A stretch of 64,000 bases of DNA, taken from positions 122,042 through 186,041 of the forward strand of contig JBAQFJ010000001.1 of assembly GCA_049287205.1 (NCBI GenBank), in the 5' to 3' direction. The translations under genes and the position numbers were made by a program. The notes under the pieces are model-generated. The model saw only the letters and a program-made list of their open reading frames with translations, was not told where the DNA came from and made no database searches. Positions 1 through 64,000 of this stretch are shown here, in pieces. Numbering within the stretch: position 1 is the stretch's first letter; every line of letters begins with the position of its first letter. Source of the DNA: Microgenomates group bacterium. Its GTDB lineage: Bacteria; Patescibacteriota; Microgenomatia; UBA10105; UBA927.

Positions 1-76
1 ATGAATTATTTAAGACGCTTGACGGAAAATACGATACGTTGGGACTCGCGTTGCAAAACATTCGGTAAATCCGTAG

Positions 77-96
77 CCTCAGGGTCAGACCCTCTC
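77..96. repeat. GAGGGTC-W-GACCCTC palindromic element, copy 1
   Basis: cctcAGGGTCAGACCCTctc, about 45 nt upstream of rpiB. Confidence 0.8.
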
Positions 97-139
97 AAGG
101 AGCATTTGCTTCCTTCCAGATTTGTTTTATACTGGTTAC

Positions 140-592
140 ATGACCGTCTTTCTTGGTGCAGACCACCGTGGATTTCCTCTTAAAGAGTATTTAAAAACGT
201 ATCTCGTGGGAAAAGGATATAGTGTTGTTGATTGTGGAAATACCGTGTTAGACCCTCATGATGATTATCCTGATTTTGCGTTTGCTGTTGCAAAAGCCGT
301 GATGGAACATCCAGAAGATCATCGGGGGATTGTGCTGTGTGGGAATGGCGCAGGTGTATCCATTGCAGTGAACAAAATTGATGGGGTACGCGCAGTGTTA
401 GGAGTGACTCCTGAACAGGTGAAAGATGCACGAAATGACGACGATATTAATATTATTGCCCTTGCTTCAAATTATCTCACAGAGAATCAAGCCTCTGGTA
501 TTGTGGATTCGTTTTTAACAACTTCGTTTGGAGCAAAAGAACGATATATTCGTCGTATTGAAAAGATTACGACACAGGAACAGCAAATATAA
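140..592 (+). CDS. rpiB: ribose-5-phosphate isomerase B (RpiB/LacAB family)
   Basis: ORF 122..592 (TTG); the ATG at 140 gives MTVFLGADHRGFPLKEYL..CGNGAGVSIAVNK, typical of RpiB. Start chosen at the conserved N-terminus. Confidence 0.85.
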   Translation: MTVFLGADHRGFPLKEYLKTYLVGKGYSVVDCGNTVLDPHDDYPDFAFAVAKAVMEHPEDHRGIVLCGNGAGVSIAVNKIDGVRAVLGVTPEQVKDARNDDDINIIALASNYLTENQASGIVDSFLTTSFGAKERYIRRIEKITTQEQQI

Positions 593-594
593 TG

Positions 595-978
595 TCATTT
601 TTTTGGCATCGGAAGTGCGTCAATTGCTCGCGCAAGACCTTGTAAGGGAATATTTGCTGTATCTAAATCAATTTGGGATCCTTCCGGCCATGAATCGCTT
701 GCCATGCCAACGCGGAGTATGTGTGGAAATTTTTCTGCGATTGCTTGATTGATAAGCACTCCGTCTTTGTTTGTTTTGTCTCTACTATCAAAATTTACAT
801 CAAGACCTGCAACAACAACACCCTTTTCGATAAATTGGTTCATAGCTTGCAACGCCTCATCTATATTTGCTGCAGTGAGGACAACTTTATGCCCTCCACG
901 TTCAAGGAAAAATTTTTTTTCTTCCATGCGTTCAGGACGGTCGTCGGCAAGAAATATTGGTATGCTTTCAGGACTCAT
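595..978 (-). CDS. CheY-like receiver-domain protein (single domain), putative
   Basis: 127 aa; IFLADDRPE ... VVAGLDVNF ... GMASDS pattern resembles the acidic pocket, phospho-Asp and Ser/Thr of receiver domains. Weak. Confidence 0.4.
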   Translation of the reverse strand: MSPESIPIFLADDRPERMEEKKFFLERGGHKVVLTAANIDEALQAMNQFIEKGVVVAGLDVNFDSRDKTNKDGVLINQAIAEKFPHILRVGMASDSWPEGSQIDLDTANIPLQGLARAIDALPMPKK

Positions 979-1094
979 ACATGCATATATTGATTTTTTA
1001 TATTGTCATATCGTACTTGAATACCGCATTTCTGCATAGAGGGGAATTTCTCTTCTTGCAGGTTTTTCTTGTTTCCTTAATACTTATATATACT

Positions 1095-1736
1095 ATGGAA
1101 ATCATTCCCGGTATCTTAGAGACAGATGTCAAAGAAATTGAACGGAAAATAACACTTGTTGCGCCGTACGTGGAGACGGTTCAAATTGATATTGGCGACA
1201 ATACGATTTTTCCCTGTGACACGGTACATGATATGGCGATCCTCACGCCAATCATCGAAAAATTTACCAAAACCGGAACGAAATTTGAAGTGCATCTGAT
1301 GGTTGCTGATCCTATTTCGTATTTAAAACCGTTGGCTGATGCAGGCGTATCGCGGATAATTGCGCATGTCGAATGTCATGCTCCACGGGAATTTTTAGCA
1401 GAGGCGCGGACGCACGAAATGGAAGTGGGGCTCGCACTTGATGTGGAGTCGGATTTTGACCTTATTGAACCATACTTAGAAGAAGTGGATTTTGTTTTGG
1501 TTATGACGATTGAAACAGGTGCAAGCGGACAGGAATTTGAATCAAACGCAATGGAAACCATAAAAACAATTCACCGCAATTTGCCGGATTTGCCGATTGA
1601 AGTAGACGGCGGCATGACTCCTGATACGGCAAAAATTGTGCAAGAAGCAGGAGTGACACGGATTGTTACGACAAGCTTTATATTTAAAAGTGAACAGGAT
1701 ATTCCTTCAGCAATAGAATCGCTTCAAAATGCGTAA
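1095..1736 (+). CDS. rpe: ribulose-phosphate 3-epimerase
   Basis: ORF 957..1736; the conserved start MEIIPGILETD is at 1095. HLMVADP and EVDGG motifs of Rpe. Confidence 0.85.
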   Translation: MEIIPGILETDVKEIERKITLVAPYVETVQIDIGDNTIFPCDTVHDMAILTPIIEKFTKTGTKFEVHLMVADPISYLKPLADAGVSRIIAHVECHAPREFLAEARTHEMEVGLALDVESDFDLIEPYLEEVDFVLVMTIETGASGQEFESNAMETIKTIHRNLPDLPIEVDGGMTPDTAKIVQEAGVTRIVTTSFIFKSEQDIPSAIESLQNA

Positions 1737-1770
1737 GAGATAACAGGAAAATTTCTTCTTTGTTATACTT

Positions 1771-3639
1771 ATGATAGTTATGTTAGTTCCTGCTTTAAAA
1801 AAATTATGTACGCGTCTTCGTTATGATATTTTGACGATGACAACGACTGCCGGTAGCGGTCATCCGACCTCATCACTTTCTGCAGTGGAGTTAATGGCGA
1901 CACTGTATTTTAAATATCTCAGGCTTGATACAAAAAACCCAGATGCATATACGAATGACCGTGTTATTTTTTCCAAAGGACACGCATCACCATTGCTCTA
2001 CGCGCTGTTTCATGTTGCAGGATGTATTTCTGACAAAGAACTTGGCAACTATCGTCAATTTGGAAGCACTCTTGAAGGGCATCCTACGCCGCGATTTCTA
2101 TACGCAGACATTGCAACGGGATCACTCGGTCAAGGGCTTTCTGTGGGACTTGGTGAGGCCATAGCTGGTGCACCGCATGTGTTTGTTTTATTGGGTGATG
2201 GGGAATTGTCAGAAGGAGCTGTATGGGAAGCGGTGATGGCGGCAGGATTTCATAAAACGAATAATTTAATCGCACTTGTTGATGTAAATGCGCTCGAACA
2301 ATCGGGAAGTACGATGGAAGCGTGGGATACTGAGGTTTACAGAAAACGGTTTGAAAGCTTTGGGTGGGCAACGCTTGTGGTTGATGGGCATGACCTGAAA
2401 ATTTTGGATACGGCGTATCAAAAGGCGCTCGACTATCGTGGCGGCCCGACGGTAATCTTAGCAAAAACCAAAAAGGGAAATGGTATTTCATTTTTGGAAA
2501 ATAAACACGGATGGCATGGAAAAGTGCTTTCCAAAGAACAATTACATACCGCATTGCTTGAACTTGGGGATATAGATACATCATTTGAAGGCATTATCAA
2601 AAAACCAGATGTTTCTCATGAGCAACAGACATCTGCCTCTATGCGGGTTCAAAAAAATAGTACGTATGAAAAAGCGACGACCACAAGAGAGGGATTTGGG
2701 AAAGCAATAGTGCGGCTTGGAGTGGTAAATAGACAGATAATGGTTCTTGACGGTGATCTGGAAAAATCCACGTATACGCATTTGTTTCATGAAGCACTGC
2801 CACATCAATTTTTTGAAGGTCACATTGCAGAACAACTCATTGCAGGCATTGCATCTGGCATGTCTATTTGCGGGATGTATCCTGTCATTTCTTCGTATGG
2901 AAGTTTTTTAACCCGTGCAATCGATCAATTCAGAATGGCTGCAGTATCAGGAATACCCATGATGGTAAATGGATCGCACGGTGGGGTTTCTGTGGGTGCA
3001 GACGGTGTGTCTCAAATGGGGCTTGAAGATATCGCGTTGTTTCGTGCTCTGCCAAATTCCATTGTTATGAGTCCTGCAGATGCAGTGGCCGCAGAAAAAT
3101 TAACAGAACTCATATATGGTTATTCGGGAATTGCATATATCAGGACAACCCGGCCAAGTGTGCCTATTTTGTATGATGAAACAATGGAATTTATAATAGG
3201 CGGAAGTGTCACACACAAAGAACAGGGCTCCACTACGCCAAAGGCTGCGCGGAGTGAAAAAAAACTTGTGACCATTATTGCAACAGGAGTGACGGTGCAT
3301 GAAGCGCTGAAAGCGCAAAAAGAATTAGAAGACAGCGGCGTTCCAACGCGTGTGATTGATTGCTACAGTATTAAACCTGTTGATGCGACGGCAATTCGAA
3401 ACGCCGCAGCAGTTTCGAAACAATTGATTATTGTTGAAGACCACTATCCTGAAGGAGGGTTAGGCGAGGCAGTATTTACCGCACTTTCAGGCACAAATCT
3501 GGAGAGGGTCATACCCTCTCTTCAGATGAACATTACACATTTGGCGGTATACAAGCCGCCAATGTCAGGATCTGCAGAAGAATTGCTTCGATACGAAGAG
3601 ATTGATGCGACGGCAATAATTAGGACTGCGGTTGTATAA
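1771..3639 (+). CDS. tkt: transketolase (N- and C-terminal halves fused)
   Basis: 622 aa; TPP-binding N-terminus (TAGSGHPTSSLSAVELMATLYF, GDGELSEGAVWEA) plus pyrimidine-binding/C-terminal domains. Confidence 0.9.
   Translation: MIVMLVPALKKLCTRLRYDILTMTTTAGSGHPTSSLSAVELMATLYFKYLRLDTKNPDAYTNDRVIFSKGHASPLLYALFHVAGCISDKELGNYRQFGSTLEGHPTPRFLYADIATGSLGQGLSVGLGEAIAGAPHVFVLLGDGELSEGAVWEAVMAAGFHKTNNLIALVDVNALEQSGSTMEAWDTEVYRKRFESFGWATLVVDGHDLKILDTAYQKALDYRGGPTVILAKTKKGNGISFLENKHGWHGKVLSKEQLHTALLELGDIDTSFEGIIKKPDVSHEQQTSASMRVQKNSTYEKATTTREGFGKAIVRLGVVNRQIMVLDGDLEKSTYTHLFHEALPHQFFEGHIAEQLIAGIASGMSICGMYPVISSYGSFLTRAIDQFRMAAVSGIPMMVNGSHGGVSVGADGVSQMGLEDIALFRALPNSIVMSPADAVAAEKLTELIYGYSGIAYIRTTRPSVPILYDETMEFIIGGSVTHKEQGSTTPKAARSEKKLVTIIATGVTVHEALKAQKELEDSGVPTRVIDCYSIKPVDATAIRNAAAVSKQLIIVEDHYPEGGLGEAVFTALSGTNLERVIPSLQMNITHLAVYKPPMSGSAEELLRYEEIDATAIIRTAVV
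3502..3520. repeat. palindromic element, copy 2 (inside tkt coding sequence)
   Basis: GAGAGGGT-CAT-ACCCTCTC, perfect 8-bp stem; encodes LERVIPSL. Confidence 0.7.
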
Positions 3640-3650
3640 TACGGGTACGT

Positions 3651-3950
3651 ATGAGAAGACCAGAAACAGCTTCTCGACCGTCTTCTTTACCTCTTCAAAG
3701 ACCCGAGGCATTAAATCCATATCAGGAAGTTATGCGATATGTTGGTCAAGGGGGAACAGATATCGCTGAATCTTTGAGTGGAGGAATAACGATTACAGAG
3801 CATAGACCTGATGGGGATATTGTCAGTGTTGTTGGCGAAATTGACGAGAATCTTCCCGTCAAACAATCTGAAGGTGTTTCGTTTAGTTCTTTATCCGAGA
3901 ATGCGCAAAAACTTTACTACCAGTTGAAAAAAGAAGGAAGAATTCCGTAA
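3651..3950 (+). CDS. hypothetical small protein
   Basis: 99 aa ORF between tkt and the PPAT gene; no recognisable motif. Confidence 0.3.
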   Translation: MRRPETASRPSSLPLQRPEALNPYQEVMRYVGQGGTDIAESLSGGITITEHRPDGDIVSVVGEIDENLPVKQSEGVSFSSLSENAQKLYYQLKKEGRIP

Positions 3951-3994
3951 TGATGCTCTTTTCCGGTGTTTCAAAAGGTATATAATGAACGCTT

Positions 3995-4999
3995 ATGTAT
4001 ACTCATGCAGTGTGTGGCGGAACATTCGATCATTTTCATAGCGGCCACGTTGCACTTCTTACAGAGGCGTTTCATATTGCGACGCACGTGACCATTGGAC
4101 TTACTACTGACAAGTATGTTTCACACTATAAATATGATGAGGAAAATATATCCGGAGTTGCATGTGCTTCTTGTTCTTCCACAATTCAATCATATGGCAA
4201 GCGGAAACAACACCTAGAAGCATGGCTTCAGACCCAGGGATTTGCAGGTCGTGTTACCATCGTGCCTATTGATGATGCATATGGGCCGACAGTGAAGAAA
4301 AATACTGCGTCACAAGCAATGGATGTGCTTGTTGCTTCTGATGATACGAATGGTGGCGCAATAATGATTAATGAAAAAAGAAAAGCTGTTGGATTATCTG
4401 TTCTTCCTATTCATACGATTCATATGCTCCTTGCCGAGGATACAAAACCTATTTCTGCAACTCGTATCAGGAATCAGGAAATTGATGAAAAAGGAACACT
4501 TGTGATGCCTCATGCGATGAGAGGGGAACTTGCAGAACCATTTGGAACAGTGTTAAAAGATGGAAATACAGAATCCATTATTCGCGGTGATCATGAGGCG
4601 ATCATTATTTCTGTCGGAGACAAAACGACAAAACGGTTGGTAGAAAATGGTCTCGTACCTACGCTTGTTATTATTGACATGCAAGTAGAGCGTCAGCCGT
4701 ATGTTTGGGAAAAAGAGTTATGGGACAAACTGCCAAAAAAACAGCAGGAATTTGTGAGCGGTCCCGGATATATCAGCGCATCTGTTGTTGACGCGCTTGC
4801 CATATGGGCAAAAAAACCGACTCCTGTGAAGTTTGTGATTGATGGGGAAGAAGATTTGTTGGTCTTACCGGTTATTTGTCAGGCGCCAACCGATGCCGTT
4901 GTTTATTATGGTCAGCCTGGAGTTGGTATGGTGCGGGTTGTGGTGACAGAAGCAACTAAAAAACGCGCCGCCGCATTTTTACGGCAATTTACTTCGTAA
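3995..4999 (+). CDS. fused archaeal-type phosphopantetheine adenylyltransferase / DUF359 (GTP-dependent dephospho-CoA kinase-like) protein
   Basis: N-terminus: CGGTFDHFHSGH (HxGH) and ISATRIR (ISxTxIR) of cytidylyltransferase-like PPAT. C-terminal ~165 aa with VGDKTT..L..G..P.LVIID, EDLLVLPVI, YYGQPGVGMV recalled as DUF359/archaeal DPCK motifs. Confidence 0.6.
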   Translation: MYTHAVCGGTFDHFHSGHVALLTEAFHIATHVTIGLTTDKYVSHYKYDEENISGVACASCSSTIQSYGKRKQHLEAWLQTQGFAGRVTIVPIDDAYGPTVKKNTASQAMDVLVASDDTNGGAIMINEKRKAVGLSVLPIHTIHMLLAEDTKPISATRIRNQEIDEKGTLVMPHAMRGELAEPFGTVLKDGNTESIIRGDHEAIIISVGDKTTKRLVENGLVPTLVIIDMQVERQPYVWEKELWDKLPKKQQEFVSGPGYISASVVDALAIWAKKPTPVKFVIDGEEDLLVLPVICQAPTDAVVYYGQPGVGMVRVVVTEATKKRAAAFLRQFTS

Positions 5000-5023
5000 G
5001 TTTTTCCAGTATATACTAAGAAC

Positions 5024-5875
5024 ATGGCCATGTATGTTCCAGACAGTAAAACGCAGCGTTGGGTGATTATTGCTCCTTCAAGAAGTGACAGACCAACGGT
5101 TGCGCAAAAACCTTCCGCATATCATGTGTGCCCATTTTGCGTAGGGAATGAAAAGGACACACCTCCGGAATTGTATCGTATTGGCACTGGGGAACCGAAT
5201 ACTCCCGGATGGGAAGTGCGTGTTGTCCCTAATAAATATACGATCACTGATATCCATGAAGTCATTATTCATTCTCCCAGTTGCACAGACGATGTGGATA
5301 CGTTGCCGGTTGTACAAGTACAAAAAATATTCACGGCGTATCGAGATCGATATCGTGCGCATGAATCAGACGGGCAAGTGCTTATTTTCTGCAATCACGG
5401 AGTAACAGCTGGCGCTAGTCTCAAACACCCTCATAGTCAGCTTGTTGTTATTCCCAATCAAATAAATCTCGATTCATTGACCATTGAACCATTTAAAAAT
5501 ATTGTTGAGGAGTCTGCGTTATATATCACGTATTGTCCTGATTTTTCTCAATGGCCATTTGAGACATGGATTGCGCCAAAAACAGCAGGGAAAAAATTTA
5601 GTGAAGTAACTGATAGTGAGCTTCCAGAGCTTGCATCTGTTGTGAGTAGAGCCTTACACAAGGCAAGTAGCGTATTAAAAAGTCATGAGCTACGGTTTAA
5701 ACAGGCAAATGAGCCATTCGTGTTTAATTATTATATTTACCATGGAAAAGACTGGTTTATCCGTATTATTCCGCGTTCTATTCACCGGGCGGGTTTTGAA
5801 CTTGGAACCGGATTGAACGTCAATGTCATCGATCCTGTTGATGCAGCAAAGATGTTACAGAAGGCTGTAGTGTAA
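5024..5875 (+). CDS. galactose-1-phosphate uridylyltransferase family (GalT-like HIT) protein
   Basis: 283 aa; CPFCVGNE zinc motif and KHPHSQL (HxHxQ) histidine-triad motif as in GalT. Confidence 0.7.
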   Translation: MAMYVPDSKTQRWVIIAPSRSDRPTVAQKPSAYHVCPFCVGNEKDTPPELYRIGTGEPNTPGWEVRVVPNKYTITDIHEVIIHSPSCTDDVDTLPVVQVQKIFTAYRDRYRAHESDGQVLIFCNHGVTAGASLKHPHSQLVVIPNQINLDSLTIEPFKNIVEESALYITYCPDFSQWPFETWIAPKTAGKKFSEVTDSELPELASVVSRALHKASSVLKSHELRFKQANEPFVFNYYIYHGKDWFIRIIPRSIHRAGFELGTGLNVNVIDPVDAAKMLQKAVV

Positions 5876-5876
5876 G

Positions 5877-6077
5877 TTACACTTGTCCTTTTTGTTGAAG
5901 TCCCAAAAGCCACATGACTGCTTCTTTTTTGTAGCGTCTATCACCTCTGGAGTTAATGCGGATCGCAGGAAGCTTGCCCCGTTTACCCCAACGTTTAATC
6001 GTAAGAGGGGAAACACGCAAAATTTTTGCGACTTCCTTAACAGTTAATAAATCTGGCCATTCATCGCCCATTGCCAT
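5877..6077 (-). CDS. helix-turn-helix DNA-binding protein (excisionase/AlpA-like HTH_17)
   Basis: 66 aa; LTVKEVAKILRVSPLTIKRWGKRGKLPAIRI..RGDRRY is a typical Xis/MerR-type HTH. Confidence 0.6.
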   Translation of the reverse strand: MAMGDEWPDLLTVKEVAKILRVSPLTIKRWGKRGKLPAIRINSRGDRRYKKEAVMWLLGLQQKGQV

Positions 6078-6232
6078 ATGATCTCCTTTTCTTTTCGGGC
6101 AAGAAAAATGTATCGTTAGCAGTCAAACAATATCATGTGATGTCGGACATTGTCAATGGATGAAAATGTTTTGTGGATAAGTTGTGTGATAAAAAACATT
6201 TTACGACGTGAAAAAATAATTTTTTGTTTTTT

Positions 6233-6260
6233 TCAACAAAAATCCCCCTTGCGGGGGAAA
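6233..6260 (-). terminator. intrinsic terminator downstream of rplL
   Basis: Minus strand: tcccccgcaaggggga hairpin (6-bp GC stem, tetraloop) followed by tttttgttg. Confidence 0.7.
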
Positions 6261-6293
6261 TTTGTATTAATACTTTTATTTTAAAAAAAAATA

Positions 6294-6677
6294 TTACTTG
6301 AGCTCGGCTTTTGCACCAGCTGCCTCTAATTTCTTTTTGGCTTCTTCTGCTGCACTCTTTGCAAGTCCGGTAAGGACTTCTTTTGGAGCGGATTCAACGA
6401 GTGTTTTTGCTTCTACAAGTCCCAAAGTAGGAACGAGTTCACGCACTGCTTTAATTGCACCAATTTTGTTGGCGCCAGCTTCTGTGATGATAACATCAAA
6501 CACTGTTTGTTCTTCTTTTGCTTCTCCGGCTTCTGCTGCTGCAGGTCCTGCTGCGACTGCAACTGGAGCTGCTGACACACCGAATTTTTCTTCTAATGCT
6601 TTTACCAAATCGGAAAGTTCAAGAACGGTCATTTCTTCAACTGCCGACAAGATTTCTTCTTTTGTTAGTTTTGCCAT
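6294..6677 (-). CDS. rplL: 50S ribosomal protein L7/L12
   Basis: 127 aa; [10 protein letters not shown]..Ala-rich hinge..KAVREL..GLVEAK... Confidence 0.95.
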
Positions 6678-6741
6678 AATATCTTGTCACCACCTTTCAA
6701 ACAACAATTTGAATTAATAAAAATACAAATTGGAAATTTTT

Positions 6742-7257
6742 TTACGCTGTTTTCTTTGCTTTTACACTGTTGAGTGCCCAAACCAATGTGTTCATGTTCC
6801 ATGATAGGGCATGATGTAGATTCGCGATTGGGCTCTTGAGTTGCCCTGCAAGAGACGCCAGCAATACTTCTTTGCCAGGAATGCTTGCAAGCTTTGAAAC
6901 ATCTTTTTCAGAGAGCACTGTGACACCTAATAGTCCGGCTTTTGTTTTGCCGACATTTGCAGCTTTAAAGAACTTCAGGAGTTCTTTCAAGCCTGAGACT
7001 TCATCTTTATAACTGAAAATTGTGGCTGTTGCTTGCTTTAACACGTCTTTTAACTGTGCTGCATTGTCACCCAATGCACGTTCCATGAGTTTGTTTTTGG
7101 TTACCATGAATTCTGCATCCACTGCTTTCATTTTTTTCCGGAGATCTTCCAGTTGTTTGTGTTTCAGCCCGATGTAGTCAGCAAAAATGATGGATTTTGA
7201 TTTTGCAATCTTATCAGTCATTTCTTGTACGACATCGATCTTTTTTTGTGTTGCCAT
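6742..7257 (-). CDS. rplJ: 50S ribosomal protein L10
   Basis: 171 aa; typical L10 profile, immediately upstream of rplL. Confidence 0.9.
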   Translation of the reverse strand: MATQKKIDVVQEMTDKIAKSKSIIFADYIGLKHKQLEDLRKKMKAVDAEFMVTKNKLMERALGDNAAQLKDVLKQATATIFSYKDEVSGLKELLKFFKAANVGKTKAGLLGVTVLSEKDVSKLASIPGKEVLLASLAGQLKSPIANLHHALSWNMNTLVWALNSVKAKKTA

Positions 7258-7333
7258 AGTATATTCCTTTCACACCCTCCGGGTGTCGTCACTCGTACGT
7301 TTTTTCTCTATGAATCGAAAAAACTACGAATTA

Positions 7334-7361
7334 ACAAAAAAAACTCCCGCTTCAAGCGAGA
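7334..7361 (-). terminator. hairpin + U-run in the rplA-rplJ intergenic leader (attenuator/terminator)
   Basis: Minus strand: ctctcgcttgaagcgggag hairpin followed by a run of 9 T; lies in the L10 leader. Confidence 0.5.
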
Positions 7362-7466
7362 GAATGATGCATCAGCTGTGTGACGCATATGTTTTCCCTC
7401 GGTAGGATTTATGGATTTCTCCGCCTACTGTCTCTAGGACGATGGTTATTTATACCATTTCGAGCG

Positions 7467-8363
7467 TTATAACGCAAGTTTGATTCCTGGTCCCATGGTT
7501 GTTGTGATCGTCACTTTGACGAGTTTGCTTTTTCCCATGGCGGTGAGCACTGCTTCAATGTTTTCTGTTAGTTGTTTTTCTTCAAATGACACTTTTCCGA
7601 CTGCCATGTGAATGATTGGATTGTCCGGTTCGCTCTTGTAATTAACCTGTCCCGTGGACAATTCTTTCACCCGTTTTTCGATATCGGTTGTCACTGTTCC
7701 TGTTTTTGGATTTGGCATCAGGCCTTTTGGTCCCAACACGCGGGCAACTTTGGCAAGTTTTGGCATCATGGATGGGTGAGCAACCAAGATGTCAAAATTG
7801 ATTTTTCCTGCGGTAATCTCTTCAATGACTTTGTCATCAGCAACAACCACGCGAACCTGTTTTCCTGTTCCATGTGGGAGTGTTACGCTACCACGGATAT
7901 CTTTTTTGTCGCCAAGCGTTAATGGATTGATGTTGATATGCATTTCAACCGTGCCGTCAAATTTTGTGATGCTGGTGAGTTTGACGAGTTTGAGTGCTTC
8001 CGGAAGGGAATACGACTTGTTTTTGTCAACCAGTTTTGCCGCTTCCTGATATTTTTTTCCGTGTTGTCGTGGTCCTGACACCTTTTTTTTCTTACTTTCT
8101 TTTGCCCCTTCGCCGTTTTCCACTTTATCCATCATGGCTTTGACTTCTGGTTTGAGTTCATCACCCTCGACCAAAACGGTGCGTTCGCCACCCTTGAGGT
8201 TGACGCCTTCGACTTTGGCTTTTTTGGCTTTTTTGCCTTCACGCCGAGCGTCAGCTTTTCGTTTTTGTTCTTTTTCTGCTTGTTCGTCACCAAGAATAAC
8301 TTTTCGTACTTTTCCCATATGATTACTCCGTTTTAATACCCATGCTTCGTGCAGTGCCTGCAA
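7467..8363 (-). CDS. rplA: 50S ribosomal protein L1 with Lys/Glu-rich N-terminal extension
   Basis: L1 core from [12 protein letters not shown]... to the C-terminus; about 90 aa K/E-rich extension upstream. Alternative start MGKVRK at 8318, 4 nt after the rplK stop. Confidence 0.85.
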
Positions 8364-8748
8364 CGACTTTCATGGCTGCTTCTACGTTGGTTGTGTTAAG
8401 ATCTGGTAATTTGTCTTTTGCAATTTGTTCTACCTGTGCATGGGTAAGCGTTGCAACGATTTCTCGTCCTGCTTTGCCACCGGCTTTATCGATGCCAAGC
8501 ATGCGTTTGATCATGGCTGCAACTGGTGGAAGTTTGGTAACAAAGGTAAATGTGCGGTCTTCAAAGACGGTGATCACTGCTGGAATGATCTGTCCTTTGA
8601 GTTTTGCGGTTCGTTCATTGTAGGCTTTGACGAATTCCATGATAGGAAGTCCATGTTGTCCAAGCGCTGGACCTACCGGTGGGGCTGCGTTTGCTTCGCC
8701 TGCCTTAAGGTTCAATTTAATGAGTGTTTTGACTTTTTTTGCTGCCAT
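8323..8748 (-). CDS. rplK: 50S ribosomal protein L11
   Basis: ORF 8323..8898; conserved start [33 protein letters not shown] is at 8748. Confidence 0.9.
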
Positions 8749-9098
8749 ATATTTTTGGGAAAACGCGGGTTTCGAAGAGAAAAGAGGAGTGCTCTTAGGT
8801 TCAATTCGAAACGGTTTTCGTCTCTTCCTCCATACTCGATGTATAGAAGTGAAAATGATTATATCAAGGAGCGTACCCCTCGTAAAGGGGGAATTCAATA
8901 AAAACCTATAGTTTATTGCGTCAGAGTGGTATAATCCCTCGGTAGTTTAAGAGAAAGGGCCACGGGATAAGACATATAAGGAGGTAAGATCGCACATTAA
9001 TAAATAGATCATGTTTGAATAAGCACACGTTTCGTGTACTTTTGTTTTTTCGCCGGTCGATGATAATCGACTCATCTATGTTTTGCCAAGGAGAAGAA

Positions 9099-9800
9099 AT
9101 GAACACCAAAGGAAAGAATAAATGGAATTTGGCTGGAGCAATTGCCGGGTTGAAAACAGCACAGGACGCTGTCGTCGCGCGACGTGATAGTTTGAACGCC
9201 TATGGCGAGTACGAACGAAGGCTCTATGAAGCAGCCTCTTTCATCAATGATGAGGGTCGGCCTATTGCAAAAGCTGACGCGAATACACTCGCCGGTCTGT
9301 TGATTCTTGATTGCACCAAAGCAATCCAAGCATTCGTCCGACAGATGCGCCGCAACGGGCTGCCTGCCTCTGTGGAAGTTCTACCGGTACAAAGACGGGG
9401 AAACGAGGTTGCAAATCAGATTCGTGCACGAAGCTTTGAGGGTGATGAACGACCGCCGTGTCTATTGACGACATTTGCTAAGGATAATCCGGCGCTTGAA
9501 GACACGCTCAGCTACTTTTTGCTCACTCCATCCGTTGGGTGGTTAATCACTGTCCGCATCGGGGAAGTTAGGAAAAAGTTTACATTGCATGCAACTGTTG
9601 GTTTTCCATTCCCTGAATCGTTAGAGGACGACCTTGTTGCACGAATTCCGCAACATAAAGACAAAAACAGGCGATACCAAGCATTTCCTCGCTCTGTTGT
9701 GTTTTTTTATGGTGATCCTTGGGATCAACATTATGTGGATTCCGTTGATGGGATCGAGCCGTGGTTACAAGGCTGGTTGCGCCAGATAACACCTATCTAA
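9099..9800 (+). CDS. hypothetical protein (GC-richer than its surroundings)
   Basis: ORF 9015..9800; the internal ATG at 9099 has AAGGAG 6 nt upstream. No recognisable domain. Extended -10 (TGGTATAAT) near 8935. Confidence 0.5.
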   Translation: MNTKGKNKWNLAGAIAGLKTAQDAVVARRDSLNAYGEYERRLYEAASFINDEGRPIAKADANTLAGLLILDCTKAIQAFVRQMRRNGLPASVEVLPVQRRGNEVANQIRARSFEGDERPPCLLTTFAKDNPALEDTLSYFLLTPSVGWLITVRIGEVRKKFTLHATVGFPFPESLEDDLVARIPQHKDKNRRYQAFPRSVVFFYGDPWDQHYVDSVDGIEPWLQGWLRQITPI

Positions 9801-9904
9801 GTTTTTGAACATGAATAAACGAAAAAAGAAATCTAAAAGGAATGCATTATGTCTGCATTGTTGTTATTCCTTTGTGATGTTTCTTTTTCTTTCGTCAAGT
9901 TTTG

Positions 9905-9948
9905 ACCCCCGCCAAGGTATTGGTATTTTTGGTGGGGGTTTTGTTTTG
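9905..9948 (+). terminator. intrinsic terminator after the 9099..9800 gene
   Basis: acccccgcc ... ggtgggggt stem (one G.U) followed by tttgtttt. Confidence 0.5.
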
Positions 9949-9961
9949 GAAAAAAGTGGGG

Positions 9962-10009
9962 AAAATAAAAAATTTCTGTCGGTTTTAGCACGTTGGGTTC
10001 AACCGACAG
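9962..10009 (-). terminator. intrinsic terminator after the 10042..10569 gene (convergent)
   Basis: Perfect 9-bp inverted repeat ctgtcggtt/aaccgacag; the minus strand is followed by aaattttttatttt. Confidence 0.5.
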
Positions 10010-10041
10010 ACGGTAATAAAAAAAACGTGGAATTGTTTGAC

Positions 10042-10569
10042 TTAGCGTTCGTCTAAAAGTTTGATGCAGTTGGTATGCAAAGCATCAAGTGGTGAAGCTG
10101 GAGTAGTGATGAACAAATCTGTTAATGCTTGTTGCGCTTCCTCCAACTCTTGACGCGGCCGATCAATAGTAGAATAGATCAGAAATATCTGTAGCTGTTT
10201 GAGCTTTTCTTTCGGTTTTGTTTCAGACTTGATGAAGTTCGGGAGTGTATTCTTAAGAATGTTGGTAACGGCTGCGATATACGATATTTTTTCGGCGCGA
10301 TTGATCGTAACGTTGGACAAGAGCTCTTTGGGTAATTGCTTTCGCGCTTCAGCGACAATCAGGTCTTCCGGTGACAGGAACAGTGTGTCCATCGCAATGA
10401 CAGCGCCGCGTATTGGCAACACTCTGGCGTACAAAAAGAGTTCTCTGATAAGGTAATCATCAACATTTCTTTTCTTGTGTGTGACGTCCCACAACACACA
10501 AGTAAGATATTCATATGTTTGGTTGAGAGTGAATCTCATGCGTGCACCTCCGTAGTTTAATATATTCAT
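10042..10569 (-). CDS. hypothetical protein
   Basis: 175 aa; overlaps the upstream ORF by 29-59 nt in another frame. No recognisable domain. Confidence 0.45.
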   Translation of the reverse strand: MNILNYGGARMRFTLNQTYEYLTCVLWDVTHKKRNVDDYLIRELFLYARVLPIRGAVIAMDTLFLSPEDLIVAEARKQLPKELLSNVTINRAEKISYIAAVTNILKNTLPNFIKSETKPKEKLKQLQIFLIYSTIDRPRQELEEAQQALTDLFITTPASPLDALHTNCIKLLDER

Positions 10570-11215
10570 TGATAAGCGTTTCAGTCTTGTTCAGGTGTTC
10601 TTTTGCTGTTTTTGAACAAATTGATGATCGTGCATTCTGTACGTTATTTAAAATACGTTGCCACAAATCCGTTGATTCTTGCTGAAATGCTGCATTTCTT
10701 TGAATAAACGTCGTGATATGAGACGCTATTGTTTCCTGTTGTTTTCCATTTGCAGTTTTCCATTGAATTTGCAACAACGGTACAATGTTGTGTGCGTTCT
10801 CCACATGTAGAAAACTGTTAATGATCAGTATTTTTTCACAGTCACTTTTACTGATGATGAGCATTTGTTTGATGACCTTAAGATGTTCACGATTACAGGA
10901 AAAAACAAGCTCAATTGCTTGTGTCGCCAGATCAACATGCAGGTGACTTATTGCGAGTCCCATGGTATTGAGAAATGAATCTCTTGCGCGTTTGGATAAC
11001 AGAGTATAAGCAGGAAGTTCCTCGCTGATTAATATGAACATTTTTTGGTAAAAGATTGTTGAGCGACTGAGTAACAATAGATTTTTGGCATACTTCATGA
11101 TCAATTGTTGTTTCATAGGTCTTTCTCCTTTTTTGAAGCAATATGAAATGAGCGCATATGATAGACAGATAGTGCAAATATGGGATACCCATACTGGTAC
11201 ATAACTGTCTACCAA
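10511..11215 (-). CDS. hypothetical protein (C-terminal R-x6-H, HEPN-like motif?)
   Basis: 234 aa (TTG start in the track; internal Met about 33 codons in). C-terminus ...LRRCTHEIHSQPNI. Weak. Confidence 0.45.
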   Translation of the reverse strand: MVDSYVPVWVSHICTICLSYALISYCFKKGERPMKQQLIMKYAKNLLLLSRSTIFYQKMFILISEELPAYTLLSKRARDSFLNTMGLAISHLHVDLATQAIELVFSCNREHLKVIKQMLIISKSDCEKILIINSFLHVENAHNIVPLLQIQWKTANGKQQETIASHITTFIQRNAAFQQESTDLWQRILNNVQNARSSICSKTAKEHLNKTETLINEYIKLRRCTHEIHSQPNI

Positions 11216-11368
11216 TGAAAGAAGAGAAACCTATATCCACGTTTTTGTTAAAGAGCGTCGAAGCCATCTCTATAAAAGTACACAACCGATGCTATATATC
11301 GGCGAGAGGGAATTGACGCCCTTATTATAGTGCAAGAAGCTGAGAAGTCAAAAATAGCCTATAATACT

Positions 11369-11397
11369 TGACAAATGGGATAAAATAGCCTATAATA
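11369..11397 (+). promoter_or_regulatory. consensus sigma-70-type promoter TTGACA-N17-TATAAT
   Basis: TTGACA 11369-11374, 17-nt spacer, TATAAT 11392-11397. Embedded in a 16-bp direct repeat aaaatagcctataata (11352-11367 and 11382-11397). Confidence 0.55.
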
Positions 11398-11435
11398 TGT
11401 TTCTTAGTGTTTTGCCTGCCGGTGAGATGTGAAGA

Positions 11436-11462
11436 AGCGCCGTCAGCGGCGCTTTTTTGTGC
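11436..11462 (+). terminator. intrinsic terminator about 40 nt downstream of the consensus promoter
   Basis: agcgccg-tcag-cggcgct hairpin followed by tttttt. Confidence 0.6.
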
Positions 11463-11626
11463 TCAAGCGCAGGCTGAAACATACCCCGGAGCAATTTGGG
11501 GTGCTCTTTACCAACCAGGTAGACAACTCCTCTTAGAGAATACGCAATACGCCGGTATGTGAATGAACATGGTATTCGTTCTCATTCAGGCGTCTTGCCA
11601 AATTCTTGTTTTTAGAGGAGTAAAAG

Positions 11627-12082
11627 ATGGGAAAGTTATTCGGTTTAGCTTTTTTTGTATTCATCGGTTTTCTAAGCCTTTTCTTTTTTGGAAAACCCGT
11701 CCATTTTGTTGAACAATCAGTGCAAGCTGCAGTGGTTGTTCCCGCACAAGATGATCCTGTTATTGAAGCTCATATTGTTGTAGCTTGTGAGAATACAGTG
11801 TCGTCATACATGGGAGTTTTTGACGACTCTCAGACAGCTGTTGATAGTTGCAAAGAAATATTATTGCAACACTATACCCATCGCGGTATATGGCCAGGCC
11901 CACAGATGGTAACTACTAACTGTTCTGCGGCGCATCTTGCTGCAAAAGAGGTTTCCGAAGCATGGGCAGGTCTGAATTTTTCTTCTGCTAGTATTACATT
12001 TACATATAGAGCAGAAGACGCTCGAGAAATTCTCATGCAATATATGAAACAGGAGCGAGAATTGCTCGAGCAGGGTCTGTGA
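11627..12082 (+). CDS. hypothetical membrane-anchored/secreted protein
   Basis: 151 aa; hydrophobic N-terminal segment; GAGGAG RBS upstream. Confidence 0.5.
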   Translation: MGKLFGLAFFVFIGFLSLFFFGKPVHFVEQSVQAAVVVPAQDDPVIEAHIVVACENTVSSYMGVFDDSQTAVDSCKEILLQHYTHRGIWPGPQMVTTNCSAAHLAAKEVSEAWAGLNFSSASITFTYRAEDAREILMQYMKQERELLEQGL

Positions 12083-12310
12083 TGAGGAGAAAAAGAAAAC
12101 AATTCTATTGAAGAAAGCTAACCGGACTGAGAGATTTTCTCTCTTTTATTTGTTCTACCTGGTTGCTTTCTCTTCCACGTAAAAAGTTACTTTGCACGGA
12201 AAAGAAAGCACCACTTCGCATGAAGCTTCGCGGTGCACAGCAAACTGTTTAGAGTTTTGCAACCTGCAAGAAATTCCCACTCCGCTAAAGCTTCGCGGGA
12301 CACGGCTAGT

Positions 12311-13063
12311 TTACAATTTTGCCACTTGGAGGAAATCCAATTCCACTGGGGTTTCTCGTCCGAAGATGGAAACAAGGACTTTGACTTTGCCTTTTTCTTC
12401 GTCCAAGGAATCGATGGTTCCCAAGAAATCCGAGAACGGTCCGTCGGTAATTTTGACTGCTTCGCCGACAGAGAAACTGGTTTTGTATTTCGGAGCTTCA
12501 AGCGCCATGAATTTCATGATGGCTGCAACTTCTGGTGCAGAAATAGGTGTTGGTTTGTCTCCGGTTCCCACGAACGCAGTCACTCCCTGTGTGGTTCTGA
12601 CGGCAAGCCAAGAGATATCATTGAGAATCATGCGAACCAAAATGTATCCTGGGAATATCTTTTCTTTTTGTTCTTCTTTTTTGCCGTGTTTGACGGTAAC
12701 GATGTTCCTTGTTGGTACGATGATATCAAAGATTTGATCTTTGAGTTTCATGGTATCAATGCGTTGTTTTAAGTTTGTTGCGACTTTGTTTTCATGACCT
12801 GAATAGGTGTGAACGACATACCATTTGGCGTTTTCCGGCACGTCAGTGCGGAGGACGACTTGCGGTTCATCTTTGGTGATATCCAACTTTTTTATAGCAG
12901 CTTTCGTTTTTGGCGGAACTTCTACGACAGGTTTTACCTCTACCTTTTTTTCTTCAGCAACCGGTGCTTCAACAACAGAAGTTTCTTGTACCACCTCATT
13001 GGTACTTATTGGGTTATTGGTATTTATTGAATCATTTGTTATATCGTCCATATTATCTCCCAA
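12311..13063 (-). CDS. nusG: transcription termination/antitermination factor NusG with N-terminal low-complexity extension
   Basis: NGN domain KWYVVHTYSGHENKV and KOW domain GEAVKITDGPFSDFLGTI; about 75 aa T/N/E/K/V-rich N-terminal extension. Confidence 0.9.
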   Translation of the reverse strand: MGDNMDDITNDSINTNNPISTNEVVQETSVVEAPVAEEKKVEVKPVVEVPPKTKAAIKKLDITKDEPQVVLRTDVPENAKWYVVHTYSGHENKVATNLKQRIDTMKLKDQIFDIIVPTRNIVTVKHGKKEEQKEKIFPGYILVRMILNDISWLAVRTTQGVTAFVGTGDKPTPISAPEVAAIMKFMALEAPKYKTSFSVGEAVKITDGPFSDFLGTIDSLDEEKGKVKVLVSIFGRETPVELDFLQVAKL

Positions 13064-13262
13064 AAATAAGAGCGGTTATACGTAAAAATGTGGTGTCCAA
13101 GATGCCGATGAATGCACCGACAATGACAGATATCGCGATAACGACAACCGTCAATTTCAGTGTTTCTTGTCTTGTTGGCCACGTTACTTTTTTTAGTTCG
13201 GCGATTACTTCCTGAACAAAATGTCCCGGTGTTTTTAATTTGGAAACTGCAGGTTTTTCCAT
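13053..13262 (-). CDS. secE: preprotein translocase subunit SecE
   Basis: 69 aa, single C-terminal TM; ...KKVTWPTRQETLKLTVVVI... typical SecE. Overlaps the nusG start. Confidence 0.85.
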   Translation of the reverse strand: MEKPAVSKLKTPGHFVQEVIAELKKVTWPTRQETLKLTVVVIAISVIVGAFIGILDTTFLRITALIFGR

Positions 13263-13361
13263 ATTTTCCCCTAACTAAAGACCCCTCCCGGGGTCGTTAC
13301 AAACAATAATACCAAAAACGACACCCATTGTAAAGATCTTTGTCCGGCATGCTGTGTGTCA

Positions 13362-15128
13362 TTAGTTTGTTTTATAGACATTCCAGACACACGCGTTATG
13401 ACTTGGTTGGGAATAGGGGGTTTGTACTGTGTCACAGGTATCTCCACCAGTCGGACATTGAGACGCAAGTCCGCCGCCTGTGACACAACTGTTGAGTTTT
13501 GTGGCGCAACTTTTGGTTTTTTCATCCCATCCATTGCCAAACTCCCAAAATCTGATAGCTGATTCTACGTTTTCGTCTTTCCACGCGGCACATGTCTGTG
13601 CTGTATCGGCGAGGGTAGAAACGAGTGAAATGCCGAAACATTTCTTTCCCGCAAATGCCGGCGCATATTGAAATCGGTGAACTGTTTTGGCAAGGGAAAA
13701 AATACCGTCGGTGAGATTGCAGGCGTTCAATGTTCTGTTTGGGTCTATAATTTTTACCGCGTCCGCAACATCTACCCAGTCTGATTTGAAGTAGGGAACA
13801 ATGTTATTGATAATGGATGCATTTACATCGCAGTTTGGCAAAGTGCTGCACCCGTCAAGATATTGATCAACGCCTGCAGTTTTAAACACCTTGTTTGGAT
13901 TAAACGCTCCTTCTCCATACATAACACCAAGCATGAGCGATGCGGGGACATTGTATGCGCTTGCTGCTGCCTCGATCGTTTCAATCAGTTTTGCTGAAAG
14001 TCCGAAGGAATTGTTTTTGAGTTTACATTCTGATTTGATGGTCAGTGTTGGAAGTGCGCCTGTGGTGCAGTCGGATGGTGTTGTGACATCTTGTTTACAT
14101 TTGTCGGATAAGCCGTATTTGTTTCTGAGGGCTTTGGGAAGTATTGCGCACTTCATATAGTTGGTTGCATCTTCTATTGCCTTCGTTCCAAGTGTGTGTG
14201 TTTTGATGTTTTGATTATCGCTGAACGCATTATCCTGTTCACCGCTCGTTTCATTTCCTGTGATGGTATGTGATACATGTGCGTATGTTTCTACGACGCC
14301 GCCGCTTTCCTGCACACGTTTTTGTTCTTCCTCACTTTTTAAGTAGGAGAGATCACCGCCTGCTGCGCATCCAGTAATGAGACAGTCCATGCTTTCTGCA
14401 TAGGGGGTAAGCTGTTTGGATGCAAGTGTTGCCTTGATAAGCCCGCCGGTACCAAAGATGCTTTTTAACAATTCCAGAAATCCGCCGGTATTGAAAAAGC
14501 CGCCAGTTGTTTTCACTGTTTTTGTTTCTTGTGTGTCACCTGTATCTGTTTCATCGCACAGCGGCGCATTTGCAATTTCCAACGGTTCGCGGTCTGTATT
14601 GTAATTGTAGTCTCCGTCAACAGGGGAGATGGAATATTTGCTGGTAATTGCAGCAGCAAATCGTGATGCTTGGTCGAGTGTAGAGAGTTCAGGAATGATT
14701 TCCGTTTTATATGCCTGTTTGCTTTCCTGCTCGACAATGGTGTTGTTCTCGTTGGTTTTGCAATACCGGGCGCGCCCTGAAATATACAAATTCTTTTCCT
14801 GATCAATCGTTTTTTCTTTGATGATATACGGAGTAAGAAAATGTACACCGTTTGCAAAAAAATTGGCAATTGTTTCCAGTTTTGGCACCTTAAAGTCTGT
14901 CCCCGTCGTCAAATTCACATCTTTTATGGTTATGGATATGGAAGGTTCTGTTCCACCGATGGAAAAAGGCACAGAGTTATCCAGCAGTACGTTTAGCGCG
15001 CCACCAGTATCGATTTGCCGAACGCTTGGGGAAGTGGGGATCGGAGTTGTTGTTTGTGCACGCACCGTATGTTCTGGTATAGCGCTCAGAGAAACAAGAA
15101 CAACGACAGCACAAAAAAACCGTTTCAT
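13362..15128 (-). CDS. secreted protein with putative lytic-transglycosylase (SLT-like) motif
   Basis: 588 aa; N-terminal signal peptide; Cys-rich C-terminal region; MLGVMYGEGAFNPN resembles the ES-x-FNP motif of SLT domains. Confidence 0.5.
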   Translation of the reverse strand: MKRFFCAVVVLVSLSAIPEHTVRAQTTTPIPTSPSVRQIDTGGALNVLLDNSVPFSIGGTEPSISITIKDVNLTTGTDFKVPKLETIANFFANGVHFLTPYIIKEKTIDQEKNLYISGRARYCKTNENNTIVEQESKQAYKTEIIPELSTLDQASRFAAAITSKYSISPVDGDYNYNTDREPLEIANAPLCDETDTGDTQETKTVKTTGGFFNTGGFLELLKSIFGTGGLIKATLASKQLTPYAESMDCLITGCAAGGDLSYLKSEEEQKRVQESGGVVETYAHVSHTITGNETSGEQDNAFSDNQNIKTHTLGTKAIEDATNYMKCAILPKALRNKYGLSDKCKQDVTTPSDCTTGALPTLTIKSECKLKNNSFGLSAKLIETIEAAASAYNVPASLMLGVMYGEGAFNPNKVFKTAGVDQYLDGCSTLPNCDVNASIINNIVPYFKSDWVDVADAVKIIDPNRTLNACNLTDGIFSLAKTVHRFQYAPAFAGKKCFGISLVSTLADTAQTCAAWKDENVESAIRFWEFGNGWDEKTKSCATKLNSCVTGGGLASQCPTGGDTCDTVQTPYSQPSHNACVWNVYKTN

Positions 15129-15220
15129 AACTGTTGTTTATCATAACAAATTGACATTCTCTTTGCACGGCGGATACAATTGAGGAACGATCGAAATATT
15201 TGTAAGGAGGACAATAGAGT

Positions 15221-16099
15221 ATGGAAATACGAAAACCGATTCGAAAAGCAATTATTCCAGCAGCCGGATTTGGCACACGATTCTTGCCGCAAACCAAAGC
15301 CATGCCTAAGGAAATGTTGCCGATCGTGGACAAACCGGTGATCCAGTATGTTGTTGAAGAATTGGTAGAATCAGGTATTACGGAAATTATCATCGTAACG
15401 GGATGGCATAAACGCGCTATCGAAGACCATTTTGATTATCCAAATGAACTGATCCAGACCTTAAAAGATCAGGGGAAAGAGGAAATGATTGAAGCAGTCA
15501 AACGTCCTGCGGAACTGGCAAACTTCGTGTATATCCGGCAAAAAGGACCGTATGGAAATGGAACACCAGTTTTATGTGCAAAGGATGTGATTGGGGACGA
15601 ACCGTTTGTTGTGATCTGGGGTGATGAATTTATTTACAGTCACCCGCCGCGCGCGAAACAGTGTCTTGATGTATTTGCAAAATATGGTGATCCTGTGATT
15701 TCTGCAATTCGTGTGCCAAAAGAGGATGTGTCCCGCTATGGAATCGTTGAAACAGTGGAGGTGGAAAAAAATGTTGGGCAGATAAAACGGCTGATTGAAA
15801 AACCGTCTGTTGCAGAGGCGCCTTCCAATCTTGCAGCGCATGGTTGCTATGTGTTGACCCCAGATATCTTTCCAATCCTTGAAAATTTGAAACCCGGAAA
15901 AAGCGGAGAAATATGGTTAACTGATGCAATCAGAGAATTGATGAAGCAGCGACCAGTGTATGCATGTGAGATCCAGAACGGGAAATACTATGATACCGGC
16001 AACAAACTGGAATATTTAAAAACTGTTGTTGAATTTGCACTCAACCACAAAGATTTAAATGGCGATTTCCGTGACTATTTGAAATCATTGAAATTATAA
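15221..16099 (+). CDS. galU: UTP--glucose-1-phosphate uridylyltransferase
   Basis: KAIIPAAGFGTRFLPQTKAMPKEMLPIVDKP... canonical GalU N-terminus. Confidence 0.9.
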   Translation: MEIRKPIRKAIIPAAGFGTRFLPQTKAMPKEMLPIVDKPVIQYVVEELVESGITEIIIVTGWHKRAIEDHFDYPNELIQTLKDQGKEEMIEAVKRPAELANFVYIRQKGPYGNGTPVLCAKDVIGDEPFVVIWGDEFIYSHPPRAKQCLDVFAKYGDPVISAIRVPKEDVSRYGIVETVEVEKNVGQIKRLIEKPSVAEAPSNLAAHGCYVLTPDIFPILENLKPGKSGEIWLTDAIRELMKQRPVYACEIQNGKYYDTGNKLEYLKTVVEFALNHKDLNGDFRDYLKSLKL

Positions 16100-16104
16100 C
16101 CCAC

Positions 16105-16638
16105 ATGAAACAATCCATCGCAAAACTAAAAGGATTAGGATATATCATTTGGCATGCCAGGCACATGCTGTATCATTTACTGATCGGTTTAGTGTGGGCG
16201 TGGTTTTTACGGGAAATGTGGGATGTATTCAGTTGGAAAATTACGCTTCTTGCTGTTTTCGGTTCGTTTTTTCCTGATATTGAACATTTGGTATATTTTC
16301 TTATTTCCGGCAGAAAAGACGAATACGCCAAACAGGTAAAAGCATTTTTTAAAGCACGGGAATGGCGGGTACTGACGTCGTTTATTGAAACAGGGCATAA
16401 GTACAATACAAATCTTTCCTATCATAATGTGTATTTTGTTGTGTTCTTACTCGTTCTTGCCATCATCTGTTTTTTGATTGATTGGGAAGCATGGATGGCA
16501 GTACTGGGCGCGATGGTGCTCCATTATTTGTTTGATATTGCAGATGATTACCGTACACTCGGTTATTTAAACGACAATTGGAAACGATGGGGGAACGGAA
16601 AAAAGAAAATTACAGCTTCAAATAAACGAGTGCGATAA
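16105..16638 (+). CDS. hypothetical integral membrane protein
   Basis: 177 aa, multiple hydrophobic segments. Confidence 0.5.
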   Translation: MKQSIAKLKGLGYIIWHARHMLYHLLIGLVWAWFLREMWDVFSWKITLLAVFGSFFPDIEHLVYFLISGRKDEYAKQVKAFFKAREWRVLTSFIETGHKYNTNLSYHNVYFVVFLLVLAIICFLIDWEAWMAVLGAMVLHYLFDIADDYRTLGYLNDNWKRWGNGKKKITASNKRVR

Positions 16639-17101
16639 CGAATAGTACTGCACTTTCTGCAATCATCACCGGATGCGTGAGATAGGTTTTTATAAACACC
16701 TTTTTGTTTTCCAGATGCATATCAGTGACTGAGTGAAGGACGTTGAAAAACTTTTTGTTGAATGGGTAGAGCCATCTGATGCCGCTTCGCATACAGGCTG
16801 TGTCCATGAGAAAATGACTGACAACGCCGATAGTGAGTATATGTATATATGGAAGGATGGTTGGATACAACGTTGCGACCACATACAAACATCCGATGAC
16901 GACCAACCAGAAAAGCGGTGTATGCATTAGGCTTTCCCGGTGATTTTTGGACATGGGAACGTATAATACATCGAAGTCCGGTAGATTTGCCGCAATGATA
17001 CTGAGCGGGTATATTACCTGAGATGCTGCGGGAATCATTCCTGTATCAACGGAAATTTTTGCAAGAACGATGCCGAATACTGTATGTGTAAATGTTGTCA
17101 T
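16610..17101 (-). CDS. membrane-bound metal-dependent hydrolase (YdjM/DUF457-like)
   Basis: 163 aa; MTTFTHTVFGIVLA... N-terminal His motifs and TM profile of YdjM-type hydrolases. Confidence 0.5.
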   Translation of the reverse strand: MTTFTHTVFGIVLAKISVDTGMIPAASQVIYPLSIIAANLPDFDVLYVPMSKNHRESLMHTPLFWLVVIGCLYVVATLYPTILPYIHILTIGVVSHFLMDTACMRSGIRWLYPFNKKFFNVLHSVTDMHLENKKVFIKTYLTHPVMIAESAVLFVIALVYLKL

Positions 17102-17192
17102 AATAGAGTGAAATATTACTATCGGACACTATTTGTACTCTAGAGATAGTTTATGCATAGTACGCGTGTGTTTTCATGTGCAACATCAGTGA

Positions 17193-17789
17193 TTATTTGC
17201 CGGGGGTAAATGTAGACACCATGGTGTCGAAAATCTGTATGCTTTCCGGAGTTGCTTTATTTTTTCCGGAATCATAAATTAATAGATATTGTGTATTCTT
17301 TATAGTAATTGGGCCGACGTGGATAACGGTGCCCGTATTGGAATATCCCATGATTCTATTTGTGAGTTGTCCTGCGACGGTAATTTGTTTGACTACATCT
17401 CCCTTGGTTACAAATTTTATGTTTGGATTCACGTTTTTCGGGTTGGAGACAATAAAAATAGAATATCCTGTATTTGGCGGAGACCATGTATCTAACGTAA
17501 CACTCGTTTTTAATTCAGAACTTTTGGTGTTTAACTCTGCCGGATATTTTGCCGCATAGCCGATTCCTGCAAACCCTTTCCATTCTGCTGTATCAAGAAA
17601 AGTAAGGTCGGGTGATGTGTCTGTCTGTATGATGTTATTTACCCGCGATGGTTGATTCTTTTGTTTCTGTGCGTAATATATCCAGAAACTGAGCGCAATA
17701 GAAAGAAGTACAGCAAGGACAATAATGCTTGTACTTTTTTTTGAGATATTGACCGATGTTTGCTGTGGGTCAATAGAATTGTCTTCCAT
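17193..17789 (-). CDS. hypothetical membrane-anchored protein
   Basis: 198 aa; single N-terminal TM, extracytoplasmic beta-rich domain. Confidence 0.5.
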   Translation of the reverse strand: MEDNSIDPQQTSVNISKKSTSIIVLAVLLSIALSFWIYYAQKQKNQPSRVNNIIQTDTSPDLTFLDTAEWKGFAGIGYAAKYPAELNTKSSELKTSVTLDTWSPPNTGYSIFIVSNPKNVNPNIKFVTKGDVVKQITVAGQLTNRIMGYSNTGTVIHVGPITIKNTQYLLIYDSGKNKATPESIQIFDTMVSTFTPGK

Positions 17790-17832
17790 ATATCAATAAC
17801 TATACCTATTCTTCTGTATTGTGTCTAGTCTG

Positions 17833-17901
17833 CAGGGGCGTCAGGATTCGAACCTGAAAGAGCGGTTTTGGAGACCGCCATGATACCGTTTCATCACGCC
17901 C
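17833..17901 (-). tRNA. tRNA-Trp (anticodon CCA)
   Basis: Minus strand GGGGCGT...GCGGT-CTCCAAA-ACCGC...TCAGG-TTCGAAT-CCTGA-CGCCCC. Anticodon loop has U33-CCA-A37. Short D-stem; no encoded CCA. Confidence 0.6.
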
Positions 17902-17927
17902 CTAATGTGTTTTTATTATATCATCGA

Positions 17928-18428
17928 TTACGGTGTGAGCGTGAGGGAGTTTACGATGGCGTTAAACGAGCTTCCAATGCCTGAAACAAGGACATCCATA
18001 CCTGTTCTTGGATGTTGGAGTATAAGGACATCAATGGGTGTGCCATCTTTTGGCGTTGCTGTGTGATATAGCGTTCCTGAAATGCTGCCGATGCTGATTG
18101 TTTCTGTATTTTTATCTTCGACTGCAATCCCCGGAATATCGTTTTGACAAACAAGAATGACTATGTCATTCGTGGTGGCAAATTTTGCACTGCCTGTTGC
18201 CGGTTCTGTGACGGTCATGGATTTTGGATACGACAGCGAAATTCTGCAGTAGTTGTTTGTATACGGCGTCATGATGACAGGTGATGGTGTCGGCGAAACG
18301 GCAACGATTCCAGTTGGTTGTATGGTAGCTGGTGGTTGCTTTTGCAGTTTGTTCCCGACATTAAATCCGACAAGAAGCGATGCGATAATGGCAAGAAAAA
18401 CAACGAGGATAAAAGTATTTTTATGCAT
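17928..18428 (-). CDS. hypothetical secreted/membrane-anchored protein
   Basis: 166 aa with N-terminal hydrophobic segment. Confidence 0.5.
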   Translation of the reverse strand: MHKNTFILVVFLAIIASLLVGFNVGNKLQKQPPATIQPTGIVAVSPTPSPVIMTPYTNNYCRISLSYPKSMTVTEPATGSAKFATTNDIVILVCQNDIPGIAVEDKNTETISIGSISGTLYHTATPKDGTPIDVLILQHPRTGMDVLVSGIGSSFNAIVNSLTLTP

Positions 18429-18545
18429 ATAAATACGCGCTGTTTGTATTATAGCGAATATTTTTTACACCTGCAGACGTGTTTTATAGAAAAATTTCAC
18501 GAGGAAAAATTTTGATTTGAAGCTAAGGCGAAGCTAGCTTTTCAC

Positions 18546-18560
18546 GAGGGTCTGACCCTG
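18546..18560. repeat. palindromic element, copy 3
   Basis: ttcacGAGGGTCTGACCCTG immediately after the rpmG stop. Confidence 0.8.
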
Positions 18561-18563
18561 CGA

Positions 18564-18737
18564 TTAGTCTAAATGACTGGTTTCTTTGTGTTCCGTGTGT
18601 TTTTTGCAGTGCCTGCAATATTTATTGAGGTGCAATTTTTCCGGAGTATTAATTTTATTCCGTTTGGTTATATAGTTGGTTGCTTTGCACACAGTGCAAA
18701 CAAGTCCAATGAGTAGTCGTTGATCTTTCTTTGCCAT
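18564..18737 (-). CDS. rpmG: 50S ribosomal protein L33
   Basis: Not in the >=60 aa track. Minus strand: MAKKDQRLLIGLVCTVCKATNYITKRNKINTPEKLHLNKYCRHCKKHTEHKETSHLD (57 aa), classic L33 zinc-ribbon pattern. A GAGGGTCTGACCCTG element follows the stop. Confidence 0.8.
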   Translation of the reverse strand: MAKKDQRLLIGLVCTVCKATNYITKRNKINTPEKLHLNKYCRHCKKHTEHKETSHLD

Positions 18738-18781
18738 AATAGAAGGTATTATACCGTATATTGGGTGTTAGTGCCAAGGGG

Positions 18782-19666
18782 TTATTCGAGCAGGTTGTTT
18801 TTGGAGATGGAGTTAGCAATAGCAGATGCCATAAGAGCGCGACCTTTGTCTGAATAGTGGATATGATCGCCGCTGTTAATATACGCGAGATTTCCGTTTC
18901 CATCAGATAAGAGTGACGGGTGATACGCATCGGCAAGCGGTAAGTGTTCACCTTCGGCAAACCGAATGGTATTTTCCAGATATTTTTTGATTGTGGTGAC
19001 CCGTTGCCATTTGTCTATAACGGAAAATGATATCCCCGGAGCGCCGTCGCCAAATTTGTTCGCGTTTGGTGCAATGGTGGCGGCGATAATGATTTTTGCA
19101 TTTGGAAGATTTGCCTTGACCGCGTCTACTGCTTTTGCCAATAAAAGCCAATGTGCATCAATGGTTGGTGCATCATCGCCAAACGGATTGTATCCAAACG
19201 ATTCAATGACAACGATATCAGGATTTGTTGCAACAAGGGATGTATAGGATTTGCCAAGATAGGTATAACTTTCAGTAATGCGTTTGATGCCGTATTGAAT
19301 ACCTGTGCCGCCAACGCCAAAGTTTTTAATGGTAAATTGTGTTTTTGGATATAGTTTTTTGAGTGCAGTTTGGAGTGCTGGTGCAGTCGGACCCAATGTA
19401 TCCATCATGGAATCACCCAGAAGTGCAACGATGACGGAAGATTGTTGTATCGGTTTTGTTGTGGGTGTTGGCAGTATTGTAGGAGTAGTGGAAATCATCA
19501 TCGGTCCGATAAATGTTTCTGCACCGAGCACGGCAGGTGCAGTTGTGGGAATTGGTGTTGCCATCAATGTACCAAACGATGTTTTTGCTGATACGGGGTG
19601 TGGTAGCAGAACAAAAATAATGAGAGTAGTGATGACAAATATAATGGAGTGCATGGCACTTTCCAT
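18782..19666 (-). CDS. secreted SGNH/GDSL-family hydrolase
   Basis: Signal peptide; ALLGDSMMD (GDS block) and GDHIHYS (DxxH block). Confidence 0.7.
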   Translation of the reverse strand: MESAMHSIIFVITTLIIFVLLPHPVSAKTSFGTLMATPIPTTAPAVLGAETFIGPMMISTTPTILPTPTTKPIQQSSVIVALLGDSMMDTLGPTAPALQTALKKLYPKTQFTIKNFGVGGTGIQYGIKRITESYTYLGKSYTSLVATNPDIVVIESFGYNPFGDDAPTIDAHWLLLAKAVDAVKANLPNAKIIIAATIAPNANKFGDGAPGISFSVIDKWQRVTTIKKYLENTIRFAEGEHLPLADAYHPSLLSDGNGNLAYINSGDHIHYSDKGRALMASAIANSISKNNLLE

Positions 19667-19699
19667 GATACACAGGGGATGTGGTGGTACGCAAACTTT

Positions 19700-20086
19700 T
19701 TATGCGCGTTTGGTGAGTTTTGCTTTCACGGTTTTTGCGCCAAAATATGTTTTGCAATATTTTGTGGTGAGTTTTGCATCAAACCATGCGCAGGAAAAAA
19801 TATTTAAATAGATTGCTTTTTTGTATTCTGAAAAATGTGCGGTGACAGAACTTGTTTCAATAAGCTGCACTAATGAATATCCTGAGGTGATTGGATTTTC
19901 ATGACCAAAATGGGGGATGAATGCCTTGCCATATCGTTTCATATGGATGACATTGTCACAGAGATCAATGACAAATTTTCTGATTTTTGTACGGGAGGAA
20001 AGAGTTGCTAAATTACAACCATATAAATTCAGGGTTAATTCCTGACCGAATAATTCGCTATCTTCTTCTCGTGGTGAGTGCAACAT
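19700..20086 (-). CDS. S-adenosylmethionine decarboxylase-like (pyruvoyl-dependent, archaeal/bacterial class 1b) protein
   Basis: 128 aa; FGQELTLNLYGC ... VQLIETSSVTAHFSEY resembles small AdoMetDC proenzymes. Confidence 0.5.
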   Translation of the reverse strand: MLHSPREEDSELFGQELTLNLYGCNLATLSSRTKIRKFVIDLCDNVIHMKRYGKAFIPHFGHENPITSGYSLVQLIETSSVTAHFSEYKKAIYLNIFSCAWFDAKLTTKYCKTYFGAKTVKAKLTKRA

Positions 20087-20210
20087 AATTCTGTAATTTT
20101 AAAAATAAACCAATACAATAAAACGCGAGGACAGTACGTTTATATATTAGTGTCAAGGAAATGAAACATGATGTCAAGAGAGGAAAACAATTTTTTTATA
20201 AAATATACTG

Positions 20211-20282
20211 AGCCCGGGGGGAGAATTGGACTCCCGACCTTTTTCTTACCAAGAAAACGTTCTACCACTGAACTACCCGGGC
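20211..20282 (-). tRNA. tRNA-Thr (anticodon GGT)
   Basis: Minus strand GCCCGGGTAGTTCAGTGGTAGAAC..TTTTC-TTGGTAA-GAAAA..GGGAG-TCCAATT-CTCCC..CCCGGGC. Confidence 0.7.
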
Positions 20283-20411
20283 AACATTGGTTTTCATTTT
20301 ATCAAAATTTCCAGTCTTTGTATTGTTGACTTTTTTTACGAGGAACAATACAGTGAGGGTGCGCATGGTTTTACAAAAGTTTTCGACTAATCATATATCA
20401 GGGGGTACTCT

Positions 20412-21350
20412 ATGAAAAACATTTTGGTCACAGGTGCATTCGGACAAATTGGCAGTGAACTTGTGCCGGCGCTGCAGAAGAAATTTGGTGAGACACATGT
20501 TGTTGCGATAGGACACCACAATATCCCAAAAAATTTCAAAGGGATTGTGGAAATTGCGGAAATTGGCGAGGGAGAAAAATTGGAAGCAATCATCAAAAAA
20601 TATTCTATCGATACGGTCTATCATCTTGTCTCACTGCTTTCCGCCAAAGGGGAAGTGGATCCTTCTTTGACGTGGCAGGTGAATATGGGTGGACTGAAAA
20701 TAATTTTGGATTTGGCGGTGACATATAAATTGCAGGTATTCTGGCCAAGTTCTATTGCTACATTTGGTCCGACTACGCCACGAGTGGAGACTCCACAACG
20801 AACAGTGTTGGAGCCGACAACCATGTACGGTGTTACCAAAGTTGCAGGAGAATTGTTGGTTTCGTATTATCATAAAAAATTTGGACTTGATATTCGGTCT
20901 ATCCGCTATCCGGGACTCATCAGTTGGAAGACGCCGCCTGGGGGTGGAACAACAGATTATGCGGTTGCCATTTTTTACGAAGGATTAAAACAGGGAAAGT
21001 ATGAATGTTTTGTTCGTCCTGATACGACGCTTCCAATGATGTACATGGATGATGCAGTTCGTGGAACAATGGAACTTATGGAGGCAGACCCAACGAAACT
21101 TACTGTGACGACGAGTTACAATTTTTCTGCAATCAGTTTTACAGCGGAAGAGTTAGCAGCAGAAATTAATAAATATATAAAAGTTGATGTAACCTATGCA
21201 CCTGATGCACGTCAGGCAATTGCAGATAGTTGGCCGCAGTCCATTGACGATACGGCAGCGCGGAACGATTGGGGATGGAAACATGAATATACACTTGAAA
21301 AAATGACAACCGTGATGATAGAAGCATTACAAAAGAAAGGAAACCTATGA
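20412..21350 (+). CDS. tdh: L-threonine 3-dehydrogenase (NAD-dependent epimerase/dehydratase family, short-chain type)
   Basis: 312 aa; [15 protein letters not shown] Rossmann N-terminus, YGVTK catalytic YxxxK. Sits next to kbl as in SDR-type Tdh operons. Confidence 0.7.
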
Positions 21351-22558
21351 ACGATCCATTACAACCGTTTTATGATCAGATTGAGACGATGAAAGAGAAG
21401 GGATTGTATACAAATATTCGCACCGTTGAATCATCACAGGGTGCATGGCTCACAGTTGGCGGCAAAAAAGTATTGAATTTTTGTTCCAATAATTATCTTG
21501 GTCTTGCAGGTAATGCAGATCTCGGTAAAGCTGCGATTGCTGCCATTAAAACATATGGTGTTGGGCCGGGAGCGGTTCGTGTGCTTTCCGGAACGAATAT
21601 CTTGCATCTTGAACTGGAAACCCTGATTGCAAAATTTAAACGATGCGAAGCTGCCATCGTTGTACAGAGTGGATTTATCGCCAACATCATTGCGATTCAA
21701 TCCCTCATGGGGAAAGAAGATGTCGTGATTTCTGATGAACTCAATCACGCATCCATCATTGATGCGGTAAAAATTGCACAGATTGGAAATAAATTTATTT
21801 ACAAGCATAATGACATGCAGGATTTGGAACTAAAACTGAAAGAAGTCCAGCAGCTTGCGGAAACCCCACGTACGGATGGGTCGAAACGACTTGTTTTGAT
21901 CGTGACGGACGGTGTGTTTTCGATGGATGGAGACATTGCAAAACTTCCAGAAATTGTGCACCTTGCGAAAAAATATGGTGCAATCACTATGACCGATGAT
22001 GCACATGGCGAAGGGGTACTCGGAAGTCATGGACGGGGAATTGTGGATCATTTTAATCTCCACGGACAAGTAGATATTGAAGTAGGGACGCTTTCAAAGG
22101 CACTTGGCGTGGTTGGTGGAGTGATTACCGGCAAAAAAGAACTGATTGAATGGTATCGGCAAAAAGGACGACCATTCGCATTTTCCACAGGGCTGACTAT
22201 TCCTGATACCGCAGCACTGATTGCTTGTATCACGATGCTTATGAAATCAGATGTCTTAGTCAAAAAAGTGTGGGCAAATGGTGACTATTTAAAAAAGGAA
22301 TTTACAAAGCTTGGATTTAATACGGGCGTGTCAGAAACGCCGATTACACCCGTAATGATCGGTGATGAAAATCTTGCCAAGACGTTCAGCGCTAAGCTTT
22401 TTGAACACAATGTGTTTGCAACACCAATTAAGTTCCCGATGGTGGCACTTGGGAAGGCGCGGATTCGCGTTATGCCATCAGCTAGCCATACAAAAAAAGA
22501 TTTGGATTTCGGAATTGCCGCATTTGAAACAGTTGGGAAAGAACTCGGCATTATCTAG
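21347..22558 (+). CDS. kbl: 2-amino-3-ketobutyrate CoA ligase (glycine C-acetyltransferase)
   Basis: 403 aa PLP enzyme of the AONS family; ATGA overlap with tdh. Confidence 0.8.
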
Positions 22559-22561
22559 CTT

Positions 22562-22580
22562 GGAGAGGGTCAGACCCTCC
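22562..22580. repeat. palindromic element, copy 4
   Basis: GGAGAGGGTCAGACCCTCC between kbl and the hydrolase gene. Confidence 0.8.
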
Positions 22581-22587
22581 TTAAACA

Positions 22588-23592
22588 ATGAAGACAAACG
22601 TATTTCGCATTATTCTCGTGTGTTTGATCATTGGTGTTGGTGGTATCTTCGGATGGCTGGTATTTCCAAAAGAAAACGGAGTACTTATTAGTCCGTTAAG
22701 CATGGTGAAAGAAAAACCATTGGAAAAATATTCCATACTGCGATTGGCGAGTCGTGAATTTATTCCTTCTCCGATTGTGTTAAGTGAACCCACAGCCACA
22801 ACGAGCGCGTATACAGTCTATCCGTTTTCGTTTGTCAGTGATGGGAAAAAAGTAACGGGAATTGCCCATATTCCTATATCAGTAAATCCTGAAAAAACAT
22901 TTCCTGTGGTTGTGCAACTCCGCGGGTATGTCGATCGGGAGATCTATACGCCCGGTATGGGCACAACACATAGTGCCGAAGTCTATGCAAAAAATGGGTA
23001 TATTTCCTTTGCGCCTGATTTTTTGGGATACGGCGGATCTGACGCGCCGTCATTAAGTCCGATTGAAGAGCGACTGGAAACCTATACAACCGCTTTGACA
23101 CTTCTTGCATCTGTTCCAAGGTTTCCACATGCAGACCCAACGCGTATTGGACTATGGGGGCACAGTAACGGCGGACAGATCGCGTTGACACTTTTGACGG
23201 TTCTTGGTGACCGTGCAGTACCCACTGCTGTATGGGCACCGGTGACAAAACCGTTTCCGTATAACATTTTGTATTACACGGATGAATTTGATGATCGGGG
23301 AAAAGCTTTACGAAAAGTGGTGGCAGATTTTGAGGCAGACTATGATGCGGATTTATATTCCATGACGCAGTATCTGGATCGGATTGCCGTTCCTATACAG
23401 CTCTCTCAGGGAACAAACGATGACGCGGTGCCTTTTGCGTGGAGTGATAGTTTTGTGGAACTTTTGGAAGAAAAGAAAACAGATGTTACATATTATATTT
23501 ATTCCGGAGCTGACCATAATTTAGCAGGTGGTGACGCGTGGAACAGTGCGATGGGGCGCGATATGCAGTTTTTTGCTGCTGCATGGAAATAG
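22588..23592 (+). CDS. membrane-anchored alpha/beta-hydrolase (dienelactone hydrolase / S9-like)
   Basis: N-terminal TM; GHSNGG nucleophile elbow; Asp/His later. Bracketed by two copies of the GAGGGTCAGACCCTC element. Confidence 0.65.
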   Translation: MKTNVFRIILVCLIIGVGGIFGWLVFPKENGVLISPLSMVKEKPLEKYSILRLASREFIPSPIVLSEPTATTSAYTVYPFSFVSDGKKVTGIAHIPISVNPEKTFPVVVQLRGYVDREIYTPGMGTTHSAEVYAKNGYISFAPDFLGYGGSDAPSLSPIEERLETYTTALTLLASVPRFPHADPTRIGLWGHSNGGQIALTLLTVLGDRAVPTAVWAPVTKPFPYNILYYTDEFDDRGKALRKVVADFEADYDADLYSMTQYLDRIAVPIQLSQGTNDDAVPFAWSDSFVELLEEKKTDVTYYIYSGADHNLAGGDAWNSAMGRDMQFFAAAWK

Positions 23593-23596
23593 CCGC

Positions 23597-23617
23597 GAGG
23601 CTAGGGTCAGACCCTCC
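23597..23617. repeat. palindromic element, copy 5
   Basis: gaggctAGGGTCAGACCCTCC, 5 nt after the hydrolase stop. Confidence 0.8.
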
Positions 23618-23672
23618 TTAGAAAAAAACACGGGAGATGAATCCCGTGTTTATTTTTTTATATGTGTTTTAT

Positions 23673-24176
23673 TTACGGTAATGTTATCGTGCCTGCTGCA
23701 CACGATGCTGATGCGCCCTGATCATCTGATACCATGGTTTTCATGGTCACTGCAGCGCCTTTGACGAGTTCCACAGCTTTTGTGGTGCATTGATACGTTT
23801 GTCCGCCACGTTCGTCAGCCGATTTTAAGACTGCTTCTGCTTCTGATGTTGCCAACACTTTTCCATCTGCGTTTGCAGTTACTGTAAATGTACAGGTGAC
23901 GCTTTTGGTGGTAAGCAGTGCTGATCCTTCTGCTGACAAGTAGTATTTTGGAAATCCGATCATCGGGTTATACCATTGCTTATCACAGGAAAGCTTTGAA
24001 ATCATGGTTTTTTCTTCAACTACAGGTGTTGTCGTTGTTGTTTCTTGTGTTGTCGCTTTTGGTTTTGGCCAAAGGAGCACTCCAGCAACGATGACGGCGA
24101 CCACGATGATGGCGCCAATGATGTATACGCTTGAGGTTTCACCCTCATGTTGTGTGTTCTGCGTTTCGTTTTCCAT
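23673..24176 (-). CDS. hypothetical membrane-anchored protein
   Basis: 167 aa; single TM then Thr-rich linker and Cys-containing domain. Confidence 0.45.
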   Translation of the reverse strand: MENETQNTQHEGETSSVYIIGAIIVVAVIVAGVLLWPKPKATTQETTTTTPVVEEKTMISKLSCDKQWYNPMIGFPKYYLSAEGSALLTTKSVTCTFTVTANADGKVLATSEAEAVLKSADERGGQTYQCTTKAVELVKGAAVTMKTMVSDDQGASASCAAGTITLP

Positions 24177-24253
24177 ATATAGATACTATATATATAAATG
24201 AAGCAATTTGGCAAGGGGGTGTATGATAATCTGCATGTATAATAGGAAATAGT

Positions 24254-24928
24254 ATGCAAATACAAAAATTGTTTGGGGTTGAACAGGCACGCGATGCAAC
24301 AGGATTTGTTGTGGTTATCGATGTGTTTCGTGCAGCATCAACTGCCGCGTGTGCGCTCGCACAGGGTGCAAAAGAAATTATTCCCGTCGCAACAAAAGAA
24401 GACGCATTTTTGTATAGAGAAACGCATCTGGATACTCTGATTATGGGAGAAGACAAAGGAATAATGATTCCAGGATTCGATTTCGGTAACTCGCCGTATC
24501 TTCTTGCAAAAGAAGATTTGATTGGAAAAACGATGATTCATCGGTCAACGCAGGGAACACAAGGACTTGTTCGTGCTATTCATGCATCACCACTTGTGTT
24601 TGGAAGTTTTGTTATAGCACAGGCAATCGTTTCATATATTCGTGCTGTTGCCCCGTTAACGGTGACATTTGTTGCGCTCGGTGGTGAACAATTCGAAGAT
24701 GGCATATTTGCCACGTATATGGAAGATCTTCTTCAGGGACGTAACCCAACCAAACATTCTGTGGAAAAACAAATTCAAGGAAGTATTCATGCAAAACGAT
24801 TTTTTGATCCAATGAAACCAGATTTTCCGAAAGAAGATTATTATTTTTGTTTGGATATAAACAAATTTCCGTTTGTCGTTGAGGCCGTTCGAACACCATA
24901 TCTTCATCTAGTGAAGAAAACTATTTGA
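24254..24928 (+). CDS. 2-phosphosulfolactate phosphatase (ComB) family protein
   Basis: 224 aa; GFVVVIDVFRAASTAACALAQGAKEIIPV resembles the ComB N-terminal signature. Confidence 0.5.
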   Translation: MQIQKLFGVEQARDATGFVVVIDVFRAASTAACALAQGAKEIIPVATKEDAFLYRETHLDTLIMGEDKGIMIPGFDFGNSPYLLAKEDLIGKTMIHRSTQGTQGLVRAIHASPLVFGSFVIAQAIVSYIRAVAPLTVTFVALGGEQFEDGIFATYMEDLLQGRNPTKHSVEKQIQGSIHAKRFFDPMKPDFPKEDYYFCLDINKFPFVVEAVRTPYLHLVKKTI

Positions 24929-24999
24929 GCCGAGGCGGGGATTCGGACCCCGGACCTACTGTTTACAAAACAGTTGCTCTACCACTGAGCTATCTCGGC
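24928..24999 (-). tRNA. tRNA-Thr (anticodon TGT)
   Basis: Minus strand GCCGAGATAGCTCAGTGGTAGAGCA-ACTGT-TTTGTAA-ACAGT...GGGGTCCGAATCCCC... Confidence 0.7.
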
Positions 25000-25010
25000 A
25001 AGCTTTTGGG

Positions 25011-25095
25011 TGTCAGGACCAGGATTCGAACCTGGGTAGCCCGTTAAGGCGACAGTTTTACAGACTGTTGCGATTGTCCACTCTGCCATCCTGAC
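25011..25095 (-). tRNA. tRNA-Tyr (anticodon GTA)
   Basis: 85 nt with long variable arm; anticodon arm ACAGT-CTGTAAA-ACTGT; T-arm CCAGG-TTCGAAT-CCTGG. Confidence 0.65.
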
Positions 25096-25123
25096 AAAAA
25101 AATATTCAGTTGTTAACGTTGTA

Positions 25124-25190
25124 TTGCGATTGTCCACCCCGCCTGCATACGCTTTGCGTAAGCATAGCGGGCAGGTCTGCCATCCTGACA
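25124..25190 (-). pseudogene. degenerate duplicate of the tRNA-Tyr 5' half interrupted by a 38-nt nested-palindrome insertion
   Basis: tgtcaggatggcaga + [cctgcccgctatgcttacgcaaagcgtatgcaggcgg] + ggtggacaatcgcaa matches the first ~30 nt of tRNA-Tyr, then diverges with no anticodon or T arm. Confidence 0.45.
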
Positions 25191-25529
25191 TCACGCGTAG
25201 TTGTCATTATATCGTAAATAACCGGTGCTTTCCATGACGTTTTTATGCGTGTTGATAAACTTGACAATGCGTTGGATTTATTTTACGCTTACTAGTGCTC
25301 GGAAGGGATATTTGTAAAGCGATTTTTCCTCTACAAATTTCTCATAAATGAGGTTCGCGTTTGTTATATTTATCAAACGCTACAGGACGACACGTATCGA
25401 TTGCCCGTGGGTAATTGATCAGTCCTACCAAGTAGTTTCAGATCGGGGAAAACCTTTACAACCCTTCGAGCGGAATTATTTTTCTTCTTTTGGTTCTTCC
25501 TGTTGTCGTTTTCGTGATACCATAGAACT

Positions 25530-25853
25530 ATGCTTACTGGTGTGAGACTCAAAGAAAAAGCGAGGTGTTTTGAAAAAAAGATGCGAGGACCTGCACATAC
25601 CATCAGGCTTTCCATTATCTATCTTCTTGCACACGGCGAGTTGCCGCTCCATGAGATAGTTTTGGATATTGATAAACCACAAAATCTTGTATCGCATCAT
25701 ATGAAGGTGTTAGAAAAAAGCGGATGGGTGGGAAAACGGACAGAAGGCAGGGAAGTGTATTATCGTCTCATTGACCGTGGGTTTTTTGAGCTTCATCGTA
25801 TGATTGTTGATACGCCATTTTATCACACTACACTGATGAAACGGTTGAAATAA
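25530..25853 (+). CDS. ArsR/SmtB-family transcriptional regulator
   Basis: 107 aa; HTH ...LPLHEIVLDIDKPQNLVSHHMKVLEKSGWV..R.GREVYYRL. Confidence 0.7.
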   Translation: MLTGVRLKEKARCFEKKMRGPAHTIRLSIIYLLAHGELPLHEIVLDIDKPQNLVSHHMKVLEKSGWVGKRTEGREVYYRLIDRGFFELHRMIVDTPFYHTTLMKRLK

Positions 25854-25997
25854 GCGTTTTCCCTCTTGACTGTTATTTGAATTTTCTTCCATACTATAAC
25901 AGTTCGTATTTATTCTGCCCGAAGACAGTGCTATGAAGCTTATATATTTCAATAGTGCATATACGGCAATGCAAATTGCCGGGCATTCTTTTCTCTA

Positions 25998-26021
25998 AAG
26001 ACCCTTATGGGTCTTTTTTTT
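25998..26021 (+). terminator. intrinsic terminator downstream of the ArsR gene
   Basis: aagaccc-ttat-gggtctt hairpin followed by 8 T. Confidence 0.65.
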
Positions 26022-26069
26022 GAGGAAATTTGAACTCTATTGAACAAAATAGCACTATAGGGTACAATT

Positions 26070-28331
26070 ATGGCTATGGCAGAGTTAGCTGGATCACGAT
26101 CAATACTTTTTGGCACATCAAAAGGGTTTGCTCCAGTTCCTCATATGGAATTGGGCAATCGATTTCCTTCTGAGTCTTCTTTATTGCTTGAAGATATTAA
26201 TAAACTTGCAGGAAAAACAGAGTCATTCCACTTAACTACTCTTTTTAGTGAAAATGGACCAAAGAGCGCATGGTCTGGCCTCGTTCTTAGAACAAAATCA
26301 CTTTCATCTGAACTGCGGTCAAATGCAGTTTCATACGAAACTCCTGATCACAAACTTGGCATTGCATTTCCAAAACATGTTGAAGTCGTTAAACCCACAG
26401 GTATTGGTGGAGAGCGTACACAACATCTCGAGATGTGCGGACAACGGATTACTAGCATTATTGAGAGAAGCGAATTAGTCAGGCTGGCTGAGGCATATGT
26501 TTCCAGTGGAAAACAGATAAATGAGCAGTGGTTATGGGATACCTTCAACACAAAATCAGCGAGCGGACTGCATGATATTTTGCATGAATACGGTGATGCC
26601 CTCAAGGTGGTTATGGAAGAAACGTGGAAAGATCTTACATTCGGTAAATTGCCGGCAAAACCAGTCAACACGTCTACAGCACCTGAACACCGGTTTACCG
26701 TCAGCAAGGGAACACCAATTGCTGGTATTTTTCAGGAAATTACCGCGGAGCAGGCTATTGCTCCATCTGTCCGTCTGACGACCATGGATAAGATGAATGT
26801 GGCCGTTGTTCTCACGATTGGTGCTGCAGCAACTTCCGGTTGCAATCCGATCCAGACAGTCACACCCACAGAAGTTATTCAAATTCCACCCGCAAATCAA
26901 ACGCCTGAAATACCAACTGATGTAAAGCCAACGATAACGAGTACTGAGCAAAGTCCTGCAAGTACACCTACCAATCCTGTTGCGGTTGGTCCAGAATCAA
27001 CACCGGAAAGCTCCGTTCCCTATCCAACGGATTTGTATGCAGAAACGGTGAAAAGCCAGCTTACAGCAGGAGAGCCTGCAGTACCGAGCGATATCGCAAA
27101 CAACGAAGGGGTAAAAGCAATTATTGCACGGCATACAGAATGGGCAAAGCAAGCAGGATTAGACTTTGATGCGATGCAAATTCACATGGCGCCTGACGGC
27201 ATTCACTGGTATCTTGTTCCGGAAAAAAATGGCACTATTTCCGGGTGGCTCATGATTGAAGACGCAAGTTCACAGACAGGATGGCGGTACGCAGAGCAGC
27301 CAACCTATGATTCACAATTTGATCCAAGTAAAGACACATTCCAATTCGGTTTGCCGGCACTACATAATACCGCAAATCATTTCGATACAATTTATGCAGG
27401 ATTTCCACTCCTTGTTGAGGTAAGTGCAAAAGGGGAACCGCAATATTGGAATAATATTGCTGCAAAAGAGGTACAAGAAGTGAAAGGAGCAACCATCGAA
27501 AAAGATTATCGCGCTGAATATGAAAAAGTGAAAGCTGATCCTTGGACGGCAACGGAAGCAGAGAAAGCAGGGTATGACACCTATGTCCGTCAGCAACTTG
27601 CGGCAGCAGGCATTGAGAATGCAGAAACATTGCCTGATTATGAACTCTTGGAAGCAGTGATTGAGTATCAGCAACACCTGATTGAAACAGGCGGTTTGGA
27701 AAATCCTGCAGATTATCTTGTAGATCTTCCGTTATCGCTGCATGAATTGATACGGACGGATATGAATAACGTTATTGGAGTTCATTATGATGAGAGTCGA
27801 TCTGCCACGTATGGAATAGGAGGAACTGCTAGGTTAACTCGTGAGGATTTATTGACGGATGTTATTGCATATTATCCAAAATTTTCTGTGTACGGGAAAA
27901 TGTTACAAGTGAATACTAGTGAGTTTCCGATAAATGGTGATTTAGTTTTATTATATAAAACTCCCGGTATGGATCCGAGTGTTGGAATTGGTGCGGTTAT
28001 ACGGATGTATGATGGTAATAAAGTAGCTTATACAGAGGTTCTTATTCCAACTACCAACGCACCAATGAATTCAGGAGATATGTGTTTGAATCAATCGTAT
28101 GGAGAGGCTGCACTGCCAATATCCTGTCCTGTGGGAGCACAAAGAGCAGAGGCATATTTAAAAGATACAAGTTGGGAACCTTTTAATTTGTCAAAAATAT
28201 TAAAAATAATGTCAGAAAGCGATCAGATTTTACAATTGGAGATTACCAGTGATGGGATGACTCAGGTGGGCGTTCCAATGTGGTCAGATGGAGTAGAAAT
28301 AGCAAATAATATAACTATATTAGATAAATAA
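26070..28331 (+). CDS. large hypothetical bitopic protein (cytoplasmic N-domain, TM/lipobox-like segment, Thr/Pro-rich linker, large extracytoplasmic domain)
   Basis: 753 aa; internal MDKMNVAVVLTIGAAATSGC (possible alternative start at 26784); T/P-rich linker; no known domain. TTGAAC-N17-TACAAT lies immediately upstream of the ATG (possible leaderless start). Confidence 0.55.
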   Translation: MAMAELAGSRSILFGTSKGFAPVPHMELGNRFPSESSLLLEDINKLAGKTESFHLTTLFSENGPKSAWSGLVLRTKSLSSELRSNAVSYETPDHKLGIAFPKHVEVVKPTGIGGERTQHLEMCGQRITSIIERSELVRLAEAYVSSGKQINEQWLWDTFNTKSASGLHDILHEYGDALKVVMEETWKDLTFGKLPAKPVNTSTAPEHRFTVSKGTPIAGIFQEITAEQAIAPSVRLTTMDKMNVAVVLTIGAAATSGCNPIQTVTPTEVIQIPPANQTPEIPTDVKPTITSTEQSPASTPTNPVAVGPESTPESSVPYPTDLYAETVKSQLTAGEPAVPSDIANNEGVKAIIARHTEWAKQAGLDFDAMQIHMAPDGIHWYLVPEKNGTISGWLMIEDASSQTGWRYAEQPTYDSQFDPSKDTFQFGLPALHNTANHFDTIYAGFPLLVEVSAKGEPQYWNNIAAKEVQEVKGATIEKDYRAEYEKVKADPWTATEAEKAGYDTYVRQQLAAAGIENAETLPDYELLEAVIEYQQHLIETGGLENPADYLVDLPLSLHELIRTDMNNVIGVHYDESRSATYGIGGTARLTREDLLTDVIAYYPKFSVYGKMLQVNTSEFPINGDLVLLYKTPGMDPSVGIGAVIRMYDGNKVAYTEVLIPTTNAPMNSGDMCLNQSYGEAALPISCPVGAQRAEAYLKDTSWEPFNLSKILKIMSESDQILQLEITSDGMTQVGVPMWSDGVEIANNITILDK

Positions 28332-28377
28332 TCTATCTTCTCTTGATTATTATCTTCATCACTGATACCGTAGAAGT

Positions 28378-30033
28378 ATGACCAAGTTGTCATATGGTAT
28401 TATTGCGATTTTGTTATTACTTTTGACAAGTATTTTGTCGTTTAAACCATCTGTTGTGTATTCACAAACAGTGTATCCGACAAATACACCTGTTCCAACC
28501 CAAGAGCCGGATTCTTGTACTGGATCGTTGGATTGTAGAGATCCAGTAATTGGTGAGGATCCTCCAGCATGCTGTTGTTCCGGATGTACACAAAGTGGTT
28601 CAAAAACAGTGAAAGTTGAATGTAGGCCTTTGACGGGAGGTCCTTATGTAAACTGTACTAAACCTGAGGATAGTTGTCAGCCAAGTACCCTTTGTGGACC
28701 CACACTGACGTGGACTGAGTGTTTAGCGTGTACTGAAGGATCAACCGCCTGGACCTATGTGCCACAGAATGACTGCGGGGGAAGCAGTTGCGGATGCAAT
28801 GAACGGCGGACAGTATCAGTGTGGTGTAATGGATTTCATTGTTACGATACTTGCAACGCTGATGATCAATGCACCAATGAATGTGTATCCACTCCAACTC
28901 CAACTCCGACCACCTATTACCCGCCTGATGCTGATGTCTATTATGGAACATTGCGGGCGAGAGTTGTGACGGCAACTGCAGCTGACACAAGTTGTGGTAC
29001 CATTGCCGCGTCAACAAATTATTTCAGCGGGGTGCTTGTGAACTTTTCTCCCTATATCGGTGAAGAACGGTTGTTTACCGGCAGTACGCTTTCTTGGACA
29101 AATGTCGCAACTTCCGGAATGACAGTCTACGGTATTTCCAGCACGCCGCCAGGGGCATATGCTCTGGCAAACGTGTGTGTATCAACCAATGGTGGTGCAT
29201 ACGCACAAAATAATGCGGGTACATTAACCGCAAATGGTGTTCTTGATTTTGTGATTGCCTATTTGCCGCAAAACGGGTGGGTGCAGACGGTTGGCGGTGA
29301 TGCGTATGCGGCATCTTCCATTGTTTCTTCCATTCCTTCGACCATTACCACGTATTTTAATCTTGCAGGCGCTATGGGTGATGCAGGCATGGTGTCGTAT
29401 GGATCAGACTATGATTTTGCCCTTGATTATGCGGATTTCGGGGAAACTTTGGTATCGGAAAAGCAGTGGCTGGTGCAGCGTACAACGACAAAAACAAATT
29501 ATTATGAACATTTTGCAACACAGATGGATGTTGCAGGCAGCGCCACACCGCTTGAAACACTGGTAAATATAAGCAAGCCGACAACATGCACGTCATCTCC
29601 CTGCGTGTATTATGCAAACGGTGATATGACCACTGATGCAGCTTCTACGTGGGCAATTGGTGCTACGGAACAGACAGTGCTGTTTGTCAACGGAAATGTG
29701 ACTATAAATAACAACATTACCATAGCATCCGGAGGATTTTTTGCGATTGTTGCGAGTGGAAATATAACGCTCGATCCTGCGGTGACGGAGCTTCATGGAA
29801 TATATATTGCGTCCAACGCAACCAATAATGCGGTATTTAGTTCCGGAAACGGATCAACCCAGCTTGTCGTAACCGGATCAGTGATTGCAGACAATTTTGC
29901 GTTGGAACGGGATCTTGTTTCACTCAATGCGACTGCACCGGGAGAGATCTTTATGTTCAATCCGCAATTATTATTTACGATGCCTGACACCATGAAAGAA
30001 ACCCCGTATGTCTGGCAGGAAGTGGCTCCGTAA
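28378..30033 (+). CDS. secreted cysteine-rich hypothetical protein
   Basis: 551 aa; signal peptide; about 30 Cys in the first 170 aa (CCCSGC, CGC motifs), TPTPTPT linker, Gly/Thr/Asn-rich C-terminal domain. Confidence 0.55.
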   Translation: MTKLSYGIIAILLLLLTSILSFKPSVVYSQTVYPTNTPVPTQEPDSCTGSLDCRDPVIGEDPPACCCSGCTQSGSKTVKVECRPLTGGPYVNCTKPEDSCQPSTLCGPTLTWTECLACTEGSTAWTYVPQNDCGGSSCGCNERRTVSVWCNGFHCYDTCNADDQCTNECVSTPTPTPTTYYPPDADVYYGTLRARVVTATAADTSCGTIAASTNYFSGVLVNFSPYIGEERLFTGSTLSWTNVATSGMTVYGISSTPPGAYALANVCVSTNGGAYAQNNAGTLTANGVLDFVIAYLPQNGWVQTVGGDAYAASSIVSSIPSTITTYFNLAGAMGDAGMVSYGSDYDFALDYADFGETLVSEKQWLVQRTTTKTNYYEHFATQMDVAGSATPLETLVNISKPTTCTSSPCVYYANGDMTTDAASTWAIGATEQTVLFVNGNVTINNNITIASGGFFAIVASGNITLDPAVTELHGIYIASNATNNAVFSSGNGSTQLVVTGSVIADNFALERDLVSLNATAPGEIFMFNPQLLFTMPDTMKETPYVWQEVAP

Positions 30034-30080
30034 TCAACAACAATGGAAGAAGCGTGCGGGTTGCAGCAACACGCTTGATA

Positions 30081-30884
30081 TTAGCCGAGAGAAAAATGGA
30101 ACAGCGACTGTGACAGCAACCAGATGCCTTCAGATAAAATCAGGACTGCAATGAGTGTCTGCAGCAATTTTACATTGAGATATTTTGTGAGTGTTGGTCC
30201 AACGATTCCTCCAAAAAATGCTCCGATCGTTAAATTGATCAGGAGGTCGTAGGAAATGACTTTTTTGGATAGAAGATAAATAATAAATCCGGTAATGCAG
30301 ATAGGCACTTCGGAGAGCGTTGTGGAACCGATTGATTTTTTTGCATGGTTGCCGGAAAGCACTTGTCCACCTGTCATAAGCGGGCCAAACCCGCCGCCGG
30401 AAATACCTTTGTTAAATGCAGATATGATGGCAAGTCCGGTTATTTTTTTCCAAGAAAAATTAAACCGGCGTTTTAACAGAAGCACAACTCCTATAATGGT
30501 GACTAATACGCCAATATAGAGTTTTAAGATTTCTTTTGGAAGTTTGACTCCCAGTACCGCTCCGACAACGGTGGCTCCGACCCCCAAGAATCCCACAAGG
30601 AGAGAGATGCGGAGGTCTTTTGAAATAGAGAGATGTTTTTTCCCGTCCTCACCACCAACTACCAGAGATGGAAATAAATCCGCAGTTTTATATTTATTAT
30701 GAAAAAATGCGGCCATGAATCCGCCGACTGCCTGGGAAATTAAAATTGATGGCACCACGAGATTGGAAGAGAATCCAAAAATGATAAGTAGCGGCGAAAG
30801 GATTGTCCCGTATCCCATGCCAAGTCCCGAATCAATGACTTCCATAATGAATGCGAGCACGATAAGAAACAACGCATTTTCCAT
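30081..30884 (-). CDS. TauE/SafE (TSUP, DUF81) family membrane transporter
   Basis: 267 aa, 7-8 TM, Gly-rich repeats typical of sulfite/sulfonate exporter-type TSUP proteins; immediately downstream of sat/cysC. Confidence 0.6.
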   Translation of the reverse strand: MENALFLIVLAFIMEVIDSGLGMGYGTILSPLLIIFGFSSNLVVPSILISQAVGGFMAAFFHNKYKTADLFPSLVVGGEDGKKHLSISKDLRISLLVGFLGVGATVVGAVLGVKLPKEILKLYIGVLVTIIGVVLLLKRRFNFSWKKITGLAIISAFNKGISGGGFGPLMTGGQVLSGNHAKKSIGSTTLSEVPICITGFIIYLLSKKVISYDLLINLTIGAFFGGIVGPTLTKYLNVKLLQTLIAVLILSEGIWLLSQSLFHFSLG

Positions 30885-30888
30885 ATAT

Positions 30889-32694
<1,806 letters not shown>

Positions 32695-32696
32695 TC

Positions 32697-33866
32697 ATGA
32701 ACTATCTTATTATTATTCCTTTTGCACTACCTTGGAACTGGTCTGCTGATTATGAAAAAGAAACAGCGAAACAGTTGGCGAAGAAGCATACTGTCGTTGC
32801 GTTTTTAGTCGGAGAAGGATTTACGCTTTGGCAATATATCCGAGCCCCAAGAGTGCTTATACAGAAGATCAACGCGCATCTGTATGTGTATAAACCGTTG
32901 TATATTTTGCCGTTTCAACGGTTTTTGATTATACGGCATATCAATTTCCGTATAGCAGCATATCTCGTGCGATTATGGATTTGGTGTTCACCCATGAGGA
33001 GAAAGAAAAAAATCTACTGGTCTTTTTCTTTGCAATATGCGGTATTTCCAACGTATTTTGGTCCGCATTATTTTTCTATATATGACTGCGTTGACGCGTT
33101 TGTTACAGAAAATCCGCAGAGGCAGGTATTGTGGAAGCGATATGAGGAACGAATTCTTAAAGAATCGGATTTGGTTCTTGTTAATTCTAAGACACTGTAT
33201 GCGCAAAAAGTCCATAGTCACCCGCATATCGTTCAAACCGGTGAAGGACTGTTCAGCAAGGATATTTTTGACGCTCCGAGGAACAGGCAGGAACCAAGCG
33301 ACATTGCTGTTATTCCACACCCACGCATTACATTTATCGGCACTATTAACAACCGGCTGGATTTTTTTCTTATAAAAAAACTTGTTGCAATCACCCCTTC
33401 CTATTCGTATGTCTTTATCGGAGGAGAGGATCCTTTTTTTGACGGACATACGGAAACGGATTTTTCTAAAGAAATTGCAAAGCTTAAAACAATGCCGAAT
33501 TGTTATTTTCTTGGCAAGAAACAAAAAACAGAAATCCCCGCATATATCGGACAGAGTGACGTAGGGTTTATTCCGTATGACATCTCCCTCTTGTTTAACA
33601 AGTTTTGTTCCCCTATGAAGATTCAAGAGTATTTTTATATGGGAAAACCGGTGTTAAGTACGGCAATACCCGAAGTTACAGTATTTGTTCCACATGTTGC
33701 CTTATTTCATACAGCTCCCGAAGGCAAAAATCAGTTGAAACGATTATTGTCTACATCGTTTACCAAAAAACAAATTTTGCAGTTGCGCCAGATTGCCAGA
33801 AACAATTCTATTGCAAAAAAATGTCGGTATGTAGAAACAGTTTTACAGAAACATTATGTGTCGTAA
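32697..33866 (+). CDS. glycosyltransferase, GT-B fold (GT4-like)
   Basis: 389 aa; C-terminal ...SPMKIQEYFYMGKPVLST... E-x7-E-like motif. Confidence 0.55.
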   Translation: MNYLIIIPFALPWNWSADYEKETAKQLAKKHTVVAFLVGEGFTLWQYIRAPRVLIQKINAHLYVYKPLYILPFQRFLIIRHINFRIAAYLVRLWIWCSPMRRKKKIYWSFSLQYAVFPTYFGPHYFSIYDCVDAFVTENPQRQVLWKRYEERILKESDLVLVNSKTLYAQKVHSHPHIVQTGEGLFSKDIFDAPRNRQEPSDIAVIPHPRITFIGTINNRLDFFLIKKLVAITPSYSYVFIGGEDPFFDGHTETDFSKEIAKLKTMPNCYFLGKKQKTEIPAYIGQSDVGFIPYDISLLFNKFCSPMKIQEYFYMGKPVLSTAIPEVTVFVPHVALFHTAPEGKNQLKRLLSTSFTKKQILQLRQIARNNSIAKKCRYVETVLQKHYVS

Positions 33867-33890
33867 GTTTGATACAATGCATACGTTCAT

Positions 33891-34862
33891 ATGATCATTC
33901 CTCAATCTGCAGTTATCGCTATTACCCTCAACTGTAACGCACGGTGTACTATGTGCAATATTTGGCAAAATCATATTCAAAATGAACTTGCGCCTGATCA
34001 ATATTTAAAACTTCCTGCAACCCTCACCGATATAAATATTACCGGAGGAGAACCGTTTTTAAGGCGAGATATTGTAGAAATAGTGCGCAACATGAAAATT
34101 GCAGCGCCGCGGGCACGTTTAATTTTGAATACCAATGGGTTTATGACACATAAAATTATTGAGGATATGCGGCAGATTATCGTTATTGACCCGCATTTTG
34201 CATTTCGCGTCTCTCTTGATGGAATAGGAAAGGTACACGATACAATCCGGGGAATTCCAGGTGGATATGAAAAGTGTATGGAAACGCTTCGCGCCGTAAG
34301 AGCATTAGGAGTGAAGGATATTGGCATTTCTTTTACCCTGATGCAACAGAATATTGATGAATTGCCCAAAATACAACAATTATGCAAAGAACAGGGGTAT
34401 GAATTTTCTCTTACAGTTGTCACTAATTCGCCGATATATTTTGGCGAGAAGAAAGAGGATTTTCGGCCGAAACGAAATGCAAAACTAGATAGCATTCTAC
34501 AACATGCCGCGGCAACACATTATCAGTCATATAATCCGAAAGAAATTATCCGTGGATGGTTTGTTTCCCGTTTGTTGTCGTATATAAAAACTGGAAAGCG
34601 AGTGCTTCCGTGTTATGCAGGATCCGGATTTTTTTATATGGATTCAGTGGGCAACGTCTATACATGTCATATGAAGCCGTGGATTATGGGGAACATAACA
34701 AAACAATCCTTTCCTACAATACTGGCCAATCAACATTTTGCACCCCGTGTAGCCAGTTGTAATGACTGTTTTATGGTATGTACCGTCAAATCCAGTATGC
34801 GGCATCATTTATTCAAAGTGGCACGTGAAGCGTTAACAGGTGCAATAACTGCGCATATATGA
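33891..34862 (+). CDS. radical SAM / SPASM-domain protein
   Basis: CNARCTMC (Cx3Cx2C), GGEPFL; C-terminal Cys cluster (CYAGSG..C...CNDC..C) consistent with a SPASM/twitch domain. Confidence 0.7.
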   Translation: MIIPQSAVIAITLNCNARCTMCNIWQNHIQNELAPDQYLKLPATLTDINITGGEPFLRRDIVEIVRNMKIAAPRARLILNTNGFMTHKIIEDMRQIIVIDPHFAFRVSLDGIGKVHDTIRGIPGGYEKCMETLRAVRALGVKDIGISFTLMQQNIDELPKIQQLCKEQGYEFSLTVVTNSPIYFGEKKEDFRPKRNAKLDSILQHAAATHYQSYNPKEIIRGWFVSRLLSYIKTGKRVLPCYAGSGFFYMDSVGNVYTCHMKPWIMGNITKQSFPTILANQHFAPRVASCNDCFMVCTVKSSMRHHLFKVAREALTGAITAHI

Positions 34863-36118
34863 ACAGGACCATTAAAAAATATTTTGCCGCAGGCATTGTC
34901 AGCGGCGTTTTGGTGCTTGTTGTCACAAAAGCCTTGCAGCTGGGACTGAAATTGATTGTTGCACGTCTTGGGGTTGAGGAATTCGGTTCCTATTATTATT
35001 TCATTTCTCTATATACGTCTTTCGTAGCTATTGCATCACTTGGAATTCCGATGAGCATTACGCGATTTCTCGCATATTACGGCGGAAAAAAGCAGGAACA
35101 GATGCGTTCGTACATTATCCAATCCGCAATGATCCTCATGGGTATCATTGCTGTTGTTCTTACAGGAAGTCTCATGCTTTGTGTACAACGTTTTGCTGGG
35201 TATCTTGCAGCGGCGGCGTATACCACGAGTCTTTGGCTGCTTGTATGTTCCATACCGTTTTCATTCCTGATTGTTAGCATCAAAGCGGGATTATTAGGAC
35301 AACTCCAAATAAAAAAGAGTTATTTTATTGATGGACTTACGGCACTTATTACATTTAGTTGTATCTCTGTTGGACTTTTTGTTTTTCATGCAGGGGTTGC
35401 AGGAGCATTGTATGCATATGCGCTCTCCATACTCATAACAGCCGTAATCAGTGTGTATCTGTTCCGTTCATACATTCCTTTTTCTTCCTTTTCTTTTCGG
35501 ATTTCAAAGGAATTTGTTCACTATACTTGGCCAGTAAGTGTGTCGGAGATTATGACCGCATCATCTACCATCCTATATGTAACCATTCTGAAATATTATG
35601 GTGGAGACAACGAGGTTGGTCTCTATGGACTTGCTGTTACTATTGCGTCACTTGTAAATATATTTCCGCAGATTATCCTTCCGGTATTTTTTCCCGTAAT
35701 CTCTACACTGTTTAGCCAAGGAGTTTCCATACGCGAGGTGTATAAAAAAACTGTTCTATTATTGATAATTACATCGTTAGTATCTGCTGTTGTATTATTA
35801 TTAGGAAGCCGTTTAGGTACCAGTCTTTTCTTCGGATCTTCCTATTTTGCAGCTCTTCCCATGGTGCCGTATTTTATTGCCGCATATATGATTTACATTC
35901 TATTTGTGTGGTATAACAGACAACTTTTGGATATGGCAGGGCTGACAAAAATAAATTTACTTCTTACTGGTATCCGTATTATCATAACGACATTGGTATT
36001 GTTTTTGTCTGTCCCCGCTATATCTGGTATGCATATGGCGATAGCATTTGGTATCGGATGGCTTATTGAGGGATTACTCTGCCTATCATTAATTCGTCAG
36101 AAGCGGCTACTTATATAA
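34859..36118 (+). CDS. polysaccharide biosynthesis protein / Wzx-like flippase (MOP superfamily)
   Basis: 419 aa, about 12 TM; N-terminus typical of Wzx-like proteins. Confidence 0.55.
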   Translation: MNRTIKKYFAAGIVSGVLVLVVTKALQLGLKLIVARLGVEEFGSYYYFISLYTSFVAIASLGIPMSITRFLAYYGGKKQEQMRSYIIQSAMILMGIIAVVLTGSLMLCVQRFAGYLAAAAYTTSLWLLVCSIPFSFLIVSIKAGLLGQLQIKKSYFIDGLTALITFSCISVGLFVFHAGVAGALYAYALSILITAVISVYLFRSYIPFSSFSFRISKEFVHYTWPVSVSEIMTASSTILYVTILKYYGGDNEVGLYGLAVTIASLVNIFPQIILPVFFPVISTLFSQGVSIREVYKKTVLLLIITSLVSAVVLLLGSRLGTSLFFGSSYFAALPMVPYFIAAYMIYILFVWYNRQLLDMAGLTKINLLLTGIRIIITTLVLFLSVPAISGMHMAIAFGIGWLIEGLLCLSLIRQKRLLI

Positions 36119-36121
36119 TGT

Positions 36122-37231
36122 ATGATGCGTGTTTCTTTATTTTCTGATTATCAAGAAGACGGTTGGAAAAGCATGGATGTCTATACAGATAATCTCGCGT
36201 GGCAGGTAAAGCAGTGTGTTCCGGATGTGGTAGTTACTCGGTATGCGGCGATGCAGCCATTTTCTTCTCTGTTTTCAAAGCCGCATAAATTCATGCGGTA
36301 TTGTTTTCGGTATTGTATTAATCCGCTACTTGCTCCATTTCATCAGGGGGACATCAACCACATTATTGATCAATCAAATGCACATCTTTTGCATATCCTA
36401 GACAGAAAAAAAACAGTCATTACCTGTCATGATTTGATCGTTCCGTTATGGCAAAAAGAGAATCGTGTGTCATTCGTTCCTTGGATACGCCATCAAGTGA
36501 AATTATGGAGAATACGGTCACTACGGCTAGCTGCACATATTATTGCTGTATCTGCCTATACCAAACAGGAATTAATGCAAAAACTATCCATTCCGGAAGC
36601 GAAGATTACGGTTATTCCTGAAGGTGTTGAACGCATATTTTGTCCAACCAGTGCGCGTTTGGTATCCCAAATAAGGAAAAAATATGATTTTCCCAAGACA
36701 TTTTTGTTGCATGTCGGTAGCTGTGCCGAGTATAAAAACATGGAATATTTGGTTCGGTTGTTTGCATCTCTGAGAAAACAATATCCAGCGTTGTATCTGG
36801 TGAAAGTCGGATCAGCGTGGACAAAAGATTTGCAGAACCTGATCGATACCATGCATGTAGGAGACCATATACGAACCATTCCCTATGTACCAAGGGAAGA
36901 CTTGCCGAGGATATATGCGGCCGCTGTTTGTTTGGTACACCCCTCCATTGTGGAAGGATTTGGACTGACCGTACTTGAAGCGATGGCGTGCGGGTGCCCA
37001 GTTGTTGTTTCGGATATTCCGTCACATCGTGAGCTTGTCGGAAATGCGGGTGTGTTTTTTTCGCTTCATACTGTATCCTCAGGGAAAGAAAAAATTATAT
37101 CAGTCATTGAAAACACGGCAAAAAGAAAACAGTTTGTACAAAAGGGGATATCGCGTGCGCGTGTGTTTCGTTGGGAAAGAACAGCGAGATTAACGGCAAA
37201 GGTGTACCTCGGTATACAAAAACACGTATGA
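36122..37231 (+). CDS. glycosyltransferase family 4 (GT-B)
   Basis: ...IVEGFGLTVLEAMACGCPVVVSD... EX7E motif. Confidence 0.8.
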   Translation: MMRVSLFSDYQEDGWKSMDVYTDNLAWQVKQCVPDVVVTRYAAMQPFSSLFSKPHKFMRYCFRYCINPLLAPFHQGDINHIIDQSNAHLLHILDRKKTVITCHDLIVPLWQKENRVSFVPWIRHQVKLWRIRSLRLAAHIIAVSAYTKQELMQKLSIPEAKITVIPEGVERIFCPTSARLVSQIRKKYDFPKTFLLHVGSCAEYKNMEYLVRLFASLRKQYPALYLVKVGSAWTKDLQNLIDTMHVGDHIRTIPYVPREDLPRIYAAAVCLVHPSIVEGFGLTVLEAMACGCPVVVSDIPSHRELVGNAGVFFSLHTVSSGKEKIISVIENTAKRKQFVQKGISRARVFRWERTARLTAKVYLGIQKHV

Positions 37232-38454
37232 ACATTGTCTTAGTATCATCAGCAATTATTCCCAATTCCATTGGGGGAATTGAAGTGTTGACAGTGCTTT
37301 TGGCAAAAGCGTTTGTTTTGCTTGGTCACAGGGTAGTTATTTACACGGGCGGGCAGAACATCGTGCGTATGGAGGAAGGAGTGGAAATACATGAAATTCC
37401 CGAATTGCAGCTTCACCAACAGCTAAAAAGTTTTTTGATGCCGTATTATGCGTATCGTTTGCAAAAACGGCTTGCACAAGAAGCACACATTCAGCATGCC
37501 GATATTATTAACGCTGTGGATTTAGACAGCATCGTCGCGCTTGCACGGTGGGATAGGGTGGCAAGTGTGTTTATTGCGACGGTACAGGATTATGGGTTAA
37601 TCTGCGCAAACGGGCTGCTTCTGTACGGAAATTCCGTGTGTCCGGTTTTTTGCCATCATCAGCAAGGATTTGCGTGTTTGAAAAAACGGAAAATTTCCAT
37701 TGGTCAAAAGTTGTATTTGGAAATTGCATATCGGATACGGAAGCGATATAGAGACAAAACAATACAACATCTTACCGATGTAATTTGTGTGAGCGAATTT
37801 GTAGCAAAACAAATTAAAAAAATTTCTCCAGATATCCACATAGACGTCATCGGCAATTGTCTGCCAAATTCTTGGATATACCAAAAAGCAGCGCCTGATG
37901 TGAAGAAAGATATTGATGTGTTGTATGCCGGACGTCTTGAATCATTCAAAGGAGTGGAAGTGTTTATTCACGCGCTGAAAAAATTACCCGCCAGTCATCC
38001 GCGGGTCGTTTATGCCATTGGCGGCGGGAAAGTGGGGTACTACCAAAAAATTGTTGCATCCATGCATTTACCGCATGAAATTCATTTTCTTCATGCAATA
38101 CCTTTTGAACAGATGAAGCATTATTATCAGCGATCTATCGTTGTGGTTGTCCCTTCCGTGTGGCCGGAGCCGTGCGGCAGGGTAATTATTGAAGGCATGT
38201 TTTGGAAGTGCGTTGTGGTGAGTACCAGTCGTGGAGGAACTCCAGAACTCATAAAACAGCAGAATGGATTCCTTGTATCTCCCGGAAACAGCACAGAACT
38301 TGCTGCAGTGATTCACCGAGTGTTACAGCATCCTGAGATGGCAAAAACGATTGCAATGCGTGCACACCGGCAGGCAAAAAAAATCTATACACAGAAACAT
38401 ATTGCCGAGCAGTATATCAAAGTGTATAGGAGGCGCTTGAAGAAGACCTCATAG
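37228..38454 (+). CDS. glycosyltransferase family 4 (GT-B)
   Basis: ORF 37171..38454; start MNIVLVSS at 37228 (ATGA overlap with the upstream GT). ...VVVPSVWPEPCGRVIIEGMFWKCVVVST... Confidence 0.75.
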   Translation: MNIVLVSSAIIPNSIGGIEVLTVLLAKAFVLLGHRVVIYTGGQNIVRMEEGVEIHEIPELQLHQQLKSFLMPYYAYRLQKRLAQEAHIQHADIINAVDLDSIVALARWDRVASVFIATVQDYGLICANGLLLYGNSVCPVFCHHQQGFACLKKRKISIGQKLYLEIAYRIRKRYRDKTIQHLTDVICVSEFVAKQIKKISPDIHIDVIGNCLPNSWIYQKAAPDVKKDIDVLYAGRLESFKGVEVFIHALKKLPASHPRVVYAIGGGKVGYYQKIVASMHLPHEIHFLHAIPFEQMKHYYQRSIVVVVPSVWPEPCGRVIIEGMFWKCVVVSTSRGGTPELIKQQNGFLVSPGNSTELAAVIHRVLQHPEMAKTIAMRAHRQAKKIYTQKHIAEQYIKVYRRRLKKTS

Positions 38455-38503
38455 TATATTGTTTATATGTTTTTCCTATGATACACTGAGGCCACAAAAT
38501 TTT

Positions 38504-39334
38504 ATGAAAAAATATTTTCTTCCAACAATAGTAAAAAAATATAATAAAATTGCAATCGTCGTACTTCTTGGAATTAGCATTGTGGCACTCGGTATGTTTG
38601 TTCTTTCAAAAGTAGTCACAGACAAATCCGATTTTGTTGTTGTTCGAGTAAAAGGCAGTCCTGGTAATTGGTGGTGGGTGACACCGCGGCCGCCCGATTG
38701 GCTTGTTTCTTCAATTCATGTTGGAGACAAAGAATATAGCTCTTTGAACAAACCAACAGCAGAAGTCTTAGACCTCAATATTTATGATGCAGGCGGTTCA
38801 ACAAAAGATTTGTATATGTATGTCCGGCTTGCTGCCAAAAAAAATAGACAGACAGGAAAATATCGGTATAAGGGTGAAAATCTTGAAATAGGAGGACCGA
38901 TCAATTTAAGCTTAAACAACGTGCTTGTCCCTGGTATGGTTACAGAGATTCATGAAGGGTCTAGTATTCCTCAAAAAACATTCCTTTGGAAAACAGTCAC
39001 CGTCCGCATGTTTGATAAATGGCCGTGGGAATATGATGCAATTACCATTGGAGAAGTTATGACAGATGGGGTAAATACCATTGCTGAGATTGTCGATAAA
39101 ACATTTGTTCCGTCTCCACGCGAGCCATACACGTATACTGGACAATTGCTTGCAGCAGGAAGCCCAATCCAACAAGATTTTATTCTTACTCTCAAGATTC
39201 GCGTTGAACCGCGAGGGTCTGACACTATTTTTCGTGAAGAACAATACGTCAAATTAGGAAACGGGTTATGGATACAATTTCCCAGTTATAACGTAAGCGG
39301 CGGAATCATTACTGCAATCCATGAAATTCTTTGA
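38504..39334 (+). CDS. hypothetical membrane-anchored protein (DUF, beta-rich extracytoplasmic domain)
   Basis: ORF 38459..39334; start MKKYFLP at 38504; single TM; no recognisable catalytic motif. Confidence 0.5.
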   Translation: MKKYFLPTIVKKYNKIAIVVLLGISIVALGMFVLSKVVTDKSDFVVVRVKGSPGNWWWVTPRPPDWLVSSIHVGDKEYSSLNKPTAEVLDLNIYDAGGSTKDLYMYVRLAAKKNRQTGKYRYKGENLEIGGPINLSLNNVLVPGMVTEIHEGSSIPQKTFLWKTVTVRMFDKWPWEYDAITIGEVMTDGVNTIAEIVDKTFVPSPREPYTYTGQLLAAGSPIQQDFILTLKIRVEPRGSDTIFREEQYVKLGNGLWIQFPSYNVSGGIITAIHEIL

Positions 39335-39341
39335 TAAATGA

Positions 39342-40883
39342 ATGAACACACTGGCATATCTTCAGCAGCAGGATCCAAGCGTTATTGAACCGTATACAGC
39401 AGTACAAGGCAATCCGAGCTATGGGTCTGATGTTCCTCAGGATTATCCCTATGATCCCGGAGCAACAAGTTCCTTATATGAATTAGGGTATATACCCGCA
39501 ACGAGCTCACTACTATCTCTTGTGTTTATTGGTGTTTTCAGTCTTGTGATTTTCTTTTTTGTTTTCAGGCAATCACAAAAACACAAAGTGTTGCGCATTC
39601 TCATATTGCTTTCGATTGCATTTGTTTTTCTTGGCCCGTTATCGATTGCGTCCATATCCAGTCATACCACGATCGGTTATGCAAAAATCATCGGGCTGTT
39701 TCTCATTGCGCTTACTGTTGTCAAAATGGTCCGGACGAAGTCAATTGACATTGTACACACCGCCTCTTTTATCCCTATCTGTTTGTACATTATTTCACTG
39801 CTTATTTCCGGTTTTACCATGACCAATACCTATTTTTTTGTGAAAGACATATCGCTCATTATCGGTGGATTGATGTTTTTTTATATCGCGTACTCCTATA
39901 TAGAGGAAGAATCCCTGCAAAAGGACGTTGTGACGCTTCTTTCCTATGCCACCTTGTTTCCATCAGCCATTGTATTATTTATCAATTTTTTCCAGCAGCA
40001 AGGAGTAGCGCTTATTTCCGGTCTGTATCCTCGGTATGAAAACATTGTCTTTAATTTTGATTTGAAGCGGGGGCGCATATTATCCATTATCGATTTGGAA
40101 TTTTTTGTTCCGTTTGTGTTGTATATGCTGATTACCGAGAGAAATAAGCTCATGCCGATTATAAAAATTACACTCCTGTCATTTTCCGTGTATTTGACGA
40201 TGTACCGGTATCGTTTTTTAACATTTGTTGTTGGCACATTTGCCTATTTGTCATCCATATTTTCTCTTGTCAGCAAAAAAATGATCGCATATGCAGCAGG
40301 ATTTTTTATTTTGCTGTTTGGCGTGTATATGATTATTGCGGTGTCTTTGGGAAAAACGACGATTATCGACCGGTTTCTTTTGGAAGATAAAAAGGCGGAT
40401 TACGACAGTATTAGGCGGCGCTTTGTTATGATCGGACAGGCATGGGAATTGTTTACTGAATATCCAATTTTTGGTGTCGGCGTTGGCAATTACAAGGACA
40501 ACGTGCAGGTTACCTATACAACGTTTGGTGGAAGGACGTACGAACCGTATTATAAAGTGCTGCAAAATGTGTATGCGTATCCTCACAACTGGTTTATGCA
40601 GGTGCTCGCGGAAAATGGCATTGTCGGGTTTATCGTTCTCATGTACCTTTTATATACCTTCGGGAGAATTGATTTGCGCCTTATGCAGAAGTTGAAAGGG
40701 AACAGAAAGTTGTTGTTTTTAGCATTCAGCGTTTCTTCATGGCTCTACGTCTTTGCCAACCAATTTACACCGCTCAATAACTCCCAGCCAATGGTTATTT
40801 TCTTTTGGCTGTTCCGGGGAATTATCGAACGGACGTATCAGCAAACAACGTTTTCCTTACCAATCTCGCGTAAAAGAACGTAA
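39342..40883 (+). CDS. O-antigen ligase / polymerase-like membrane protein (Wzy_C family)
   Basis: 513 aa, over 10 TM; FGVGVGNYKD and YPHNWFMQVLAENGIVGF typical of the O-antigen ligase domain. Confidence 0.55.
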   Translation: MNTLAYLQQQDPSVIEPYTAVQGNPSYGSDVPQDYPYDPGATSSLYELGYIPATSSLLSLVFIGVFSLVIFFFVFRQSQKHKVLRILILLSIAFVFLGPLSIASISSHTTIGYAKIIGLFLIALTVVKMVRTKSIDIVHTASFIPICLYIISLLISGFTMTNTYFFVKDISLIIGGLMFFYIAYSYIEEESLQKDVVTLLSYATLFPSAIVLFINFFQQQGVALISGLYPRYENIVFNFDLKRGRILSIIDLEFFVPFVLYMLITERNKLMPIIKITLLSFSVYLTMYRYRFLTFVVGTFAYLSSIFSLVSKKMIAYAAGFFILLFGVYMIIAVSLGKTTIIDRFLLEDKKADYDSIRRRFVMIGQAWELFTEYPIFGVGVGNYKDNVQVTYTTFGGRTYEPYYKVLQNVYAYPHNWFMQVLAENGIVGFIVLMYLLYTFGRIDLRLMQKLKGNRKLLFLAFSVSSWLYVFANQFTPLNNSQPMVIFFWLFRGIIERTYQQTTFSLPISRKRT

Positions 40884-40887
40884 CACT

Positions 40888-41619
40888 ATGGAAAAGAAAG
40901 AATATGAAAAAATGTACAGGTATGAAGATACCTATTGGTGGTATGTTGCAAAGCGGAATTTTATTCAGACATTTCTTGCTTCCATGCGGCGTTTGACACG
41001 TCTTACTATTCTTGATGTCGGGTGCGGAACAGGAAGAAACATGCAACTCCTTGCCAATTATGGAACAGTGACCGGCATTGATGCATCAAAAGATGCAGTG
41101 AGACTTAGCAAAAAAAGACAATTGAAACGGGTATATCTTGGCAATGCAGAACACATTCCTTACAAAGCGACTCGATTTAACCTCGTGACGCTGTTTGATG
41201 TTCTGTACCATCGTCATATCCATTCTGACAACCATGTGCTTCGGGAATGCTACCGAGTCCTGAAACGAGGCGGTTATGTGCTTATAACAGACTGCGCATT
41301 TCAACAATTTTTTGCTCCGCATGATGAGCTGAATCAAACGCGGCATCGCTACACCAAACAGGAATTGGTTGAAAAGACAACCCTAGCAGGATTTACGGTT
41401 CTTCGCAGTTCATATATCTTTTTTTTGTCATTTCCATTATTTTTAGTTGAACGGCTGCTGACGCGGTATCATGTATTATCAACACATGACACAGAAACAG
41501 TGCTGCCTTCTTGGTTGAATGCGTGTTTGATTGGACTGGAAAAATTTGAGAATGTTTTGCTTCGTCATATGGCATTGCCCGTTGGCAGCTCTATACTTAT
41601 CCTTGCCCAGAAAAAATGA
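40888..41619 (+). CDS. class I SAM-dependent methyltransferase
   Basis: ORF 40753..41619; start MEKKEY at 40888; ILDVGCGTGRN SAM-binding motif I. Confidence 0.75.
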   Translation: MEKKEYEKMYRYEDTYWWYVAKRNFIQTFLASMRRLTRLTILDVGCGTGRNMQLLANYGTVTGIDASKDAVRLSKKRQLKRVYLGNAEHIPYKATRFNLVTLFDVLYHRHIHSDNHVLRECYRVLKRGGYVLITDCAFQQFFAPHDELNQTRHRYTKQELVEKTTLAGFTVLRSSYIFFLSFPLFLVERLLTRYHVLSTHDTETVLPSWLNACLIGLEKFENVLLRHMALPVGSSILILAQKK

Positions 41620-43958
41620 ACCATATACACGTTTCTATTATTGTTCCCACGTATAATGAAGCTGAAAATATCGAGCCTCTGATACGGGAAATTTTTTTGG
41701 CGCTTCCCAGACAATCAACAGAAATTATTATTGTTGATGATGATTCTCCGGACGGAACGTGGCGTGTTGCCCGTGCTCTCCACATGAAACAGGTGCGTGT
41801 GTTCCGGCGGATGCGCACGAGGGGTCTCACGAGCGCCATACAATTTGGTATTGACCACGCACGGGGGTTAATTGTCGGGTGGCTTGATGCGGATTTATCC
41901 CACCAGCCAAAATATTTTACCAAGATGCTCCAGATGATGAAAAAATCCGATGTTGTTGTTGCTTCCAGATATGTTCGTGGAGCGCGGGACGATCGAAAGG
42001 AAAAAACTGCCGTGGTAATGAGTAGGATCATCAACTGGATTGCACGAACCTTGCTCTACAGAACTGTGACCGACTATACGAGCGGATTCATTCTCATAAA
42101 AAAACGAATTTTTGAGGACTATCGGTTGCAAGGGGATTACGGCGAATATTTTATCCGACTTCTTTCCTATTGTGTTCGGCACGAATACCCGATCCATGAA
42201 ATTCCGTATGTATTTGTTTCCCGTGTGCATGGTGTATCAAAAACAGCTGTGTCGCTTGGCGATTTTTTCGTGAAAGGGATAAAATATGTGAAAGCGATTA
42301 TGCAAAATACATTCGGCAACATTGTATACAGCATGTCTTTACGTCACGTTTTTGCTCGCCGTAGTATACGTGAATTGCCGTATATCTTAATGGTCTGTAT
42401 TGGCTGTTCTGCTATAGTCATTATTCTTGTTTTGAAGATGCAGCAGTCATTTTATGTGCCCGCGTGGGATCAATCACATCATCTGATTATCGCATATCAA
42501 TTCTATAGTGCAATGAAAGAGGGTGGAGTTGCACAGTTGGTGACTGCTATTTTGCAATCCCAGACCATATATCCTCCGTTGTATCATCTCTTTGTTGCAT
42601 TCGGATATATGATATTTGGTGTGCAGCCGACAATTGGTATATTGATACAGATTCTATTTATATATATATCTGGTTTTTCTCTTTATAAACTTGCGCGGAT
42701 CGTTGTAGGGTCGTTAGAGGCGGCACTCGTTTCCATTCTTTCACTGTGTGTTCCCTGTATTGTTTGGCTTTATAGCGACGCATTAACTGATTTTATGAGT
42801 GTAACGCTTTTTGTTTTGTCGTTTTTGTTTTTATTGAAATCCAATTACTTCCAAAACAGAAAATTCAGTGTTATATTTGGACTGACAGTACTTGCAAATA
42901 TATTGACCCGATGGACATTTGTTATTGCCGCGGTGCCTTTTTTTTGGTATGTCATCGATTCGCTACGTAAGGCAGAAACAAAAAGTAGAGTTATAGAAAA
43001 TGTGCTTCTCGTTTTCTTTATAAGTATACCGTCTTTATTTTGGTATATTCCACATTGGCAGCTGATCCAAGAGTCCTACACTTTTTTTTCCAATCCGGAA
43101 AATATCGCAGTTCGGGCGTGGAATCTTCCTGTTGGATTTACCTGGCGCACGCTGTTGTATTATCCAAAGGCAGCCATTGGATTTACCGGAATAGGCATCG
43201 TTCCGCTTATCTGTTTTGTCATTAGCGCTTTTTACGCGCTTGGCAAACGGTTGAGTAAACCCGTTTACTATATACTGGGAAGCATTGTTTGCGTTCTGGT
43301 TTTTCAGACGATACTTCAGGATAAAACTCCCAAATATATTGCCTATATATATCCTTTTGTACTCGTCTCATTTTTTGCATTTTGTACTGAAATAAAAAAT
43401 GGAAGGATAAAATATTTTTTAATTACTGTATTTTCGGTGTCACTATTGGTTAATTTTGTGTTTGCCTATCTGACATTTCCGGCAAAAAAAACAGTTGATA
43501 TACAGATTAGTTCATACCGCGTACCAATACTCGCGGGCATTGATCACTCTTTTGAACCAGTTCTGTGGCCATCAGAACAGATTATTACTGATAATTTTTC
43601 AAACCTTTCCACTTCCAAAACGCTTTTAGTATTGAGTGATTATAAATATCTGAATCACGTCACGTTTCAATATTATGCGGATAAACATTATATTCCCCTG
43701 ATCGCTGTACAGGCGCTCTATCTGTATGATCCGATGAATCCACAACTAGATTTTGCTGCATTGGAACAGTATGATTTTCAGGGCTCCGGGTTTGATTATG
43801 TTTTTACTAAGTCAGGCGGTGACATGGGTGTGTTAATAGATCATGATACAACCGTGCGTATCAATGAATATCTTCAGACTTTCCGGCCGAATTGGCCCGT
43901 TGTAACATATGACTTACCTGACGACTCAAAAGGAATGCTATATACCATTGTCAAATAA
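41616..43958 (+). CDS. fusion protein: GT2 polyprenol-phosphate sugar synthase-like domain + large GT-C-like integral membrane domain
   Basis: N-terminal 230 aa VSIIVPTYNEAENIEP...IIVDDDSPDGT...WLDADLSH (DPM1/GtrB-like GT2). C-terminal ~550 aa with over 10 TM, resembling ArnT/PMT-type GT-C proteins. Confidence 0.6.
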   Translation: MNHIHVSIIVPTYNEAENIEPLIREIFLALPRQSTEIIIVDDDSPDGTWRVARALHMKQVRVFRRMRTRGLTSAIQFGIDHARGLIVGWLDADLSHQPKYFTKMLQMMKKSDVVVASRYVRGARDDRKEKTAVVMSRIINWIARTLLYRTVTDYTSGFILIKKRIFEDYRLQGDYGEYFIRLLSYCVRHEYPIHEIPYVFVSRVHGVSKTAVSLGDFFVKGIKYVKAIMQNTFGNIVYSMSLRHVFARRSIRELPYILMVCIGCSAIVIILVLKMQQSFYVPAWDQSHHLIIAYQFYSAMKEGGVAQLVTAILQSQTIYPPLYHLFVAFGYMIFGVQPTIGILIQILFIYISGFSLYKLARIVVGSLEAALVSILSLCVPCIVWLYSDALTDFMSVTLFVLSFLFLLKSNYFQNRKFSVIFGLTVLANILTRWTFVIAAVPFFWYVIDSLRKAETKSRVIENVLLVFFISIPSLFWYIPHWQLIQESYTFFSNPENIAVRAWNLPVGFTWRTLLYYPKAAIGFTGIGIVPLICFVISAFYALGKRLSKPVYYILGSIVCVLVFQTILQDKTPKYIAYIYPFVLVSFFAFCTEIKNGRIKYFLITVFSVSLLVNFVFAYLTFPAKKTVDIQISSYRVPILAGIDHSFEPVLWPSEQIITDNFSNLSTSKTLLVLSDYKYLNHVTFQYYADKHYIPLIAVQALYLYDPMNPQLDFAALEQYDFQGSGFDYVFTKSGGDMGVLIDHDTTVRINEYLQTFRPNWPVVTYDLPDDSKGMLYTIVK

Positions 43959-44003
43959 ACCATTACATATACCTGTCATGCATTGACCGGATTCACCGAA
44001 AGA

Positions 44004-45659
44004 TCATGATCTCTTTACAAGAACCCCGTTTAAGAAAGATTTGACGGTAAAGTATAGGAGATACAGTATACACACGAGAGAAACGAGTTCAGAAAAAATT
44101 CGGCTTGGTGTTTTTTTAAAGGCCATGTGTACAACATGATATCCTTGTGGAATATTCACATGCATCAGACCGCCTTGATTATCATATTGTATTGAAATTT
44201 TTTGATTGTCTACGGTTGCTAGCCAACCGGGATAATATACGTGCGTGATTTCGATTTCGCTTGGATTTTCAAGTTCTGTCGCAAATTCTATATGATTATA
44301 TTTCCATTCGACGTTGTCGATATACCCATCTCCCTCTACTATATGTATTTTTTCTTTCTGACTTCCTGTTGGTTTTTCTTTTACCCATATTGGAAGATAC
44401 TCGTCATCCCAGGTGGTTGTTTCATGTTGTGTGTAGTTTTCGTAGTACCCGTTGGGTTTAAAAAATCCTGTGTTTAACGCAATCGTTAGCATACATATAC
44501 TACATATACACAGAAACATACCATATGTTGACACTGTAGTTGTTTTGATCCATTTAGTAAGAAAATATATAAAATAACCGGATAAAATTGATCCGATAAT
44601 GGTGGTGATCATATGAAATCGCCATGGAATTCTTATCAGATGCAGCAGCGGTATTGAAGACCACACAGACGCGCTATATACCGTTTCCATATACGTAAAC
44701 AGGAGAAAAGTTATCGTCCAGAACGCAATTTTGTATTTTTCTGATGATTTGATAAAAACATTCAATATAACAGTCAGTATGGAAAGGACAAGCAGCGTTT
44801 TTCCTACCTGCAAAGACATAGGATCAGCAAACGTTATGCCGCCATATCCCCAATGGGAATGCCATAGTTCATTCAGTTTTAGTAAGAAAATATCTAAGTT
44901 GAACTGCAATAAGTTTCCTATGCGTAGATATTTTGATTCCACAAGTGCCGGAAGCCAATAAAAACAGGAAAGCGATACGGCAATGCCAAGAGACGCACAG
45001 AGCGATTTTATATACTGCATTTTTCCCTGCGGTGTGATGGTAAGAAGAAACATGGTATAGAGAACAAAAAATACGCCATAAATAATTGCTGAGATGTGAT
45101 GAGTTGCAATGAGTATTCCCAACAGTACTCCGTGCATGATGGCCCAACGTGACGTGCTTTGCTGTCGCTGTTTGAAGTTCGCGTACATAATCCACGGTAG
45201 CAAAGAAAATGCGGCAAATTCAGATATATTTCCGCGAACATATGCATCAGTTGCTCTATAGGGGGCAAAAGAGAAGATGACCGCGCTCATAAAAGCGGGA
45301 ACCTTTTTTGTTAGATTTTTCATATATACATATATTCCGATAGGGCCAATGAGGAAAGCGGTGAAGTAGAGCAGTTTGACTGCAAGTGTGGGTGTTAATC
45401 CGATTCTTACAAGCAGGGCGCCTAGTATATATACCATTGGAGAATAAAATGTGAACAACGGGTATCCATACCCTGACAAGAGATTACTGGACCATCGAGC
45501 TGGGAAATCTCCATTGATAAATGAAACATAATATTCCGTGACTCTTTGTATCGCAAAATCGTCTTGGCTGTAATAAAAACCATTGTGGAACAACGGGAGG
45601 ACAAGAGGTATCTGGAGCAGTAACACAATACCAATGAAAAGCAGAGAAGATTTCTTCAT
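44004..45659 (-). CDS. integral membrane protein, putative GT-C-type glycosyltransferase (YfhO/ArnT-like)
   Basis: 551 aa, multi-TM N-terminal region and C-terminal extracytoplasmic domain. Confidence 0.4.
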   Translation of the reverse strand: MKKSSLLFIGIVLLLQIPLVLPLFHNGFYYSQDDFAIQRVTEYYVSFINGDFPARWSSNLLSGYGYPLFTFYSPMVYILGALLVRIGLTPTLAVKLLYFTAFLIGPIGIYVYMKNLTKKVPAFMSAVIFSFAPYRATDAYVRGNISEFAAFSLLPWIMYANFKQRQQSTSRWAIMHGVLLGILIATHHISAIIYGVFFVLYTMFLLTITPQGKMQYIKSLCASLGIAVSLSCFYWLPALVESKYLRIGNLLQFNLDIFLLKLNELWHSHWGYGGITFADPMSLQVGKTLLVLSILTVILNVFIKSSEKYKIAFWTITFLLFTYMETVYSASVWSSIPLLHLIRIPWRFHMITTIIGSILSGYFIYFLTKWIKTTTVSTYGMFLCICSICMLTIALNTGFFKPNGYYENYTQHETTTWDDEYLPIWVKEKPTGSQKEKIHIVEGDGYIDNVEWKYNHIEFATELENPSEIEITHVYYPGWLATVDNQKISIQYDNQGGLMHVNIPQGYHVVHMAFKKTPSRIFSELVSLVCILYLLYFTVKSFLNGVLVKRS

Positions 45660-45720
45660 GTTCTTATCTATTTGGAAAAACCGTATACTGATAGTATATT
45701 GGATTTTTTGGAAAAACTAC

Positions 45721-47532
45721 ATGGAACGTATTTCTAGACTAGTACAACGATGTTTCCCATATTTCTTTTTATTCATTGTTGTTGTTTGTTCTGTTGCCCC
45801 CGTTTTTCCTACTTTTACAACAGCATATATCGGGGACGGCGGTGATAGTGTAGAAATGCTTTCGTATCTTCATTTGGCCAAAGAAAATCTGCAAGATCTG
45901 AAATTTCCTCTTGCCCATACCAATACCTTTCGTTATCCAGATGGTTTTTCTTTTGATTTTGGTTCTGATCAGAGGCTGTTTGTCGTTTTAGGTGCTTTCG
46001 GCAGTTTACTGATAAACAATGATGTTATTGTGTTTAATTCACTTATTGTAGGTATACTTTTAGCAAACTGTATAACAAGCTATGTGTTTTTTACATTACT
46101 GGCAAAATCTCGATTATTGGGACTGCTTGGAGCGGTTATCTATGGATTGTCGTATTATCCCTTAACTAAAATAGCTGGTCATATAAATCTTATGCAGCTC
46201 TACAGCATACCTGTTATAGGTATCGGTATCGTTGGAAGTATTCGTGAGAAACGTATATCGCCAGCGTCATTAGCCAGTATATTACTTGGATTTTTATTGG
46301 CTGCCGTGTCTTCGCTACAAACAGGAGCGATTGTATTTGTCGGTTTTTCCATTATTAGTATTATTGGTATTCTTTTATATCCGCAAGCCGTACGGGAAAT
46401 CTTGCGAAGGACATGGAAAGAGGTACATGGTGTTAAGCTTTTGTGTATTTTTTTTCTGTTTATTTTCTTGTTTATTTTTTTGTTTCCTTCCCACGTTTCC
46501 TATATAGCAAGAGGCGGGGATTGGGCCGGCAATTATCACAAGGAAATAATTGGACGAAGTATTCCACTTTTTTCAGATGTTCTGCCTTCGCTATTTACAA
46601 CATCCTATTTCAGTTCGTTGTTTTATTCAATTGTTCCAGTGTCAACGAACATTAAAGAATCGTTGCAGCATATCGGAGCTGCAACTTTTTGGGGCTATGT
46701 AGAATTACTGCTCTTTATTTTTGCAGTTTTTTTCATCCGTGCAAAAAAAGATCTGGTTGTTTTGTTGAATTTTATCGTATTTTTTTGTTTAACTTTGGGG
46801 CCAGAACATTGGCCATCTATCTTGCGTTCTTTATACTTTCTCTTTCCATTGAAATATATTATGGAAACGGATCGCTATTTTCTTTTGTACTACTTCATGA
46901 GCACCATTATCATTGTGCGATACCTTACCGCCTATTCAACAAAAAAAGTTTTGATCGGATGTATTCTCGCGTTTGTCGTATTTGAACGTTTAACTATTCC
47001 ACAAACCTTTACAGTAAAACAGTATCAGTACGAAGAGGTTGTTGGGCGACTGCCGGGGAAGGCAGTGTTAGATGTGCCGGTATTATTTGAGGATCCTGAT
47101 TATTGGGAAGGTGTGCGATATAATCTCGAGCCGTTCGCGTATAAAAAAAAGATCGTAAGCGGATATTTTCATTGGATGGGTGAAACTGAAGCGTCTTCGG
47201 CATTTATTCGGCAAAATAACTTTGTTACGCTACTTCGGTGTGGGGCGGAAGTTACAAAGATATCCGCTGAAGATTACGTATCAGCAATACAAGAGCTCGT
47301 AGAAAAGGATATACAAGTCATTGTGATTCACAAAGATTATCTCTGGTATAGAGCTAATTGCAAAGAGGCACGGATGAACAGCGTCTCACTATTGCATGAT
47401 ATTTCCATGCAAGAATCCAGACTGAGTGAACAGGACTATGCACAAGCTATATCTGTATCTTATTCGTTTCTTTTTTATATAACGAGGATATACGCTGATG
47501 AAGAGGCGATTGTGTATCTGATTCGTAAGTAA
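45721..47532 (+). CDS. integral membrane protein (possible GT-C-like glycosyltransferase)
   Basis: ORF 45583..47532 overlaps the divergent gene; start MERISR at 45721 preferred. Over 10 TM plus C-terminal soluble domain. Confidence 0.4.
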   Translation: MERISRLVQRCFPYFFLFIVVVCSVAPVFPTFTTAYIGDGGDSVEMLSYLHLAKENLQDLKFPLAHTNTFRYPDGFSFDFGSDQRLFVVLGAFGSLLINNDVIVFNSLIVGILLANCITSYVFFTLLAKSRLLGLLGAVIYGLSYYPLTKIAGHINLMQLYSIPVIGIGIVGSIREKRISPASLASILLGFLLAAVSSLQTGAIVFVGFSIISIIGILLYPQAVREILRRTWKEVHGVKLLCIFFLFIFLFIFLFPSHVSYIARGGDWAGNYHKEIIGRSIPLFSDVLPSLFTTSYFSSLFYSIVPVSTNIKESLQHIGAATFWGYVELLLFIFAVFFIRAKKDLVVLLNFIVFFCLTLGPEHWPSILRSLYFLFPLKYIMETDRYFLLYYFMSTIIIVRYLTAYSTKKVLIGCILAFVVFERLTIPQTFTVKQYQYEEVVGRLPGKAVLDVPVLFEDPDYWEGVRYNLEPFAYKKKIVSGYFHWMGETEASSAFIRQNNFVTLLRCGAEVTKISAEDYVSAIQELVEKDIQVIVIHKDYLWYRANCKEARMNSVSLLHDISMQESRLSEQDYAQAISVSYSFLFYITRIYADEEAIVYLIRK

Positions 47533-47543
47533 TCTAGTGCGGC

Positions 47544-48545
47544 TTATTGTATTTTAGCCTTGAGTTTTTTGAAGAAATCCTGCTTCTCGGCAGTATCAAA
47601 TGTGAAGATGTGCTTCTTGTTGCGGATAGTTTTTTTTAGCTCGTTAGACATTAATACGTATGTGTTGTTGTGCAATTCCTTGATGACAATAGGATCTCCT
47701 TCAACTGCAGAGGGAAGTACAAAAAGACGGCAGTTGGTGAGCAGTTCTTGCTTTTCTTTCCCAAACACGTAGCCGGTAAACAGGATGTTTGTATTATTTT
47801 TTGTCAGTTTTTGGAGGAATGCATAATATTGTTTGGAATTGCTTTCACCTCCTGCAAGTATCAGTTTTACATTTTTTGGTTGAAGCTTGGCATAGGCCTC
47901 TATGAGCCACTCAATGCGTTTCTCAGGCACAAAGCGGCCAAGATAGAGAATGTAGTCGTTGCCGTGCACATCGTATTTTTTTGCGATGATGTCCGGAGTG
48001 ATTTTTTTATATGGTTGGAAAGTGACACGGTCGATGGTTGTTTCTTTTTTGTAGGTTGTACGGAAATAGGTTTTGAGATCTTCAGAGACAACAAACAACG
48101 TATTGGTAAGGTGAGTTACTGTATGTTCTGCCATCCGCAATAAGAGGCGTGCAGTCCATCCCCATTTGTCTCGTTTCCAGTCCAGCGCATGGATGGTGAC
48201 GAATATTTTTTTTCCAAACAGTTTCGGGATTAAGGAGAAAAACGCCGGTCCCGTAGCCTGATACCAGACAGTATCAACAGACGTAAAACAAACATGTATG
48301 GATGAGAGCAGTGAGTGTACAAACGCGTCAAAATGTTTGGTTTTAATGGTCGGAATATGGATAAGCTGTATTCCTTGGTACGTTTTTTTTGCCCTTGGGG
48401 TGGCCCAAGACCGCACATAACAGGTAACGCTAACTCCAAGCCGAACTAAGCGCTTTGCTTTTTGTTCAACGTAGAATTCCACGCCCGATGTGCCGGTAAA
48501 TTCGGCAGGGATTCCTTTTTGACCGATAAAAGCAACGCGTTTCAT
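47544..48545 (-). CDS. glycosyltransferase family 4 (GT-B)
   Basis: ORF 47544..48593; start MKRVAFIGQKGIP at 48545. ...FVLPSAVEGDPIVIKELHNNTYVL... Confidence 0.7.
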   Translation of the reverse strand: MKRVAFIGQKGIPAEFTGTSGVEFYVEQKAKRLVRLGVSVTCYVRSWATPRAKKTYQGIQLIHIPTIKTKHFDAFVHSLLSSIHVCFTSVDTVWYQATGPAFFSLIPKLFGKKIFVTIHALDWKRDKWGWTARLLLRMAEHTVTHLTNTLFVVSEDLKTYFRTTYKKETTIDRVTFQPYKKITPDIIAKKYDVHGNDYILYLGRFVPEKRIEWLIEAYAKLQPKNVKLILAGGESNSKQYYAFLQKLTKNNTNILFTGYVFGKEKQELLTNCRLFVLPSAVEGDPIVIKELHNNTYVLMSNELKKTIRNKKHIFTFDTAEKQDFFKKLKAKIQ

Positions 48546-48552
48546 GTGTTGT

Positions 48553-50679
48553 TTAGGGAAAATTAAGAATGGCCTGTTTGAGTGAGCCAACATCCGGTAT
48601 TCCTTTTTGTTCTACATCAGCGCAGTGTTGAGACGCGGATGTATTTGCTTTGCATTGTATCAGTTCTTGTTTTGCCGCATCAGTGTCATGCAATATGTTT
48701 TTTTTGAGGCTTGCCAGTTCGATGTAATAGTAACTTAATCCGGAATCTAATTGTTTTGCAAGTTCCCAGAACAGTTTTGTTCGGTTGGGAAATGTCGTGA
48801 TGCTTGCAAGGCCTGCAATATAATAAAGCCGTGACATGCGTTTTTCATGATTCATATCGTTATTAATGAGGTCACTTGTCATTGATGTGACCTCCCTGAC
48901 TTCGTTTTCTTCAAGTGGGCCCGCGTGAAGGATGGCATCTCTATACATCGGAGGAAGAAATTGCAGACTATACGCCTCAAATTGCATCCCTGCCTTTTGG
49001 TAGTTTTGTTGAAGAATCAGAAAATCAATGTATTGTACGTGATACTGCTCATTTTTTGGATAGAGTGCAATTAATTTTGTATATATGCTGTGTTTTTCTG
49101 CAACGGACAATGTAGCTCCATTTGTTTTTAGGATTGCGTCAATGATCTGGTGGTCGTTTTTGTGGAAAAAGGACAACATCTGGATTTGATGGTTGGTCAT
49201 GAGCGCCCCGTGTAGTTGTTGTTTTTGGATATAATCCGTGGCTAATTGGGTGTGAAACGGCATAACAGAGAGTGCGGCAGTTTGTTTAGACATAAATTGC
49301 AAGATTAATCCACTGAGTGACAGGCCATAAAACACCAGAAGACACAGAAGTACGACGTGAACGAGGAGCGGCGTATGGTGTGTGTTTTTGGTCTGTTTGT
49401 TTTTTACACCAAGACAGACGCCGAGCACTGCCAAGAACAGTATCCAAATGACAATAAAGTCTAAATTAAATTCATAGATGCTGTATAGTCCTGTTAGTAT
49501 TCCTCCTTCAAGAAGCGGCACTGCATATTTTTTTGTTTCGGTATCTAAAGACTTCAGATTGTGTATGCTTTGGTAAAAGAGCAGGTAGAGGAGAGTGAAG
49601 ATGCCAAATGCACCTAGGATGCCGAACTCAACCAGTGTTTGCAAAGGAAAACTGTGTGCGAATAATGAATAAACCTGCGGAAGTCTCTGTAGTCGTTGGG
49701 ATTGAAGAAAAAAAGTTCCCGGACCACTGCCTGCGATTGGGCGTTCCTGTATGGCAAGCAAAGATTGTTTCCAGTACTCCATACGATTTTGTATCGGGGT
49801 TTCTTTCGTAATAAACTGTTTTACGAGTTGTTTTGTGCTGTCAGTTTTAAATATATTTGGACCGGTGAAATGAAATAAACTGATAAATAACACACAGAAT
49901 ACCATGGCAACTCCTGCAAAGAACAGCTTGTGCTTTTTTAGGAGAAGTTTTCTTTGGGCTATCGCTATATACACACTATATCCTGCAATGAGTACCCATG
50001 CGCCTCTCGCAAACGTGGCTACCAGTACGATCATGGTGCAAAAAAAGACTGCGTAACTTTGCCATTTCTTTTGACGTATAGCGTTGTGCAACACGATGGG
50101 GATCAGAAAAATTAGGAGATGGGCAAGATAATTATGTCCGTAATGCGGAAACAGCATATTCATATCCGGAAGCAACGAGCTAAACTGCGGAAACAGGTTT
50201 ACAACGAGTGATGCGCATACAGAAGCTGTAGCCAAAAAAATAATTCCGTAATAACAATAGGCAAGTATTTTTTTATTCGCTATTGCGTAAAAGAAATAAA
50301 ATATAAAAAATCCTATGATGTATCTGTTTGTCGCATAGATGGAATAGGCGACACTGTCAGAAAAGAGAGACCTGATCAGTGCATATATGATAATGCCCCA
50401 CCACATCCATAAGAGAGGTTTTGGCAGTGTGTTTTGTTTGTGTTCGGTGAGGAAGCACCAGTACACACCGAGAAACAGTACATATCCCGATATGTAGACA
50501 TCAACAGTCTGTTGTTTCCCGTCTCCTAAGAAGACAGTAAAAAAAAGAAGCGCGAATAGTATAACCACTATTTTTTCTTCATTGGATACGGAACGAATTT
50601 TTGTATCTATTCGTTGAATAGCTGCTGCCAGATGTTTTCTCATACAAAAATGAGCGTGCTTTTTCTTGCGTTGCCACAT
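48553..50679 (-). CDS. O-antigen ligase-like membrane protein with C-terminal TPR-like soluble domain
   Basis: 708 aa; over 10 TM in the N-terminal 420 aa; alpha-helical repeat C-terminus. Confidence 0.5.
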   Translation of the reverse strand: MWQRKKKHAHFCMRKHLAAAIQRIDTKIRSVSNEEKIVVILFALLFFTVFLGDGKQQTVDVYISGYVLFLGVYWCFLTEHKQNTLPKPLLWMWWGIIIYALIRSLFSDSVAYSIYATNRYIIGFFIFYFFYAIANKKILAYCYYGIIFLATASVCASLVVNLFPQFSSLLPDMNMLFPHYGHNYLAHLLIFLIPIVLHNAIRQKKWQSYAVFFCTMIVLVATFARGAWVLIAGYSVYIAIAQRKLLLKKHKLFFAGVAMVFCVLFISLFHFTGPNIFKTDSTKQLVKQFITKETPIQNRMEYWKQSLLAIQERPIAGSGPGTFFLQSQRLQRLPQVYSLFAHSFPLQTLVEFGILGAFGIFTLLYLLFYQSIHNLKSLDTETKKYAVPLLEGGILTGLYSIYEFNLDFIVIWILFLAVLGVCLGVKNKQTKNTHHTPLLVHVVLLCLLVFYGLSLSGLILQFMSKQTAALSVMPFHTQLATDYIQKQQLHGALMTNHQIQMLSFFHKNDHQIIDAILKTNGATLSVAEKHSIYTKLIALYPKNEQYHVQYIDFLILQQNYQKAGMQFEAYSLQFLPPMYRDAILHAGPLEENEVREVTSMTSDLINNDMNHEKRMSRLYYIAGLASITTFPNRTKLFWELAKQLDSGLSYYYIELASLKKNILHDTDAAKQELIQCKANTSASQHCADVEQKGIPDVGSLKQAILNFP

Positions 50680-50721
50680 GTATCATACTTCATTTGCTTT
50701 GCTCGGGGAAGGTATGTGGAG

Positions 50722-50895
50722 CTATTTTAATACAAGCATTTCAATGAGGGTGAGTACGCAGAGTGTATACGTGATAATCATAATCCACGCCAGTTTGCCG
50801 TCCAGCGGCGTTTTGTTCCATGCGTGCGGCAATAATTCCGTCCAGAATCGACGGTTTGTTTTCCACAACGTATAAAGAAAATTTTTCCCTTTCAT
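50722..50895 (-). CDS. small hypothetical membrane protein (57 aa, not in ORF track)
   Basis: Minus strand MKGKNFLYTLWKTNRRFWTELLPHAWNKTPLDGKLAWIMIITYTLCVLTLIEMLVLK; directly upstream of the O-antigen-ligase-like gene. Confidence 0.25.
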   Translation of the reverse strand: MKGKNFLYTLWKTNRRFWTELLPHAWNKTPLDGKLAWIMIITYTLCVLTLIEMLVLK

Positions 50896-51022
50896 GAAAC
50901 GAGTATACAGATGAGGCGCCGGATCGTCACTGCATCACGGATATGCATCAGCGAGGCTATTTTTCGTTTTCTTGCGTTTCCGTGTCTGTTTGTGTTTAAA
51001 TGTTGTACAGAGTACAACGACT

Positions 51023-51721
51023 ATGGCACACGAGAATACATTTGTCATCTCACTGGGCGGCGCGCTGGTAATACCAAATGAGCGGATTGATACACAGTTT
51101 TTATCCGCGTTTAACGCGTTTATCCGAAAACAAGTCTCCGAAAAAAATCGGAGATTTTTTATAACAGTCGGAGGCGGGGCAGTCATGCGACAATACCGCG
51201 ACGTGGCTAAAGAGGTGCACGGAAATATAACGGAAGCTGATCTTGATTGGTTGGGTATTCATGCGACGAGACTGAATGCGCAGCTGGTTCGAGCAATATT
51301 TAAAGATATTGCTAACCCTCGGCTTATCAAGCATTACGAAATTATTCTAAAAACCACGCAGTCTGTTACGATTGCATCTGGTTGGAAACCAGGCTGGAGC
51401 ATAGATTATTGCGCAGTCACGTTGTGTCAGGACTACGGTATAAAACATATAATCAATATGACAACTAGTGATATGGTATATACGAAAGATTCGAAAACAG
51501 GTACAGATGCAAAACCAACGGATACCATGACGTGGAAAAACTATTGTGCGCTTGCAGGAGACACATGGACGCCAGGACTCACCTTACCGTTTGATCCGAT
51601 TGCAGCGCGACTTGCGGGTGAGATGGATTTGACTGTAAAAATTCTTAATGGAAAAGACTTGGATAATTTGGAGCGGGCGCTTGATAACAAGTCGTTTGTA
51701 GGAACGACGATTGTGAATTGA
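51023..51721 (+). CDS. pyrH: amino-acid-kinase family protein, archaeal-type UMP kinase-like
   Basis: ORF 50972..51721; start MAHENTFVISLGGALV at 51023. AAK-fold N-terminus ISLGG. Confidence 0.5.
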   Translation: MAHENTFVISLGGALVIPNERIDTQFLSAFNAFIRKQVSEKNRRFFITVGGGAVMRQYRDVAKEVHGNITEADLDWLGIHATRLNAQLVRAIFKDIANPRLIKHYEIILKTTQSVTIASGWKPGWSIDYCAVTLCQDYGIKHIINMTTSDMVYTKDSKTGTDAKPTDTMTWKNYCALAGDTWTPGLTLPFDPIAARLAGEMDLTVKILNGKDLDNLERALDNKSFVGTTIVN

Positions 51722-51722
51722 T

Positions 51723-52280
51723 TTACTTCTCTTTTCGCATATCCTGCATGATGAGATAGCGAAGATATACCGATTTTGGTACTTTATTTTTCTTTGCCTG
51801 TTTTGCCAAAAATGAGGCTATTTTTGAGGTGATGAAAAACGTGAATCTTATATCGCTTTCCCCGCGGAAATAATTGATGAAATCGCGGATTGTTTCCGGT
51901 AAATTTTCTTTTGTGTATTTTTCGACGATAAGTTTTTCTTCTTCATTGTTGATGATGAGTGATGGAGGATCTCCTTCGCTGTAGAGGACTAACACGGGTT
52001 TACCTCGGTGGATGGCAAGAGCGATTTCATAGCCTACGGAAATGCTTGGGAACGACGCTTCAACGACGACAAAATCCGCTTCATTAATCCAATCTTCGAA
52101 TTTTTTCTGCATTTTGAGCCGTTCGTCTCGGGTTTCGAAATGGATTTGTTCTTCTGTGGTGTCGAGAATATGGTCTGCTGCCACTTCCACACCATTTTCG
52201 CGGAAGAGTTCAATGATGCGTTTGTAGTGTGCAAGATGATATTTTTTCCCGACGATGGATGCGGTGAAGTAGGCTTTCAT
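51723..52280 (-). CDS. nucleoside 2-deoxyribosyltransferase-like (Rcl/DNPH1-type Rossmann) protein
   Basis: 185 aa; ...ADFVVVEASFPSISVGYEIALAIHRGKPVLVL... resembles the EVGYA catalytic region of the NDT/Rcl family. Confidence 0.45.
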   Translation of the reverse strand: MKAYFTASIVGKKYHLAHYKRIIELFRENGVEVAADHILDTTEEQIHFETRDERLKMQKKFEDWINEADFVVVEASFPSISVGYEIALAIHRGKPVLVLYSEGDPPSLIINNEEEKLIVEKYTKENLPETIRDFINYFRGESDIRFTFFITSKIASFLAKQAKKNKVPKSVYLRYLIMQDMRKEK

Positions 52281-52307
52281 GAGGCGAGTATAGCAAATGA
52301 TGCGCTA

Positions 52308-52961
52308 TTATGGAAGCAGAAAAGTGATGATACTTGTGACGATGGGACTGATGAACCGCAGTACCGGTGACGTCCCGCCAAAGAGAGGGAAGACAAAAAG
52401 GATAATCATGAAGATGCCTAAACCTTGGAGTGATGCCCATTGTTTGCTTTCCCGTTCCGGCAGAATGCCTTCTACAATTTTAAATCCGTCTAAGGGGTGA
52501 ATAGGAATCAGATTAAAAATGGCGAGGTTCACATTGAGGATAACAAACATCATAAGTACGGTAACAAGAAATGTGACAATCCCTTCCAGCATCAGGGAAG
52601 ACGATGTTGGAATAAGAAGAAACAATCGTAACAGTATTGCACTTATGCTAGCGCCAAGGAGATTGGCAACCGGACCTGCGAGTGAGATGAGCATGGTGTC
52701 GCGGCGCGGATTTTTGAGATTAAACGGATCAAAGGGGACTGGCTTTGCCCAACCAAATGATGCAAATAAAATCATGAGGGTTCCTATCGGATCAAGATGT
52801 GCTTTTGGATTGAGTGTGAGTCTTCCCATAAGGCGTGCGGTTGGATCGCCTAAACGGTCAGAAACCCATGCGTGGGCAAACTCATGGATAGTCAGCGCAA
52901 ACACGAATGCAATGATGATACCAAGGAATTCTGTTAGGTTATTGAAGTGGGATAGCAGCAT
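52308..52961 (-). CDS. site-2 protease family zinc metalloprotease (peptidase M50)
   Basis: ORF 52308..53102; start MLLSHFNN at 52961. HEFAHAW (HExxH in a TM helix) and LAGPVANL (LDG-like) motifs. Confidence 0.75.
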   Translation of the reverse strand: MLLSHFNNLTEFLGIIIAFVFALTIHEFAHAWVSDRLGDPTARLMGRLTLNPKAHLDPIGTLMILFASFGWAKPVPFDPFNLKNPRRDTMLISLAGPVANLLGASISAILLRLFLLIPTSSSLMLEGIVTFLVTVLMMFVILNVNLAIFNLIPIHPLDGFKIVEGILPERESKQWASLQGLGIFMIILFVFPLFGGTSPVLRFISPIVTSIITFLLP

Positions 52962-53000
52962 GTGGTATAGTATAACGCATTGTTTGAGAGGTTCCAAATT

Positions 53001-53249
53001 ATGGCATACACATGTGATCTTTGCGAGAAAAAAACACACGCCGGACGGCAACATACCCATCATACTGGTGTGGCCGGAGGTCAGTGGAAGAAACGTGCAC
53101 AAACAACCCTTCGTTCATTTGCGCCAAATTTACATGTCGTTACCATTTCTATTGACGGTGTTATGAAACAGGTTCGTGCATGTACAAAATGCATCAAACG
53201 ATCCAAGTTTGATGAAAAGAAACGGCTTGAAAAGACGGCTTCTAAGTAA
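53001..53249 (+). CDS. rpmB: 50S ribosomal protein L28
   Basis: ORF 52980..53249; start MAYTCDLCEKKTHAGRQHTHHTGVAGGQWKKRAQTT.R.F.PNLH at 53001. Confidence 0.75.
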   Translation: MAYTCDLCEKKTHAGRQHTHHTGVAGGQWKKRAQTTLRSFAPNLHVVTISIDGVMKQVRACTKCIKRSKFDEKKRLEKTASK

Positions 53250-53250
53250 G

Positions 53251-53277
53251 GTGGGTAGGGTCTGACCCACATTTTTC
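53251..53277 (+). terminator. intrinsic terminator after rpmB (stem built partly from a GGGTCTGACCC repeat copy)
   Basis: gtgggt-agggtctg-acccac hairpin followed by atttttcg. Confidence 0.6.
53257..53268. repeat. palindromic element, copy 6 (within rpmB terminator)
   Basis: AGGGTCTGACCC. Confidence 0.6.
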
Positions 53278-53337
53278 GTAAACTCCATATTGACAGGTAT
53301 ATGAAAACTCCGTACTCTGGTTGTAAGGAGATTTCAT

Positions 53338-53616
53338 ATGGCAAAAAAAACACGTCGAACAGTAACAAACAAACCTCAGAAAAAAATGTTTGACCTTTCG
53401 TCGTGGAATTTTATTTTATTTTTGACACTCGCGTTTATTCTCCTTGTTGTTGTACTTACTCAAATGAATAAAGTTAGTTTTGATCTTCGAAGCAAAGCAG
53501 GGTTAACCTGTCCTACACTTACTACGCCGAGAGCAGAGGATTGCGCAGGCGGCTGGACGTTCAAACGGGATACAAATGGCTGTCTTGCGTTTTTTTGTGA
53601 AGCAAAACAAGAATAG
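53338..53616 (+). CDS. small hypothetical membrane-anchored protein
   Basis: 92 aa; basic N-terminus, one TM, Cys-containing C-terminus. Confidence 0.45.
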   Translation: MAKKTRRTVTNKPQKKMFDLSSWNFILFLTLAFILLVVVLTQMNKVSFDLRSKAGLTCPTLTTPRAEDCAGGWTFKRDTNGCLAFFCEAKQE

Positions 53617-53778
53617 TAATTCTGTTTATTTTTAGTTTTTGATTTTTATTCCTCTTCGTTACTATTTCACGGTGACTACGTATAGTTTACCTTATTAAGG
53701 TAGCGTTTTGATTTTGTTTGGATTGTTAATACTTTCTAAAAACTAATTATTGTGATTAAACAAGCGTGAAATCCGTTT

Positions 53779-53809
53779 GAGGGTCAGACCCTGACAGGGT
53801 CAGACCCTG
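53779..53809. repeat. two tandem copies of the palindromic element (copies 7a/7b)
   Basis: GAGGGTCAGACCCTGA + CAGGGTCAGACCCTG; the second overlaps the last codons and stop of fmt. Confidence 0.8.
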
Positions 53810-54753
53810 TGGAGGTAGGCGGTTTGGAAAGTTTCCCAGTCAACGGGATTTTTTCCTTCCAGTTGAACAGTTTTGATGGAAAGTTTTCCATCTCGGACTG
53901 CATAGTCTAATAATTTAAGCCGCTTTTCTTGATTGTCGACGATTACTGTTGTCCAAATGCCCGGCCAAGGAGAAAGAGCCCTGAGAAGGCGAAGCAGAGC
54001 CTCTGGGAGTGGTTCTGTAATTTCTTGCAGTACTGTGCCAAGCCGTTTTTCACGGGTTGCGTCGGTGCCTGCAATTGCAATTGTTATAAGTGGAAATGGA
54101 ACAAATCCATCAGTCCTCGTCAATTTTCGTGCAACAAGGACGTCTTCTTTTTTTTGCAGGATAAGTTCACTGTTTCCTTTGAAATAGGTAGGTAGCGTTT
54201 CAAGCAGAAGTTGCGCACCAATGGTAAATAATTTGGTTCTGAGCGGATCAGGCAGATCATGTTCTGTTATAGGGATTTTTTTTTGCGCGACAATGTCGCC
54301 GCTGTCAAAGCTATCGGTAATGATGGAAATGGTGACTCCTGTCTGGGCATCTCCCGCAATGATCGTCCATGGAACAGGATCTGCACCGCGCCATCTTGGA
54401 AGCAGGGAAGGGTGTAAATTGATACTTCCATGTTTCGGCAGCTTGAGCGCTGCACTTGGCAGTTTTTGTCCGTAACAGGCGGTGACAAACAGATCCGGCT
54501 TAAATGTTGCAAGACTATTCGTGACATCATCGTCATTTTTATATTTCCATCCTTGTTCTTCATCCGCCACAAATGTGAGGCATGGCAATTTTTGTTCTAT
54601 TGCCCAGAGTGCGAGCGGTGTTTTTGTGATTATTTTGTCGCGCCCCACCGGTTTTTCCGGTTGTGTAACCACAGCAGAAAGCGGATATTTTCCATGGAGT
54701 GTACGTGCGACAATGACAGAATCTTCCGTAGAGCCGAAAAAAATGATGTTCAT
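53800..54753 (-). CDS. fmt: methionyl-tRNA formyltransferase
   Basis: 317 aa; NIIFFGST N-terminus and INLHPSLLPRWRGADPVPW formyltransferase motif. The stop TGA lies inside a GGGTCTGACCC repeat copy. Confidence 0.9.
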   Translation of the reverse strand: MNIIFFGSTEDSVIVARTLHGKYPLSAVVTQPEKPVGRDKIITKTPLALWAIEQKLPCLTFVADEEQGWKYKNDDDVTNSLATFKPDLFVTACYGQKLPSAALKLPKHGSINLHPSLLPRWRGADPVPWTIIAGDAQTGVTISIITDSFDSGDIVAQKKIPITEHDLPDPLRTKLFTIGAQLLLETLPTYFKGNSELILQKKEDVLVARKLTRTDGFVPFPLITIAIAGTDATREKRLGTVLQEITEPLPEALLRLLRALSPWPGIWTTVIVDNQEKRLKLLDYAVRDGKLSIKTVQLEGKNPVDWETFQTAYLHRV

Positions 54754-55286
54754 ATGCTGATTTCTTCTAATATCTCTTTCCCGTTTTCGTCTTTGGCATT
54801 TTGATACAGCTTATTTTTTTGCTCGAGTACCCGCTGGGTGAAGAGGACTCCTTGTATATGATCATATTCATGCTGAATGATCACTGCGGGAAATCCGGTG
54901 ATTGTTTCTTCATGATGCTTGCCTTCTTCATCCTGATATTTAATGGTGAGTGACGGAGCACGTTTAACGTCTCCCCAAATGTTTGGAATCGAAAGACATC
55001 CTTCCAGATGTTCTGATTTTTTTGTTGTTTCGGCAAGCGGCTCTTTGTGTATAATTTCTGGATTAATAAACACAGTAATCGGGTCTTTTACTGACGGATG
55101 GATAAGAAACAGTTGTAGACCGAGTCCTACCTGTGGAGCGGCGAGTCCGACACCCTTGGGGTTTCTGGCAGAAAGGAGCGTTTTCTTCATGTCACTCACA
55201 ATTGCCTGCAGTTTTTTGTCAAAGACTGTTATTTTTTTGGCAGGTCTTGACAGGACGGGTTGTGGTATATGAACAATTGGTCGCAT
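54750..55286 (-). CDS. def: peptide deformylase
   Basis: GVGLAAPQVG, EGCLSIP, HEYDHIQG motifs; overlaps the fmt start. Confidence 0.9.
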   Translation of the reverse strand: MRPIVHIPQPVLSRPAKKITVFDKKLQAIVSDMKKTLLSARNPKGVGLAAPQVGLGLQLFLIHPSVKDPITVFINPEIIHKEPLAETTKKSEHLEGCLSIPNIWGDVKRAPSLTIKYQDEEGKHHEETITGFPAVIIQHEYDHIQGVLFTQRVLEQKNKLYQNAKDENGKEILEEISI

Positions 55287-55290
55287 AGCG

Positions 55291-57405
55291 TTATTCTACC
55301 AGTTTTTTGAATTCCTCGTCTTGGCTGTCAACGGTGGTGAGATACGTAGTGATGGTTGTACGCGCCAGATCGGTTTGTTTGGTTTCCGTATAAAAAATAA
55401 ACAGCGCGTAGTAGGCATCCCGGTAATTGGGTTTTAAATCAATTGCGTGTTTCAGATAGTGTATAGCTTTGTCTGCATCGTTGGTGCGTCCGGAAAGAAT
55501 AGCAAGATTGTATGCAATTTTTGGATCCGCAGGGGATAAGCGTTCAGCTTTTGTCAGTGCCTGTATGGCTGCAGTGACAAGCGTTTCATCAAAAGCGGTG
55601 AGTGCATAGTAGATTTTCGTTTGTGATTTCCAATAATTAACATTATTCGGCGAAATGGCGATAGCTGCGTTATTTTCAGCAAGGGCATATGCTGCAAGCG
55701 TGGATGCAAGTGTTGCATCCTGATTATCCATTGCCGCAACAGAAAGAGATGCCAACACACTCGCATATTCATCGTGGTAAAGCGGTTCGTTTGGATTTAA
55801 CGCTATGGCTGTTTGGAGCGGACGATACGAGGACGCATATTGTCCTTGATGTGCAAGTCTGTAGCCGGTTGCAAATGTTTTATCCGCAATCCATGTCAGG
55901 ACGAGAAATCCGATGATGGCAGTCGCGGCAATACTCACTGTGCCGAGAAAGACCCGTTGCAAGGGGTCGGTAAGCGTTAATTTTTGTTCCCGCATATGCA
56001 TATCTTTTTTTATTGTTACAAACAACGCTCCCGGCATAAGGAACAATAAGAGTTGTGTGACAACAACAGAAAATCCGAAAAAGTTTGTGATGAGGATAGA
56101 CAGCCAGCCGAGCAGTATGCCCCAAACAAGGAGCGTTTGGTCTTTGTGTTTCCGTATTTGGTTGAGACTCCAGATGAGTACTGTCATGAGAAATGAAAGA
56201 TATGCGCCAAGTCCAAATATTCCAGTGGTTGCAAGATAATTGAGATATTCGTTGTGTGCTTTGTTATATAAAAAATCCCATTCACTGGTCAGGTTATGTC
56301 CGACGGGTTTGTTTTGGTAAAAGGCAAATGCGAATGTTTCCGTTCCGGTGCCGATGAGTTGAGTTTTTCGCGAGCTGTTCCACGCATTGATAGCCCCTTG
56401 CCAAACATATTTTCGAATAACTCCAGATTCTGTACCGCCAGTTTCAAGGACTGGGCCTATTGGTATGGTTTCCGCTACTATTGCAGTATCTGTGGCATGC
56501 GAAGCCGCGTTTGACGCGGTGAGTTGTTGTTGTATCCCAGCAAATGTTGTATATCTGTCGATGGTCGGATTATTTGTTCCGGTAAAGAAGAAAAATATGC
56601 CGAGTATAAGATGAAATGCCAGTATCGGTGCAATACGTTGTTTCATTGTGATTTTTTTCTCTTCCTGTGTTTGTCGGAACAGGAAATAGGAACCCATCCA
56701 AAACAGCAGATCAATGACAAGGAATGCGATCAATCCCGAGCGTGACCTTGTATATAACAGGGTGATGAAATAGAGGAGTGTGACTGCAATCGGTACGATC
56801 GTATTCGGCCAATGGGACTTCCTGGCATACGCGATGCTGAGTGTGATGGGGATCAGTGCCACGACATAGGCTGCAAGCCAATTTGGTTGACCAAGTGTGG
56901 AAAATATGCGTGCCTGCACATCCTGCACCCACAGATGTTTATCAATACCAAAATGCTCTAGGACGCCGTAGAGTGAGACAACAACTGCAGTGCTGAAAAG
57001 AAATTTGCCCAGTTTTGGGAGGGCAGTTTTTTCGACATTTGAGGTAAAGGCATAAAAGAGCAGTGTATAACAGAAAATAGACAGCATGCCACCATTAAAC
57101 CGTGAATAATAGCCGAACCAGGAAACGTGCGGGTCTATGGAAAACAGGGTACTCACAAGTTGTGAAAGAACGAATAAAATGATTGGAATATCAAACGGTG
57201 TTTTCGTTATAAAAATGCGTTTCTGAACAATCATTTTACTCACCCACGCACCAACGATTACTGCAGTTATTCCGTACACCGCCATCATCTTATTGTATTC
57301 AAAAAGTTCATAGTTGACTGGGGTAAGGAGAAGCGGGACTAAAAGTGCAAGGAGCGCGTAGCCGATATGGATACATTTGTCGGTGATAGTACTGATTTTT
57401 TGCAT
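55291..57405 (-). CDS. O-antigen ligase-like membrane protein with C-terminal TPR domain
   Basis: 704 aa; over 10 TM N-terminal region; C-terminal TPR repeats. Confidence 0.55.
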   Translation of the reverse strand: MQKISTITDKCIHIGYALLALLVPLLLTPVNYELFEYNKMMAVYGITAVIVGAWVSKMIVQKRIFITKTPFDIPIILFVLSQLVSTLFSIDPHVSWFGYYSRFNGGMLSIFCYTLLFYAFTSNVEKTALPKLGKFLFSTAVVVSLYGVLEHFGIDKHLWVQDVQARIFSTLGQPNWLAAYVVALIPITLSIAYARKSHWPNTIVPIAVTLLYFITLLYTRSRSGLIAFLVIDLLFWMGSYFLFRQTQEEKKITMKQRIAPILAFHLILGIFFFFTGTNNPTIDRYTTFAGIQQQLTASNAASHATDTAIVAETIPIGPVLETGGTESGVIRKYVWQGAINAWNSSRKTQLIGTGTETFAFAFYQNKPVGHNLTSEWDFLYNKAHNEYLNYLATTGIFGLGAYLSFLMTVLIWSLNQIRKHKDQTLLVWGILLGWLSILITNFFGFSVVVTQLLLFLMPGALFVTIKKDMHMREQKLTLTDPLQRVFLGTVSIAATAIIGFLVLTWIADKTFATGYRLAHQGQYASSYRPLQTAIALNPNEPLYHDEYASVLASLSVAAMDNQDATLASTLAAYALAENNAAIAISPNNVNYWKSQTKIYYALTAFDETLVTAAIQALTKAERLSPADPKIAYNLAILSGRTNDADKAIHYLKHAIDLKPNYRDAYYALFIFYTETKQTDLARTTITTYLTTVDSQDEEFKKLVE

Positions 57406-57636
57406 ACGGATTTTAGTATATCATAGGCAACAAGTACGTTGACTTAGGAGGCTAAATGTTATAGGATATTGGTCTGAAGCGGGTTTACCCGTTTTTAGGG
57501 TGTTTTTTGGTTCATTACGACCGAAAAATCCAAAGATGGAGCAAGTCTCATCTTTGTTAATGACTACGTTATTTGCGGATCGTGGAAATGTTCATGATTT
57601 GACGAATAGCCTAGTTTTTAGATCTTTTACAAGTGA

Positions 57637-57843
57637 ATGAAGAATATTATTCGTAGAGGAGCAGACGAGATGGATAATCCATTGGCAAATGTTGTACCAG
57701 AGTTAGGTGTTATGGCAAAAACACTGAGAGAAGTGCTTGAGAAATCAAGTTCTGAATTTTTAGGTGTTAAACCGCAACGTCCTGAAATAACTGAGCAAGA
57801 TTCCCATAAAATAGACGATGAGAACGATGACAAGGAGAACTAA
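57637..57843 (+). CDS. small acidic hypothetical protein
   Basis: 68 aa; GAGGAG RBS upstream; no motif. Confidence 0.3.
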   Translation: MKNIIRRGADEMDNPLANVVPELGVMAKTLREVLEKSSSEFLGVKPQRPEITEQDSHKIDDENDDKEN

Positions 57844-58065
57844 ATGAAAGCCAACTCTAGCTCGAAAGTAACAACTGTATTTGATGCGCTTCAAGCTGCA
57901 ATTCAAGGAGTTTTTCAAAATAAATCTGGAAAAGGGGGCCAAAATACGGCTGTTGTCATCACGAATTCAGTGTCGGTTCAAGACCCATTTGGAGGTTCTG
58001 CGAAAGGTGAAAGTAGAGTTACTATCAGCAAAGAAGTTCACCCGCAGGAACAACAACGCCATTAA
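57844..58065 (+). CDS. small hypothetical protein
   Basis: 73 aa, start abuts the upstream ORF stop. Confidence 0.3.
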   Translation: MKANSSSKVTTVFDALQAAIQGVFQNKSGKGGQNTAVVITNSVSVQDPFGGSAKGESRVTISKEVHPQEQQRH

Positions 58066-58076
58066 TTTGTGTCACC

Positions 58077-58859
58077 TTGAGGAGAAGAGAAATGGAACAA
58101 AAATCGTTCAACGAAAAGAACGCGTGGTTTCTCAAAATTTTGTGGTTGTGTTTCTTTTTTGTTCTGACGGCATTTGGAAGCTATTGGGTGAATAAACAAT
58201 TACCAAAACTTCATCCATGGGCAATCGAATCTTTCGTTTGGTGGTTGGTGACGCTTGTAGCGCTCACGCGTGTAAAGCCGGAAAATAAAGAAGGCTTTTG
58301 GAAAAAAAGTGCCGCGTACGCGGAAAGAGTGCTGCTTAGCCTGTTTAATCTGGCGCTTTTGTCTTTTGCAACCATTACGGAGTTAATTTACTTAGGTAAA
58401 TCGTCGTGGTTTGCCCTTGTGCCGGCGGTGTTATGGATTGTTATCCTAACGCTTATTGTTTTTAGCAATCATCGCCGAGATCATCCGAAAGAAGAATCTG
58501 AATCTTTTGAGGAAGAACAATCTATGCCTTCCGGCTTGGAGAATCTGTCGGTAAAGCATGAATTGTTGGCGGAATTCGGACTTCCTGTTCGATCCGGAGC
58601 ATATCTCAATTTGGCTGATTTTCAAAATGCATTGGCGGATTTGGCGCATGCAAAAATAACCACAGCAAAAGCAGAATTTCTTCAAAGTATTGTTGCCGCG
58701 CAAAATAAAAATGCGATTTCCGCAGAAGAAGCGGCGCAACAGATTAGAAACGAGTTAGGTATCCGAGATACAAATAACGAAACACCAATTGAAGAGACAC
58801 AAAGACTAGTCGTTCCAATTCAATCAACAACAAGAAGTCGGAAAGGTTGGCGTCCATGA
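58077..58859 (+). CDS. hypothetical membrane protein
   Basis: 260 aa; 4 TM in the N-terminal half, helical C-terminus. Confidence 0.5.
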   Translation: MRRREMEQKSFNEKNAWFLKILWLCFFFVLTAFGSYWVNKQLPKLHPWAIESFVWWLVTLVALTRVKPENKEGFWKKSAAYAERVLLSLFNLALLSFATITELIYLGKSSWFALVPAVLWIVILTLIVFSNHRRDHPKEESESFEEEQSMPSGLENLSVKHELLAEFGLPVRSGAYLNLADFQNALADLAHAKITTAKAEFLQSIVAAQNKNAISAEEAAQQIRNELGIRDTNNETPIEETQRLVVPIQSTTRSRKGWRP

Positions 58860-59635
58860 TCACTTATATCTTATGTGGTATACCATTGTTGTATCTTTTT
58901 GCTCTGGTATATCCAAAAAACTGGTTTTCTGTCAATGCGACAGAGCGAGGCGGCATTTTTCGTTTCGGGAAGCTTATCCGAATTGTAGAGCCGGGTTTTC
59001 ATCATATTTGGCCTTGGGAAGAATACAGGGTTGATGATACTCGTGTACAGGAAGCGAAAATTCCGATAACAGATATGGCGGTCATCGGTATTACGAATAT
59101 GTTGTTTCGTATCGACCTCCAGATCTTCTTTCAGATTTTAGATCCGATCGCATTGTATTTGAAATATAAAGGAAACATCATCGATGCGCTAATTTCATTG
59201 GCTGAAGGTGCTTTAACACAGGCGTTGAATCAAATGAAAGACATTAATCCTTTTGATTCAACTGATGGTAAAAATCAGCTGTACGAATTGAGTGAACGGA
59301 TTTTAAGGCAAGATGCGGCGGATTTGGGAATCGTCATCGAGAAATATGTATTTCAGCGGGTGTATCCTCCAAAATCTGTTTTGGCAAAAAGTGAACAGAT
59401 TATGGATGCAGAAGGTACTGCTGCATCGTTGAAAATCCTCAGTGATGCGCAAGCTGCTCAAGCTGAAGCACTTGGGAATAACTTTCTGCCATTGCAGGCA
59501 ATCAAGGCAGTACAGGAAGCTATCGAAAAAGGTTCAGCAAATGGGGCATTCAAAACATTTGTGTTGGGCGAAGGATCTGTGTCTAGTTTGCTCCAGCTGA
59601 TTGATCAGGAAGGAAAGGATAAAAACGATGGATAA
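58847..59635 (+). CDS. SPFH/band-7 (stomatin/prohibitin-like) domain protein
   Basis: 262 aa; N-terminal TM; ...ERGGIFRFGKLIRIVEPGFHHIWPW... typical SPFH core. Confidence 0.55.
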   Translation: MASMITYILCGIPLLYLFALVYPKNWFSVNATERGGIFRFGKLIRIVEPGFHHIWPWEEYRVDDTRVQEAKIPITDMAVIGITNMLFRIDLQIFFQILDPIALYLKYKGNIIDALISLAEGALTQALNQMKDINPFDSTDGKNQLYELSERILRQDAADLGIVIEKYVFQRVYPPKSVLAKSEQIMDAEGTAASLKILSDAQAAQAEALGNNFLPLQAIKAVQEAIEKGSANGAFKTFVLGEGSVSSLLQLIDQEGKDKNDG

Positions 59636-60131
59636 TTTCATTGTTCTTTTGGTTTTTCAAGGATGGGAATTTGTCAAAACGTTACGAAAGTATTTGCCTG
59701 GGGGACTCTATCTTGTCCTTTGCCTGCTTGTTGCTTTTTGGTATAAAGCACCAATCCTCCCGATTTTTCGATCAATGTCCGATGCAACCTATACCTATGG
59801 AATTCTTACGATTTCCTTTGTTGCTTGGACAATCGCGTATTGGGCTTTTGTCCTGACGAGGAAAGAGTATGAAATTCCACCAAAAACAGAAAAGCAGAAA
59901 GCTACGATACAGGTCGGAAACAGAAATTTGGTTTCCGTGCTATTCGGTGTCGTAGCAGTTCTAATTTTTTGGTTGTTGGGAATTTCAAGATTAGCATTGA
60001 TCATCATCGGCGTTATCCAGTTTTCGGCGTTTGTGTTTGGAGATAAATTTCAACAACAGGCGGAGTATATCCTGCCGAAGTTTGTTAATTTTTCTCTCTT
60101 GCTTTTGGGTGCATGGATTGTCGGTGCTTAG
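59628..60131 (+). CDS. hypothetical integral membrane protein
   Basis: ORF 59601..60131; start MDNFIV at 59628 overlaps the SPFH gene stop. Confidence 0.45.
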   Translation: MDNFIVLLVFQGWEFVKTLRKYLPGGLYLVLCLLVAFWYKAPILPIFRSMSDATYTYGILTISFVAWTIAYWAFVLTRKEYEIPPKTEKQKATIQVGNRNLVSVLFGVVAVLIFWLLGISRLALIIIGVIQFSAFVFGDKFQQQAEYILPKFVNFSLLLLGAWIVGA

Positions 60132-60307
60132 TTTCTTCATTCACAACCTGTATAAAAACAGGATGCCTGAAAGGTAAAAAAATTGCGACTGTCTATCTGA
60201 CGGTTTCGATTTTTCTTTCCGGTTCGAGCTGGTGTAGTGAAATTTGATTGACCAATCTATCGGTCTTCTTATTTCACTGCACCTGCTCTTTTTCCTTCCT
60301 ACAATGT

Positions 60308-60326
60308 GGAGAGGGTCAGACCCTCG
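60308..60326. repeat. palindromic element, copy 8
   Basis: GGAGAGGGTCAGACCCTCG. Confidence 0.8.
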
Positions 60327-60368
60327 CTCGTTGTAGGCAGAGAAGAGAGTATTTCACAATATAAATTT

Positions 60369-60386
60369 CACGAGGGTCAGACCCTG
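60369..60386. repeat. palindromic element, copy 9
   Basis: ttcacGAGGGTCAGACCCTG; shares a 20-nt extended context with copy 3. Confidence 0.8.
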
Positions 60387-60394
60387 TAAACAAT

Positions 60395-61201
60395 ATGAGC
60401 ATTGAACGCGGTGGTTTCAGTTTTAAAAATAATATCAATTATTCTCCGGTGAAAATAATTCCGGAGGGTTGGGGAAACGTATTTGTTCACTACGAGCCAA
60501 ATAATTGGCAACGTACAACGCCGGTTATCGATTCGGGCATACCGGATCATGGCGCACAGGGAGCTATTACCCTTCAAATAGGAAAAGAAAAACCGACAAC
60601 TATACCTAAAGGAGAAGTTACAGTCCCTGACGGGGCGACCGTTACCTGTACCTATTTTACGAAAAACGATCCAAAAGGCATGCAACCGATAACTATAGAA
60701 CTATACAGGAACGGGTCTTCACCAACAGTTTTTGATCCAAATAAAAATACTACGGAAGAAAAGAAATTTTCTCTTGAGAGTCAGTCTGTGTTAACTGGTG
60801 AAGAATTTCCCAATCCACTAGAGCCAAAAATGAAAGTGTGGGAAGAAAAAAATCCAACATATATAACACAATCTCAGGTTGAGGAAATTTTAGGTTTTAA
60901 TGTTTCTATGCTGATCAAAAAAGGATTTATTCATCCACGATATCATGATCACAAAGGCACGATTAAAGAGTTTACGATGCATGATGTTTTACGCGCCTTT
61001 CTTATAAAAACGGTAAAGACGGAAAATCATCTGGTATTTTGGAGTCAAATCCGATCTTCGACTGTGACACCGTTTACCGAAAAGAATGTTCAATATCTTC
61101 GAGAGCAATCAGATTGGCCGGAGTTAGTGAAACGCGGGAAAACGTTTGGAATAGATGTAGAGCAATATGCAGATAGTCTTTTGAAGAATATGTCGCGATA
61201 A
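60395..61201 (+). CDS. hypothetical protein
   Basis: 268 aa, no recognisable domain; bracketed by GAGGGTCAGACCCT copies. Confidence 0.5.
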   Translation: MSIERGGFSFKNNINYSPVKIIPEGWGNVFVHYEPNNWQRTTPVIDSGIPDHGAQGAITLQIGKEKPTTIPKGEVTVPDGATVTCTYFTKNDPKGMQPITIELYRNGSSPTVFDPNKNTTEEKKFSLESQSVLTGEEFPNPLEPKMKVWEEKNPTYITQSQVEEILGFNVSMLIKKGFIHPRYHDHKGTIKEFTMHDVLRAFLIKTVKTENHLVFWSQIRSSTVTPFTEKNVQYLREQSDWPELVKRGKTFGIDVEQYADSLLKNMSR

Positions 61202-61228
61202 TATATCTCTATATGTGAGTATTCCATA

Positions 61229-61247
61229 GCGAGGGTCAGACCCTCTC
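61229..61247. repeat. palindromic element, copy 10
   Basis: gcGAGGGTCAGACCCTCTC, upstream of mreB. Confidence 0.8.
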
Positions 61248-61293
61248 ATCACGTAGTTTGCTCTGATCATTTTGTGATAGAATGCATGGTACG

Positions 61294-62349
61294 ATGTTCG
61301 ACTTCTTTTTTGGACTACTTTCGCATGATTTAGGTATCGATTTAGGTACCGCAAATACACTCGTGTATGTAAAAGGAAAAGGCATTCTTATCCGTGAACC
61401 ATCGGTTGTCGCCAGACAAAAACGTTCTAAACAGGTTGTCGCCATTGGCAAAGAAGCAAAGAAGATGCTTGGAAAAACACCCGGAACAATTGAAGCTCTT
61501 CGCCCCCTCAAAGATGGGGTAATAGCTGATTTTGACGCGACAGCTGCAATGCTGAAATATTATATCGGCATCGTGCATGAACACCCAAAAACCCGATTAT
61601 TACCGAACATTCCCCGCCCCAAAGTGGTGATTGGTATTCCTTCCGGAGTAACAGAAGTGGAACGCCGCGCCGTGCAAGAGGCCGCACTTATGGCGGGTGC
61701 TAGAGAAGCATATTTAATTGAAGAACCAATGGCTGCAGCAATCGGATCGAAATTGCCGATTCAGGATTCCGCGGGTAGTTTTATTTGCGATATCGGTGGC
61801 GGAACAACAGAAATTGCCGTGTTATCGCTCGGTGGTATTGTAGTCAATCGAAGCATCAGGACTGCAGGAGACGAAATGGATGAAGCAATTCAGACATTTG
61901 TCAGGGTTAAATACGGTATGCTTATCGGCGACCAAACTGCTGAAGCTGTAAAAATTGCTGTTGGCAGTGCGTATCCGGTCGGAAAAAGCGACAGGCAAGC
62001 AGTTGTCCGCGGCCGTGATATTGAAACAGGATTACCCCGGTCAATCCGTGTGAGTGAGTCAGAAGTTAGAGAAGCACTTTCGCCTGTTATTCAGGAAATT
62101 GTTGAGGCAATTGGGGAAACCATGGAAGAAACGCCTCCTGAGCTCGTTGGAGACATTCTGGAACATGGGATTGTACTTGCAGGTGGAGGGTCACTCATTC
62201 GTGGCATTGATAAACTGATTGCAACAGAAACAAAAATGCCGGTATGGATTACGGAAGATCCGCAAACTGCAGTTGTACGCGGGTGTGGTATATTACTTGA
62301 TGATGCGGCACTCCTTTCTCATGTGAAAGTTGCACAGAGAAAAGGGTAA
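61294..62349 (+). CDS. mreB: rod shape-determining protein MreB
   Basis: ORF 61282..62349; start MFDFFFGLLSHDLGIDLGTANTLVYV at 61294; actin-fold phosphate-binding motifs. Confidence 0.9.
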   Translation: MFDFFFGLLSHDLGIDLGTANTLVYVKGKGILIREPSVVARQKRSKQVVAIGKEAKKMLGKTPGTIEALRPLKDGVIADFDATAAMLKYYIGIVHEHPKTRLLPNIPRPKVVIGIPSGVTEVERRAVQEAALMAGAREAYLIEEPMAAAIGSKLPIQDSAGSFICDIGGGTTEIAVLSLGGIVVNRSIRTAGDEMDEAIQTFVRVKYGMLIGDQTAEAVKIAVGSAYPVGKSDRQAVVRGRDIETGLPRSIRVSESEVREALSPVIQEIVEAIGETMEETPPELVGDILEHGIVLAGGGSLIRGIDKLIATETKMPVWITEDPQTAVVRGCGILLDDAALLSHVKVAQRKG

Positions 62350-62374
62350 CGCGCGGCATGTTTTTACCATCACT

Positions 62375-62956
62375 ATGTCATTTGCTTTAGTTATCTCTCG
62401 AGTTTTTGAACCGCTTGTTTTGTTTATTTTTATCCTTGTGATGGTATTTGTGCGGGCCAAACTTCCTCTTGCTACGGCGTTGTGGCAAGGCGGTATTATT
62501 CTTTTTGTAATCATTTTGCCACCAATACTGTTACTTATTCGAGCCCTAAAGCAAAAGAAAATTTCCAATTGGGATATGAGTGACAGGAAACAGCGGGTTG
62601 GGGCGCTCGTTGTTTTCCTCGGGTTTTTTGCTTTTGGTATTTTTTTGCTTTCATTATTTCGAGAGCCCGTTATTACCAATTTTTTCCTGTATATGTTTGG
62701 TGTGTTTTTACTATTTTTTTTGGTAACGCTTCGATATAAAATGTCAGGACATCTTACAGGAGCTGCTATTTGGGTTTTTTCGGTTTCATCATGGTTTGGA
62801 TGGTATACCACTCTTTTATTTATGATTTTGCCACTGCTTGCTTGGTCTCGTGTGACACTTAAACGTCATACCTTAGGACAAGTGCTTCTGGGAACAGTTT
62901 TTGGATGTGTGTGCGGATATATCGGTATTCGATTTGGATATATTCCACACTACTAG
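62375..62956 (+). CDS. multi-TM membrane protein (degenerate PAP2-like motifs; MreD-like position)
   Basis: ORF 62330..62956; start at 62375 after the mreB stop. KMSGH ... SRVTLKRH resemble PAP2 motifs 2 and 3. Sits between mreB and mrdA. Confidence 0.3.
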   Translation: MSFALVISRVFEPLVLFIFILVMVFVRAKLPLATALWQGGIILFVIILPPILLLIRALKQKKISNWDMSDRKQRVGALVVFLGFFAFGIFLLSLFREPVITNFFLYMFGVFLLFFLVTLRYKMSGHLTGAAIWVFSVSSWFGWYTTLLFMILPLLAWSRVTLKRHTLGQVLLGTVFGCVCGYIGIRFGYIPHY

Positions 62957-62957
62957 T

Positions 62958-64000
62958 ATGAAACTTGGGGAGGCATTTTCAGATAACGTAACAGGTGGCG
63001 GGTCGCGGGACAAACGATTGTTTCGGGAGAAGGCGGAGTCCTGGTGGAGCGGTTCAGGGAGATTTTTATTATTTACTTCCTTTTTGTATCTAGCACTTTT
63101 TGTCCTTGTATGGCGGTTGTTTGACCTTACAGTTGTGCAAGGGCATCAATATCGCAATTTAGCTGACGGAAACAGAACGCGGGCACTTGTCCGTCATGCG
63201 CCGCGTGGACTTTTACTTGACAGGACGGGAAAACCGCTCGTTGCCAATATTCCCGAATACCGGTTGATTCGTCCGTGTGAAGGGGAAAATACAGCCTCTG
63301 AATGTACGATGCGTATTTCAGAGGAAGAAGGAAACAGATTGCAAAACACAGGGCTTCCCCTTGGAAGTTTTTTGGAAGTTGATTATAAACGGGTGTATTT
63401 GTACCCGGAAGCAATGGCGCATGTCTTGGGATATATCAATGAATTGACGGATGCGGAAGTGCATGACGATTATTATGCATTACGGGGATATGGCTCAGGA
63501 GACAGGCTTGGAAGAACCGGTGCTGAAGAAGTATTTGAAGAACGGCTGCGCGGAAAAAACGGAAAGGAATTAGTCGAGGTTGATTCCACGGGGAAAATTC
63601 TTCGGGTGTTGGGATCTGACCCTGCGATTCCCGGAGAAAATATAACACTGTCTATTGATATTGGTTTAGCTCTTGCCGCACAAACAGCATTTCCAGAAGG
63701 TCAAAAAGGTGCGGTTGTTGTGACCAAGCCCTCAACCGGGGAAATCCTTGCGTTGTATTCCAGTCCTTCCTATAACCCGAATTTATTTACGTCCGGCATG
63801 TCCAGCGACGAATACAACGCGCTTGTAAATAATCCGGATTTGCCTATGTTTAACAGATCTATCGGCGGTGTCTATCCGCCCGGTTCCACATTTAAAATTG
63901 TCACAGCACTTGCGGCCTTAGAAGAAAAAGCGATTGATAAAGATACAATTGTTGAGGATACCGGCGTCATTACCATCGGCCCGTACAAATTCCCCAATTG
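62958..64000 (+). CDS. mrdA: penicillin-binding protein 2 (peptidoglycan D,D-transpeptidase MrdA), 5' part, continues beyond window
   Basis: Open frame from ATG 62958 to the window end; N-terminal TM, ...LLDRTGKPLVAN..., GSTFK (SxxK). Absent from the ORF track because no stop in window. Confidence 0.8.
   Translation, partial: MKLGEAFSDNVTGGGSRDKRLFREKAESWWSGSGRFLLFTSFLYLALFVLVWRLFDLTVVQGHQYRNLADGNRTRALVRHAPRGLLLDRTGKPLVANIPEYRLIRPCEGENTASECTMRISEEEGNRLQNTGLPLGSFLEVDYKRVYLYPEAMAHVLGYINELTDAEVHDDYYALRGYGSGDRLGRTGAEEVFEERLRGKNGKELVEVDSTGKILRVLGSDPAIPGENITLSIDIGLALAAQTAFPEGQKGAVVVTKPSTGEILALYSSPSYNPNLFTSGMSSDEYNALVNNPDLPMFNRSIGGVYPPGSTFKIVTALAALEEKAIDKDTIVEDTGVITIGPYKFPN

What the first reader, a model, noticed from the sequence alone, without database searches (positions are those of the whole stretch)
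11352..11462. Textbook sigma-70 promoter followed after ~40 nt by a strong intrinsic terminator: candidate small RNA or attenuator
TTGACA-N17-TATAAT sits at 11369-11397, inside a 16-bp direct repeat aaaatagcctataata that gives two -10 boxes 30 nt apart. A GC-rich hairpin plus T6 follows at 11436-11462. This predicts a transcript of roughly 55 nt (tcttagtgttttgcctgccggtgagatgtgaagaagcgccgtcagcggcgctttttt), or a leader that controls read-through into the 151-aa gene 165 nt downstream. No ORF is present in that interval.
Basis: seen in the sequence. Interest (0 to 1): 0.5.

Follow-up and report, generated by a model that had tools for sequence, protein, structure and literature searches.

The report
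Early terminator in boxA-type mRNA leader
The perfect promoter and the strong terminator 55 bases after it are real and conserved in nine related uncultured bacteria, and they open a long, structured mRNA leader built like the start of a ribosomal-RNA operon (boxA antitermination signal plus a helix that joins the two ends of the transcript) in front of small exported-protein genes.

Summary
TTGACA-17-TATAAT lies at 11368-11396 and is the only perfect match in the 64 kb. The 16-nt direct repeat and a GC hairpin plus T6 (11432-11458) are also there.

The promoter, a 5' segment with an invariant GCCUGCCGG, and the hairpin with a U run of 6-8 recur in 9 Microgenomates (CPR) lineages. They always lie between nusG and rplK. 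The terminator stem shows compensatory changes.

It is not a free-standing unit. A covarying helix, P1, pairs bases before the terminator with bases after it, so the read-through RNA is under selection. Downstream of it come:
- a variable hairpin;
- a match to the rRNA-operon boxA (GCUCUUUACCAA);
- a 12-15-nt strand whose complement lies after the gene, which covaries and has G.U pairs only in the mRNA sense;
- an anti-SD:SD helix.

The divergent transcription unit has the same plan.

Best reading: a promoter-proximal attenuator, which probably also yields an abundant ~55-nt RNA, at the head of a Nus/boxA-type leader with a leader-trailer helix around a small exported-protein gene. Rfam has no match. 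Termination, read-through and Nus-factor binding are inferred, not shown. It is a new variant of known kinds.

The parts
11324..11351 (-). Divergent promoter TTGACT-16-TATAAT, which drives the minus-strand unit (genes 10511-11116 and 10042-10569).
   Evidence: 11/12 match. Conserved in the window, L037, L064 and L068.
11351..11366 (+). Upstream copy of the direct repeat AAAATAGCCTATAATA. It fills the 16 bp between the two back-to-back -35 boxes, which is the UP-element position for both promoters.
   Evidence: Only the core CCTATA is kept in L061, L068 and L070, and no copy is evident in L063.
11368..11396 (+). Sigma-70-type promoter TTGACA-17-TATAAT. The second repeat copy (11382-11397) contains the -10 box. 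The predicted start is about 11403.
   Evidence: 12/12 match. It is the only perfect match in 64 kb. Both hexamers are kept in 9/9 lineages.
11403..11482 (+). 5' domain. Helix P1 (11407-11416 with 11472-11482) encloses an invariant unpaired UGCCGG (11417-11422) and the terminator hairpin.
   Evidence: Covariance model R1 and pair counts: 97% paired, 6 pairs changed on both sides, 4 of them in P1. No other copy was found in the window or in other loci.
11432..11458 (+). Intrinsic-terminator-like hairpin T: AAGAAGCGCCG-UCAG-CGGCGCUUUUU, with a U6 run at 11453-11458. The predicted 3' end of the short RNA is about nt 54-57.
   Evidence: The stem is GCGCCG/CGGCGC in 6 lineages and GCACCG/CGGUGC in 3. 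The U run is 6-8 in 9/9.
11483..11502 (+). Hairpin P3 (ACCCCGGA-GCAA-UUUGGGGU), in the boxB position directly 5' of boxA. Its sequence is variable, and it is absent in L068 and L070.
   Evidence: (4 compensatory pairs between the window and L005).
11503..11514 (+). boxA-like element GCUCUUUACCAA (consensus GYTCTTTAANA).
   Evidence: Consensus from PMC5725501. The E. coli rrn leader was checked.
11512..11523 (+). Leader strand CAACCAGGUAGA of the leader-trailer helix.
11527..11533 (+). Anti-SD CUCCUCU, which pairs with the Shine-Dalgarno AGAGGAG at 11614-11620. This helix encloses the long hairpin P4 (about 11536-11607).
   Evidence: SD pairing probability is 0.9-1.0 in 8 lineages. In L070 the SD is paired in the MFE structure. 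P4 has many compensatory pairs.
11627..12082 (+). Cargo gene: a 151-aa protein with an N-terminal membrane helix. It is a lineage-restricted orphan.
12129..12153 (+). Weak hairpin GAGAGAUUUUCUCUC followed by a U-rich tract, just before the trailer strand.
12154..12165 (+). Trailer strand UCUACCUGGUUG, the perfect complement of 11512-11523.
   Evidence: (pairing probability 0.96).
12166..12208 (+). Conserved 3' hairpin CUUUCUCUUCC...GGAAAAGAAAG directly after the trailer strand.
   Evidence: By my reading of the sequences, different but still complementary arms occur in L068 and L063.
11236..11256 (-). Minus-strand leader: an exact boxA GCUCUUUAACAA (11256->11245), overlapping the leader strand UAACAAAAACGUGGA (11250->11236).
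10017..10031 (-). Trailer strand UCCACGUUUUUUUUA of the minus-strand unit. It lies just after the stop of the 175-aa gene and before that unit's hairpin-plus-U-run terminator.
   Evidence: L037 covaries (ACGUAGA in both arms).

Best explanation
The promoter at 11368-11396 starts a transcription unit of about 770 nt for a small exported protein.

Proposed sequence of events:
1. RNA polymerase starts near 11403 and transcribes 30 nt that contain the invariant GCCUGCCGG.
2. It then meets an intrinsic terminator (a GC stem plus U6). A large share of transcripts probably end here as an RNA of about 55 nt.
3. Polymerases that pass the terminator complete helix P1, which folds the terminator hairpin into a closed 5' domain.
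4. They then transcribe a boxB-position hairpin and a boxA element. By analogy with rRNA operons, boxA loads NusB/NusE with NusA and NusG, making elongation processive through the long untranslated leader and the weak hairpin after the ORF.
5. The strand next to boxA (CAACCAGGUAGA) pairs with its complement just beyond the ORF. This leader-trailer helix closes the mRNA.
6. The ribosome-binding site is held in an anti-SD helix.

Shown here: conservation, covariation, complementarity and the motif match.

Inferred: termination, its efficiency, its regulation, Nus-factor binding, and the consequence of the end-to-end helix. That consequence could be protection of the RNA ends, RNase III maturation, or control of translation.
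For: Promoter and terminator
- The promoter is the only perfect one in 64 kb and is conserved in 9/9 lineages.
- The terminator core folds at -9 to -12 kcal/mol. Its U run is 6-8 nt and ends at nt 55-59 in 9/9.
- The stem changes from G-C to A-U in 3 lineages. The U run never varies although its A/G partners do.
- The same genome ends genes with ordinary hairpin-plus-U terminators.

Read-through RNA is selected
- P1 spans the terminator, and 4 of its 8 pairs change on both sides. One contributing lineage, L070, was found by the model but not used to build it.

boxA
- GCTCTTTACCAA and an exact GCTCTTTAACAA sit in the two divergent leaders, each in the sense orientation. These are the only two exact matches to GCTCTTTAMCAA in the window; about 0.015 are expected by my own estimate.
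- The consensus GYTCTTTAANA comes from PMC5725501.
- The E. coli rrn leader carries TGCTCTTTAACAA about 130-145 nt before the 16S gene.

Leader-trailer helix
- The core 10 bp are paired in 8/8 counted lineages, with 4 compensatory pairs. A ninth lineage was checked by folding.
- The helix is 12-15 bp in the mRNA sense. All internal wobbles are G.U in that sense.
- Pairing probability is 0.96-1.0 in full-length folds.

Other support
- The SD is sequestered in 9/9.
- The divergent unit has the same plan.
- The order boxB-boxA-leader strand, and the model in which anchored boxA helps the trailer to pair, are described for rrn operons (PMC10250234).
Against: - No transcript data exist. Termination at T and the start site are predictions.
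- boxA lies downstream of T, so it cannot explain how T is passed.
- No strong antiterminator structure exists. The best competitor is about 5 bp (UGCCG with CGGCG, my inspection).
- No regulator was identified. The neighbouring ORFs have no detectable homology.
- The boxA consensus differs between phyla (PMC7665894), and this organism's own rRNA leader could not be examined.
- The trailer strand lies just after a weak hairpin plus U-rich tract (12129-12153). It is transcribed only if that site is read through.
- The helix is 12-15 bp, shorter than the >17 bp needed for E. coli 16S.
- Only 9 lineages from one clade were available. Most compensatory changes come from the 3-4 most diverged of them.
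Confidence: 0.55

Rival explanations
1. A stand-alone gene for a trans-acting small RNA of about 55 nt. The very strong promoter and strong terminator exist to make the short RNA. Its invariant GCCUGCCGG region is a seed that pairs with other mRNAs. Read-through into the leader is incidental or secondary.
For: - A perfect promoter is followed by a canonical terminator.
- The 5' 22 nt are identical in 6 of 9 lineages, and GCCUGCCGG is invariant in the 8 aligned. The ninth, L070, keeps CCUGCCGG.
- One perfect 15-nt complement (CACCGGCAGGCAAAA, 38365-38379) lies in a GT4 glycosyltransferase gene of a polysaccharide cluster. About 0.002 such matches are expected by chance (my estimate).
Against: - The module never occurs apart from the leader. 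It is single-copy and always sits at the head of the same leader.
- P1 covariation links the 'seed' side to sequence beyond the terminator.
- No promoter-like site lies between the terminator and the ORF.
- Conservation of the target could not be tested. The GT4 homologs found are only 45-55% identical and do not keep that peptide.
Confidence: 0.2
2. The hairpin is purely structural. P1 plus T would be a boxB-like or 5'-stabilising stem-loop, or a protein-binding site, that does not terminate to any useful extent. The U run would be kept only as the partner of the A-rich 5' flank.
For: - The U run pairs with AAGAA-type sequence and lengthens the stem.
- In L070, L068 and the minus-strand leaders, the P1/T-type hairpin sits directly 5' of boxA, where rrn leaders carry boxB (PMC10250234).
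- In the minus-strand leaders the U run is broken in 2 of 4 lineages.
Against: - In the plus-strand leader the U run is invariant (>=6 U) in 9/9, while its partners switch between A and G. No U-to-C change ever accompanies a G partner. This points to a constraint beyond pairing.
- Hairpin strength, loop size and distance to the U run are those of a working terminator.
Confidence: 0.17
3. A DNA-level element. The 12-nt inverted repeats (11512-11523 and 12154-12165) would be recombination sites of an invertible, phase-variable surface-protein cassette. Alternatively, the palindromic hairpin and the direct repeats would be operator sites, and the RNA structures would be by-products.
For: - Inverted repeats flank variable genes for small exported proteins, and the two arms change together between lineages. 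Recombination could also produce that pattern.
- The direct repeats bracket the -35 and -10 boxes at a 31-bp spacing.
Against: - All wobble positions inside the helix are G.U in the mRNA sense. They would be A.C on the other strand. Helix length is uniform only in that sense.
- No recombinase gene was recognised among the neighbouring ORFs scanned.
- Every contig that shows the flanks of the two lineages with several assemblies has the same orientation.
- In the minus-strand unit the trailer lies inside the transcribed region, ahead of the terminator.
Confidence: 0.05

Closest known systems
rRNA operon leader: boxB-boxA-boxC, the rrn antitermination complex, and the leader-trailer helix (E. 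coli rrn; PMC10250234, PMC4807359)
   Same: - The order is the same: strong promoter, variable hairpin, boxA (GCUCUUUAACAA-type), then a leader strand that pairs with a trailer beyond the transcribed body.
- The helix covaries while its sequence drifts.
   Different: - The enclosed body is a protein-coding gene of 62-153 aa with a Shine-Dalgarno sequence, not an rRNA.
- The helix is 12-15 bp rather than 17-44 bp, and the leader strand abuts boxA instead of lying 18-19 nt away.
- An intrinsic terminator precedes boxA.
- Nus-factor binding was not tested.
boxA elements in mRNA leaders and before CRISPR arrays (suhB and others, PMC5725501; CRISPR arrays, PMC7665894)
   Same: A boxA consensus lies in the 5' untranslated region of a non-rRNA transcript, close to the translation start region or ahead of a long unprotected transcript.
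   Different: - Those cases have no leader-trailer helix and no promoter-proximal intrinsic terminator.
- They were found in Proteobacteria, Bacteroidetes and Cyanobacteria, not in CPR.
Phage lambda PR'-tR' unit with Q antitermination (PMC7171158 for the Q mechanism; the short constitutive transcript is from my own knowledge)
   Same: A strong constitutive promoter is followed by a terminator, which yields a short abundant RNA unless polymerase is modified. A TAnnnT -10-like hexamer (TAGTGT, 11405-11410) lies in the early transcribed region.
   Different: - No Q-like gene or Q-binding element was identified.
- The terminator lies at +35 to +57, not about +190.
- This is an analogy of logic only.
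hok mRNA fold-back (fbi/tac) 5'-3' pairing in type I toxin-antitoxin systems (from my own knowledge)
   Same: The 5' and 3' ends of an mRNA for a small membrane protein pair over about 12-15 bp while the ribosome-binding site is sequestered.
   Different: - No antisense RNA promoter was seen.
- Most of the cargo proteins are 90-150-aa exported proteins or lipoproteins rather than ~50-aa toxins.
- boxA and the early terminator have no counterpart in hok.
Leader-derived small RNAs from prematurely terminated transcripts, such as the SreA/SreB riboswitch products (from my own knowledge)
   Same: One promoter gives both a short terminated RNA and a read-through mRNA.
   Different: There is no recognisable aptamer. 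Only about 30 nt precede the terminator, and Rfam gives no match.

Membership tests
Intrinsic (Rho-independent) terminator | A GC-rich stem-loop immediately followed by a U run. | tested here: met
   The stem is 6-7 GC-rich pairs (-9 to -12 kcal/mol) with a 4-nt loop and a U6-8 run, in 9/9 lineages.
Intrinsic (Rho-independent) terminator | The stem is maintained by compensatory change. | tested here: met
   G-C changes to A-U at one stem pair in 3 lineages, and A-U to U-A at another. 97% of cells are paired.
Intrinsic (Rho-independent) terminator | Transcripts actually end there. | not testable with these tools
   No transcript data are available.
Sigma-70-type promoter | -35 and -10 hexamers at 16-18-nt spacing, conserved in relatives. 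| tested here: met
   12/12 match. It is unique in 64 kb. Both hexamers are kept in 9/9 lineages.
boxA (NusB/NusE-binding antitermination element) | A sequence match to the consensus GYTCTTTAANA (E. coli rrn TGCTCTTTAACAA). | tested here: met
   - The minus-strand leader matches exactly.
- The plus-strand leader of the window matches 10 of 11 (A9C).
- L005, L068 and L070 match exactly, L061 is near, and L063 is diverged.
- The consensus is, and the E. coli sequence was checked.
boxA (NusB/NusE-binding antitermination element) | Lies in the transcribed leader, in the sense orientation, after a hairpin and ahead of a long transcript. | tested here: met
   This holds for both divergent leaders and for all lineages.
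boxA (NusB/NusE-binding antitermination element) | The same motif occurs in the organism's own rRNA operon leaders. | not testable with these tools
boxA (NusB/NusE-binding antitermination element) | Binds NusB/NusE and confers antitermination. | not testable with these tools
   This needs an experiment.
rrn-type leader-trailer helix | Complementary strands flank the transcribed body and covary. | tested here: met
   The core 10 bp are paired in 8/8 counted lineages (a ninth by folding), with 4 compensatory pairs. Wobbles occur only in the mRNA sense.
rrn-type leader-trailer helix | Encloses an rRNA, with a helix of more than 17 bp. | tested here: not met
   It encloses protein-coding ORFs and is 12-15 bp long.
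Any Rfam family (riboswitch, T-box, ribosomal-protein leader, known sRNA) | A covariance-model match. | tested here: not met
   There is nothing at gathering score. The best E-values in 11100-11700 are 0.3-10, to unrelated eukaryotic families.
Trans-acting small RNA gene | Its own promoter and terminator, plus a conserved unpaired seed. | tested here: met
   GCCUGCCGG is invariant in the 8 aligned lineages.
Trans-acting small RNA gene | Independent of the downstream gene, with conserved target complementarity. | tested here: inconclusive
   - The module is always fused to the leader, and P1 spans the terminator.
- There is one 15-nt complement at 38365-38379.
- Its conservation could not be tested.
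Leader-peptide attenuator | A conserved short ORF overlapping the terminator region. | tested here: not met
   Indels of 1-2 nt between close relatives break every frame, and no SD precedes any ORF.

The most novel reading that the evidence does not exclude
In this CPR clade, protein-coding transcription units are built like miniature rRNA operons. A boxA-loaded Nus complex would carry the leader strand along with the polymerase, so that it zips up with a trailer strand after the ORF. This would close the mRNA into a loop whose ribosome-binding site is masked. A conserved promoter-proximal terminator would gate entry into this pathway and release an abundant 55-nt RNA, which may itself act on a surface-polysaccharide gene. 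That would be a previously undescribed way of expressing small surface proteins, and a natural test case for the chaperone model of the antitermination complex on an mRNA.
Probability: 0.3. Interest if true: 0.8.

Novelty: new variant of a known kind. Interest (0 to 1): 0.6.

Why it matters
Each part is familiar on its own: a promoter, an intrinsic terminator, boxA, a leader-trailer helix and SD masking. To my knowledge, and after a limited literature search, the combination around protein-coding genes has not been described.

If transcript data confirm it, three things would follow:
- Nus/boxA-assisted end-to-end pairing would not be restricted to rRNA.
- There would be a first conserved cis-regulatory RNA architecture specific to Microgenomates (CPR), organisms for which almost nothing is known about gene regulation.
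- There would be a candidate abundant small RNA.

The element also marks a variable island of small exported-protein genes between nusG and rplK. That is plausibly relevant to the cell-surface biology of these episymbionts.

Tried and rejected
- Rfam at gathering score over the whole window, and at E <= 10 over 11100-11700, gave no meaningful match.
- An exact-pattern scan of genome contigs with GTGTTTTGCCTGCCGGTG gave 37 hits. 36 were chance matches in unrelated phyla, and only L037 was homologous.
- A scan of metagenome contigs with CAACCAGGTAGACAACTCC gave 10 hits. Two were known relatives and 8 lay in unrelated sequence, apparently coding.
- Covariance model R1 was searched against the window and 25 loci. 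It found no second copy.
- Relatives L055-L059 have other genes between nusG and rplK but no such leader. In L066/L067 nusG abuts rplK.
- I looked for a strong terminator/antiterminator alternative and found none. Only a ~5-bp competitor exists (my inspection).
- Leader peptide: rejected.
- Pfam, PHROGs, NCBIfam and PDB sequence searches of the four orphan ORFs returned nothing.
- The AlphaFold2 model of the 151-aa protein has pLDDT 56, too low for a fold search.
- An exhaustive search shows that the protein family has only 6 cluster representatives.
- A duplex-energy scan for targets of the short RNA timed out. I replaced it with an exact-complement search.
- Conservation of the 15-nt GT4 site could not be tested.

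Full report
**1. Observation**

The sequence is as described, shifted by one base. TTGACA-17-TATAAT lies at 11368-11396 and scores 12/12. It is the only perfect TTGACA-N16-18-TATAAT on either strand of the 64-kb window.

The 16-nt repeat AAAATAGCCTATAATA is exact at 11351-11366 and 11382-11397.

The hairpin AAGAAGCGCCG-UCAG-CGGCGCUUUUU occupies 11432-11457, with a T6 run at 11453-11458. The 60-nt predicted transcript folds at -24 kcal/mol, z = -3.5. The consensus terminator scan does not list it. I think this is because the scan extends the stem into the T run, but I did not test that.

**2. Setting**

The window comes from a Microgenomates-group (CPR) MAG, according to the name attached to the 151-aa protein.

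The region lies in a 3.4-kb island of ORFs without detectable homology, between nusG (12311-13063, minus strand) and rplK. In some relatives nusG directly abuts rplK. In others the island holds different genes.

**3. Relatives**

I collected sequences in three ways: contigs encoding a 60%-identical homolog of the 151-aa protein, one pattern-scan hit, and the neighbourhoods of the closest NusG proteins. This gave nine distinct lineages: the window, L060, L064, L037, L005, L068, L061, L063 and L070.

In every one, the same promoter-leader lies on the strand opposite nusG.

- The non-coding leader is 76-87% identical to those of L005, L060 and L037 by blastn. The downstream protein in L005 is only 60% identical.
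- The downstream gene differs between lineages. It is the 141-153-aa family in five, membrane peptides of 62 aa and about 66 aa in two, and unrelated lipoproteins of 121 and 92 aa in two.
- The 151-aa family has only six cluster representatives among 1.84 billion.

**4. Anatomy of the leader (window coordinates)**

(a) *5' domain, 11403-11482.* Helix P1 (11407-11416 with 11472-11482) encloses an invariant unpaired UGCCGG and the terminator hairpin T. On the nine sequences, 97.3% of cells are paired and six pairs change on both sides, four of them among the eight pairs of P1. No shuffle or register shift comes close (the eight-sequence version is). L070, which supplies several P1 changes, was detected by the model but not used to build it.

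(b) *Hairpin T.* The core folds at -9 to -12 kcal/mol. The U run is 6-8 nt and ends at nt 55-59 in 9/9 lineages.

(c) *Hairpin P3, 11483-11502.* Its sequence is variable and it covaries. It is absent in L068 and L070.

(d) *GCUCUUUACCAA, 11503-11514.* See section 5.

(e) *CAACCAGGUAGA, 11512-11523.* See section 6.

(f) *Anti-SD CUCCUCU, 11527-11533.* It pairs with AGAGGAG at 11614-11620 around a long covarying hairpin. The SD is predicted to be paired in all nine lineages.

The whole leader is unusually stable, with z = -6.2 in the window and -6.6 in L005. It is locally GC-rich.

**5. boxA**

The 12-mer matches the rRNA-operon boxA.

- The published consensus is GYTCTTTAANA (PMC5725501).
- TGCTCTTTAACAA occurs a median of 7 times per E. 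coli genome, about 130-145 nt before the 16S gene. This agrees with the boxA deletion coordinates in PMC10250234.
- In the window, the only two exact matches to GCTCTTTAMCAA are in the two divergent leaders, each in the sense orientation. I estimate about 0.015 expected by chance.
- L005, L068 and L070 fit the consensus exactly.

The order hairpin, boxA, leader strand is that of rrn leaders, boxB-boxA-boxC.

**6. Leader-trailer helix**

The 12 nt after boxA have a perfect complement at 12154-12165, just beyond the ORF. Every lineage has such a pair, and the two arms change together:

| Lineages | Leader arm (trailer difference in brackets) |
|---|---|
| window, L060, L005, L068 | CAACCAGGUAGA |
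| L064 | CAACCAGAUGAAA |
| L037 | CAACCAGGUGA[G/A]AAG |
| L061 | CCAGGGA[G/A]AAACA |
| L063 | CCAGAGAGA[G/A]AC |
| L070 | CCAGGUAG..GAAAAUA |

- The core 10 bp are paired in 8/8 counted lineages, with four compensatory pairs.
- All internal non-Watson-Crick positions are G.U in the mRNA sense. The helix is a uniform 12-15 bp in that sense, but 7-13 bp in the other. This points to an RNA helix rather than a DNA repeat.
- Full-length folds give it a probability of 0.96-1.0.
- A further conserved hairpin follows the trailer.

**7. The divergent unit has the same plan**

The minus-strand promoter at 11351..11324 scores 11/12. Downstream of it lie, in order:
- a hairpin with a U-rich tail;
- an exact boxA (11256..11245);
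- a leader strand UAACAAAAACGUGGA whose complement (10031..10017) follows the second gene of the unit and precedes that unit's terminator.

L037 covaries, with ACGUAGA in both arms.

**8. What the early terminator does**

Three facts constrain the answer.

- The U run is invariant, although its A/G partners vary and no U-to-C change ever accompanies a G partner. It is therefore constrained beyond base pairing. The genome uses ordinary hairpin-plus-U terminators at gene ends.
- P1 covaries across the terminator, so the read-through RNA is a selected product.
- boxA is transcribed after T, and no strong antiterminator exists.

I therefore read T as a promoter-proximal attenuator. It sits behind the strongest promoter in the window, releases an RNA of about 55 nt, and lets a fraction of polymerases continue, either a fixed fraction or one set by a factor. 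boxA and the end-to-end helix then act on those transcripts.

How T is passed is not explained by anything I found. This is the weakest link in the account.

**9. Rivals**

*A stand-alone sRNA.* It is supported by the invariant seed and by one perfect 15-nt complement in a GT4 gene (38365-38379; about 0.002 expected by chance, my estimate). It is weakened by P1 and by the strict linkage to the leader. Conservation of the target could not be tested. The two readings are not exclusive.

*A purely structural hairpin.* It fits the boxB position but not the invariant U run.

*DNA inversion sites or operators.* The strand-specific wobble pattern and the single orientation seen in the contigs that show the flanks argue against this.

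*Riboswitch, T-box or leader peptide.* All are rejected.

**10. Comparison and novelty**

The closest known system is the rrn leader with its antitermination complex and leader-trailer helix. boxA in mRNA leaders (suhB) and before CRISPR arrays shows that boxA is used outside rRNA.

This locus differs in three ways. It encloses small protein genes, it has a short helix that abuts boxA, and a conserved terminator stands ahead of boxA. A limited literature search found no description of this combination and no report of boxA use in CPR.

I class it as a new variant of known kinds.

**11. Limits**

- All nine lineages belong to one clade.
- There are no transcript data.
- Nus-factor binding, termination efficiency and processing are inferences.
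- This organism's own rRNA leader was not available for comparison.

Noticed in passing
window 38365-38379 (+): CACCGGCAGGCAAAA is a perfect 15-nt complement of nt 8-22 of the predicted short RNA. It lies in the 3' end of a GT4 glycosyltransferase ORF (37171-38454) within a polysaccharide cluster: Polysacc_synt, two GT4 genes, DUF4330 and Wzy_C. About 0.002 such matches are expected by chance (my estimate). It is a possible trans target.
   Followed up: partly
window 10017-11351 (-): The divergent transcription unit has the same design. It has an 11/12 promoter, a promoter-proximal hairpin with a U-rich tail (11303..11285), an exact boxA (11256..11245), and a leader strand whose complement lies after the 175-aa gene, ahead of a good terminator (about 10010..9965).
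   Followed up: yes
window 11413-11421 (+); minus-strand leaders of L064, L037 and L068: The motif CCUG(N)CGG occurs near the 5' end of both kinds of leader. It is invariant in the plus-strand leaders, and reads CCUGCCGGCA, CCUGACGGCA and CCUGUCGGCA in three minus-strand leaders. It could be a shared protein site or, at the DNA level, an inverted repeat flanking the divergent promoters. It is unexplained.
   Followed up: partly
window 8900-9100 (+): A third unit (the gene at about 9099-9800) has a promoter-like TGGTATAAT at about 8926-8934. Its leader holds a hairpin plus U run (ACACGTTTCGTGT ACTTTTGTTTTTT, 9025-9050) about 50 nt before the start codon. Early terminators therefore look like a theme of this island.
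   Followed up: no
window 8900-12310; loci L055-L071: The nusG-rplK junction is a variable island. It is empty in L066/L067 and holds one to five orphan genes in other relatives, most of the small ones being exported proteins or lipoproteins. None has a Pfam, PHROG, NCBIfam or PDB match.
   Followed up: partly
L037 (CAZSTG010000002.1): The record is titled 'uncultured Gammaproteobacteria bacterium'. However, it shows the same secE-nusG-island-rplKAJL gene order and an 86%-identical NusG, as in the Microgenomates window. The taxonomic label or the binning is probably wrong.
   Followed up: no
window 12311-13063 (-): This clade's NusG carries an N-terminal extension of about 75 residues ahead of the NusG domain (the Pfam match starts at residue 80). 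The extension varies in length and sequence among close relatives.
   Followed up: no
window 7328-7455 (-): An Rfam L10_leader match (57.7 bits) lies upstream of rplJ. Four tRNA genes lie at 17832-25096.
   Followed up: no
window 12166-12245 (+): After the trailer strand comes a conserved hairpin (12166-12208). It is followed by a hairpin GCACCACUUCGCAUGAAGCUUCGCGGUGC, which on the minus strand is followed by a U-rich tract and looks like nusG's terminator. The trailer strand thus sits between two convergent terminator-like sites.
   Followed up: partly

Follow-up and report, generated by a model that had tools for sequence, protein, structure and literature searches.

Results

A short palindrome recurs downstream of genes

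We analyzed a 64-kb stretch (the window) of a Microgenomates (CPR/Patescibacteria) genome of about 1 Mb (1.02 Mb) in total. An alpha/beta-hydrolase gene and a 268-aa gene in this window are each flanked by copies of a short palindrome, as a first-pass annotation had observed: one copy lies on either side of the hydrolase gene, and copies 60313, 60374 and 61233 flank the second gene (Table 1; copies are named by the start of their core). The core, GGGTCWGACCC, is present in 10 exact copies (starting at 82, 18548, 22567, 23604, 53258, 53781, 53797, 60313, 60374 and 61233), against 0.00 expected from 100 shuffles. All 10 lie outside ORFs, in a window whose intergenic share is about 12%, the sole and partial exception being copy 53797, which overlaps the fmt stop codon. 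The core itself is invariant over 11 bp (13 bp counting the A/T pair), and the palindrome reaches 19-21 bp in the best copies (GGAGAGGGTCAGACCCTCTCC, in the relative L003). Its range is otherwise 13-21 bp; a palindrome of about 40 bp is found only at 60298-60337, where copy 60313 sits in the loop of a hairpin (CCTACAA/TTGTAGG) whose outer stem is older than the repeat, the counterpart hairpin in the relative L087 having none. No Rfam family covers the palindrome, and a scan of metagenome and viral contig collections with GAGGGTCWGACCCTC gave, among the matches listed, isolated single sites per contig in a chance-like pattern.

Table 1. Palindrome copies and associated features in the window
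Feature	Position	Strand	Remarks
REP copy CTCAGGGTCAGACCCTCTC	78..96		Upstream of rpiB (122-592)
REP-like palindrome GGAGAGGGTCATACCCTCTCT	3501..3521		Intragenic, in frame in transketolase gene; reads LERVIPSL; coincides with 8-residue insertion relative to human transketolase
REP copy CACGAGGGTCTGACCCTGCGA	18543..18563		Core starts 5 nt downstream of rpmG (L33) stop; orthologous to L003 doublet; TAGCTTC remnants nearby (18500-18540)
rpmG, 57 aa	18564..18737	-	Presumably ribosomal protein L33; translation MAKKDQRLLIGLVCTVCKATNY...; below 60-aa ORF cut-off, so missed
REP copy GGAGAGGGTCAGACCCTCC	22562..22580		In 29-nt kbl/hydrolase spacer
Alpha/beta-hydrolase (Peptidase_S9/DLH) gene	22588..23592	+	Position kept in all four relatives
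REP copy AGGGTCAGACCCTCC	23603..23617		Between hydrolase stop and terminator
Intrinsic-terminator-like hairpin ACACGGGAG...CCCGTGT + T run	23625..23660		Separate from REP; conserved in relatives whether REP is present or absent
Empty RAYT site	25853..25881		From comparison with L003 and L094
Degenerate intragenic copy GCGAGGGTCTGACAC	39211..39225		Inside ORF 38459-39334
REP copy GGTAGGGTCTGACCC	53254..53268		8 nt past L28 stop; orthologous copy in L087
Tight REP doublet GAGGGTCAGACCCTGACAGGGTCAGACCCTGT, 16-bp period	53778..53810		fmt stop codon (minus strand, 53800-53802) supplied by second core; L087 lacks about 190 nt here
REP copy GGAGAGGGTCAGACCCTCGC	60308..60327		Hybrid A-left/B-right arms
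REP copy TTTCACGAGGGTCAGACCCTG	60366..60386		End 10 nt upstream of ATG 60395
268-aa gene	60395..61201	+	No Pfam family
REP copy GCGAGGGTCAGACCCTCTC	61229..61247		Hybrid B-left/A-right arms; orthologous to L087 copy 7030

The two hydrolase-flanking copies share an identical 15-mer, and both are present in two independent short-read assemblies (L001 and L002), indicating that they are not an assembly artefact. The annotation had placed the first of them 8 nt after the kbl stop, which is correct for the core, and the second 5 nt after the hydrolase stop, where the distance to AGGGTC is in fact 10 nt. Across the window, the core begins 5-31 nt downstream of five stop codons (rpmG, kbl, hydrolase, L28 and the 268-aa gene). 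Codirectional intergenic regions hold five copies and convergent regions four; the 14 divergent regions, which make up 33% of the intergenic length, hold none (P about 0.03-0.06). This placement is typical of REP elements.

A third gene, the 92-aa ORF at 53338-53616, is likewise bracketed (by copy 53258 and the doublet 53781/53797). Eight intergenic regions are occupied, with three cases of adjacent occupied regions, for which P is approximately 0.03 if all of the roughly 66-70 intergenic regions are counted and 0.07-0.13 if only the 40-50 usable ones are; the bracketing pattern itself is only marginally non-random.

Elements at the hydrolase locus vary while the gene stays in place

The order tdh-like/kbl/hydrolase is kept in all four relatives. 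In L006, the closest relative at this locus (kbl 95% identical), and in L004 (kbl 86% identical), the genes stand in the order epimerase-kbl-hydrolase-168aa with no element at either flank of the hydrolase gene, and the kbl/hydrolase spacer of L006 is just 6 nt long. L003, which has the same synteny (hydrolase 79% identical), carries doublets of the palindrome at both flanks, as well as at the site equivalent to copy 18548. The elements at this locus thus vary between relatives and the gene is constant. Three orthologous insertions are common to the window and L003, and the closer relative L006 lacks them at the two sites covered; to arrive at this distribution, elements must have been lost precisely or have inserted more than once at identical positions.

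The annotation had also suggested that the bracketed genes might be cassettes, gained and lost as units. Integron cassettes do share with this locus the presence of imperfect palindromic sites between single genes. Integron attC sites are 57-141 bp long, with R and L boxes, and need the IntI integrase. The genes flanked here, in contrast, are syntenic core genes that are present without sites in relatives: the hydrolase gene is found in four genomes, in two of them without sites. We therefore rejected the cassette (attC) reading of the hydrolase gene, because gene order is constant and the elements are absent from L006 and L004, the outcome that the annotation itself had named as refuting its idea.

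The same palindrome flanks a transposase gene in relatives

In L003, copies of the core lie on both sides of a Y1_Tnp (PF01797) gene. L094 has a 75%-identical Y1_Tnp gene at the same locus, between an ArsR-type HTH_5 gene and the next gene, and tight doublets of the same core flank it; flanking of the cognate gene by the same repeats is thus seen in L003 and in L094/L095. The shared locus fits vertical descent. In L003 and L094 the insert of repeat, transposase gene and repeat measures about 0.8-0.96 kb, and the window has 28-52 nt at this place; a CCCTC there is a possible half-site scar. The 64-kb window holds no such gene, none of the best 120 homologues lies on the window's own contig (1,020,031 bp), and a scan of genome contigs for homologues gave no locus from that contig or from the L003 assembly among the matches listed.

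The protein scores 37.3 bits against PF01797 (cut-off 23), and neither its HUH motif (H81-x-H83, in PNHFH) nor Y141 (in RYIHRNP) varies across sets of 14 and of 24 sequences. Its sole NCBIfam match is NF047646, 'REP-associated tyrosine transposase' (E = 1e-12). Because the scores of 40-48 bits (47.7) do not reach the equivalog cut-off of 80 bits, the protein is only distantly related to the curated proteobacterial RAYT family and does not count as its equivalog. Against the PDB, a single-sequence search gave no match and a profile search only borderline ISDra2 matches (E = 0.1). We built an AlphaFold model of the L094 protein (P0122; pLDDT 81), and its top Foldseek match in the PDB is 4ER8_A (E = 6.2e-7, TM-target 0.68), followed by ISDra2 and IS608 TnpA of the IS200/IS605 type (2e-5 to 1e-3). 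The predicted structure is thus nearer, by a modest margin, to the E. coli RAYT bound to a REP hairpin than to IS200/IS605 TnpA. With 220-240 aa the protein is some 60 residues longer than the E. coli chain in 4ER8, and it has a conserved C-terminal extension (AYSSYxxYLG...W).

We then asked how general this arrangement is, using 80 RAYT loci (78 from a genome collection, mostly Patescibacteria, plus L003 and L094). In 64-65 of the 80 loci an 11-mer or a longer word is common to the two sides of the gene, against a chance estimate of about 0.06 per locus, and 12-mers or longer are found at both flanks in 28 of the 34 best loci. Wherever loci were inspected by eye, the shared sequence is a short GC-rich palindrome with a 1-3-nt center, so that RAYT homologues in Patescibacteria appear to carry lineage-specific flanking palindromes of one design. 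The resemblance to REPs that the annotation had proposed is in this way borne out, both by the identical palindrome at a RAYT-like gene in two relatives and by similar palindromes at RAYT homologues across the Patescibacteria.

In about a quarter of the loci the cognate palindrome also appears to lie within the RAYT gene itself, where its two positions are fixed, one in a variable loop and the other immediately behind the catalytic YIHxNP motif. Read in frame, GGGTCNGACCC gives Gly-Ser-Asp-Pro on both strands. A host gene, the transketolase gene of the window, holds an in-frame REP-like palindrome as well.

Core density tracks RAYT presence. The carriers have 5 cores in 5.4 kb (L094) and 11 in 21 kb (L003), and the window, with its empty site, has 10 in 64 kb. 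L006 and L087 together have 2 in 19 kb. No core occurs in the 42 kb of L004 and L088, where the site lacks a RAYT, or in the roughly 21 kb of L089 and L090, which represent a single region in two near-identical versions.

Doublets fold as one hairpin, and single copies resemble their remains

Most cores in L003 are arranged in doublets, 33 bp apart, and all five of the L003 doublet spacers contain NTAGCTTCA (two contain GTAG). As single-stranded DNA the doublets fold at -14 to -17 kcal/mol (z = -3.4 to -4.7) and single copies at merely -3 to -5 kcal/mol. By doublet, the values are -14 and -17 kcal/mol in L003, -17.2 kcal/mol in L094 and -11.4 kcal/mol for 53781/53797 in the window, the overall range of z being -3 to -4.7 with the last included. 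Pairing of two palindromes into one long hairpin, as in REPINs, is thus found for the doublets; most window copies are single. In the alignment, window copy 18548 equals the L003 doublet less 40 nt, and it looks like a collapsed doublet within a decayed cluster. Hybrid A/B arms are found in window copies 60313 and 61233 and in L087 copy 7030. Several single copies in the window thus look like collapsed doublets, which suggests that the window copies are decaying orphans.

Classical REPs carry an unpaired GTAG or CGTC tag at one end, as described by Di Nocera (2013, PMC3733652). We established no unpaired GTAG/CGTC tag at a fixed position in the window, in L003 or in the other CPR palindrome families; the window copies have TAGC-type remnants at varying distance, and in the other families NTAG/CTAN belongs to the palindrome itself, as its paired outer stretch.

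Gene content varies in the slot upstream of mreB

The 268-aa gene sits in a slot between a Wzy_C gene and mreB whose set of genes is different in each relative examined. The gene is absent from the closest relative at this locus, L087: homology between the two genomes ends about 24 nt to the left of copy 60374 and resumes exactly inside copy 61233, and between these breakpoints the window has the 268-aa gene and L087 an unrelated 132-aa gene with no REP upstream. L088 has a 54%-identical homologue of the 268-aa gene in the same slot, with no REP, and the gene downstream of it is homologous to the 132-aa gene of L087. The mreB regions of L091-L093, which are more distant, differ in what lies upstream and lack the motif. 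As to whether the 268-aa gene is a unit of gain and loss, the evidence points both ways: the slot is variable and homology resumes inside a REP, but L088 has the homologue without any REP. Because one homology breakpoint falls exactly in a REP, a REP-mediated deletion at this slot is possible.

Discussion

The palindromes as probable elements of a REP/RAYT system

We consider it highly probable that the palindromes are REPs and belong to a REP/RAYT system that this Microgenomates group has as its own, because the same palindrome flanks the RAYT gene in relatives, the modeled protein matches 4ER8 and about 65 of 80 loci, mostly from Patescibacteria, show the same arrangement. Against this reading weigh the missing RAYT gene in the 64-kb window, the low NCBIfam score and extra length of the protein, the shortness and high perfection of the palindromes, the search for a fixed unpaired tag, which established none, and the insertions that the window shares with L003 but not with L006. 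Such a system is apparently so far undescribed in CPR bacteria, and we know of no CPR RAYT with demonstrated transposition or cleavage activity.

The system shares with the REP/BIME elements and RAYT (TnpA_REP) of E. coli and other Proteobacteria (PMC3479197; PMC3733652) many copies of short, GC-rich extragenic palindromes, their position downstream of genes and between unidirectional or convergent ORFs, and a flanked Y1/HUH transposase gene, for which 4ER8 is the best structural match. It differs in that the palindromes are 13-21 bp long, with a 1-nt center, which places them at or under the bottom of the 20-40-bp range of classical REPs, and more perfect than those imperfect palindromes; in that the protein is longer (220-240 aa, with its C-terminal extension) and falls below the NCBIfam cut-off; and in that the host is a CPR bacterium with a genome of about 1 Mb. 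The REPINs of Pseudomonas are REP doublets that form hairpins (Bertels and Rainey 2011, PMC3116915; PMC5581495), and they resemble our elements in that the doublet is the full unit, forms one long hairpin and flanks a RAYT gene, that two related genomes have the RAYT gene at one and the same chromosomal position, as vertical inheritance predicts, and that single copies resemble decay products. Here, however, the doublets are shorter (33-54 bp) and each half is itself a perfect palindrome, so that a doublet can fold as a pair of small hairpins or as a single long hairpin. With TnpA of IS200/IS605 (IS608, ISDra2) the system shares the HUH/Y1 fold and a hairpin-flanked gene; those elements, however, are autonomous and multi-copy, with distinct left and right ends, subterminal hairpins and no dispersed gene-less hairpins, whereas here there are dozens of gene-less intergenic palindromes and a gene at one conserved locus in two genomes.

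By analogy with the known families, the full unit would be a doublet of two palindromes sharing GGGTCWGACCC, in one of two forms: GAGA-core-TCTC and GCGA-core-TCGC separated by a spacer containing TAGCTTCA, or a tight pair of CA-core-TG. As single-stranded DNA the doublet would fold into one long hairpin. A single-copy HUH/Y1 RAYT, its gene flanked by the same repeats, would recognize such hairpins and cleave and re-join DNA beside them, and in this way would spread and maintain the repeats in transcribed intergenic DNA just past stop codons. In the lineage of the window, the RAYT gene was probably lost from its ancestral locus, and the copies left behind would be decaying orphans, with doublets reduced to singles by deletion from core to core. 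The bracketing of genes would then follow incidentally where REPs have settled in one 3' intergenic space after another, with no cassette structure, and any effect on mRNA ends would be secondary.

Alternative explanations

Two alternatives carry most of the remaining weight, and both are improbable. REPs might be boundaries of gene-sized recombination units, recombination or RAYT activity between copies inserting, deleting or swapping single genes. The variability of the slot upstream of mreB, its breakpoints beside one REP and inside another with different genes between them, and the RAYT gene itself, a REP-bracketed block that is present or absent as a whole, all speak for such units. They are opposed by the hydrolase gene, which occupies the same place in relatives with or without REPs, by the conservation of the bracketed 92-aa gene in L087-L090, and by the slot itself, where the L088 homologue has no REP and the 132-aa gene of L087 none upstream. 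Bracketing, moreover, barely exceeds chance, the parts of the window that were scanned against Pfam contain no integrase, and the hybrid arms are equally accounted for by simple doublet collapse.

No better placed is the proposal, in part already raised by the annotation, that the palindromes are primarily host RNA elements, that is, 3'-end hairpins that block exonucleases or terminate transcription gene by gene. Most copies do lie 5-31 nt past stop codons and none in divergent promoter regions, singles fold as RNA at -8 to -9 kcal/mol (the composite hairpin at 60313 at -23 kcal/mol), and two papers (PMC3479197 and PMC3733652) report that REPs affect mRNA turnover. The single-copy RNA hairpins, however, do not surpass those of shuffled sequence (z = -1 to -2.2), and the palindromes are not followed by a T run of the kind found in intrinsic terminators. 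A strong terminator that relatives without REPs also conserve already stands behind the hydrolase gene, and close relatives lack the palindrome at the same gene ends. The linkage to RAYT and the in-frame intragenic copies would also be left unexplained.

It is very unlikely that the palindrome serves as operator for a dimeric transcription factor (such as a global regulator or the neighboring ArsR-type HTH_5 protein) and so defines a regulon. A perfect 13-15-bp palindrome with a 1-nt center does have the classical geometry of a dimer site, copies 22567 and 60374 end 10 nt before a start codon, and an ArsR-family gene adjoins the RAYT locus. Yet divergent intergenic regions, which are rich in promoters, hold no copies, copies lie between stop codons and terminators, and presence or absence differs between genomes whose neighboring genes are 95% identical. 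The copies also form tandem doublets with a conserved spacer, stand on either side of a transposase gene in about 65 of 80 loci and include some in frame inside ORFs. Separately, a promoter or leaderless-start role for the copies 10 nt before ATGs was rejected, because no -10-like hexamer is suitably spaced in the stretch from palindrome to ATG.

Least probable of all is a DNA uptake sequence favoring self-DNA in the competence machinery common in CPR bacteria: the motif is short and over-represented, relatives have a DprA gene near mreB and neisserial DUS are often inverted pairs after genes, but the motif is absent from 42 kb of L004/L088 (kbl 86% identical) and from L089/L090, it is sparse, at about 1 per 6 kb, and strictly extragenic, and neither the palindromic core nor the link to a transposase is a feature of DUS or USS.

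Implications

The REP/RAYT reading leaves room for a bolder and distinctly tentative proposal, which we regard as possible without favoring it: that CPR bacteria have their own widespread, undescribed branch of REP/RAYT systems, in which ultrashort perfect palindromes co-vary with a longer RAYT (220-240 aa) and are not purely extragenic. If so, palindromes within genes would suggest that the transposase targets or regulates itself, and gene-sized deletions in minimal genomes would have REP cores as their substrates.

Discussed as long-lived replicators that are nested in bacterial genomes and inherited vertically, REP/REPIN-RAYT systems have been studied mostly in Proteobacteria. A system in CPR genomes of about 1 Mb, of the episymbiont type, is notable mainly for its tiny-genome host. 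The material includes clear gain/loss polymorphism between near relatives and an apparent loss of RAYT followed by doublet collapse, and so offers a compact natural system for the persistence or decay of repeats under extreme genome streamlining. For the annotation of Microgenomates MAGs, the palindromes explain differences in spacer length, short in-frame insertions and assembly breaks, and labeling them as regulatory sites or cassette boundaries is unwarranted.

A dispersed palindrome family

The invariant part of the palindromes, an 11-mer core, occurs ten times in the window (starts in the table) and 0 times in 100 dinucleotide-preserving shuffles of it. A dispersed extragenic family lying 3' of genes is directly established: all ten cores are extragenic, with a partial exception at 53797 (overlapping the fmt stop codon), and they start 5 nt past the stop of the 57-aa gene that we take to be rpmG (L33; the surrounding DNA is strongly conserved in the related loci L003 and L004), 8 nt past kbl, 11 past the hydrolase, 8 past L28 and 31 past the 268-aa gene. 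No core was found in the 14 divergent intergenic regions (33% of intergenic length). Single copies form weak hairpins whose energies (DNA, -3 to -5 kcal/mol; RNA, -8 to -9 kcal/mol) do not stand out clearly from those of shuffles; doublets (two palindromes close together) fold into one long hairpin of -14 to -17 kcal/mol. In the fmt gene (53800-54753, minus strand) the TGA stop is the centre of the core at 53797-53807. A degenerate copy, GCGAGGGTCTGACAC (39211-39225, within the DUF4330 ORF 38459-39334, read as PRGSD), could be a chance occurrence, about one one-mismatch core being expected per window by our estimate.

The first-pass annotation had described palindromes at both flanks of the hydrolase gene and around the 268-aa ORF (60395-61201), and the sequence is as described: copies 60313, 60374 and 61233 surround the ORF, and in two independent short-read assemblies (L001, L002) an identical hydrolase gene again has a copy on each flank. 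A conserved 92-aa ORF (53338-53616) is a third bracketed gene. Eight intergenic regions are occupied and include three adjacent pairs, with P of about 0.03 when all of the roughly 66-70 intergenic regions are counted and 0.07-0.13 when only the 40-50 deemed usable are, so that bracketing per se is statistically weak. The related locus L087 lacks about 190 nt that include the doublet at 53781/53797, and its 92-aa gene directly adjoins fmt.

Palindromes, genes and loci in the window and in other assemblies
Source	Feature	Position	Remarks
Window	Cores, GGGTCWGACCC	82, 18548, 22567, 23604, 53258, 53781, 53797, 60313, 60374, 61233	10 in 64 kb; RAYT site empty
Window	REP GGAGAGGGTCAGACCCTCC	22562-22580	In 29-nt spacer from kbl-like gene (21347-22558) to alpha/beta-hydrolase gene (22588-23592)
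Window	REP AGGGTCAGACCCTCC	23603-23617	3' of hydrolase stop
L006 (closest)	Hydrolase flanks		No element; spacer from kbl 6 nt; kbl 95%, epimerase 92% to window
L004	Hydrolase flanks		No element; spacer 31 nt, unrelated; kbl 86%
L003	Hydrolase flanks		Doublets at both; spacer 62 nt; kbl 86%
Window	57-aa gene, presumably rpmG	18564-18737 (minus)	In apparent 353-nt intergenic region
Window	Empty RAYT site	25853-25881	
L003	RAYT site	12531-13332	RAYT present; 11 cores in 21 kb
L094	RAYT site	2184-3140	RAYT present; 5 cores in 5.4 kb
L006, L087	Sequence outside RAYT site		2 cores in 19 kb
L004, L088	RAYT absent at locus		0 cores in 42 kb
L089, L090	Sequence outside RAYT site (near-identical copies of one region)		0 cores in ~21 kb
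Window	Hypervariable slot	57406-61281	Between Wzy_C gene and mreB
Window	Slot gene	58077-58859	Weak, sub-threshold SLATT_3 match
Window	Slot gene	58847-59635	Band_7/SPFH
Window	Slot gene	59601-60131	
L087	Slot		427-aa and 132-aa homologues; REP orthologous to 61233; no 268-aa gene
L088	Slot		410-aa, 265-aa (54% identical to window 268-aa protein), 133-aa, mreB; no REP
Window	Near-perfect REP GGAGAGGGTCATACCCTCTCT	3501-3521	In frame within transketolase gene (1771-3639); translated LERVIPSL
L015	Intragenic palindromes	4151, 4418	
L034	Intragenic palindrome	4453	
L018	Intragenic palindrome	4492	
L009	Intragenic palindrome	3233	
L030	Intragenic palindromes	4156, 4466	
L016	Intragenic palindrome	4478	

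Linkage to a RAYT-like gene

Linkage to a gene resembling those of REP-associated tyrosine transposases (RAYTs) is observed directly in relatives. Most copies in L003 are paired as doublets with a 33-bp separation (GAGA-core-TCTC, a spacer with TAGCTTCA, GCGA-core-TCGC), and a gene with a Pfam Y1_Tnp domain has copies on either side. The true start of its product is Met42 of the predicted ORF; the residues before it are a translated doublet. A third genome (L094/L095) encodes at the same locus a 75% identical protein, P0122, whose gene has this core on both sides in tight doublets with a 16-bp period. The HUH (PNHFH) and tyrosine (RYIHRNP) motifs are invariant, and the protein passes Pfam PF01797; its sole NCBIfam match is 'REP-associated tyrosine transposase' (47.7 bits, under the equivalog cut-off of 80). 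The structure nearest to the AlphaFold model of P0122 (pLDDT 81) is 4ER8 (E = 6e-7), in which the E. coli RAYT is complexed with a REP hairpin; IS200/IS605 transposases come next.

We evaluated 80 RAYT-homologue loci: L003, L094 and 78 among the matches listed in species-representative genomes, most of them Patescibacteria. The gene's two flanks share a word of at least 11 nt in 64-65 of these, with a chance expectation of about 0.06 per locus (our own estimate); in the loci inspected this word proved to be a short, GC-rich palindrome whose centre spans 1-3 nt (for example, AGGGTCGGACCCT, AAGGTCTCACCTT, CTAAGGGTCCGACCCTTAG and CAAGGAGACTCCTTG). The same palindrome on both flanks of the transposase gene is the defining signature of RAYTs and REPs (PMC5581495; PMC3733652). 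The resemblance to REPs proposed at first pass is upheld by these flanks, and, judged by function and context, the system belongs to the REP/REPIN-RAYT type. Unlike those described, it has a very short, perfect palindrome, a longer protein below the curated RAYT cut-off and a CPR host, and no fixed unpaired GTAG/CGTC tag was identified. Within the literature searched, no paper joins RAYT/REPIN with Patescibacteria; one mentions both repetitive extragenic palindromes and the candidate phyla radiation without linking them, and among the papers listed for the RAYT name together with CPR lineages none has the RAYT term. Many contigs with these RAYT homologues (L009, L011, L013-L015, L017 and others) are titled 'uncultured Gammaproteobacteria' and one 'Bathyarchaeia archaeon', which sits oddly because the other hosts of these homologues are Patescibacteria; their taxonomic labels or binning may be wrong.

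Variation at orthologous sites

We compared the orthologous hydrolase region in four related assemblies. Gene order in all is epimerase (tdh-like), (cupin), kbl, hydrolase and a 168-aa gene (minus strand), followed in all relatives except L003 by a 2-phosphosulfolactate-phosphatase gene. L006 is closest by kbl and epimerase identity, with L003 and L004 more distant (about 86-89%). The terminator hairpin 3' of the hydrolase is kept in all four, and in the window and L003 the element lies between stop codon and terminator. Presence/absence polymorphism at orthologous sites is thus directly established, the doublet being the fullest form. Because the gene is fixed while the element varies, an outcome that the first-pass annotation itself had set against its idea, the proposal that the hydrolase is a cassette, or unit of gain and loss, fails.

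Every relative has a different set of genes in the slot upstream of mreB, and the other slot genes tabulated for the window have no counterpart in L087-L090, each of which has other hypothetical genes. Homology with L087, the closest relative here (MreB 99%), continues through the 60313 region; there the window REP occupies a hairpin loop, and the corresponding L087 hairpin has no REP. The homology breaks off about 24 nt short of REP 60374 and restarts exactly inside REP 61233. These breakpoints would fit a recombination between REP cores that deleted the 132-aa gene, but L087 lacks a REP where the matching event would have left one. We regard REP-mediated gene-sized indels as an improbable rival, not as what explains the pattern. 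Evidence on the 268-aa gene as a bracketed unit is divided: the restart favours it, but its homologue in L088 sits in a slot devoid of REPs. All close MreB homologues have 351 aa, so mreB (61282-62349) probably starts at 61294, four codons past the first ATG.

Proposed transposase loss and rival explanations

No RAYT gene was found within the 64-kb window. The REP-RAYT-REP site of L003 and L094 (0.8-0.96 kb, adjoining an ArsR-type HTH_5 gene) corresponds to 28-52 nt in the window, a clean empty site possibly retaining a CCCTC half-site; nor does the window have another of the L003 doublets (13495-13538). Copy 18548 equals an L003 doublet minus 40 nt (alignment A3), and copies 60313 (GAGA-core-TCGC) and 61233 (GCGA-core-TCTC) have arms that mix both doublet halves; several single copies look like collapsed doublets. 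We infer a loss of the transposase in the window lineage, whose REPs would now be in decay. As established for RAYT/REP and IS200/IS605 systems (PMC3479197, PMC3116915), HUH/Y1 enzymes bind hairpins on single-stranded DNA and cut and re-join beside them, by which RAYTs spread repeats in trans. By analogy, a RAYT-like enzyme would have spread these palindromes in trans via single-stranded hairpins, with the enzyme then presumably lost and the doublets collapsed here, and any RNA-level effect would be secondary. Gene-bracketing by the palindromes is explained, and ordinary.

Were the palindrome primarily a terminator or mRNA stabiliser, its lack of a T run and the relatives that manage without it would be hard to accommodate. 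As for a known RNA family, Rfam has none at the palindromes; elsewhere, 7328-7455 (minus strand) matches the ribosomal protein L10 leader (RF00557, 57.7 bits). Neither the strict confinement to extragenic DNA nor the patchy occurrence in relatives fits a DNA uptake sequence. A transcription-factor operator is contradicted by absence from divergent regions, copies between stops and terminators, and polymorphism among near-identical neighbourhoods.

In-frame copies

The RAYT reading frame itself contains its flanking palindrome in about 20 of the 80 loci. Two sites recur: a variable loop at about nt 120-190, and a position 0-30 nt past the catalytic YIHxNP motif. The internal palindrome is lineage-specific; GGGTCNGACCC encodes G-S-D-P whichever strand is read, and GSDP is present at both sites in the RAYT homologue P0215. 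The transketolase REP lies exactly where the protein has 8 residues more than its human counterpart, as an insertion. These in-frame copies in RAYT genes and transketolase are the part that might merit follow-up.
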